From: Methyloglobulus sp.
GTDB taxonomy: Bacteria; Pseudomonadota; Gammaproteobacteria; Methylococcales; Methylomonadaceae
Length of the DNA stretch: 24,000 bases
NCBI RefSeq assembly: GCF_040079455.1
Contig: NZ_JBEBKJ010000002.1
Location: 47,544-71,543, forward strand
Reading direction: 5' to 3'
The notes under the pieces are model-generated. The model worked only from the letters and a program-made list of their open reading frames with translations, searched no databases and was not told the origin of the DNA. Positions 1 to 24,000 of the stretch are shown here, piece by piece. How positions within the stretch are numbered: the stretch's first letter is position 1; each line of letters opens with the position of its first letter. Made by a program: the position numbers and the translations under genes.

Positions 1-332
1 GCGAGGTAGGTATTTCGCCTCGTCACGCGCCGTTCATTACCCGCTTAAAGCCGGGCGAAGTGCGCGTTAAAGTCAGTGAAACAGAAAGCTACCCTTTCTA
101 CGTTTCCGGTGGAATGCTGGAAGTGCAGCCGCATTTGGTTACCGTGTTGGCGGATACTGCAATTAGGGCGAAAGACATAGATGAAGCCGCCGCCATCGAA
201 GCGAAAATAAGAGCTGAGGAAGCCTTGGCAGATAAGTCCGGTAAAATAGATTACGTAACCGCCCAAGCAAAGTTGGCGGAAGCGATTATGCAGCTAAGAA
301 CCTTGGATCGGCTCAGAAAGCGCGGTAGTTGA
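1..332 (+). CDS. atpC: ATP synthase F1 epsilon subunit, 3' portion (5' end lies upstream of the window)
   Basis: The frame of ORF 60..332 stays open back to position 3 (EVGISPRHAPFITRLKPGEVRVKV...), so the listed start is internal. It has an epsilon-type beta-sandwich followed by a helical C-terminus (AAIEAKIRAEEALA). A terminator and glmU-glmS follow, a common proteobacterial arrangement. Confidence 0.8.
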   Translation, partial: EVGISPRHAPFITRLKPGEVRVKVSETESYPFYVSGGMLEVQPHLVTVLADTAIRAKDIDEAAAIEAKIRAEEALADKSGKIDYVTAQAKLAEAIMQLRTLDRLRKRGS

Positions 333-370
333 TTGCGCTATCTGAAATGGCGTTCCAGAAATTTCTGTAC

Positions 371-410
371 AAGCCCGATAGCGGAGTAGATTCGTTGTCG
401 GGCTTTTTTG
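371..410 (+). terminator. Rho-independent terminator after atpC
   Basis: The stem AAGCCCGA (371-378) pairs with TCGGGCTT (398-405). A T-run follows directly (ggcttttttg). Confidence 0.75.
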
Positions 411-423
411 TTTAGGAGGTTAA

Positions 424-1794
424 ATGAATATTATGACGATTATTTTGGCAGCCGGTAAAGGCACACGGATGCGCTCAGAAATTCCCAAAATCATGCACAA
501 AATTGCCGATAGACCGTTATTGCAGCATGTTTACGACATGAGCAAACAGTTAGCTAATAACAAGATAACGATAGTTTATGGGCATGGCGCAGACTTAGTT
601 AGAGACAGTTTAAAACACTTGGAATCCCGTTGGATTGAGCAAAAGCAACAGCTAGGGACAGGTCACGCAGTGCAACAGGCCGCTGACCAGATCGGCGATG
701 CTGATACCGTGTTGATACTGTATGGAGACGTGCCTTTACTGAAATTGACGACAGTGCAAACCTTATTGGCAAATGTAAATGAAAAGTCCTTAGGCTTGCT
801 TACGGTTAACCTTACCAATCCTAAAGGTTACGGCAGGATAGTAAGGGATTCCTCTGGACAGGTACAAAAAATTGTCGAAGAAAAAGATGCTTCCAATGAC
901 GAAAAATTAATCAAGGAAGTCAATACTGGCATCATGGCGGTGAAAGGCGGTAAATTAAAATCATGGTTGATCAGGCTTACTAATAACAATGCTCAAGGCG
1001 AGTACTATTTGACGGACATTATCGAAATGGCCGTAGGCGAAAAAATAAAAGTAATAACTAATCAGCCGAGTACCGAAGATGAGGTAATGGGTGTTAATAA
1101 CCGAATGCAGCTCAGCCATTTAGAACGAATTTTCCAAAAAGAGCAAGCCGATAGTTTAATGGAACAAGGGGTTACCTTGCGTGATCCATTACGATTTGAT
1201 TTAAGGGGTTGCGTCGAATCGTTAGGGCAAGATATCGACATTGATATCAATGTCATCTTAGAAGGAAACAATAGAATAGGGAGCAACGTCACCATAGGTG
1301 CGAACACCCGGATTATAAATTCCATTATAGGCGACCATGTAGAAATTCTTGATAATTGCATCATAGAAAATGCGGTCATAGGCGCGGGTAGCAGAATTGG
1401 GCCATTCGCCAGATTGCGACCAGACACGGTTTTGGCAAATAACGTCCATATTGGCAACTTTGTCGAAATAAAAAAGTCAGACGTTGCTGAGAAAAGCAAA
1501 ATCAATCACTTAAGTTATATTGGCGATACCACTGTGGGCAGCAACGTCAATATTGGTGCAGGGACGATTACCTGCAACTATGATGGAGTCAATAAATTCA
1601 GGACAATTATTGAAGACGGCGCATTTATCGGTTCAGATACGCAATTGGTTGCTCCAGTTACGGTAGGTAAAAATGCCACCATAGGTGCTGGTTCAACCAT
1701 CACAAAAGATAGTCCAGAAAATCAATTAACATTGAGCCGGGTAAAACAGGTTTCAATTTCAGGCTGGCAACGTCCAGAAAAGAAACAAAGCTAA
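424..1794 (+). CDS. glmU: Bifunctional UDP-N-acetylglucosamine pyrophosphorylase / glucosamine-1-phosphate N-acetyltransferase
   Basis: 456 aa. The N-terminal nucleotidyltransferase motif LAAGKGTRM is present. The C-terminal half is made of hexapeptide (left-handed beta-helix) repeats (IGxxVxIG...). An AGGAGG RBS precedes the ATG and glmS follows directly. Confidence 0.93.
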   Translation: MNIMTIILAAGKGTRMRSEIPKIMHKIADRPLLQHVYDMSKQLANNKITIVYGHGADLVRDSLKHLESRWIEQKQQLGTGHAVQQAADQIGDADTVLILYGDVPLLKLTTVQTLLANVNEKSLGLLTVNLTNPKGYGRIVRDSSGQVQKIVEEKDASNDEKLIKEVNTGIMAVKGGKLKSWLIRLTNNNAQGEYYLTDIIEMAVGEKIKVITNQPSTEDEVMGVNNRMQLSHLERIFQKEQADSLMEQGVTLRDPLRFDLRGCVESLGQDIDIDINVILEGNNRIGSNVTIGANTRIINSIIGDHVEILDNCIIENAVIGAGSRIGPFARLRPDTVLANNVHIGNFVEIKKSDVAEKSKINHLSYIGDTTVGSNVNIGAGTITCNYDGVNKFRTIIEDGAFIGSDTQLVAPVTVGKNATIGAGSTITKDSPENQLTLSRVKQVSISGWQRPEKKQS

Positions 1795-1807
1795 CAGGAA
1801 AAATAAT

Positions 1808-3637
1808 ATGTGTGGAATTGTCGGCGGCATAGCGCAAAGAAACGTTGTTCCTATCTTGTTGGAGGGCCTTAAGCGGCTCGAATACCGAGGTTATGATTCA
1901 GCAGGTTTGGCTGTTATCCATAACAACGAGATTTACCGGAAACGGGAATTAGGTAAGGTCAAGGGTTTAGAGGCTTTGTTGCAAGCCGATCCCATATCAG
2001 GGCATATCGGTATCGCGCATACCCGTTGGGCGACGCACGGAAAACCCAGCACCGCGAATGCACATCCCCATATTTGCCGGAATAAAGTGACCGTTGTACA
2101 CAATGGCATCATTGAAAATCACGAAGAACTAAGAAGCCAACAAACTGAAGATGGCCATTTATTCACCTCGCAAACGGATACCGAAGTTATTGTTCACCAA
2201 ATATTTGACGCAATTGAGACATCAGGTAATTTTGTCGAGGCCGTCAAACAGTCCTTAACAAAATTAGAAGGTGCCTATGCCTTAGGCATCATGTGTACAG
2301 ATCATCCTGATACCTTGATAGCTTGTAGAAAAGGTAGCCCTTTAGTAATTGGCGTGGGTATCGGCGAACACTTCATTGCCTCGGATGTGGCGGCATTGTT
2401 GCCTGTTACCCAACGGTTTATGTTCCTGGAGGATGGCGATGTTGCTGTCATAAGTATTAATGAAGTAGTTATCTACGATAAAGATGACAACATCGTGAGT
2501 CGGCCTGTCAAAGAAAGCCAACTTACGGCGGAAGCGGCGGAAAAAGGCGAATACCGTCATTACATGCTGAAAGAAATTTATGAACAGCCATTTGCTATTT
2601 CGCAAACATTAGAAGGCCGTTTCATCAATAACCGTTTGCAGGAAAACTCATTTGGCCATAATGCCGCAGCCATTTTTGACAGCACCAAAGCGATTTTAAT
2701 ACTGGCTTGTGGCACTAGTTACCATGCTGGCTTAGTTGCCCGATACTGGCTTGAAGAGCTGGCAAGAGTTCCTTGTAATATAGAAGTCGCCAGCGAATTC
2801 CGTTACAGAAATCCAGTATTAGCTCCAGATACCTTAATTGTCACTATTTCCCAGTCCGGTGAGACAGCAGACACATTGGCGGCATTGCTGGAAGCCAAAA
2901 AATTGGGCGCCAAACATTCACTAGCCATCTGCAATGTACCAGAAAGCTCACTCGTACGGGAATCTGATCTGGTCATGATGACCCGTGCCGGCCCTGAGAT
3001 TGGTGTCGCATCAACTAAAGCCTTCACAACCCAGCTAGTCACCCTGATGTTACTGGTGATTGCAGTGGGGAGACGGTTTCAACTGGGTGAAGCCATGGAA
3101 AAAAAATTGACCTCGGAACTGTTCACCTTGCCAGGGAAAATTGAAAAAGTCTTGCGACTTGACGACCAAATTAAAGCCTTATCGGAGCAATTCGCAGAAA
3201 AACAAAATGCCTTATTTCTCGGCAGAGGAACGCATTATCCGATAGCGATGGAAGGCGCCTTAAAGCTCAAGGAAATTTCCTACATTCATGCGGAAGCTTA
3301 TCCCGCTGGTGAATTGAAACATGGCCCGTTGGCACTGATTGACGCGGACATGCCCGTTATCACCGTGGCACCGAACAACAGCCTATTGGAAAAATTAAAA
3401 TCCAATATACAAGAAGTTAGCGCACGCGGCGGTCAATTGATTGTGTTCATGGATGAGACTTTGTCTGCGGTTGCCGACAGCAATATCCAGATATTAAAGA
3501 TTCCGCAAGTGGACAATGAAATATCGCCAATTGTGTACACCGTTCCGTTACAACTTCTGTCCTACCATGTTGCCGTTTTAAAGGGTACCGATGTCGATCA
3601 GCCCAGAAATCTAGCGAAATCGGTGACGGTTGAATAG
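1808..3637 (+). CDS. glmS: Glutamine--fructose-6-phosphate aminotransferase
   Basis: 609 aa. It has the N-terminal MCGIVG catalytic-Cys amidotransferase start and two SIS domains (GTSYHAG, SQSGETADT). The C-terminus DQPRNLAKSVTVE is typical of GlmS. Confidence 0.95.
   Translation: MCGIVGGIAQRNVVPILLEGLKRLEYRGYDSAGLAVIHNNEIYRKRELGKVKGLEALLQADPISGHIGIAHTRWATHGKPSTANAHPHICRNKVTVVHNGIIENHEELRSQQTEDGHLFTSQTDTEVIVHQIFDAIETSGNFVEAVKQSLTKLEGAYALGIMCTDHPDTLIACRKGSPLVIGVGIGEHFIASDVAALLPVTQRFMFLEDGDVAVISINEVVIYDKDDNIVSRPVKESQLTAEAAEKGEYRHYMLKEIYEQPFAISQTLEGRFINNRLQENSFGHNAAAIFDSTKAILILACGTSYHAGLVARYWLEELARVPCNIEVASEFRYRNPVLAPDTLIVTISQSGETADTLAALLEAKKLGAKHSLAICNVPESSLVRESDLVMMTRAGPEIGVASTKAFTTQLVTLMLLVIAVGRRFQLGEAMEKKLTSELFTLPGKIEKVLRLDDQIKALSEQFAEKQNALFLGRGTHYPIAMEGALKLKEISYIHAEAYPAGELKHGPLALIDADMPVITVAPNNSLLEKLKSNIQEVSARGGQLIVFMDETLSAVADSNIQILKIPQVDNEISPIVYTVPLQLLSYHVAVLKGTDVDQPRNLAKSVTVE
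3590..3637 (+). promoter_or_regulatory. attTn7-type TnsD recognition region (conserved glmS 3' coding end)
   Basis: The sequence gatgtcgatcagcccagaaatctagcgaaatcggtgacggttgaatag closely parallels the E. coli glmS 3' end bound by TnsD (recalled as GACGTTGACCAGCCGCGTAACCTGGCAAAATCGGTTACGGTTGAGTAA). The transposon end begins about 25 bp past the stop codon, as with Tn7. Confidence 0.6.
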
Positions 3638-3662
3638 GCGGTGGCTAAACCGTCGTTTGTTG

Positions 3663-3731
3663 TGTAAATTGACATTAAAGTATCATACTTACAATAAAGA
3701 GTCATACTAAACAAAAAAGTATCATCCTTAA
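3663..3731 (+). repeat. Tn7-like right end: terminal TGT plus three abutting ~22-bp putative TnsB-binding repeats
   Basis: Three direct repeats occur at about 20-bp periodicity: TGACATTAAAGTATCATACTTA (3670-3691), TACAATAAAGAGTCATACTAAA (3690-3711) and AACAAAAAAGTATCATCCTTAA (3710-3731). They resemble the Tn7 ACAATAAAG-type sites. An 8-bp terminal TGTAAATT precedes the first site, as TGTGGGCG does in Tn7. The exact terminus is ambiguous among the TGTs at 3658, 3661 and 3663. Confidence 0.75.
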
Positions 3732-3780
3732 GGTGTACTAAGTTAAACTAAGTCTATCGGAATAGCTTAGGACACCTACC

Positions 3781-4638
3781 ATGGCTTCGTTTCTTAACCC
3801 ATTTCCTAAGACAGTCGCCGACTTACTAGACGCATCAATCATTAAGCGATTCAAAGAAGGTCGCGGTCAAGGATACGGCAAACACTATAAGCCTTTTTTG
3901 ACAGTTCGTGATGTGCCTAGCAAAGGGCGTGTTCACCGAAGACCTTCAATTACCCACGGTCGGGTAGTTCATCTACTCTCAGATTTAGAGTTAGCGGCGT
4001 TTGTGCTTTTCGACTGGCATGAATCTGTCGTTGATATTCGCGAGCAATTCCCACTAAATCCTGAAAAAACTATCAATATCGCGAATCGAACAGGTATAAA
4101 ACACCCTGCAGCCAAAGGTGTTAATCAAGTAATGACTACTGACCTGCTGATTGATTTGAAAATGGATGGGAAACTTTCAACTCAAGCCATTTCAGTTAAA
4201 TATCGAGATGACCTTGAAGACCCTCGAGTTATAGAAAAACAAGAAATTGAAAAGCGGTTTTGGGAGGGAGAACAGATTCAGTGGTTCATATTTACCGAAA
4301 ACGAGGTACCGCATACTTTAATTCAAAACATAAAATGGTTAATTCCACATATTCATAGCTTCGATTTACAAAAATCTGATCAAATGCTGATTTTTGAGCA
4401 AGTACAGTATGCAATCGAGACATATCCTGGAGATAAAATTGCAAATGTAATGAAATTGCTCGATGAGAATCAAAATAAGCCTATTGGATCACACCTTTCA
4501 TACCTGAGACATTTACTCGCACAACGAGCATTTTACTGGGATATGAACAGCATTAATCATAAATCGCTCAAGACGAGCAACCTTATGGTATCCGAACACT
4601 GGCTTTCAGGGGAACATGAATATGTTTATGCCAAATGA
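3781..4638 (+). CDS. tnsA: Tn7 transposition protein TnsA (endonuclease subunit)
   Basis: 285 aa and the first gene inside the right end. It shows an E...D...K pattern like a restriction endonuclease (SDLELAAF, TTDLLIDL, ISVKY), spaced much like Tn7 TnsA E63/D114/K132 (from memory). Its 3' end overlaps the tnsB start. Confidence 0.85.
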   Translation: MASFLNPFPKTVADLLDASIIKRFKEGRGQGYGKHYKPFLTVRDVPSKGRVHRRPSITHGRVVHLLSDLELAAFVLFDWHESVVDIREQFPLNPEKTINIANRTGIKHPAAKGVNQVMTTDLLIDLKMDGKLSTQAISVKYRDDLEDPRVIEKQEIEKRFWEGEQIQWFIFTENEVPHTLIQNIKWLIPHIHSFDLQKSDQMLIFEQVQYAIETYPGDKIANVMKLLDENQNKPIGSHLSYLRHLLAQRAFYWDMNSINHKSLKTSNLMVSEHWLSGEHEYVYAK

Positions 4639-6727
4639 TGTTTATTCGCTTGAAAGTCAGCGGATTAGAGTGCTTTGGTCAAATATGCAAATCGTATTTT
4701 GGATCGATATTGACGATGACAAAGCACTGCCTAAATTAGCTCCAAAAAGTGAGTTAGAACACTTGATGGCAAAAGGTTCTCTGAAAGCGATTGATGATCC
4801 GCATATATCTCTGGCCCTTAATTCGCCTCCACCAGGATCATTGGCCGAGCAAGTCCAAGCTAAAGCTTGGAATGCGATCAAAGAGATTGTGATCCGAGAG
4901 CCAGAAATATACTACCGTAAAACAAGAGGCCCTTTGTTTAATAAGGTACTCGAAGCTAGTGGGGCTACAAAGCAAACTCTTTATCGTTGGTTGCGCCGGT
5001 ACTGGCAATTTGGGCTTTGTAGGAATGCGTTGCGCGGTCGTTTTGAAAACTGTGGGGGTGCTGGGAAAACCAAAGGTGCGGGTGATAAAAAAAGAGGCGC
5101 ACCAAGAACTCGTTCGCCTGGCACAGGCATTAATGTCGATGAACAAATTCGATTGATATTTAGGGTGGCGATTGAAAAATGTTTGCTGCATGAGGGTAAG
5201 TACGAATTTGATTATGCTTACAATCAGGTGCTAATAGCCTATGGTGTGCCAAAACCCTGCAAGCCGGAAGATATTCTTGAAGTGCCCACCGAGCGCCAGT
5301 TCCGATATTTTTATGAGAAGGAATATTCGCCTATTGAAGTCACTCGAAAACGAGAGGGGGAAATAAACTACCTGAAAGATTTTCGCCCAGTTTTGGGCAC
5401 TTCTACCGCCGAAGTAGCAGGGCCAGGAAGTCGATACCAGATTGATGCTACGATTGCTGATGTCTATTTAGTTTCTGAAAGAGATCGCGAAGAAATTGTC
5501 GGTCGGCCAACGGTTTACTTTGTCGTTGATGTTTTTAGCCGTGCAATTGTTGGATTATATGTCGGCCTTGAAAACCCATCTTGGGTCAGTGCGATGGAAG
5601 CATTGATTAATGCTGCCTGCGATAAGGTGGCGTATTGTAAAAGTTTTGGGATAGACATTACAGACGACTTGTGGCCTACAGTAGGTTTGTCAGAGGCGTT
5701 AATAGGTGATCGTGGTGAAATGTTAGGCCGCCATGTTGAAGTCATGAGCAAGGCGTTCAACATCAACATTGAAAATACACCGCCCTATAGAGCCGATTGG
5801 AAAGGAATAGTTGAGCGGTTCTTTCGGACTTCGCAAACGAAGATGAAACCATTTGTAGAAGGCTATGTAACGAAGAACCCTATAGGTAAAAAGCGGCATG
5901 GAAAAGACTATCGTCAGGATGGTATTCATACCCTGAAAGAGTTTATCCAAATGATCATTCGCATAGTCCTCTTTTATAACAATGAGCACATTGTTTCGAC
6001 TTATGACCCTGACCAGGATGTGCCGCCAACTTTACCGCACCATCCCTTAACCCTTTGGAATTGGGGAATTGAATATCGAACTGGGCGATTACGACGACCA
6101 GCGGAAGACTTAGTTCGCGTTAATCTTTTTCCGCATTCAAAAGCCACTATCACTGAGCACGGTCTACGGCTCTTTGGTTGTTATTTCAGCTGTAAAGCAG
6201 CAATTGAATTTGGGTGGTTCGAAGGAAATTACAAAGGATCGAAAATCGTCATTGTTGCTTACGATTTTTACTCTATTAACAAAATTTACATCCGGTCTAA
6301 CGATTCATTCTCCGAGTACATCGAAGCCGAATTGACCGAACGTAGTCGGGAATATCGAGATTTAACAATTTGGGAGGTTTGGAATCGAAATGATGTTAAA
6401 GCGGAGACAGCTGCTGTATCCAAACTTACGAAACGAGCCGGATCAGTAAATTTGGTCACTGAACTCGAAGCAATAGCTAAGCAATCAAGGGACAATCAGC
6501 CAGCTGTGAAGAAGAAAACCAAGCTAGAGAGGGTAAGAGGGATAAAGGACAATAAAAAAGCTGAACGCCAATATGAGCGTACTAAAAAAGCAATTAACGG
6601 TGAAGCGGCAAAAACTGCCTTACATGATAACGTGATTCCCATTCGGGAGGAAGAATCTCGTCGAGTGAGTTTTAAACTACCAACAAGGTTGAAAGACTTG
6701 CTAAAGGAGGACTCTCAGGATGAATAA
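4616..6727 (+). CDS. tnsB: Tn7 transposition protein TnsB (DDE transposase)
   Basis: 703 aa. DDE/RNase-H-fold signatures are present: YQIDATIADV, IGDRGEM and YRADWKGIVERFF. There is an N-terminal HTH-like segment (TLYRWLRRYW). The start may be any of the ATGs at 4616, 4622 or 4631. Confidence 0.9.
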   Translation: MNMFMPNDVYSLESQRIRVLWSNMQIVFWIDIDDDKALPKLAPKSELEHLMAKGSLKAIDDPHISLALNSPPPGSLAEQVQAKAWNAIKEIVIREPEIYYRKTRGPLFNKVLEASGATKQTLYRWLRRYWQFGLCRNALRGRFENCGGAGKTKGAGDKKRGAPRTRSPGTGINVDEQIRLIFRVAIEKCLLHEGKYEFDYAYNQVLIAYGVPKPCKPEDILEVPTERQFRYFYEKEYSPIEVTRKREGEINYLKDFRPVLGTSTAEVAGPGSRYQIDATIADVYLVSERDREEIVGRPTVYFVVDVFSRAIVGLYVGLENPSWVSAMEALINAACDKVAYCKSFGIDITDDLWPTVGLSEALIGDRGEMLGRHVEVMSKAFNINIENTPPYRADWKGIVERFFRTSQTKMKPFVEGYVTKNPIGKKRHGKDYRQDGIHTLKEFIQMIIRIVLFYNNEHIVSTYDPDQDVPPTLPHHPLTLWNWGIEYRTGRLRRPAEDLVRVNLFPHSKATITEHGLRLFGCYFSCKAAIEFGWFEGNYKGSKIVIVAYDFYSINKIYIRSNDSFSEYIEAELTERSREYRDLTIWEVWNRNDVKAETAAVSKLTKRAGSVNLVTELEAIAKQSRDNQPAVKKKTKLERVRGIKDNKKAERQYERTKKAINGEAAKTALHDNVIPIREEESRRVSFKLPTRLKDLLKEDSQDE

Positions 6728-8366
6728 TGAAACTCAGACTAGATTTCCGGAAGCGAACTATATCGATCCTGGATTACCTGAATATGCTGAAAATCCATGT
6801 ATCGCAGCTTTACCACCAATTATGGATGAGTATAGTGTCGTGAAGCTACTGACTCAACGGCCCAGTATCAGCGAAGTAGAAAAATATTTACCGGGCCACA
6901 TTCGAGTACATGTAATTAGTCGGCTAACCAAGAATTTCTTTCAACCGCTCACAACGCATCTTCATCTGGAGCGAAAACTCTCATTACTGATTCGACAGGG
7001 TTATCTGGGTAGAAACCCAAAATATCCCGACTTTAAAAAACATCTCAATAACTGCTATCAAAAGATCATAAAGCAGGATTTGGAAGTATACGTTCATGAC
7101 GATGTAGATTCAACTGCGTCTTCAATGTCTGTTGTAGGTATTTCTGGTACGGGTAAATCGACGACTTTTAACATAATTTTAAAAACCTATCCGAAAGTAA
7201 TTTATCACCCTGATTATAATTTGATCCAAATACCCTGGATAAAAGTGGATTGTCCGCACGATGGGACGCTGACTGAGTTTTGCTATAGATTTTTTATGGC
7301 TTTAGATCGTCGGCTTAATACAAATTACCGACAAAAGATTGGTTCCGGACGTCCTAGCATTGGTAAGTTGATTGCCGAACTTGCCAACCTATGCCTTATT
7401 CATGCAGTAGGTTTGTTGGTGATTGATGAGTTTCAACATATGAACCTTGCTAAAAGTGGCGGCGAAAAAAAGATGATCAACTTTTTGGTTACCTTGGTAA
7501 ATACCATAGGGGTGTCAGTGATATTGGTCGGCACACCAAAGGCTTTGCCTATTTTTGCCGGTGAATTTCGTCAAGCAAGAAGGGCATCGGGCGAAGGCAG
7601 TATCGTTTGGAACCGAATGCCGTATGATGAAAGTTGGGATGATTTTATCGATGAAATGTGGTCATTTCAGTGGTTGAGAAATATGCAGCCACTAAATGAA
7701 GCGATTAGAAATAAGCTCTATGAACTATCACAGGGTATTGCCGATATAGTCGTAAAGTTGTTCTGTTTGGCGCAAGCACGCTCAATTTTGCTTGCTCAGT
7801 CCGCGGACGATGAATTCATTTCCGTTGAGCTTTTGGAAGACGTATTCGAGGAGGAGTTTTCAACCGTGGGTCCAATGTTGGAGGCTTTGAGAGAAAATAA
7901 TGAACGAAAGCTCCGAGAGTGCGCTGACCTAGTTTTGCCTGATATCGAAGGAAAACTGCTAAATACCTTCGACCACTTAAAAAAGCAAACGGTAACAAAA
8001 CCCATAATTGTCGAAACTGGGGATGCGGAAGAGTCTGGTTTTGCGACAAGTGCATTAAAAGCATTAACCGCAATGGGCATTAATCAAGATATTGCCTTGC
8101 CATTGATTGCCGAATCAATCCAAAACAATCCAAATTTAACGCTCATTCAAGTGGTGCATGCAGTTACCAGTTTAATGACAATCACAGAACAAGAGCAAAA
8201 ACCAAAAAATAATCGACCAAAAATGGCATTGGTAAAATCTTCTAATTGGGGGCAGCTAAATGGAGATGACCTGCGAAAAGTACAATTCGTTAAAACAGCA
8301 ACTATGTATGAATCATTAGTGGAGTCTGGCTTCATCTATCCCGTGGAAAATTTATTAGCAGGCTAG
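6720..8366 (+). CDS. tnsC: Tn7 transposition protein TnsC (AAA+ ATPase regulator)
   Basis: 548 aa with Walker A GISGTGKST and Walker B LLVIDEFQH. The start overlaps the tnsB stop (6720 versus 6727), suggesting translational coupling. Confidence 0.9.
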   Translation: MNNETQTRFPEANYIDPGLPEYAENPCIAALPPIMDEYSVVKLLTQRPSISEVEKYLPGHIRVHVISRLTKNFFQPLTTHLHLERKLSLLIRQGYLGRNPKYPDFKKHLNNCYQKIIKQDLEVYVHDDVDSTASSMSVVGISGTGKSTTFNIILKTYPKVIYHPDYNLIQIPWIKVDCPHDGTLTEFCYRFFMALDRRLNTNYRQKIGSGRPSIGKLIAELANLCLIHAVGLLVIDEFQHMNLAKSGGEKKMINFLVTLVNTIGVSVILVGTPKALPIFAGEFRQARRASGEGSIVWNRMPYDESWDDFIDEMWSFQWLRNMQPLNEAIRNKLYELSQGIADIVVKLFCLAQARSILLAQSADDEFISVELLEDVFEEEFSTVGPMLEALRENNERKLRECADLVLPDIEGKLLNTFDHLKKQTVTKPIIVETGDAEESGFATSALKALTAMGINQDIALPLIAESIQNNPNLTLIQVVHAVTSLMTITEQEQKPKNNRPKMALVKSSNWGQLNGDDLRKVQFVKTATMYESLVESGFIYPVENLLAG

Positions 8367-8368
8367 TT

Positions 8369-9901
8369 ATGCTTGCTTACTTTCCACAACCTTACCCAGA
8401 TGAGCTTCTTTATAGCGTAGTTGCCCGATATGCTGTGCACACAGGGCAAGATAACCAAAAAGCAGTAATTAGGGATATTTTTGGTTCAAACTCTGCCGCG
8501 GCAGTACCCGATATGCCGAGCCACATTGACCGCCTCATATCAGCAACTAAAGCTATATGGCGAACTAGCCCAGAACACATAATTAGTCAAAACACGCTTG
8601 CACCGTTTTACCTCCCGTTTCTGGCACCCGAGAAAGCAGATTCCGTGGTTAACTCAATGCGATCTGCGCAAGGTGGTGATATTCATACCAGGGCTGGCAT
8701 TGCAGCTTCAACTATCAAGCGCCCCATTTACTTTCGTTATTGCCCAAAGTGTGTTGAAGAACAAATAAAGGTTTACGGCGAGCCCTATTGGAAGAGACAA
8801 AACCAAGTAACAGGCTTGGGGTTTTGTTCAGCGCACATGACTAAATTGATCAACTCAGACGTTGAATTTCACCCGAAATCTAAGCATTTGTTTGTTCCTG
8901 CGGCATTGGTCAATTTAACACAGGTAGTCGAATGTTTAGTGGGTTCTTCAAAGGAGCTGCAATTGAACAAGCACGTTGAAATTTTGTTAAACAATCCAAT
9001 TAATATCCGGCTGACTCATTGGCAATGGACATTATTTTATCGCAATTTGGCAAAGCATCATGGGTTATTGAATGGCATAAGGGCTGATCATTCAGCAATT
9101 AACTTACTGATTAAGGATTGTTGGCATTCGTCTCCTGTTTTTGCGCTGATTCCATTTGAACAGCCGGAAAATTTATGGCTTGCGAATATCTTTAGAAAGC
9201 ATAGAAAATCGTTTTATCCCATTAGACACGCTATGGTTTGGGTGGCTTTAGCTCCTGATTTATCAACCACCGAAATATTATCCCAGGTGGCTAATTATCC
9301 AGTCCAACCAGAACGGAGAAAACAATTTACTTCATTACCTGCTTCAGATCAGGAGGTTTCAATAAAACGAGTTTTATGGCGTAATCTTACCATTAAGAAT
9401 CCTGACTGCGGTGTAAAGCGACTTCGTATCCTGGAAAGCGGAAGTGCTCTGTATACATGGTTGTATCGTCACGATTACAATTGGTTAATACAAAATAAGC
9501 CAAGAAAATCCGTTAACCCGCCAAAGAATAAAACTGATTACGAAAAACTAGATTCAGATGTTCTAAATGAACTTGTTACCATAAAGTCAGGTTTCCATAC
9601 ATTGAATGACCGTCCTAGACTGTCACGAACATTCTTGCTCCGTCAATTGGCAAGATATAGCAGTATTGAAAAATATTTGAAAAGGCTTCCGATAACGCGA
9701 GAGTGGCTCGAAAAAGAATCAGAGTCAATCGAAGATTTTCAGATTTATCGCCTGAGCAAAGTTGCATTGGAAATGCGAAAGTCAGGAATAGAATTGCAGG
9801 CGTGGAAACTCATACGGGCTGCTGGATTAAAACCGCAAAAAATACCTCCCCGAATTTATTCAATCATTGATAGTTTAGTGTCTGAAAAGAAGCTTAGATG
9901 A
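8369..9901 (+). CDS. tnsD: TnsD / TniQ-family target-site selector
   Basis: 510 aa; Tn7 TnsD is about 508 aa. It has a TniQ-type N-terminus (FPQPYPDELLYSVVARY) and a zinc-finger-like CPKC...CSAH motif. It sits after tnsC, and the element lies at a glmS attTn7 site. Confidence 0.85.
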   Translation: MLAYFPQPYPDELLYSVVARYAVHTGQDNQKAVIRDIFGSNSAAAVPDMPSHIDRLISATKAIWRTSPEHIISQNTLAPFYLPFLAPEKADSVVNSMRSAQGGDIHTRAGIAASTIKRPIYFRYCPKCVEEQIKVYGEPYWKRQNQVTGLGFCSAHMTKLINSDVEFHPKSKHLFVPAALVNLTQVVECLVGSSKELQLNKHVEILLNNPINIRLTHWQWTLFYRNLAKHHGLLNGIRADHSAINLLIKDCWHSSPVFALIPFEQPENLWLANIFRKHRKSFYPIRHAMVWVALAPDLSTTEILSQVANYPVQPERRKQFTSLPASDQEVSIKRVLWRNLTIKNPDCGVKRLRILESGSALYTWLYRHDYNWLIQNKPRKSVNPPKNKTDYEKLDSDVLNELVTIKSGFHTLNDRPRLSRTFLLRQLARYSSIEKYLKRLPITREWLEKESESIEDFQIYRLSKVALEMRKSGIELQAWKLIRAAGLKPQKIPPRIYSIIDSLVSEKKLR

Positions 9902-11481
9902 GTCAAATTACTTTCACAAATATACCCAAGGGATCAAAACTAATTCTTATGGGAGATTTTTTTCGAACACCAGGTGAAGATTGGCGTGTGACATGTTATT
10001 TTTTAGCCAACCGAAACAAGCCTTTTCGAAAAGCAATGCCAGTTGACCTGCTACCTGCCCTCAGTGTTGGTTCAATTTATCCCAGAGCTACCGATGTGAA
10101 TGCGGCTCATGGTTATAGAGGTAGGTTTGTGATCCCTAATGGTTATCAATGGGATCAATTGCAATATCACGATCTACCAAAAAGCTTGCAGCGGCTGAAT
10201 GAATATGAAGGACAATTGAAAAACCAAAATATATATCGCATAAGTGTTGCTGATAAGGTTTTTTGGTTACCTACTTTAGAACTCGCCCGTCGATTGCATT
10301 TTCACTCAGCTGAGCTAGTGCGTACCGCGTTTCTTCAAGCAAACACTTTATCGTTAGCACGAGCAACGCTTGAAAGCTGGGTGGGACGGGTTGATTTTAC
10401 ATCAAATATTCCACTGTCTTATATGAATAGTCAGGAATACCGCAAGTATTTCGCTTGGTTGTTATTTGACCAAGAAGCTCAAAATAGTTTTTGTTCCATT
10501 TTTAAACATTTAAATAGAGAAAGTCGCTTTGACAATCAGGTTGAGAGGTGGAGCTTTAACTTTTCTCCGCCTGCGATGGCCGGTTGTGAAATTTCATGGG
10601 TAGGTTATACAGGCACTGACAGTGAGCAAAATCACTATTACATTCGTGAAATTCTTGCAATTGCTGCATTACCTTCGCCTCCAGTCAACAGGGTATGGTT
10701 TAGTCATCCTGACGATGTATTAGTCTTAAATGAAGAGGGGGTTGGGAACAACAAAGAAAAATCTGGTAAAAAGGTTGTTCAACCAAAACAAATCGATCCA
10801 GTACAAGCTTCCATAGCAAGTCAAAAACGATATTTATTAGAAATTAATCGTGCCGGGTTGCATTTTGATACAGATATTGAGCTAAAACGCAGTTCAAGGC
10901 GGGTACAGATTTATCCAAAAGACGAAGAAACAGCGTTGGATTCAATGGATGTTGAAGAAACTGTGGGAATTACGGAAGGCAAAATCGCAGGAACTCTACC
11001 GCGTGCCGATATTGATTTGCTTAAAGAAAGAGAACTCATCGAAGCACCAGAAAAAATGAAGTTTTTTAGCCGAATGCTTGAAGGGCTGAAGGAATTCAAC
11101 GAATGGGATTATCAGGTTAAATTAGGAACAGTGCCACAATGTAACTGTCGAACAGCTCACCTAATCGACGGACGAAAGCGCCAATATAGCCATGTAATGC
11201 TTCAGCGAGATTCTGATACTATGGTACACATCCTTGAAATCGAACTAAAACAGGATGAAAGCCTATCAACGTTACTCTTTCGCTCCAACGCGGTAGAAGA
11301 TTCCCTAGAGTTGATTCTTGATGGGTTGATGCGAAATTCAATCAAATGGGATAGAGGAATTATTGCTGAGCAAACTACTGCCCGGCATTACTTAGACCAT
11401 CCAGACAGAAAAATAAAAAGTGAAGATGATGCACTGACATCCTGGGTTGCGCGAGCTAGCCAGAAAATTGTTACCCTCTAG
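9898..11481 (+). CDS. tnsE: TnsE-like target selector (replication/conjugation-directed pathway)
   Basis: 527 aa with an ATGA overlap with tnsD. Several blocks match my recollection of Tn7 TnsE (538 aa). LPTLELARRLHF matches IPQLELARSLFL. AWLLFDQEAQNSFCSIFKH...VERWSFNFSPPAMAG matches VWLFSDQDVMDSYESIFRH...VESWCFSFDPPPMQG. The C-terminal HILEIELKQDESLSTLLF matches VLLEVDASDGVKMLSTKVL. Confidence 0.75.
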   Translation: MSQITFTNIPKGSKLILMGDFFRTPGEDWRVTCYFLANRNKPFRKAMPVDLLPALSVGSIYPRATDVNAAHGYRGRFVIPNGYQWDQLQYHDLPKSLQRLNEYEGQLKNQNIYRISVADKVFWLPTLELARRLHFHSAELVRTAFLQANTLSLARATLESWVGRVDFTSNIPLSYMNSQEYRKYFAWLLFDQEAQNSFCSIFKHLNRESRFDNQVERWSFNFSPPAMAGCEISWVGYTGTDSEQNHYYIREILAIAALPSPPVNRVWFSHPDDVLVLNEEGVGNNKEKSGKKVVQPKQIDPVQASIASQKRYLLEINRAGLHFDTDIELKRSSRRVQIYPKDEETALDSMDVEETVGITEGKIAGTLPRADIDLLKERELIEAPEKMKFFSRMLEGLKEFNEWDYQVKLGTVPQCNCRTAHLIDGRKRQYSHVMLQRDSDTMVHILEIELKQDESLSTLLFRSNAVEDSLELILDGLMRNSIKWDRGIIAEQTTARHYLDHPDRKIKSEDDALTSWVARASQKIVTL

Positions 11482-11671
11482 TACTTATATCTGTTTTAGG
11501 TATGATTTGACAGAAGAAGGTCGCTTCATGGCGGATTCAAGTTTTTGGATCATCCTTAGGCAATTATCAGAACTGAAACTGGCTTTGATAATCTCAACAG
11601 CAGGAGCGGAGACCGTTTCACCGCCCAATCCAGATTAGGACCTGTCGTTAAACTGCTGGATGGCGATTTCA

Positions 11672-12388
11672 TTAAATCCACCGCAATAATACCGCCTTAA
11701 CCACCGCCGCTGTTTTATTGTGAGTGCCTGTTTTTTGCAGCACATTATTGATATGAAAATTTACCGTTCGTTCGGTAATTCCCATTTGCGTAGCAATTTC
11801 ATGTGCAGATTTACCTTCCGCAGACCAACGCAGCACCTCAACCTCGCGTTGGGTTAAGGGATTTTCGCTAGCGATAGCAAAATCCTGGGCAGCTAACTTA
11901 TATAACCCCTGATGGGCTAATTGGGTAAGCCAAGAAAAGAGCATTTGCTTATCCGCCAATTCATTCGCCTGCAAAGCCTCACCTGATCGGGCTAACGTTA
12001 ACATACCCAAAAATCCGTCAGCATTGCAGTAAGATTGCGACCAGCCGTGATCTATGCCAAATTCTTTGGCATCTTCCCAAAAATCGGGGGCAGACCCAAG
12101 TAAGCTGCTAGACCAGATTAAGGGGAAGGTTGAGCGACTGCCATGCTGAACGACAGGGTCAACGGCAAAATAGTTATTTTTTACATAACGGATTTGCCAG
12201 TCTGATGAATAGTTGGATAACCAAATGGTTTTTGGGTTCATCACCGGATAGGGCGCACGTAAACCAAACGCGCAATAATCGAAACCCAAAACGCTAGCTG
12301 TTGTGGCTAAATGCTCGAAGAAATCCTTCTGGTTGTCGGCGAACAAAAGTAGTTCCAGGTGTTCTTCCAACCATTTCTGTATATTCAT
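11672..12388 (-). CDS. LuxR-family transcriptional regulator with an N-terminal autoinducer (AHL)-binding domain; no luxI in the window (LuxR solo)
   Basis: 238 aa. The N-terminal domain has conserved AHL-pocket-type residues (WLSNYSSDWQIRYVKNNYFAVDPVV, PLIWS, GFLGMLTLAR). The C-terminus has the GerE/LuxR HTH (LTQREVEVLRWSAEGKSAHEIATQMGITERTVNFHINNVLQK). Confidence 0.88.
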   Translation of the reverse strand: MNIQKWLEEHLELLLFADNQKDFFEHLATTASVLGFDYCAFGLRAPYPVMNPKTIWLSNYSSDWQIRYVKNNYFAVDPVVQHGSRSTFPLIWSSSLLGSAPDFWEDAKEFGIDHGWSQSYCNADGFLGMLTLARSGEALQANELADKQMLFSWLTQLAHQGLYKLAAQDFAIASENPLTQREVEVLRWSAEGKSAHEIATQMGITERTVNFHINNVLQKTGTHNKTAAVVKAVLLRWI

Positions 12389-12508
12389 ATTAAAAGACCT
12401 ATGCCTTAAACAAACAAGCTAATCAAGAATTAGGGTGCTACAAAAACATAACGTTTAACTGCGGAATAATTCGGGCACAAAATAAATTATACAGAGTTGC
12501 AAACGGAT

Positions 12509-12528
12509 ACCTGTCAAAATTGACAGCT
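12509..12528. promoter_or_regulatory. lux-box-like 20-bp palindrome in the luxR / cargo-array intergenic region
   Basis: ACCTGTCAAAATTGACAGCT has 7-bp perfect inverted arms (CTGTCAA/TTGACAG) and fits the CTG-N10-CAG lux/las-box pattern. It is flanked by a perfect 10-bp inverted repeat carrying extended -10-like TGTATAAT boxes that face outward. One (12484-12493, minus strand) points toward luxR. The other (12566-12575, plus strand) points toward the cargo genes. Confidence 0.5.
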
Positions 12529-12579
12529 ATGCAAATGCTATAAATTAAGATTTAATGCCTTTAAATGTATAATTTGAAG

Positions 12580-12692
12580 CATTACGTTCAAGTGGGACGC
12601 GCCTTATTTGGTGGATTTGAAGGGTTGTTATTTTTCGGCTTCGGTGGCTTCGCCAATCTTCCGTAACAAGCGCGCCCTTCTTTACGTTAGCT
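12580..12692 (+). repeat. attC-like imperfect palindrome, copy 1 (~105 bp)
   Basis: The 5' arm is CATTAC-GTTCAAGTGGGACGCGCC and the 3' arm is GCGCGCCCTTCTTTAC-GTTAGCT. The arms pair imperfectly with unpaired bases on the 5' arm. It is about 80% identical by eye to copy 2. It ends in GTTAGCT, close to the integron core GTTRRRY. No recognisable R'' box lies upstream. Confidence 0.5.
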
Positions 12693-12702
12693 ATTACAAA
12701 GG

Positions 12703-13257
12703 ATGCATGGGTTGAACCGGCAATTACAAGCTGAACTGCTATCAATGCAAGAAGAAGATCAACGCATCCTGCAAGAGTTGATTGACAGTGGAGAGCTCGG
12801 CACTGTTGAGTATCACCCAAGAATTAAGGCAATCCACGAAAAGAACAATGTACGCATCAAAGAAATCATAAGTCGCCACGGATGGCCTGGAATAAGTTCC
12901 GTTGGCAAGGAAGGTTCGGAAGCCGCGTGGCTGATTGTTCAGCACGCGGTATTAGATACAAAATTTATGAATGAATGTTTAACTTTGTTACAGGAAGCCG
13001 TCCATCAAGGCGAAGCAGAAGGATGGTGCTTCGCCTATTTGCAAGATAGAGTGCTTACTATGTCTGGTAAGCCGCAAATATATGGAACTCAACACGACAC
13101 TGACGAAAATGGTATTGCCTTTCCTTTGCCTATGAAAGAGCCAGGAAAAGTTGATTTGCTGCGCCAAGAAGTGGGGCTTGAGCCTCTATCCGAAGCCACT
13201 AAACGCATTCAGGAAAGACAAAATGCAACTAAGAGTAATCGTGAAACCAATGGCTAA
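12703..13257 (+). CDS. Hypothetical protein (cassette-like ORF bracketed by the two long attC-like repeats)
   Basis: 184-aa ORF with a weak RBS (AAAGG) upstream. Its stop codon TAA lies inside GGCTAAC, the R''-like box of repeat copy 2. I recognise no catalytic motif. Confidence 0.7.
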   Translation: MHGLNRQLQAELLSMQEEDQRILQELIDSGELGTVEYHPRIKAIHEKNNVRIKEIISRHGWPGISSVGKEGSEAAWLIVQHAVLDTKFMNECLTLLQEAVHQGEAEGWCFAYLQDRVLTMSGKPQIYGTQHDTDENGIAFPLPMKEPGKVDLLRQEVGLEPLSEATKRIQERQNATKSNRETNG

Positions 13258-13368
13258 CATTACGCTCAAGCGGGACGCGCCTTTTCGTGGCGGTTTTGAA
13301 GGCTTGTGTTTTTCCGGCTTCGGCGGCTTCGCCAACCTTCCGTGACAGGCGCGCCCCTTAGCTTAGTC
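13252..13368 (+). repeat. attC-like imperfect palindrome, copy 2 (~115 bp)
   Basis: The 5' side reads GGCTAAC (R''-like, contains the upstream stop codon), ATTAC, then GCTCAAGCGGGACGCGCC. The 3' side reads GGCGCGCCCCTTAGC then TTAGTC. Positions 13264-13281 pair with 13348-13362. This leaves C13267, C13271 and A13275 unpaired. The inner part (GAAGGCTTG / CAACCTTC) also pairs. Confidence 0.55.
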
Positions 13369-13397
13369 ACCATAATTTTAACCACTCGGGTAAACAC

Positions 13398-14168
13398 ATG
13401 AGCCATATACATTTCAATAAGATGGTCGCTTCAATTTTCTTGATAGCGATCTTTATTCTTCCGCGACAGGCACAAACATCGGAACTTCCCTACAAGGCGG
13501 TAGCTTTCGATTATTTCGTCATCTTTGACCCCAACTCAGTCGTTGGCGAAGTTGAAAAAGTTTTTCCTGGCAAAGGCATGGATTTCACCAAAGCGTGGCG
13601 TGCCAAACAATTTGAATATGGCTTCCTGCGCTCCATCACAAAAAATCACGAGGACTTTTTTAAAGTTACAGAAGATGCCTTGCTTTACACCATTGAGAAT
13701 ATGAAACTTGAAGCGACCCAAGCCCAGAAAAAGCAACTTCTTATTGCCTATCTATCGCTAAAGCCCTGGCCTGATTCAATTGAAGGCTTGAAAAAGCTGA
13801 AAGCTGCTGGCATAAAAATCATCACTATCTCCAATTTTAGCAAGATGATGCTTAAGTCCAATGCAGATAGTGCTGGAATTGCCGATCTTTTTGATGAGCT
13901 AATAAGTACTGAAATCAACGGCACATACAAACCAGACCCAGAGGCGTACGCATTAGGACTACAACACCTTGGGTTGAAGAAAGAGGATGTTGTCTTCGCG
14001 GCTTTTGGCGGTTGGGATGCCTACGGTGCAAAAAGTTTTGGCTACCCGACTTATTGGGTCAATCGCTTCAACTTACCAACGGAAAAATTAGGTATTCAGG
14101 CAGACGGGACAGCCAATAATTTTCAAGGCTTAGTGGACTTTGTTTTGGGCGAAAAAACACATCATTAA
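13398..14168 (+). CDS. HAD-superfamily hydrolase, type II haloacid dehalogenase-like, with N-terminal signal-like segment
   Basis: 256 aa. The nucleophile motif AFDYFVIFD resembles FDAYGTLFD of L-2-haloacid dehalogenases. GTYKPD and the C-terminal FGGWDAYGA motifs are also present. The hydrophobic N-terminus MVASIFLIAIFILPRQAQT looks like a signal peptide. Confidence 0.8.
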   Translation: MSHIHFNKMVASIFLIAIFILPRQAQTSELPYKAVAFDYFVIFDPNSVVGEVEKVFPGKGMDFTKAWRAKQFEYGFLRSITKNHEDFFKVTEDALLYTIENMKLEATQAQKKQLLIAYLSLKPWPDSIEGLKKLKAAGIKIITISNFSKMMLKSNADSAGIADLFDELISTEINGTYKPDPEAYALGLQHLGLKKEDVVFAAFGGWDAYGAKSFGYPTYWVNRFNLPTEKLGIQADGTANNFQGLVDFVLGEKTHH

Positions 14169-14233
14169 ACAATGGCGCAATAACTTTTAGCATCCGCAGT
14201 ACAGCAGAGATATACATGTTATGTTGATGCCGC

Positions 14234-14270
14234 CCAAGCGGGACGGTTGCTATCACGGCCGTCCCCTTGG
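14234..14270 (+). repeat. Short attC-like hairpin, copy 3 (same family as copies 1 and 2)
   Basis: CCAAGCGGGACGG (14234-14246) pairs with CCGTCCCCTTGG (14259-14270), with C14239 bulged and a 12-nt loop. It shares the AAGCGGGACG / CCCCTT core with copies 1 and 2. A canonical GTTAGAC lies 25 bp downstream (14295-14301). There is no T-run, so it is not a typical terminator. Confidence 0.45.
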
Positions 14271-14320
14271 TTCTAAATTAGGATTATTGTTAACGTTAGA
14301 CAACACTAGGAGAACATCAG

Positions 14321-14824
14321 ATGACTGAACGAATCAACTACTGGAAGCTAATTGGCCCAGAGGCCACGCTGTTGACCCAGATCGAAGACCAACTCAACCA
14401 CGGGCCGTTGGATTTACGCCTCCTGGAAATGGTTCGGCTGCGTGCGTCACAGATCAATGGTTGCGGTTTCTGCGTGCGATACCATTCGCAGCGCCTGCGA
14501 ATGCTGGGTGAAACGGAAGAGCGCATTGACCTTATCATCGCTTGGCGTGAAGCCCCCTGTTACAGCGAACGAGAACAAGCCGTGCTGCAATGGGCGGAAA
14601 CGATCACGCAGCTGTCGGATCACCGACATGTTCCTGATGCGCTGTATGAGCAAACTCGCCAATTTCTGAATGAGGAAGAATTGGCCTCGTTAACGCTCGC
14701 TGTGGCAATGGCGAACGTCTGGAATCGCATCGCCGTAGCTTTTCGCACGGATCATTCATCCATTGAGACCTTACTGAAAGCAGCCGACAATATGGTGCAA
14801 TATTCAGAGCAAAAAATGGGTTAG
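14321..14824 (+). CDS. Carboxymuconolactone decarboxylase / AhpD-like family protein
   Basis: 167 aa with the CGFCVRYH motif (CxxCxxxH) typical of the AhpD-like core. A good AGGAG RBS lies upstream. Confidence 0.8.
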   Translation: MTERINYWKLIGPEATLLTQIEDQLNHGPLDLRLLEMVRLRASQINGCGFCVRYHSQRLRMLGETEERIDLIIAWREAPCYSEREQAVLQWAETITQLSDHRHVPDALYEQTRQFLNEEELASLTLAVAMANVWNRIAVAFRTDHSSIETLLKAADNMVQYSEQKMG

Positions 14825-14882
14825 ACGTAAAAATCCAACGGTTTTTGTACATTGATGGGCATTAATTGCAATAGGAAGTCAC

Positions 14883-15557
14883 ATGAGTAAACTAAGACAT
14901 TTGGTACTGCTAGCACTATTTAATGCCGTTTTTGTTGTTAATTCTGCCAACGCAGCATCCCATAAAATTGGAATTTTAGTGTTTGATGGCTTTTTGACGA
15001 GTGATGTCACCGCACCTATCGAAGTATTTGGTGCAGCAACAAAGAAGGCGTGGTTCTCCTCTTACGAGGTCGTCGTCATTTCTGCAACAACAAATAAGGA
15101 GGTTCGTTCAGAAGAAGGGCTGAAAATAATCGCTGATAAAACCATTTACGATGATCTCAAGCTTGATGTGTTGTTAGTTCCGAGCGCTTACGAAATGGAT
15201 GGTTTTTTGAAAAACAAGGAACTTATCCAGTTTATTAAAAAACAAAATCAATCGGCATCCTGGATGGCAAGCAACTGCTCCGGTGCATTTTTACTCGGCG
15301 AGGCTGGCGTTCTTGATGGGAAAAATGCAACGACTTGGGCGGGGGGAGAAAAAGGCCTCTCAAAAGCCTACCCCAATATAAAAGTTCAGTCTGACCAAAA
15401 TGTGGTTATTGACAATAAGGTTATCACCTCAAATGGCGGCCCCGTTAGTTATCAAGCGGCATTCATATTGTTGGCAAAGCTAAGTTCCGAAAAATTCTCA
15501 CAAGAAATTACAGATGCAATACAGTTTAATAGGCTCAAAAGTGCATTCAAGCCATAG
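14883..15557 (+). CDS. DJ-1/PfpI family protein with Sec-type signal peptide
   Basis: 224 aa. The nucleophile-elbow Cys context is ASNCSGAFLLGEAGVLDG. The N-terminus LVLLALFNAVFVVNSANA/AS looks like a cleavable signal peptide. Confidence 0.8.
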   Translation: MSKLRHLVLLALFNAVFVVNSANAASHKIGILVFDGFLTSDVTAPIEVFGAATKKAWFSSYEVVVISATTNKEVRSEEGLKIIADKTIYDDLKLDVLLVPSAYEMDGFLKNKELIQFIKKQNQSASWMASNCSGAFLLGEAGVLDGKNATTWAGGEKGLSKAYPNIKVQSDQNVVIDNKVITSNGGPVSYQAAFILLAKLSSEKFSQEITDAIQFNRLKSAFKP

Positions 15558-15580
15558 TCATCCATCCAGAGGTATTTTCA

Positions 15581-15874
15581 TTGTTTGTCGTAATATTCCG
15601 GGCAAAAGTACGTAGTGTTGACAGCGAGTATTCGGCGGTTGCTGCGAGGCTGCGTGAATTGGCATTAGGCCAGTTTGGCTGCCTCGACTTTCAGGCCGTC
15701 ACCGAGGGGGAAAATGAAATAGCGCTTTCCTATTGGCCAAACGAAGAAAGCATTCTGGCTTGGAAGTCACATTCGGAGCATGTCTTGGCGCAACAACTGG
15801 GCAGGGAGCGCTGGTATGAGTCTTATACTGTGCAAGTGGCAGAGATTACCCGTGAGTACCGTGTGCCTCTCTAA
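15581..15874 (+). CDS. Antibiotic-biosynthesis-monooxygenase (ABM) / dimeric alpha-beta-barrel domain protein
   Basis: 97 aa with a TTG start and an AGAGG RBS about 8 nt upstream. The pattern FVVIFRAKV...LSYWPNEESILAWKSHSEH is typical of small ABM-domain proteins. Confidence 0.65.
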   Translation: MFVVIFRAKVRSVDSEYSAVAARLRELALGQFGCLDFQAVTEGENEIALSYWPNEESILAWKSHSEHVLAQQLGRERWYESYTVQVAEITREYRVPL

Positions 15875-15925
15875 CATGGCATCCAATGGAACACCGTCAT
15901 TTGGCACGCTTAAGGTATTCTAAAA

Positions 15926-16981
15926 ATGATACTGAGTAGTCTCCTGGTACGAGCCCTATTGGTTTTCTTTGGGATATGTGGTCTGGCTGCGATAGTGGGC
16001 AGCGTTTATCAAATGCAGGCAAGCGCCGCCGATTTAAAAGCGCATCCTGTACCGGGACGTATGGTTAACGTCAATGGGCTGAACTATCACCTGAACTGCA
16101 CAGGCACAGGCACAGGTTCGCCAACGAGTATTTTGGAAGCCGGTTTGGGGGAAAGTGCCTTGAGCTGGTATCCGGTTCAAGCTAAACTCGCCCAAACAAC
16201 ACAAGTTTGCGCATACGATCGCGCCGGACTTGGATGGAGTGACCCGGCGGACGGCCCGATGTCGCTAGAGCAAGTTGCAACAAACTTGCATACGCTGCTT
16301 CGCAATGCATCGATTATGTCACCCTTTGTGTTGGTTTGCCATTCACGCGGCGGAATATTTTGCCGCCAGTTTTATCGCCAGTTCCCCAGTGAAGTGAAAG
16401 GCTTGGTTCTTGTTGATTCCACGCACGAACAAGGCGCTTTTCGGGAGTATCCTTATGCGCAAGCAGACTATTTTAAACAAAGAATCCAGATTGCCATTGC
16501 GCCTTTGCTGTCCCGTATTGGGGTTATTCGCTTGATGGGTTGGGCAAACGCTGACCGACAGCCATCACCTTTGCCTGCCGATATTTTGGCAGCGAAAACA
16601 GCCGTTCAAAACCGTACCGATACAACCCTCGCCGTCGTCAACGAAATAGCCGTGATGCGGAAAAGCTTGGATGCAGCGACCCCGCCGCCATCTTCGCTGG
16701 GCAAGCTGCCGCTGGTTGTATTGACTGCAGGCAAAGGAATAGATATTGGGTTGGCTGAACGTGAAGCCATAGCATCGAATAGTTCGGTAGAAAATGCCGT
16801 GGCAGTTGCACGTATTGAAAGCACGTCGCAGGAAGAATTGGCGGCCCTTTCATCAAACAGCAAGCATGTTATAGCGGATAGAAGTGGGCATTTCATTATG
16901 TATGACCAGCCTGACCTGTTGGTAAGCAATGTATTGGAACTATTGAATTCTGTTCGTTGTCTGTCCCCGCGTGATTGTTGA
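15926..16981 (+). CDS. Alpha/beta hydrolase with N-terminal membrane anchor or signal
   Basis: 351 aa. The N-terminus is hydrophobic (LLVRALLVFFGICGLAAIVG). The nucleophile-elbow-like motif is VCHSRGG, and DSTHE and a late H (GHFIMYDQP) follow. Confidence 0.75.
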   Translation: MILSSLLVRALLVFFGICGLAAIVGSVYQMQASAADLKAHPVPGRMVNVNGLNYHLNCTGTGTGSPTSILEAGLGESALSWYPVQAKLAQTTQVCAYDRAGLGWSDPADGPMSLEQVATNLHTLLRNASIMSPFVLVCHSRGGIFCRQFYRQFPSEVKGLVLVDSTHEQGAFREYPYAQADYFKQRIQIAIAPLLSRIGVIRLMGWANADRQPSPLPADILAAKTAVQNRTDTTLAVVNEIAVMRKSLDAATPPPSSLGKLPLVVLTAGKGIDIGLAEREAIASNSSVENAVAVARIESTSQEELAALSSNSKHVIADRSGHFIMYDQPDLLVSNVLELLNSVRCLSPRDC

Positions 16982-16983
16982 AG

Positions 16984-17817
16984 ATGATGACGCCCATTAA
17001 GCCAGTGAAATATAGCCAGTTCGGTGCCGATAAGGGGCAGATAGTGATCTACTTCCACGGTGCGCCTGGAGCGCCGGAAGAATGTGCCATTTTTGATTCT
17101 TATGCAAAAGATAAGGGTTTGACGATTATTTGTTTAGAGCGGTTTTCTATTGATTGCTCAATAAGTGGAGAAGCGTATTATCAGTTCCTGGCCAGGGAGA
17201 TTTCAACATTGGCCGACGGTAAATCGGTAGATTTTATTGGTTTCTCCATCGGTGCGTTCATCGCCTTTCAGACTAGCCGTTATATGGCTGATGGTGTCAG
17301 GAACATGCATTTGATTTCTGCGGCTGCGCCGTTGGAAGCGGGAGATTTTATAAACGCGATGGCAGGTAAACAGGTTTTTAAACTAGCCAAGGCATTTCCA
17401 GGATTGTTCGTTTTGTTGTCATACTGGCAAAGCTTGCTGGCTCTATTTTCCGCCAAGACACTATTTAATTTGTTGTTTGCCAGTGCCGCTGTTGCTGACA
17501 AAGCATTGGTCAACGACCGTGAGTTCCAAGCCAGTATCACCAACGTATTGCGGTCGTGTTTTATTGGCCACATCCAAGGCTATGTGCGTGACATAAAAGC
17601 GTATGTACAACCTTGGGAAACCACACTTTCTGACATTTCCGTCAATACGCACATCTGGCATGGGGCGGAGGATAACTGGTCGCCAACGCCGATGGCTGGC
17701 TACTTGAAATCAGCGATTCCGGGTTGCTCACATATCGAAATAATGGAAGGTTTGTCGCATTACTCATGTCTGTATGAAGCCGTGCCAAAAATATGCAGGC
17801 AATTGGGCAAGGCTTAA
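16984..17817 (+). CDS. Alpha/beta hydrolase
   Basis: About 277 aa. It has an HGAPG oxyanion-type motif, a GFSIGA (GxSxG) nucleophile elbow and a late GLSHY histidine. The start is uncertain: TTG at 16975 or 16978, or ATG at 16984 or 16987. It abuts or overlaps the upstream stop at 16979-16981. Confidence 0.75.
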   Translation: MMTPIKPVKYSQFGADKGQIVIYFHGAPGAPEECAIFDSYAKDKGLTIICLERFSIDCSISGEAYYQFLAREISTLADGKSVDFIGFSIGAFIAFQTSRYMADGVRNMHLISAAAPLEAGDFINAMAGKQVFKLAKAFPGLFVLLSYWQSLLALFSAKTLFNLLFASAAVADKALVNDREFQASITNVLRSCFIGHIQGYVRDIKAYVQPWETTLSDISVNTHIWHGAEDNWSPTPMAGYLKSAIPGCSHIEIMEGLSHYSCLYEAVPKICRQLGKA

Positions 17818-17873
17818 AATACAATCAATGCTCTTACCTTTTCGGTAGCATTTCAAGGAAATCGAGAACGAAC

Positions 17874-18476
17874 ATGTACAAACTTTATGACTTTTTACCT
17901 TCAGGAAATTGCTACAAAATTCGCCTTTTGCTTAATCAATTAGGCATTGACTATGAGCGGGTCAATGTTGATATTTTAAATAAAGAATCGCGTACGCCGG
18001 AGTTCCTAAAAATTAACCCTAATGGCCGCACGCCTGTTCTGTATCATGACGGGAAGTATCTTGCTGAGTCCAATGCGATTTTAGGGTATCTGGCTTCAGA
18101 TACCCACTTTTTACCTAAAGGCAAATACGAGCAAGCCCTGGTTTTGCAGTGGATGTTCTTTGAGCAATATAGTCATGAGCCTAATATCGCAACCCCACGA
18201 TATTGGGTGTCAATACTGAAGGCCGAAGAAGAATACAGGGAACAGCTGACAGCAAAAATGAAGCTCGGCTATGCTGCATTGGATGTCATGGAACAGCATT
18301 TGGCAATCAACACTTATTTTGTGGCTAACCAGTACAGTGTTGCGGATATTGCCTTGTATGCTTATACCCATGTTGCAGAAGAAGGCAAGTTTGATTTGTC
18401 AGGATACAGTAGTATACAGGCATGGTTTAAACGGGTTGAGAGCCAAGAAAACCATATTGACATTAAAAAAAGTTAA
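17874..18476 (+). CDS. Glutathione S-transferase family protein
   Basis: About 200 aa counted from the internal ATG at 17874. The longer listed ORF from 17793 overlaps the previous gene. It has a thioredoxin-like N-domain (YKLYDFLPSGNCYKIRLLLNQLGIDYE...GRTPVL) and a helical C-domain. Confidence 0.8.
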   Translation: MYKLYDFLPSGNCYKIRLLLNQLGIDYERVNVDILNKESRTPEFLKINPNGRTPVLYHDGKYLAESNAILGYLASDTHFLPKGKYEQALVLQWMFFEQYSHEPNIATPRYWVSILKAEEEYREQLTAKMKLGYAALDVMEQHLAINTYFVANQYSVADIALYAYTHVAEEGKFDLSGYSSIQAWFKRVESQENHIDIKKS

Positions 18477-18534
18477 CAAAACACTCAACCGAACGTGGTT
18501 ACAATGCAGTTTTATTTTTTAGAGGGATACTTAC

Positions 18535-18948
18535 ATGCTTTCACTATTTGAAAAACCAAATGCTCTATTAAGATTAGAAGGCTTAGGCATTTTTCTTCTG
18601 GCACTTACCGTCTATTGGCAGCAGTCGTTTGACTGGACGCTATTTTGGTCAACCGTTTTGCTACCGGATTTAGCGCTTCTTGGGTACCTTGTTAATGCCC
18701 GGGTTGGCGCAGTCACTTACAATATCACCCACTCAAAATTGTTGCCTTGCGCTCTGGCTTTGGTCTCGGTCGCAGAAGGTGACACCTTAGCCTTGGCATT
18801 GTCACTTATTTGGTTCATTCACATTGGTGTTGATCGGCTGTACGGTTACGGCCTGAAATACCCAGAAGGATTCAAAATTACCCATCTTGGTGTTATTGGG
18901 CAAGTAAGCAACGTAACCTTTGGCCGTTACTTACCTTGTGGAAAATAA
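18535..18948 (+). CDS. Small integral membrane protein (DUF4260-like)
   Basis: 137 aa with several hydrophobic helices. The motifs LLPDLALLGYL, YNITHS and HIGVDRLYGYGLKY...THLG match my recollection of the DUF4260 family. Confidence 0.6.
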   Translation: MLSLFEKPNALLRLEGLGIFLLALTVYWQQSFDWTLFWSTVLLPDLALLGYLVNARVGAVTYNITHSKLLPCALALVSVAEGDTLALALSLIWFIHIGVDRLYGYGLKYPEGFKITHLGVIGQVSNVTFGRYLPCGK

Positions 18949-19042
18949 ATGAAGTTTAACCAGTGCACGGGCTATACGGTTCTATTTTTCAGCTTTCTAT
19001 GCCCGGTTAGCTTTATCTTAGCCATCATAGAAGAGAGAAGCC

Positions 19043-19351
19043 ATGCTTGAACTCAGGCCAGCCTGTGAGCATTGCAACAAGCCGTTGCCGCCCGATTCAC
19101 TTGAAGCACGTATCTGTAGCTATGAATGTACGTTCTGTGCCGCCTGTGTCGACACTATCCTGGGTAACGTTTGCCCGAACTGCGCTGGTGGCTTTGTACC
19201 TAGGCCCATCAGGCCGTCCAAGAACTGGAAAAGCGATAACTATCTTGGCAAAGACCCGGCGAGTACCCAGATCAAGCACAGACCCGTTGACCAGGAAGAT
19301 CATGCGCGGTTTACGGCTGAAATTAGGTTAATACCACCCGAAAAGCGGTAA
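19043..19351 (+). CDS. Cys-rich DUF1272-like protein
   Basis: 102 aa. The pattern MLELRPACEHCNKPLPPDS...CSYECTFCAACV...CPNCAGGFVPRP is typical of DUF1272 zinc-ribbon-like proteins (from memory). Confidence 0.7.
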   Translation: MLELRPACEHCNKPLPPDSLEARICSYECTFCAACVDTILGNVCPNCAGGFVPRPIRPSKNWKSDNYLGKDPASTQIKHRPVDQEDHARFTAEIRLIPPEKR

Positions 19352-19452
19352 CCCAAAAACTGGAAAGGGGATAATCCTGTAATTGAAGTTACAGCTTAGT
19401 CTGCCTGTCTCATCCACATTGAGTATCTCTCAGTAAAATTTATATAAGGAAA

Positions 19453-19827
19453 ATGGCAATGGAAAACAATTCACATCAAGCTATTTGGGAAACCTACACA
19501 CAATCGTGGTCTGAGGCAGACGTATCGAAGCGGCTGCAAATATTCGGGCAATGCTTGAATCCTGATTGCGTGTACACCGACCCGCTCATCCAGACGACAG
19601 GATACGACCAATTGTCCGGGTACATGGCGGAGCTTCACAAGAACGTGCCGGGCGTAAAATTTATAACCACTGATTTCAAAAGCCACCATGACCGCAGCCT
19701 TACTCATTGGAATATGGTTGATGGTAATGGCAACGTACTCTCCCAAGGCGCAAGCTATGGTTTGTACGGAACTGGTGGACGTTTACTGCAAATGACCGGA
19801 TTCTTTGAACTACCTAACGCGGACTGA
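19453..19827 (+). CDS. NTF2-like / SnoaL-like domain protein
   Basis: 124-aa ORF with an AAGGAAAA RBS region upstream. Its size and pattern (W..Y...W...D......F......Y.DP) fit small NTF2-fold proteins. Confidence 0.6.
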   Translation: MAMENNSHQAIWETYTQSWSEADVSKRLQIFGQCLNPDCVYTDPLIQTTGYDQLSGYMAELHKNVPGVKFITTDFKSHHDRSLTHWNMVDGNGNVLSQGASYGLYGTGGRLLQMTGFFELPNAD

Positions 19828-19832
19828 ACGCT

Positions 19833-20222
19833 TTGACGACTTCCAGCGCCGAATACGTAGACTATGTTTTAGAGCATTTGCAATCCATCGCACCGGTACA
19901 GACAAGTCGGTTCTTTGGCGGAGTGGGAATTTCCAACGGTTTCGTCCAGTTTGCCATGGTGATGGGAAATAGCTTGTATTTTGTGGTCGATGACGATTCG
20001 CGGAAGAAATACGAACTAGCTGGGATGCAGCCGTTTTCGTATCTGACCAAGAAAGGCCGTGTCCAAGTGAACCGGTATTTTGAAGTTCCCGAAGAGGTGC
20101 TTACCGATTCGGAACACCTGCGGCAATGGGCCAATGAATCCATGCAGGTGGCCGAGAAAACCAAGAAGCCTAAAAGGGTGCACCAAAGCCAGTCACCAGT
20201 TAACCCTGCATTAGGCCTTTAA
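19833..20222 (+). CDS. TfoX/Sxy N-terminal-domain-only protein
   Basis: 129 aa with a probable TTG start. The sequence RFFGGVGISNGFVQFAMVMGNSLYFVVDD...QPFSY...YFEVPEEVLTDSEHLRQW is characteristic of the TfoX_N domain. No C-terminal TfoX domain is present. Confidence 0.6.
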   Translation: MTTSSAEYVDYVLEHLQSIAPVQTSRFFGGVGISNGFVQFAMVMGNSLYFVVDDDSRKKYELAGMQPFSYLTKKGRVQVNRYFEVPEEVLTDSEHLRQWANESMQVAEKTKKPKRVHQSQSPVNPALGL

Positions 20223-21019
20223 ACCTCGAACCTGTCGATGTTCCTGAAAACCAGTGACGGGTTCACGCCAAAAGTATCGCGGAAACAGCGGTTAAAATGG
20301 GCAGAATCTGTAAATCCACCCTCCATAGCGGCATAGGTCAGATTGTCTACTTTATGAAGCGTGTCCATCGCCGACACTATTCGCCGCCACATCCGATATC
20401 GGCGGAAGGGGATATCCGAGTGTTCTATAAACAAATGCCTGAACCTGGAAGCAGAAAGGCCTACGGAAGATGCCAAATATTCCTGGCTAAAATCATTTCC
20501 TGGGTCAAGCTGAATAGTGTGCATGATGCTGGCAATGCGCGGATCGACTTCGCTTTCAGCGGCTCCACCGGCATTCAGTAACTGATTGATCATCTGGTTA
20601 ATTTCTGTTTTTGATGGCTTTTCTTCGTAAATTTTTTGAAAACATCCAACCCACTCCGTATCAATTATGTTCGTAATAGTCGATGTTGGAAAGGGAACGC
20701 GTTTCCTGAAATTAATAAAGTCAGTTGAGTTTTTCTCGATCACCAAACAAGCCACAATATTCCCGTTTGCGTTTAATTCATGTTTGCATCCTGCCGGGAT
20801 AACGGCACAACGATAGGCTTTATAAGGCTCGTTCATCGCCTTCATTAAAAATGGTTGGTAGAGTCCCACATTGATAGCTACCGATCCCATGGCATGGAAA
20901 TCCAATTGTTGTAGCGGTCCCAAAAACAAGGTGCGGTTCGTCCACATAAAAAGATTAGGTCGGAAACGATATTGCAATTCAGGGATAGCCGGTTTGTACA
21001 ATTTATTGTTATTCGACAT
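20219..21019 (-). CDS. AraC-family transcriptional regulator
   Basis: 266 aa. The C-terminal double HTH reads SQEYLASSVGLSASRFRHLFIEHSDIPFRRY...LTYAAMEGGFTDSAHFNRCFRDTFGVNPS. Its stop overlaps the convergent TfoX_N gene stop within TTAA (20219-20222). Confidence 0.88.
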   Translation of the reverse strand: MSNNNKLYKPAIPELQYRFRPNLFMWTNRTLFLGPLQQLDFHAMGSVAINVGLYQPFLMKAMNEPYKAYRCAVIPAGCKHELNANGNIVACLVIEKNSTDFINFRKRVPFPTSTITNIIDTEWVGCFQKIYEEKPSKTEINQMINQLLNAGGAAESEVDPRIASIMHTIQLDPGNDFSQEYLASSVGLSASRFRHLFIEHSDIPFRRYRMWRRIVSAMDTLHKVDNLTYAAMEGGFTDSAHFNRCFRDTFGVNPSLVFRNIDRFEV

Positions 21020-21079
21020 GGTTAAAATAGCGATGGAATGAATTGAAAGTCTTTAACTTACTTGCTTTGGAGAACAACG

Positions 21080-21523
21080 ATGGATGTAATATTAAACCAA
21101 ACAGCGCCCATAATCGCTATTTCATGCGCAGGTGTATTTTTTATGACGGGATTATTGACGGGCGTATGGAAATTTTCTTGTATGATGAAGAGCAAAGAAT
21201 TTGTAGCCCCTTACTATGTGGACATTGCCCACCGGTCAGCATTGCTGTATTCCTATGCGGCCATGTTGATTGCTATGTTTGCCTATTTCAGCATCTTTGC
21301 AGAATGGGTAAATATTTCGGCAACGATTGCACCGTTACTATTCTTTGCTATTGCCATTTTCAATTACATCAAGCTGGGCATCAAAAATACGACGAACAAC
21401 CAACTGCGTGATTCTGAAAATCCCGCTGCTGACAAAATGATCATGGGAGCTTTGGCAGTTGCAGAAATAGGCGGTTTCTTTATTTTACTCATTGGCTTTT
21501 TCGTTAGGGTTTTATTATTATGA
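21080..21523 (+). CDS. Hypothetical integral membrane protein (about 4 TM helices), divergent from the AraC gene
   Basis: I chose the ATG at 21080, which has a GGAGA RBS 6 nt upstream; the listed ORF starts at 21062. Four hydrophobic stretches are visible. The overlapping ORF 21043..21411 in another frame is judged spurious. Confidence 0.6.
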   Translation: MDVILNQTAPIIAISCAGVFFMTGLLTGVWKFSCMMKSKEFVAPYYVDIAHRSALLYSYAAMLIAMFAYFSIFAEWVNISATIAPLLFFAIAIFNYIKLGIKNTTNNQLRDSENPAADKMIMGALAVAEIGGFFILLIGFFVRVLLL

Positions 21524-21658
21524 TGAGAACTATTTAATCCCTAGCAAAAATAGATGGTTAAAATTTCGCTCAACCAGAGAAGAGTGATTAGGTTTTATAT
21601 CTATGCTGTCCATGTTGTGCCCGTTTAGCATTACATTTGAACTCAAAATGGTGATTTC

Positions 21659-21982
21659 TTGAAAAAACTCCATTTGGCAATTTCTACCAATAAAATTGAG
21701 GAAACCATTAAAGATTACGGCCTTCGGTTTGCTATGGAGCCATGCGCTTATGCAATCGGAGAGTATGCGCTGTGGCGCACAAAATCCCTCAATGTATCTA
21801 TTCGACAAGATGCCTCATGTGCCCCAGGCTCGCTTCGGCATTTGGGTTGGGAAGACTCCTCTGCAACTGAGTTCTCGAAAGAGGTTGATGTAAATGGTAT
21901 TGTTTGGGAAAGATTTGCCGCCCAGCACCAAGCCGATGAAATCAATGAAAATTGGCCAGAGACCAATTACCATCAGAAGTAA
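21659..21982 (+). CDS. Hypothetical protein
   Basis: 107-aa ORF with a TTG start and a double stop (taataa). No motif was recognised. It is preferred over the antisense ORFs only on length and strand consistency. Confidence 0.4.
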   Translation: MKKLHLAISTNKIEETIKDYGLRFAMEPCAYAIGEYALWRTKSLNVSIRQDASCAPGSLRHLGWEDSSATEFSKEVDVNGIVWERFAAQHQADEINENWPETNYHQK

Positions 21983-22028
21983 TAAATCCTAACAACTCTT
22001 TCCACACGGATACCTGAGAGGCATATTC

Positions 22029-22391
22029 ATGCTTGATAAAGCTTTCGCTGACCATTTTGCCGCTGATTGGATTGCGTCTTGGAACAGCCATGACCTTGGT
22101 CGCATTTTGTCGCACTATACCGACGATTTTGAAATGACATCCCCTGTCATTATAAAAGTGGCAGGAGAACCGTCAGGTACATTAAAGGGTAAAGAAAATA
22201 TAAGAGCCTACTGGGCTAAAGCCTTGCAATTGGTGCCAGAACTGCATTTTGAATTGGTGACTACGCTGATTGGGGTAAACAGCATAACCTTGTATTACCA
22301 AGGTGTGCGTGGCCTTTCGGGAGAGGTTTTTCATTTCAACCAAGAAGGCAAGGTTACTAAAGCCTATGCCCACTATACTCAAAGCGTTTAA
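22029..22391 (+). CDS. NTF2-like / SnoaL-like (ketosteroid-isomerase-like) protein
   Basis: 120 aa. The pattern FAADWIASWNSHDLGRILSHYTDDFEMTSP...AYWAKAL is typical of SnoaL-like domain proteins. Confidence 0.7.
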   Translation: MLDKAFADHFAADWIASWNSHDLGRILSHYTDDFEMTSPVIIKVAGEPSGTLKGKENIRAYWAKALQLVPELHFELVTTLIGVNSITLYYQGVRGLSGEVFHFNQEGKVTKAYAHYTQSV

Positions 22392-22438
22392 CTCCGTGTT
22401 CTAGCAAACTCGATTATTTTTTATTCACTAAATCGGCT

Positions 22439-22999
22439 ATGACTAAAATACTTGCGCTATCCGGTAGCCTGCGTGCCGCATCTATCAACTCCGCGTTACT
22501 TCGTGCGTCAGCAAGGCTTGCGCCGCCGGAAGTGTCGATAACAGTATTTCTTAGGTTAGGTGATTTGCCTTTGTTCAATCCAGATTACGAAACCAACCCA
22601 CCGAGCATCGTCACAAATTTTCGCTCCGAAGTGGCGGAGGCGGATGCGTTGATTATCGCTAGCCCTGAATACGCTCACGGCATCACGGGAACAATCAAGA
22701 ATGCCTTGGATTGGCTCGTGAGTTTTGAATCATTTGCCAATAAACCGGTTGCTGTAATCAATACGTCACCGCGTGCCTATCATTCCGATGCCGCTTTACG
22801 TGAAACCTTAAAAACGATGGCTGCTGAGATAGTAGAACCAGCGTCTATCAAAATTCCGCTTCTCGGGGCTAAGCTTGATGAAGACAGCATGGTATCTTCC
22901 CCATCTGTTGCAACGCCCATTCAGGAAGCGCTTGTTGCGCTTTGCCAAGCGGCCAGTTTGTACAAAACATCAACGAATGCATCATTTCCAATTCGGTGA
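22439..22999 (+). CDS. NADPH-dependent FMN reductase family protein
   Basis: 186 aa. The flavodoxin-like motifs KILALSGSLRAASINSALL and ADALIIASPEYAHGITGTIKNALDWL are present. Confidence 0.85.
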   Translation: MTKILALSGSLRAASINSALLRASARLAPPEVSITVFLRLGDLPLFNPDYETNPPSIVTNFRSEVAEADALIIASPEYAHGITGTIKNALDWLVSFESFANKPVAVINTSPRAYHSDAALRETLKTMAAEIVEPASIKIPLLGAKLDEDSMVSSPSVATPIQEALVALCQAASLYKTSTNASFPIR

Positions 23000-23039
23000 G
23001 CATTATATGATCCTCAATACTCGGTAGTGCCGAAAAGCC

Positions 23040-23771
23040 ATGAATTTACAGCAAGTGGTAACACGATTAGAAACTTTAGCCGACTCGGAGAAAATAGCAA
23101 CCAAGGAACGAAAGTTTGGTATAAAAGCCCGGAACTCAATAGGCATTTACCACAAAGACCTTAAGGTACTTGCTAAGGAAATTGGCTGTGATAACAGGCT
23201 CGCCATTGAGCTATTTGATACCGGTATCTATGAAGCAAGAATATTGTGTAGCAAAATCTACGATCCAAAGTGCATTACCGAAGAACAAATGAATCAATGG
23301 GCGATGACCTTTGAGAACTGGGAAATCTGTGATTCTTTCTGCATGGGATTTTTCGCCAAAAGCAAACATGGCTTGGCCAAAGCCTTTGAATGGTCAGGGA
23401 ATGAACATGAATTCATCAAACGGGCTGGTTTTGTCATCATGGCGGCTTATGGTTTTGCCGACAAAACAGCGAGCAACGAAGCGTTTGAGTCATTCTTTCC
23501 GGTCATTGAGCGGGAAGTTAACGACGAGCGAACTTATGTTAAAAAAGCCATAAATTGGGCGCTTCGCAATATCGGCAAAAGAAATGTCGATCTGAATAAA
23601 CTGGCTATAGTCGTTGCCAAGCGTATCCTAGCCAACGATAGCAAGTCAGCAAAATGGATTGCTAAAAATGCCATTAGCGAACTTGAAAAACCGGATGTCA
23701 GTATTTTGGATTATCCAAGGCTTATTTATAGGCCAATGGCTAACAAAGCATTGCATCGTGCAAGTCGTTGA
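23040..23771 (+). CDS. DNA alkylation repair enzyme family (AlkD/AlkC-like HEAT-repeat protein)
   Basis: 243 aa. The motifs WEICDSFC, IKRAGFVIMA and VKKAINWALRNIGKRN are characteristic of the DNA_alkylation family. Confidence 0.8.
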   Translation: MNLQQVVTRLETLADSEKIATKERKFGIKARNSIGIYHKDLKVLAKEIGCDNRLAIELFDTGIYEARILCSKIYDPKCITEEQMNQWAMTFENWEICDSFCMGFFAKSKHGLAKAFEWSGNEHEFIKRAGFVIMAAYGFADKTASNEAFESFFPVIEREVNDERTYVKKAINWALRNIGKRNVDLNKLAIVVAKRILANDSKSAKWIAKNAISELEKPDVSILDYPRLIYRPMANKALHRASR

Positions 23772-23912
23772 AAGCGGTGTTATGCTTTTTTTATATATGT
23801 ATTGAAATTAAATACTGCTGACAAAGGTTGTCAGGATGGGGCTGTTAATCTACATGAAGAGTCGAGTTGTTATTGTACTTGGCCACTTTTAAACCAGATT
23901 GGGAGATTTTCA

Positions 23913-24000
23913 ATGTATCAAATTTATAGCCATCCCTATTCGCAACATAGCCGCCGCGTGATTTCATTGCTGGAAGAAGTCGGCATTGAGTATGAAAGCC
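23913..24000 (+). CDS. Glutathione S-transferase-like protein, 5' fragment (continues past the window)
   Basis: The ATG has a GGGAGA RBS about 7 nt upstream. MYQIYSHPYSQHSRRVISLLEEVGIEYES matches a GST N-terminal thioredoxin-fold start. Confidence 0.55.
   Translation, partial: MYQIYSHPYSQHSRRVISLLEEVGIEYES

Follow-up and report, generated by a model that had tools for sequence, protein, structure and literature searches.

In Tn7 the cassette array follows tnsE, and a divergent gene lies between tnsE and the cassettes. Integron cassettes themselves are mostly promoter-less. In the class 2 integron of Tn7 a cassette array is carried by a transposon that targets glmS and includes tnsABCDE (PMC7500258), and for CALINs it is an acknowledged open question whether and how the cassettes are expressed (PMC4889954). 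Among regulators of the LuxR family, the lux box of Vibrio fischeri is centred at about -42.5 (PMC3376562). In Pseudomonas aeruginosa the gene of the orphan receptor QscR is divergent from PA1897, the dyad that it binds lies in the intergenic region, and activation of PA1897 is AHL-dependent (PMC4211393). MmsR, a class B LuxR solo of Methylomonas, responds to the 3-OH-C10-HSL of Methylobacter (PMC10134790). Searches of the full-text literature in our library for LuxR solos that are associated with an integron, an attC or the cargo of a Tn7 element returned nothing relevant.

The window analysed here (the whole stretch of 24,000 nucleotides) contains a luxR gene, a 314-bp divergent region and a series of genes on the opposite strand. 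We hold with moderate confidence that this region serves as a luxI/rsaM-type promoter dependent on LuxR, which would have lost its original target and would now head an integrase-less attC array, and that the cargo genes are probably under the control of cell-density signals, in place of an integron promoter. The features on which this reading is built are as follows:

3658-11481, plus strand: right end of a Tn7-like element and tnsABCDE (Pfam, repeats)
9898-11481, plus strand: tnsE (TnsE_C)
11672-12388, minus strand: luxR, AHL-type LuxR-family receptor/regulator of 238 aa (Pfam Autoind_bind and GerE)
12389-12460, minus strand: conserved luxR leader, nearly invariant in four lineages, with the palindrome CTAATCAAGAATTAG at 12419-12433
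12486-12491, minus strand: luxR-side TATAAT without a usable -35; box centre at about -39.5
12509-12528, no strand: lux box ACCTGTCAAAATTGACAGCT, clade-type operator CTGTCA-N4-TGACAG (15/16 against the clade consensus)
12545-12573, plus strand: TTAAGA-17-TATAAT, lineage-specific sigma-70-like promoter (10/12 consensus match)
12551-12556, plus strand: TTTAAT, proposed -10 of a LuxR-dependent luxI-type promoter of class II geometry (offset 22 nt)

The Tn7-like element starts with TGT... at 3658, about 20 bp past the stop codon of glmS (1808-3637), and three direct TnsB-type repeats follow at 3677-3730. The Tns proteins were recognised in Pfam as TnsA, a Mu-transposase C-terminal domain (TnsB-like), AAA_22/TniB (TnsC), TniQ/TnsD and TnsE_C, so that tnsABC, tnsD and tnsE are all present and the right end closely follows glmS, in the arrangement of an insertion at attTn7. 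No inverted left end was found up to position 24000. The first gene past tnsE is luxR. That luxR might itself be an inverted cassette was considered and is not favoured, because the interval between luxR and tnsE contains no attC remnant.

The product of luxR consists of an N-terminal Autoind_bind domain (PF03472, E=8e-35, residues 20-160) and a C-terminal GerE domain (PF00196, E=3e-20, residues 177-232), and aligns over its full length with the QscR, RhlR, SdiA, LasR and TraR chains of solved structures, of which QscR (3szt, E=3e-48) is the closest, followed by RhlR. Nine residues define the QS-LuxR family, namely W57, Y61, D70, P71, W85, G113, E178, L182 and G188 in TraR numbering (PMC10134790). 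Their counterparts in the window protein, W64, Y68, D77, P78, W92, G115, E182, L186 and G192, show no variation in an alignment of 16 related sequences, and the pocket residues pair with W60, Y64, D73, P74, W88 and G113 of LasR (in an alignment with an approximate LasR sequence). An earlier note on this DNA had described a canonical AHL-receptor gene and proposed an HMM search of the N-domain and a check of the pocket residues; the domain match, the two-domain architecture and the presence of all nine family-invariant residues bear that description out. To judge by the intact pocket residues alone, the protein is predicted to bind AHLs. The top LuxR match among the GTDB representatives scanned was 55% identical.

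Queries with LuxI and RsaM of L004 (tblastn) gave no match in the window, L158 (20 kb), L159, L001, L002 or L003, and no Autoind_synth domain was detected by Pfam among the window ORFs scanned. This agrees with the earlier observation that the first cargo gene after tnsE is luxR and that luxI is absent from the window; the scope of the name solo is the window together with 20 kb of L158.

The palindrome upstream of luxR had been called a lux box on the strength of the pattern CTG-N10-CAG. This bare pattern has seven matches in the window against 3.98 expected and carries no significance. Scored against the clade consensus ACCTGTCA....TGACAGGT, the palindrome reaches 15/16 and is the only window site scoring at least 13, while 300 shuffles peak at 13 and 308 kb of unrelated metagenome DNA holds one site with a score of at least 13/16. 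The score lies above those of all 300 shuffles and marks a genuine lux box of the clade type. Of the 80 loci of relatives that were compared, most have a box of the form CTGTCA-N4-TGACAG adjoining luxR, rsaM or luxI, and the box upstream of luxI in L004 (a system 58% identical) agrees with that of the window at 18/20 positions and has the same orientation, ACCTGT...CAGCT, towards its target. The box with its flank, CCTGTCAAAATTGACAGCTATGCA, had no match in the metagenome scan. Each arm of the palindrome contains TTGACA (12520-12525 on the plus strand, 12517-12512 on the minus strand), as had been noticed before.

Downstream of the box, on its array side, the plus strand carries:

12581-12692, plus strand: attC copy 1 (profile start 12578; nhmmer E=1e-27)
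12703-13257, plus strand: ORF of cassette 1, DUF6624 (Pfam E=3e-30)
13252-13368, plus strand: attC copy 2 (nhmmer E=3e-36; consensus comparison, DNA fold)
13398-14168, plus strand: ORF of cassette 2, haloacid dehalogenase type II (NCBIfam TIGR01428 at 172.6 bits, cutoff 125.4)
14231-14301, plus strand: attC remnant (marginal nhmmer match, E=0.38; hairpin fold)
14321-20222, plus strand: same-strand run of small enzyme genes (Pfam)

These attC copies were scored by nhmmer against a profile of 37 copies of a family that occurs at 71 metagenome loci, three of which (L151, L103 and L093) have an integron integrase. The family has the consensus GCCTAAC-ATTACG-CTCAAGCGGGACGCGCC ... GGCGCGCCCCTTAG-CTTTAC-GTTAGGC, with GCCTAAC as R'' and GTTAGGC as R', and forms multi-copy arrays from which IntI is divergent in all three integrase-bearing loci. 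Copy 1 of the window has everything between the ATTACG spacer and R' inclusive, R' being GTTAGCT at 12686-12692, and has TTGAAGC in place of R'', a junction also present in L159 and L003. The stop codon of cassette 1 falls within R'' of copy 2, which has R'' as GGCTAAC and both L'' and L', and in which TTTACG before R' is deleted, leaving CTTAGTC. In the remnant, CCCAAGCGGGACGG and CCGTCCCCTTGG form a hairpin with one bulged base, terminator-like, at 14240-14265, and GTTAGAC lies 25 nt beyond. The array that had been described as cassette-like is thus composed of real but decayed attC cassettes (E=1e-27 and 3e-36 for the two clear copies), and luxR, which the earlier note had placed where an integron would have intI, does hold the divergent position that intI has in the integrons with the same attC family, L151, L093 and L103.

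The genes from 14321 to 20222 encode AhpD/CMD, DJ-1, ABM, two alpha/beta hydrolases, GST, DUF4260, DUF1272, SnoaL and TfoX_N proteins, and no recognisable attC of the family was found among them. This run is a mosaic in comparison with L158, with window-only blocks at 15558-19456, and is bounded by an AraC-family gene on the opposite strand (20219-21019); a unit transcribed from the box promoter could extend no farther than 20222. A generic R''/R' attC finder returned only in-gene noise and was discarded, and short divergent attC candidates, such as 18949-19030 and 19352-19420, have folds no better than those of shuffled sequences and are not claimed. Rfam identified no RNA family in 11400-24000, and two cassette proteins of the window have no exact match on record.

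No intI was found by tblastn in the 24-kb window, L158 or L159 with an approximate IntI1 query that does find L151, L103 and L093, and the DNA next to intI in these three loci is not similar to the intergenic region of the window. Of the parts of an integron, the locus has attC, as two family copies, each damaged, and neither attI nor Pc; the head of the array is the luxR/lux-box region. Two strong attC 674 bp apart start to start, together with the remnant and the lack of intI in 24 kb, give the array, as assessed with the attC family profile, the composition of a CALIN, a class for which at least two attC in 4 kb and no nearby intI are required.

The unit composed of luxR, box, TTTAAT and attC recurs in four lineages, represented by the window, L003, L158 and L159, with LuxR proteins 85-92% identical. 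The box is identical to that of the window at 20/20 positions in L003 and L158 and at 19/20 in L159. We used a column test over all four lineages because the comparison of the window with L003 alone is uninformative: at 18-21% divergence an identical run of 27 nt is expected 0.13-0.27 times. Across these close lineages, which differ by about 5-13% at the nucleotide level and are not independent, variable columns amount to 1/26 in box and -10 versus 51/166 in the remaining intergenic DNA (Fisher p=0.0017). The lineages are not alike in their first downstream gene, which is DUF6624 in the window, TfoX_C in L159 and CMD in L158, where the adjacent attC has collapsed; cassettes have turned over among the lineages. 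The Tn7 flank is present only in the window lineage, and L003, L158 and L159 have a TetR-family gene in place of the window's tnsE, so the earlier statement that the unit rides on a transposon can hold for the window lineage, but does not extend to the other three. In those lineages the TetR-family gene comes after luxR, and the palindrome of the luxR leader may be an operator of that gene. The luxR-proximal 200 nt showed no convincing homology when aligned with the DNA between luxR and rsaM in L004, L005, L007 and L042.

Every coordinate given in the earlier note proved correct, as did its centre-to-centre distances of 30 bp (luxR side) and 52 bp (array side) between the palindrome and the TATAAT boxes. 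Its conclusion that the spacing is non-classical is not supported, the wrong -10 boxes having probably been chosen. TTTAAT begins 22 nt past the lux box, facing the array; nnnAAT is found at offset 21-22 in 26/30 of the relatives' luxI promoters and at most twice at any other offset, and TTTAAT and its spacing to the box are identical in the window, L003, L158 and L159. The predicted rightward start lies near 12562-12564, which would centre the box at about -43/-44. Taken as a hexamer, TTTAAT is a modest -10, picked by the family rule. Where relatives' boxes lie upstream of luxR, those of the MmsR-type solos of Methylomonas among them, the -10 sits on the side facing away from luxR.

The two TATAAT boxes chosen earlier belong to a 10-bp inverted repeat, AAATTATACA (12484-12493) and TGTATAATTT (12566-12575), which is exact and placed as had been described. 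It is not kept as a repeat in related loci, where the luxR-side copy reads TGTATACTTC (L003 and L158) and the array-side copy reads TGTAAAATTT (L003), TGCAAAATTT (L159) or CTCGAAGTTT (L158). We prefer to read it as a pair of independent -10-like hexamers, and not as a single element.

The array-side hexamer (12568-12573) forms part of the sigma-70-like promoter at 12545-12573, which is possibly constitutive and from which the array of the window could be transcribed at all times. An alternative explanation, essentially the array-side promoter of the earlier note, is that the array is driven mainly by this TTAAGA-17-TATAAT promoter from a start at about 12580, the LuxR protein acting from about -61.5 as a class I-type enhancer or having no effect. 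A box centred at -61.5 is a workable position for a class I activator. With 10/12 matches and a 17-nt spacer this is the best consensus match in the region, and the window has the best version of TATAAT among the four lineages, as a promoter-up change predicts. The hexamer is, however, not conserved (TAAAAT in L003, CAAAAT in L159, absent as CGAAGT in L158), which speaks against the earlier choice of it as the -10; a -10 at about 39 nt past the box is absent from all 30 of the relatives' promoters; and the conservation of box and TTTAAT would be left unexplained. We consider this explanation unlikely, and a constitutive promoter can coexist with control by the box.

Less likely again is the possibility that box and promoter are the dead remnant of a dismantled luxR-rsaM-luxI locus, with luxR, if active at all, acting elsewhere, and the downstream genes silent or served by other promoters. 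The original target gene has clearly been lost, since the nearest relatives (at most 58% identity) are luxR<>rsaM-luxI loci; moreover, the attC sites are degraded, and in lineages this young conservation is only moderately informative. Against such decay, luxR is intact in all four platform lineages and retains the invariant residues, and box and -10 have changed significantly less than the intergenic DNA around them, while the attC of L158 collapsed and the cassettes turned over.

Still less probable is the idea, already present in the earlier note as autoregulation, that the box mainly controls luxR through TATAAT at 12491-12486 (by -35 occlusion, or by class II activation at -39.5/-41.5), whether or not the array is affected as well: a perfect TATAAT without usable -35 does lie 17 nt from the box, all four lineages have TATAAT (window and L159) or TATACT (L003 and L158) there, and the 19-nt spacing of L003 and L158 places the box at about -41.5, but a spacing of 17 versus 19 nt is not conserved, relatives' boxes have their -10 away from luxR and none at the canonical offset on the luxR side, and the asymmetry of the box fits luxI-promoter boxes read towards the array.

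If the 314-bp region is instead a LuxR-dependent promoter heading the array, as we favour, the luxR product would be an AHL-binding activator whose signal-bound dimer would occupy the 20-bp dyad at 12509-12528. This dyad would overlap the -35 position of the promoter with TTTAAT as its -10, in a geometry like that of the Vibrio fischeri lux promoter. LuxR would recruit RNA polymerase, which would proceed rightward through attC copy 1 into the DUF6624 and haloacid dehalogenase genes and possibly into further same-strand genes, and the box promoter would then do for the cassettes what Pc does in an integron. The Pc-like role suggested earlier gains comparative support from a platform that is conserved while the first cassette varies. 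Because the attC sites are degraded, the unit would behave as an operon of fixed content, gated by quorum sensing. In the window lineage it has become linked to tnsABCDE of a Tn7-like element at glmS. The direction, start and extent of this transcription are, like binding and AHL dependence, predicted from sequence. Read-through beyond about 14.3 kb is doubtful, because the attC remnant at 14240-14265 looks terminator-like. A hairpin-prone attC of about 115 nt separates the promoter from the first ORF. Some LuxR-family proteins repress, or work without AHL.

A receptor and its operator, in what would be a canonical activating geometry, are located where Pc and intI would sit, and recur with different first cassettes. 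If functional, this arrangement would place accessory genes of a detoxification type (haloacid dehalogenase, AhpD-like, DJ-1, GST and hydrolases) under the control of cell-density or interspecies AHL signals in methanotroph-related bacteria, and would represent a regulatory module that was recycled to domesticate cassettes into an operon and was placed beside the transposition genes of a glmS-homing transposon. A more far-reaching reading is that luxR, lux box and R''-less attC form a dedicated, integrase-less platform for cassette expression, in which the promoter-proximal attC would serve as a docking point and cassettes would be exchanged in trans by an integron integrase of the host, so that new cargo would come under quorum-sensing control on a platform mobilised by the Tn7-like element in the window lineage. 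It is suggested by the fact that the window and L159 part just after the shared GTTAG of R' in attC copy 1, where integrases cut. We regard it as improbable; if true, the system would be integron-like but of a new kind, with a sensor of cell density in the place of both intI and Pc.

In comparison with known systems, the window resembles the lux locus of Vibrio fischeri in having a 20-bp ACCTGT...ACAG dyad 21-22 nt before a weak -10, a proposed one in the window, no -35, and luxR divergent from the operon under its known or, in the window, predicted control. The spacing from box to -10 in Vibrio fischeri is 21 nt. The targets in the window differ, being attC cassettes and not luxI or lux genes, with no synthase in the window, and the inner half-sites are CTGTCA/TGACAG, as in the SolR/CepR-like clade. 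The QscR-PA1897 pair likewise has an orphan receptor gene divergent from its target (a predicted target in the window), with the dyad between them, but the target of QscR is an ordinary chromosomal operon with neither attC nor transposon, and its host makes the signal.

MmsR and the window protein are 44-48% identical and come from hosts of the same order, the GlmS of the window clustering with that of a Methyloglobulus MAG. At the MmsR loci (L030, L048, L050 and L067, which we infer to be MmsR from organism and gene neighborhood) a box of the same type is found about 100 nt upstream of luxR and is followed after 21 nt by a -10, on the side that faces away from luxR and towards small enzyme genes that include an FMN reductase. 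Unlike the window, these loci have neither attC of the window's family nor Tn7 genes. The nearest relatives outside the platform clade are the luxR<>rsaM(DUF4902)-luxI loci L004 and L007 (55-58% identity), whose luxI box is 18/20 identical to that of the window and has the same -10 offset, whereas the window has neither rsaM nor luxI and its DNA between luxR and the box is unalignable with theirs.

As in the class 2 integron of Tn7, the window combines a cassette array with a tnsABCDE module, but the divergent gene is luxR and not intI2, attI and Pc are missing, and the attC family and cassettes are unrelated to those of Tn7. Finally, unlike CALINs in general, the array of the window, in which both clear attC are damaged, is headed by a dedicated regulator and operator.

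The minus-strand luxR gene of the window is separated by a gap of 314 bp from the next plus-strand ORF, and this gap holds a lux box that may direct transcription away from luxR into an array of cassette genes. The elements concerned are as follows.

Window start: an atpC fragment, then glmU (424-1794) and glmS (1808-3637)
3658: Tn7-type right end (TGT...), with three TnsB-type direct repeats at 3677-3730
11672-12388, minus strand: luxR, 238 aa (Autoind_bind 8e-35, GerE 3e-20)
12419-12433: 5-5-5 palindrome CTAATCAAGAATTAG within the luxR leader
12484-12493 and 12566-12575: exact 10-bp inverted repeat, AAATTATACA / TGTATAATTT
12509-12528: 20-bp dyad ACCTGTCAAAATTGACAGCT (the box), with TTGACA in each arm
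12551-12556, plus strand: TTTAAT, at offset 22 from the box
12578-12691: attC copy 1 (profile E=1e-27)
13252-13364: attC copy 2 (profile E=3e-36)
14231-14259: attC remnant (marginal profile match)

The LuxR protein gives essentially full-length alignments with its best solved relatives, the orphan receptor QscR (3szt, E=3e-48), RhlR, SdiA and LasR. Nine residues define quorum-sensing LuxRs (W57, Y61, D70, P71, W85, G113, E178, L182 and G188 in TraR numbering; PMC10134790). In an alignment with 15 relatives they correspond to W64, Y68, D77, P78, W92, G115, E182, L186 and G192, all invariant, and BLASTP against LasR gives the same mapping to W60, Y64, D73, P74, W88 and G113. Family membership is established, and the canonical AHL receptor proposed in the earlier note retains its pocket residues; as that note also stated for luxI, neither luxI nor rsaM is detectable within the window. 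The protein is rare in public data: besides the identical sequence, its 90% cluster has three more members (one a 49-aa fragment), and a single relative at 85% is followed by none above 58%. Its best genome match is a Methylococcales MAG, at 55%, and the GlmS of the window falls into a cluster at 90% or more with a protein of a Methyloglobulus MAG; a gammaproteobacterial methanotroph is thus the most probable host.

The dyad, the inverted repeat and the TTGACA arms had been correctly located in the earlier note, which took the palindrome for a lux box. Our comparison set comprised 80 loci encoding LuxR relatives, most of them with luxR divergent from rsaM (DUF4902) and luxI; in most of the 80, CTGTCA-N4-TGACAG boxes adjoin these genes. 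The window box scores 15/16, and no other site in the window reaches 13, which is also the best score in 300 shuffles; 308 kb of unrelated metagenome DNA contain only one site of at least 13/16. It is identical at 18 of 20 positions to the box directly upstream of luxI in L004, a locus of this arrangement whose LuxR is 58% identical. The operator type is established, and at the level of sequence the palindrome qualifies as the lux box of this clade. Relatives with luxR divergent from rsaM-luxI carry an additional, half-degenerate box, TAGTGTGAATATTGACAGCT, located some 27 nt before the luxR start codon (L004, ~2395-2414; L005, ~9948-9967; equivalents in L007 and L042), which may be an autoregulatory site; a counterpart near the luxR start is absent from the window. 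A 17-nt direct repeat (22000-22016 against 12497-12513; TTCCACACGGATACCTG against TTGCAAACGGATACCTG) includes one half of the lux box, the outer one, and its copy at 22000-22016 lies shortly before a SnoaL gene at 22029; as only a half-site is present, it is probably due to chance.

When the luxI promoters of 30 relatives are aligned at the box, 26 have an AAT-ending hexamer starting 21 or 22 nt after it, and any other offset occurs at most twice. TTTAAT fits this established spacing rule, and the non-classical spacing described in the earlier note is not borne out, as the wrong -10 had been picked. The V. fischeri lux promoter, with 21 nt between box and -10, has the same geometry as the window box and its proposed -10, TTTAAT. 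Its box is centred at -42.5 (PMC3376562). In relatives with a box upstream of luxR, including Methylomonas loci fitting the description of the solo MmsR, the -10 lies at the same offset, again on the side away from luxR, and the asymmetry of the window box (ACCTGT...CAGCT) agrees with that of luxI boxes read towards their target. Of the two hexamers proposed earlier, the luxR-side TATAAT lies 17 nt from the box, placing the box centre at about -39.5, and has no usable -35; it is retained across related lineages, but at 17 or 19 nt. The array-side TATAAT (12568-12573) does form a good sigma-70 promoter with TTAAGA (10/12), with the box then at about -61.5, but it is not conserved, the other lineages having TAAAAT, CAAAAT and CGAAGT.

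A luxR gene without nearby luxI or rsaM also occurs in L030, L048, L050, L067 (Methylomonas; box ~9877-9898) and L037, L064 (Methylobacter). In these loci the same box precedes luxR by about 100 nt and faces small enzyme genes (GNAT, FMN reductase-transglutaminase, methyltransferase, GFA, LID-type hydrolase), with TCTAAT 21 nt after it on the side distant from luxR. They are probably MmsR-type solos, and parallel the window in architecture but lack attC sites.

The repeats that the earlier note called attC-like are real, though damaged, attC sites, and their identity is established by a family of 71 metagenome loci sharing the motif ATTACGNNCAAGNGGGACGCG, several of which contain it two or three times at intervals of ORF size. 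The family site, of about 120 nt, is composed as follows.

5' half: R'' GCCTAAC; spacer ATTACG; L'' CTCAAGCGGGACGCGCC; then a variable centre
3' half: L' GGCGCGCCCCTTAG; spacer CTTTAC; R' GTTAGGC

Three bases of the L'' 5' arm have no partner in the 3' arm, according to a hand pairing of copy 2 that agrees with the computed fold, and short 60-nt versions are also found. The family is large, homogeneous and widespread in freshwater and soil metagenome contigs. In three of its loci an integron integrase with 50-57% identity to IntI1 is encoded divergently from the array (L151, 5968-6936; L103, 1932-2900; L093, 6146-7104); that of L093 is apparently frameshifted, as it gives two tblastn segments. 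A profile built from 37 long copies recovers the window sites. In copy 1, TTGAAGC stands in place of R''; copy 2 lacks TTTACG together with the G of R'. The DUF6624 ORF has its stop codon within R'' of copy 2, a position common among cassettes. No family attC is recognisable past about 14.3 kb of the window, where the genes resemble a packed operon encoding small enzymes of the detoxification type. Two overlapping genes there (15926-16981 and 16975-17817) encode alpha/beta-fold hydrolases, a fold found in some AHL lactonases; quorum-quenching hydrolases under quorum control are conceivable, with no specific support here. The array fits the CALIN definition (PMC4889954), because attC sites are present and no intI is found in the window, and is a decayed CALIN. 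Neither luxR nor a box of this kind occurs in any other of the 71 attC-family loci, and the association is therefore specific to this small LuxR clade.

Recurrence of the platform is established in four lineages, namely the window, two further contigs found through the LuxR 90% cluster, and the 85% relative. All share luxR, the same leader, the box, 22 nt, TTTAAT and a junction TTTGARRM (R = A/G, M = A/C), after which they differ.

Window, and L001 (100% identical over 7.9 kb, from a different SRA sample): R''-less attC; first gene DUF6624
L159 (LuxR 92%): R''-less attC with a perfect 3' end; first gene TfoX_C
L158 (LuxR 87%): collapsed attC remnant; first gene CMD, the third gene of the window array
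L003 (LuxR 85%): R''-less attC at the contig end, with no first gene visible

The window and L159 split just past a shared GTTAG in R' of copy 1 (GTTAGCT against GTTAGGC). The rest of the array is mosaic between the window and L158: some blocks are shared, at 88-93% identity, and others are unique to the window (12566-14304, 15558-19456, 21580-22022) or to L158 (an SDR, an unknown gene, a methyltransferase/GNAT, a GNAT). Most indel boundaries have no recognisable family attC. Across the four lineages, 1 of 26 columns varies in the box and TTTAAT against 51 of 166 in the rest of the intergenic region (Fisher one-sided p=0.0017), which is supportive but not decisive because the lineages are related; pairwise conservation between the window and L003 alone is not significant. 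The luxR leader (12389-12460) is the best-conserved intergenic part in all four.

tnsE adjoins luxR only in the window and L001, the neighbour in L158, L159, L003 and L002 being a TetR-family gene (Pfam for L002 and L158, weak Pfam for L003, DNA homology for L159). Homology with the three other lineages breaks off no more than a few bases from the luxR stop codon (window 11668-11672; L158 10717-10790; L159 1360-1433; L003 956-1029), with no recognisable attC or transposon end at this breakpoint. Because of this neighbour and this breakpoint, the luxR-array unit is taken to predate its tnsE linkage, transposition genes lying alongside only in the window lineage. Its status as cargo depends on a Tn7 left end beyond the window. 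Since the TetR-family gene follows luxR in the other three lineages, the leader palindrome may be a TetR operator, left without regulation in the Tn7-linked copy, as the window lacks that gene.

We infer binding, signal dependence, and the direction and extent of transcription as follows. AHL-bound LuxR would bind the dyad and activate transcription from the TTTAAT promoter, starting near 12563, and the transcript would pass attC copy 1 into the DUF6624 and haloacid dehalogenase genes. Further reading is possible along the same-strand run ending at 20222, whose outer limit is an antisense AraC-family gene (20219-21019). A 10-bp GC-rich hairpin in the attC remnant (14240-14265), flagged as terminator-like, could reduce transcription from the box promoter into the CMD/DJ-1 genes. 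In the window lineage, the second, LuxR-independent promoter (TTAAGA/TATAAT) may add basal expression.

The components are each already known (LuxR solos, lux-box promoters, CALINs, Tn7 with an integron), and our searches of open-access full text returned no publication describing a LuxR/lux-box unit at the head of an attC array or in linkage with a Tn7-like element. To the question of how cassette arrays lacking an integrase can be expressed, the unit provides a concrete answer that is easy to test. Tn7 carries a class 2 integron together with its tnsABCDE module (PMC7500258), a likeness that is apt as geometry, with no evidence of descent. Within methanotrophs the closest precedent is the LuxR solo MmsR (PMC10134790), and the closest functional precedent is QscR, which directly activates PA1897, a target transcribed divergently from the QscR gene, the binding dyad lying between the two (PMC4211393).

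Follow-up and report, generated by a model that had tools for sequence, protein, structure and literature searches.

Do the palindromes between the first cargo genes of a Tn7-like transposon in Methyloglobulus sp. mark a former integron, and could the genes that they bracket still move? The question is raised by a stretch of 24,000 nt (the window, meaning the whole of the DNA analysed), in which a reading made from the sequence alone had located three imperfect palindromes, all of which are present where it placed them. What an integron integrase recognises is the bottom strand of the attC site, folded as single-stranded DNA. In this fold R'' pairs with R' and L'' with L' with an unpaired spacer between, and the extrahelical bases show which of the two strands is the right one. 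The cut site AA|C of the R box corresponds to G|TT on the top strand; Bouvier (2005) and MacDonald (2006) are the names reportedly tied to this folded-bottom-strand recombination. attC sites tolerate wide sequence variation, and cassettes are normally expressed from a promoter 5' of the array. IntegronFinder defines a CALIN as two or more attC sites, spaced no more than 4 kb apart, that have no integron integrase in their vicinity, and Cury and colleagues (2016) are said to describe it there as a cluster of attC sites lacking the integron integrase. From the comparisons given here, we consider it likely that the three palindromes are attC relics and that the genes between them (DUF6624, HAD and perhaps CMD) are former cassettes, most likely frozen.

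The host element and its surroundings

The palindrome region lies downstream of tnsABCDE in an element inserted at glmS, and the putative relic array begins ~1.1 kb past tnsE (Table 1). The Tn7-family context that had been read from the sequence agrees with the Pfam domains of tnsABCDE, the TnsB-site repeats and the insertion at glmS. A protein from Methyloglobulus sp. matches TnsE at 100% identity. Three TnsB-site-like 20-mers were found vs 0.17-0.32 expected, and the terminal TGT of the element likely lies ~20-25 bp 3' of the glmS stop codon. Inverted TnsB-type sites (ACAnnAAAGnnTCATnCTnA) were not found in the whole window to base 24000, and the left end of the element does not appear before that base. 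In none of the four related Tn7-like elements examined (TnsE 47-74% identical) were attCs found, and their cargo differs from that of the window. Of four window ORFs looked up, three had no exact-protein match. The exact-protein match of glmS is a 2.3-kb Logan contig only, and that of the 100%-identical TnsE (P0001) is a 7.9-kb Logan contig only.

Table 1 Features of the window, with the evidence for each assignment.
Feature	Position	Strand	Evidence or remark
tnsA, tnsB, tnsC, tnsD, tnsE	3781..11481	+	Pfam TnsA_N/C, Mu-transpos_C, AAA_22/TniB, TniQ/TnsD, TnsE_C
Three tandem TnsB-binding-site-like 20-mers	3672..3730	+	at the right end of the element, beside glmS
LuxR-type regulator (autoinducer-binding + GerE domains)	11672..12388	-	Pfam PF03472 E 8e-35, PF00196
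Lux-box-like palindrome ATACCTGTCAA-AA-TTGACAGCTAT	12507..12530	+	just 5' of copy 1
Promoter-like TTAAGA-17-TATAAT	12545..12573	+	just 5' of copy 1
Copy 1, long-type attC (putative relic)	12574..12693	+	nhmmer family profile, attC model R2, family alignment
Putative cassette gene 1, DUF6624 protein, 184 aa	12703..13257	+	Pfam PF20329, E 2.6e-30
Copy 2, long-type attC (putative relic)	13252..13368	+	R2, nhmmer, family alignment
Putative cassette gene 2, HAD-family hydrolase, 256 aa	13398..14168	+	Pfam PF00702/PF13419
Copy 3, short hairpin	14222..14301	+	CCAAG-C-GGGACGG / CCGTCCC-CTTGG (14234-14270), one bulged C
CMD-family gene, 167 aa	14321..14824	+	Pfam PF02627

The absence of an integrase, also part of the sequence-only reading, holds throughout the 24,000-nt window, where the best tblastn match to an IntI1 sequence reached E 0.95; this query served as a lead only, and each integrase match cited here was confirmed with NCBIfam TIGR02249. 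A complete integron (intI, attI and Pc beside the array) is not present in the window, which has neither intI nor attI.

Three palindromes and a family of methanotroph attC sites

Copies 1 and 2 are direct repeats that are 72-86% identical over two gapless blocks (12580-12636 vs 13258-13314, and 12609-12677 vs 13288-13356). The pattern YYCAAG-YGGGACG ... CCCYT, proposed earlier as the common core, can be seen in all three copies, and the 11-mer core alone is at chance level (3 matches vs 0.97 expected, a count reached in 9 of 100 shuffles). The claim that the three palindromes are related stands for copies 1 and 2, which belong to one family; copy 3 is a different, short hairpin and marginal on its own.

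The window was scored with R2, an attC covariance model built for this analysis (not that of IntegronFinder) from 112 attCs, none of them from the window. R2 took over from a short-loop-seed model, R1, which dealt poorly with the 60-nt variable region and, with filters off, therefore broke each of copies 1 and 2 in two. Seeds for the models were picked via a 16-mer present in both copies; in the scan of a genome collection with this 16-mer, about three quarters of the 119 matches were chance matches in high-GC genomes, and the true ones were sorted out by blastn. The covariance-model check that the sequence-only reading had called for gave a significant match to copy 2 (43.2-43.4 bits, E 6e-9, with a 6-column gap visible in the alignment) and a weaker one to copy 1 (18-20 bits, E 0.007-0.017), scores whose L'' share is partly circular because the seed 16-mer occurs in both copies. 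Free of that circularity are the R and L' parts of the scores and an nhmmer profile of 29 family members, all from elsewhere than the window, to which copy 2 matches with E 2.5e-32 and copy 1 with E 3.4e-23. By R2, then, the window holds one clearly significant site and two borderline ones, and nothing beyond the three copies scores above 12 bits. A regular-expression search for a complementary RYYYAAC...GTTRRRY pair found none in the cargo and chance pairs only inside tnsB and tnsD.

Intact relatives of copies 1 and 2 in other genomes form a family of ~123 nt that reads GCCTAAC-ATTAC-GCTCAAGYGGGACGCGCC-(~60 nt)-GGCGCGCCCCTTAGC-TTTAC-GTTAGGC, in which R'' (GCCTAAC) complements R' (GTTAGGC), each arm has a 5-nt spacer and the L box holds three single-base bulges. 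They stand as co-oriented arrays at ORF 3' ends, some beside integron integrase genes (TIGR02249, 442-497 bits). Across 112 related sites, not one of the 41 loci has sites on both strands, and 75 of the sites begin <=40 nt from the end of a co-oriented ORF; in 33 of those, the stop codon is a TAA inside R'', as with the DUF6624 gene and copy 2. The pairing of the arms is supported by covariation, with 91% of cells paired and compensatory changes in 18 of 22 pairs in an alignment that was itself fitted to the model, vs 28-49% paired in slid controls.

Several of these loci are integrons in their own right. Locus L144, a metagenome contig, holds a complete integron whose IntI (442 bits) is 80-85% identical to Methylomonas IntI, with seven co-oriented attCs, one of them of the long type (5574-5697). 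In L043, L082 and L030, IntI genes (452-497 bits) stand beside arrays of short attCs with the L''/L' core seen in the window, and in L043 the 3' spacer and R' are shared as well. Methylomonas sp. LL1 (CP064653.1) carries intI beside a 122-nt attC with the same variable-region motifs, GGCGGTTTTGAA and GGCTTCGCC, which are conserved in the family. Family homology, canonical relatives and co-oriented arrays at ORF ends, some of them next to intI, corroborate the attC origin suggested by the sequence-only reading.

The genes point in the same direction, with sites and genes all on the + strand and the sites at 3' ends of co-oriented ORFs. Mobility of the DUF6624 cassette is indicated by the metagenome contig L122, where an 86%-identical copy of the gene with its attC is found between intact attCs, followed by a gene that differs from the one in the window. 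A HAD homologue (42% identical) in L132 (4469-5176) lies between attCs at 4314-4400 and 5203-5324, and homologues of HAD and orf120 are cassettes in L132 and L148. The CMD gene is flanked by GTTAGAC at 14295 and 14820, and R2 finds no attC 3' of it; it may be a third cassette.

Lesions in the sites and competing readings

The suspicion that the sites are decayed could be followed base by base. A complementary R''/R' pair is missing from all three copies and present in the intact relatives, and no copy has R and L boxes set apart on both arms by the ~5-nt unpaired central spacer. The lesions sit where the integrase acts, namely at R'' and part of L' in copy 1, at the 3' spacer and crossover G in copy 2 and at the R boxes in copy 3, and they recur in none of the other sites among the 31 aligned.

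In copy 1, the family alignment confirms that R'' is gone (TTGAAGC in place of GCCTAAC), and L' is short by 3-4 nt (CCCTTC vs CCCCTTAGC in the relatives). What survives is L'', the ~60-nt variable region, TTTAC as 3' spacer and, at 12687-12693, R' GTTAGCT, the last being the box that had been described as closing the site upstream of the DUF6624 gene. Both spacers are thus present in this copy while R'' is absent, and the earlier claim that copies 1 and 2 lack a 3' spacer holds for copy 2 and not for copy 1, in which it is L' that is damaged.

Copy 2 retains R'' GGCTAAC, the spacer ATTAC, L'' GCTCAAGCGGGACGCGCC, the variable region and L' GGCGCGCCCCTTAGC. The TAA stop codon of the DUF6624 gene (13255-13257) falls inside this R'' (13252-13258), just as had been noticed. 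The stem GCT-C-AAG-C-GGG-A-CGCGCC with GGCGCG-CCC-CTT-AGC reproduces exactly the fold drawn earlier, with C13267, C13271 and A13275 extrahelical on the 5' (double-prime) arm (bottom-strand G, T); copy 1 has kept the 5' arm of this L''/L' inverted repeat with a damaged L', and copy 3 retains the bulged C only. A deletion of 6 nt (TTTACG, equivalently TACGTT), peculiar to copy 2 among the 31 aligned sites, leaves CTTAGC|TTAGTC and takes out the 3' spacer and the crossover G of R', which accounts for the cTTAGTC that had been read in place of GTTAGTC. With G|TT deprived of its G and the 3' spacer lost entirely, R and L boxes of copy 2 are in direct contact on a single arm. When the bottom strand was folded, as had been proposed, the R box did not form.

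The R-like boxes of copy 3 are degenerate (TGTTGAT, and ATTAGGA at 14277-14283), and the nhmmer profile does not place it in the long-type family. Copy 3 may be what is left of a short-type attC, as its sequence hints: the arms fit the attC L''/L' consensus with its bulged C (CCAAG-C-GGGAC / GTCCC-CTTGG), R1 gave 19 bits (E 0.003), a canonical GTTAGAC follows 24 nt past the stem (14295-14301), and the hairpin, beginning 66 nt past the HAD stop codon, is placed where the attC of a HAD cassette would be expected. Yet R2 gave 14.3 bits (E 0.18), the core match is of the kind expected by chance, and a terminator scan caught the hairpin as a 10-bp stem with 7 G-C pairs followed by CTTGGTTCTA, although the T tail is poor. 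It is quite possible, if short of probable, that copy 3 is an intrinsic-terminator-like hairpin after HAD whose likeness to an attC L box is coincidental, leaving DUF6624 as the only gene bracketed by attCs.

A further proposal concerns the end of the array where an integrase would be expected. The luxR-type gene is divergent from the cassettes, occupies the position of intI in a complete integron and shows no similarity to IntI in tblastn. Its neighbouring region (12507-12573), with a lux-box-like palindrome and promoter-like hexamers, is by its sequence a candidate promoter of the cassette genes. We regard it as unlikely that a luxR-solo gene and a lux-box promoter replaced the integrase/attI end, that the locked array came under quorum-sensing control and is carried along as fixed cargo of the Tn7-like transposon, and that the ~17-gene run from 12.7 to 24 kb is one eroded array. 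Across such a unidirectional run, just the first two or three attCs would still be recognisable; neither nhmmer nor R2 with filters off detected more decayed copies in 14.9-24 kb.

Distinctly unlikely, in our judgement, is that the sites form an active CALIN, still recombinogenic and served in trans by an integrase whose gene would lie at another place in the Methyloglobulus genome or past base 24000. Such a reading could draw on the tolerance of attC sites for sequence variation, on IntI being commonly encoded in Methylococcales, and on copy 2, in which R'', the 5' spacer and a complete L box with all three bulges survive and whose 43 bits fall in the range of sites from real arrays (32-76 bits). 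However, the lesions described above leave copy 1 without any R'', copy 2 without its crossover G, 3' spacer and bottom-strand R box, and copy 3 with neither R box in register, and near relatives that are 92-94% identical reach 69-76 bits, where copy 2 has 43 and copy 1 has 18-20.

Finally, a REP- or MITE-like dispersed palindrome that is unrelated to integrons, resembles attC in looks alone and acts as an RNA-stability or terminator element is highly improbable. In its favour, copies 1 and 2 are imperfect intergenic palindromes with a considerable length of about 115-120 nt, copy 3 fits a simple terminator pattern, and a Logan short-read assembly of identical sequence, apparently from the strain studied here, is interrupted within copy 1, a behaviour known from assemblies at repeats. 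Against it, the RYYYAAC and GTTRRRY boxes are canonical in members of the family from other places, which stand beside integron integrase genes and are always co-oriented within a locus at ORF 3' ends rather than scattered in both orientations regardless of gene ends (112 sites, 41 loci), an Rfam scan of the whole window (E up to 1) gave no match, and nhmmer finds just two copies in 24 kb, both flanking one gene. Across these 41 loci, the attC reading stands against this condition for its refutation, which had been named in advance.

Decayed attC sites thus remain the reading that we favour. To judge from the relatives, the cassettes would have come from the cassette pool of chromosomal integrons in methanotrophs (Methylococcales) and would now be cargo of the glmS-inserted tnsABCDE transposon of Methyloglobulus sp. 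Excision and shuffling are most likely no longer possible, and expression of the cassettes may start at the promoter-like stretch that separates copy 1 from the divergent luxR-type gene.

Relation to known integrons

The cluster is best read as a fossil: an integrase-less, decayed CALIN, which illustrates well something already known rather than adding a new kind of element. It resembles CALINs and the partial integrons carried by Tn7-like elements in that its attC-type sites share one orientation and follow small genes without promoters of their own at the 3' end, in the lack of an intI nearby (within the window) and in its apparent place inside a Tn7-like element. It differs in that only one site comfortably passes the attC model (R2) and in that, unlike in a working cluster, all three sites are damaged around the R box or spacer, and its cassettes encode environmental enzymes (DUF6624, HAD, CMD) instead of antibiotic resistance.

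The closest likeness is to the sedentary chromosomal integrons of Methylococcales (Methylomonas sp. LL1, L144), with which the window shares the ~123-nt attC family with its variable-region motifs and L''/L' core, the stop codon in R'' and cassette types (DUF6624 in L122, HAD in L132). Those integrons encode an IntI (442 bits in L144) and their R boxes are undamaged, whereas the window lacks integrase and attI, and its copies sit in a transposon, not on a chromosomal integron platform. With the class 2 integron of Tn7 (intI2*, dfrA1-sat2-aadA1), the locus has in common a cassette array as cargo of a tnsABCDE transposon 3' of glmS. In Tn7, the integrase gene is interrupted by a stop codon and stands with attI2 and intact attCs near the left end. 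The array of the window differs in lying ~1.1 kb past tnsE behind a luxR-type gene, without intI or attI, and its attC family is unrelated to clinical cassettes. The VCRs, the attCs of the Vibrio cholerae superintegron, are similarly long (about 120 nt) and homogeneous, and their L box, with three bulges, follows the pattern YYT-C-AAG-N-GGG-A-C... / ...G-CCC-CTT-ARR, but they differ in variable-region sequence, host lineage and integrase clade.

An integrase-less attC cluster in a Tn7 relative had been thought unusual; this view does not hold, as an intact or partial integron is found in 10% of 6,549 Tn7-like transposons (Benler et al. 2021, PMC8649781). With partial integrons in Tn7-like cargo already documented, the locus leaves knowledge of integrons or Tn7 unchanged. 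What it offers is a base-by-base picture of attC decay after loss of the integrase, of use in calibrating attC and CALIN detectors for environmental genomes. For methanotrophs, the locus as we read it would mean that cassettes of chromosomal integrons can leave their platform and ride a glmS-targeting Tn7-like transposon, a carriage by which cassette genes would spread without an integrase.

Origin of copies 1 and 2 in the attC family of Methylococcales integrons

All three palindromes that the sequence-only reading had placed around the first cargo genes were found there, copies 1 and 2 as direct repeats. The 11-mer core common to the three is, alone, not beyond chance. Copies 1 and 2 are descended from the attC family carried by Methylococcales integrons. 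When reference genomes were scanned for the 16-mer TCAAGYGGGACGCGCC, 119 loci were hit, most of them by chance in high-GC genomes, and blastn then singled out full-length relatives of the window repeat. They occur in Methylococcaceae MAGs (L071, L075, L048, L116), a Gammaproteobacteria MAG (L080, two copies 714 nt apart), a Methylotenera MAG (L054) and a Usitatibacteraceae contig (L058). These are complete, textbook attC sites, with R'' GCCTAAC, spacer ATTAC, L'' GCTCAAGYGGGACGCGCC, a conserved variable region of ~60 nt, L' GGCGCGCCCCTTAGC, spacer TTTAC and R' GTTAGGC. About 30 further hits (within L005-L102) are short attCs of 60-65 nt whose L''/L' core is identical; L043 additionally shares the 3' spacer and R' with the long type and has a 6-nt loop instead of the variable region. 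The short sites come from Thiobacillus, Nitrotoga, Glaciimonas, Gallionellaceae, Sideroxydans, Rhodocyclales, Nitrosomonadaceae, Acidithiobacillus and a Francisella-labelled MAG, and the attC core is thus widespread in Beta- and Gammaproteobacteria.

A covariance model (R1) built from 11 clean short sites served to gather 112 sites at 41 loci outside the window, from which the model was rebuilt (R2). In the R2 alignment, 91% of cells are paired (28-49% in slid controls) with compensatory changes in 18 of 22 pairs, figures biased towards the structure because the alignment was fitted to the model. At each of the 41 loci all sites share one strand. A co-oriented ORF ends no more than 40 nt from the start of 75 of the 112 sites, and in 33 of those the TAA within R'' serves as its stop codon, as with DUF6624 and copy 2. 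In the window, the best R2 match other than the three copies stayed below 12 bits (E about 1 or higher). Sites closely related to copy 2 (92-94% identity) reach 69-76 bits, scores somewhat inflated by their presence in the training set. A profile built on sequence alone from 29 long-type sites (the ~123-nt family of copies 1 and 2) recovered copy 2 (E 2.5e-32) and copy 1 (E 3.4e-23), and no third long-type copy in the window.

Integrases were sought by tblastn with an IntI1 query, taken as a lead only, and hits were then confirmed with NCBIfam. TIGR02249 integron integrases adjoin the short-attC arrays in L043, L082 and L030 (452-497 bits; cut-off 265), and frameshifted or degraded intI genes lie beside attC arrays in L022 (6418-7397), L034 (2056-3007) and L019 (1550-1969), loci from Thiobacillus denitrificans RG, a Rhodocyclales MAG and a Gallionellaceae MAG. 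A further 53 loci came from scanning metagenomes for a variable-region pattern; one of them, L144, is a complete integron, whose IntI (323-1384, minus strand; TIGR02249, 442 bits) is 80-85% identical to Methylomonas integron integrases and is followed by seven plus-strand attCs, the last (5574-5697) a long-type family member. The complete Methylomonas sp. LL1 genome has intI next to a 122-nt attC that shares variable-region motifs with the family. The window itself yielded no integrase in the same tblastn search, in agreement with the sequence-only reading.

Features of the window, with scores under covariance model R2
Feature	Position	Strand	Bits	E	Remark
glmU	424-1794				first in window
glmS	1808-3637				next after glmU
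three tandem 20-mers ACAnnAAAGnnTCATnCTnA	3672-3730				beyond likely terminus
tnsA, tnsB, tnsC, tnsD, tnsE	3781-11481				after 20-mers
luxR-type gene	11672-12388	-			after tnsE, divergent from cassette genes
lux-box-like palindrome	12507-12530				24 bp
promoter-like site	12545-12573				after palindrome
copy 1	12574-12693	+	18-20	0.007-0.017	homology starts 12580, at C of AAC
DUF6624	12703-13257	+
copy 2	13252-13368	+	43.2-43.4	6e-9	R'' GGCTAAC 13252-13258
HAD	13398-14168	+
copy 3, hairpin	14234-14270	+	14.3	0.18	region 14222-14301
GTTAGAC, first	14295-14301				before CMD
CMD	14321-14824	+
GTTAGAC, second	14820-14826				holds CMD TAG stop codon

Damage in each of the three sites

Copy 2 folds as had been proposed, with C13267, C13271 and A13275 unpaired and the DUF6624 stop codon inside its GGCTAAC. 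Alone among 31 aligned sites, it has lost six bases (TTTACG, equivalently TACGTT), turning CTTAGC-TTTAC-G/TTAGTC into CTTAGC/TTAGTC, so that neither the 3' spacer nor the crossover G remains. TT microhomology flanks the deletion, which may be a small slippage event. On the bottom strand, the intact L080 relative folds into R box, spacer and L box with three bulges; in copy 2 the R box is not formed.

Copy 1, also alone among the 31, reads TTGAAGC where R'' is expected, and its L', CCCCTTAGC in relatives, is reduced to CCCTTC. The sequence-only reading erred in denying it a 3' spacer, given that TTTAC and R' GTTAGCT are intact in the 31-site alignment; GTTAGCT lies at 12687-12693. The first six bases past the crossover (TTAGCT) plus the joined G are, as it stated, complementary to R'' of copy 2 at 6/7 positions, as expected if R'' and the TTRRRY half of R' both travel with their cassette. 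The long-type attCs of L048 (3930-4021) and L116 (3942-3995) are cut off after ~86 and ~48 nt, respectively, at junctions of arrays with unrelated DNA (the L048 neighbour being a modC-like ABC transporter gene); copy 1 is therefore not the only terminal attC to be truncated. In L071, a single long-type attC (6861-6987) with an extra GCGC in L' has a ParA-like gene on one side and housekeeping genes (ygfZ-like, COX15, tgt) on the other, and may be the distal end of an array. The Logan contig SRR29156675_150389, which contains sequence identical to part of the window and is apparently from the same strain, ends inside copy 1 (~12656), a break that would fit a genome with more than one copy of the repeat.

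In copy 3, a short hairpin, both arms fit the L-box consensus and one C is bulged; R1 scores it at 19 bits (E 0.003). Its R-like boxes are degenerate, with a canonical GTTAGAC 24 nt past the stem, and it also matches a simple terminator pattern; it may be either an attC relic or a plain hairpin. The GTTAGAC 7-mer, a perfect R'-type core, recurs on the other side of the CMD gene with no attC hairpin, and may there be a final remnant of a deleted attC or a coincidence.

Cassette genes and the Tn7-like element

Copies 1 and 2 bracket DUF6624, which is a mobile cassette elsewhere. In contig L122, the DUF6624 gene (86% nucleotide identity to window 12634-13360) lies between a long-type attC whose 3' end is intact and, downstream, a complete attC (54 bits), past which the locus is unrelated to the window, with a different gene in place of HAD. 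A HAD homologue (42% amino-acid identity) lies between attCs in L132, and L148 has a homologue (38% identical) of window orf120 (22029-22391) followed by an attC. The small-gene run past the luxR-type gene is nearly all on the plus strand, an AraC-type regulator being on the minus strand, and holds DUF6624, HAD, CMD, DJ-1/PfpI, ABM, two alpha/beta hydrolases, GST, DUF4260, DUF1272, SnoaL, TfoX_N, FMN reductase and several genes without matches. Some 14 of its small genes, of unrelated functions and nearly all plus-strand, occupy 14883-24000; no attC was detectable between them, and this stretch resembles a cassette array by gene content only.

The likely transposon terminus (TGT) lies ~20-25 bp past the glmS stop codon. 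Because no inverted copy of the 20-mer occurs up to base 24000, the whole window having been scanned, the second end is placed beyond the window. All DNA past tnsE is provisionally cargo, and the attC-relic cluster would lie inside it. TnsE is 100% identical to a protein named by NCBI from Methyloglobulus sp. In four related tnsABCDE elements (L174, L176, L177, L178; TnsE 47-74% identical), different cargo directly follows tnsE and no attC was found; the cassettes were therefore acquired by this element's lineage. Both L176 and L177 are inserted beside glmS. Cargo comprises an NRPS cluster in L176 (Spartinivicinus ruber), TIR/ThsB-type defence genes in L177, and phosphate-transport, arsenate-reductase-like and mer genes in L178.

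Place among known systems and expression of the cassette genes

Tn7 itself carries a class 2 integron, and attC clusters without an integrase were reportedly defined as CALINs by Cury and colleagues in 2016. When 6,549 Tn7-like transposons were run through IntegronFinder, 10% held an intact or partial integron, with 2,334 cassettes overall (Benler et al. 2021, PMC8649781). The window locus thus adds one more example to a known kind. Its particulars are the methanotroph host, environmental cassette genes and clear site decay.

Judging from the affected boxes, the lesions would abolish recombination and so fix the cassettes in place, their genes presumably being transcribed from upstream. Between the divergent luxR-solo gene and truncated copy 1 lie a lux-box-like palindrome, ATACCTGTCAA-AA-TTGACAGCTAT (CTG-N10-CAG), and a promoter-like TTAAGA-17-TATAAT. 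Together they may form a candidate quorum-sensing-controlled promoter (12507-12573) for otherwise promoterless cassette genes.
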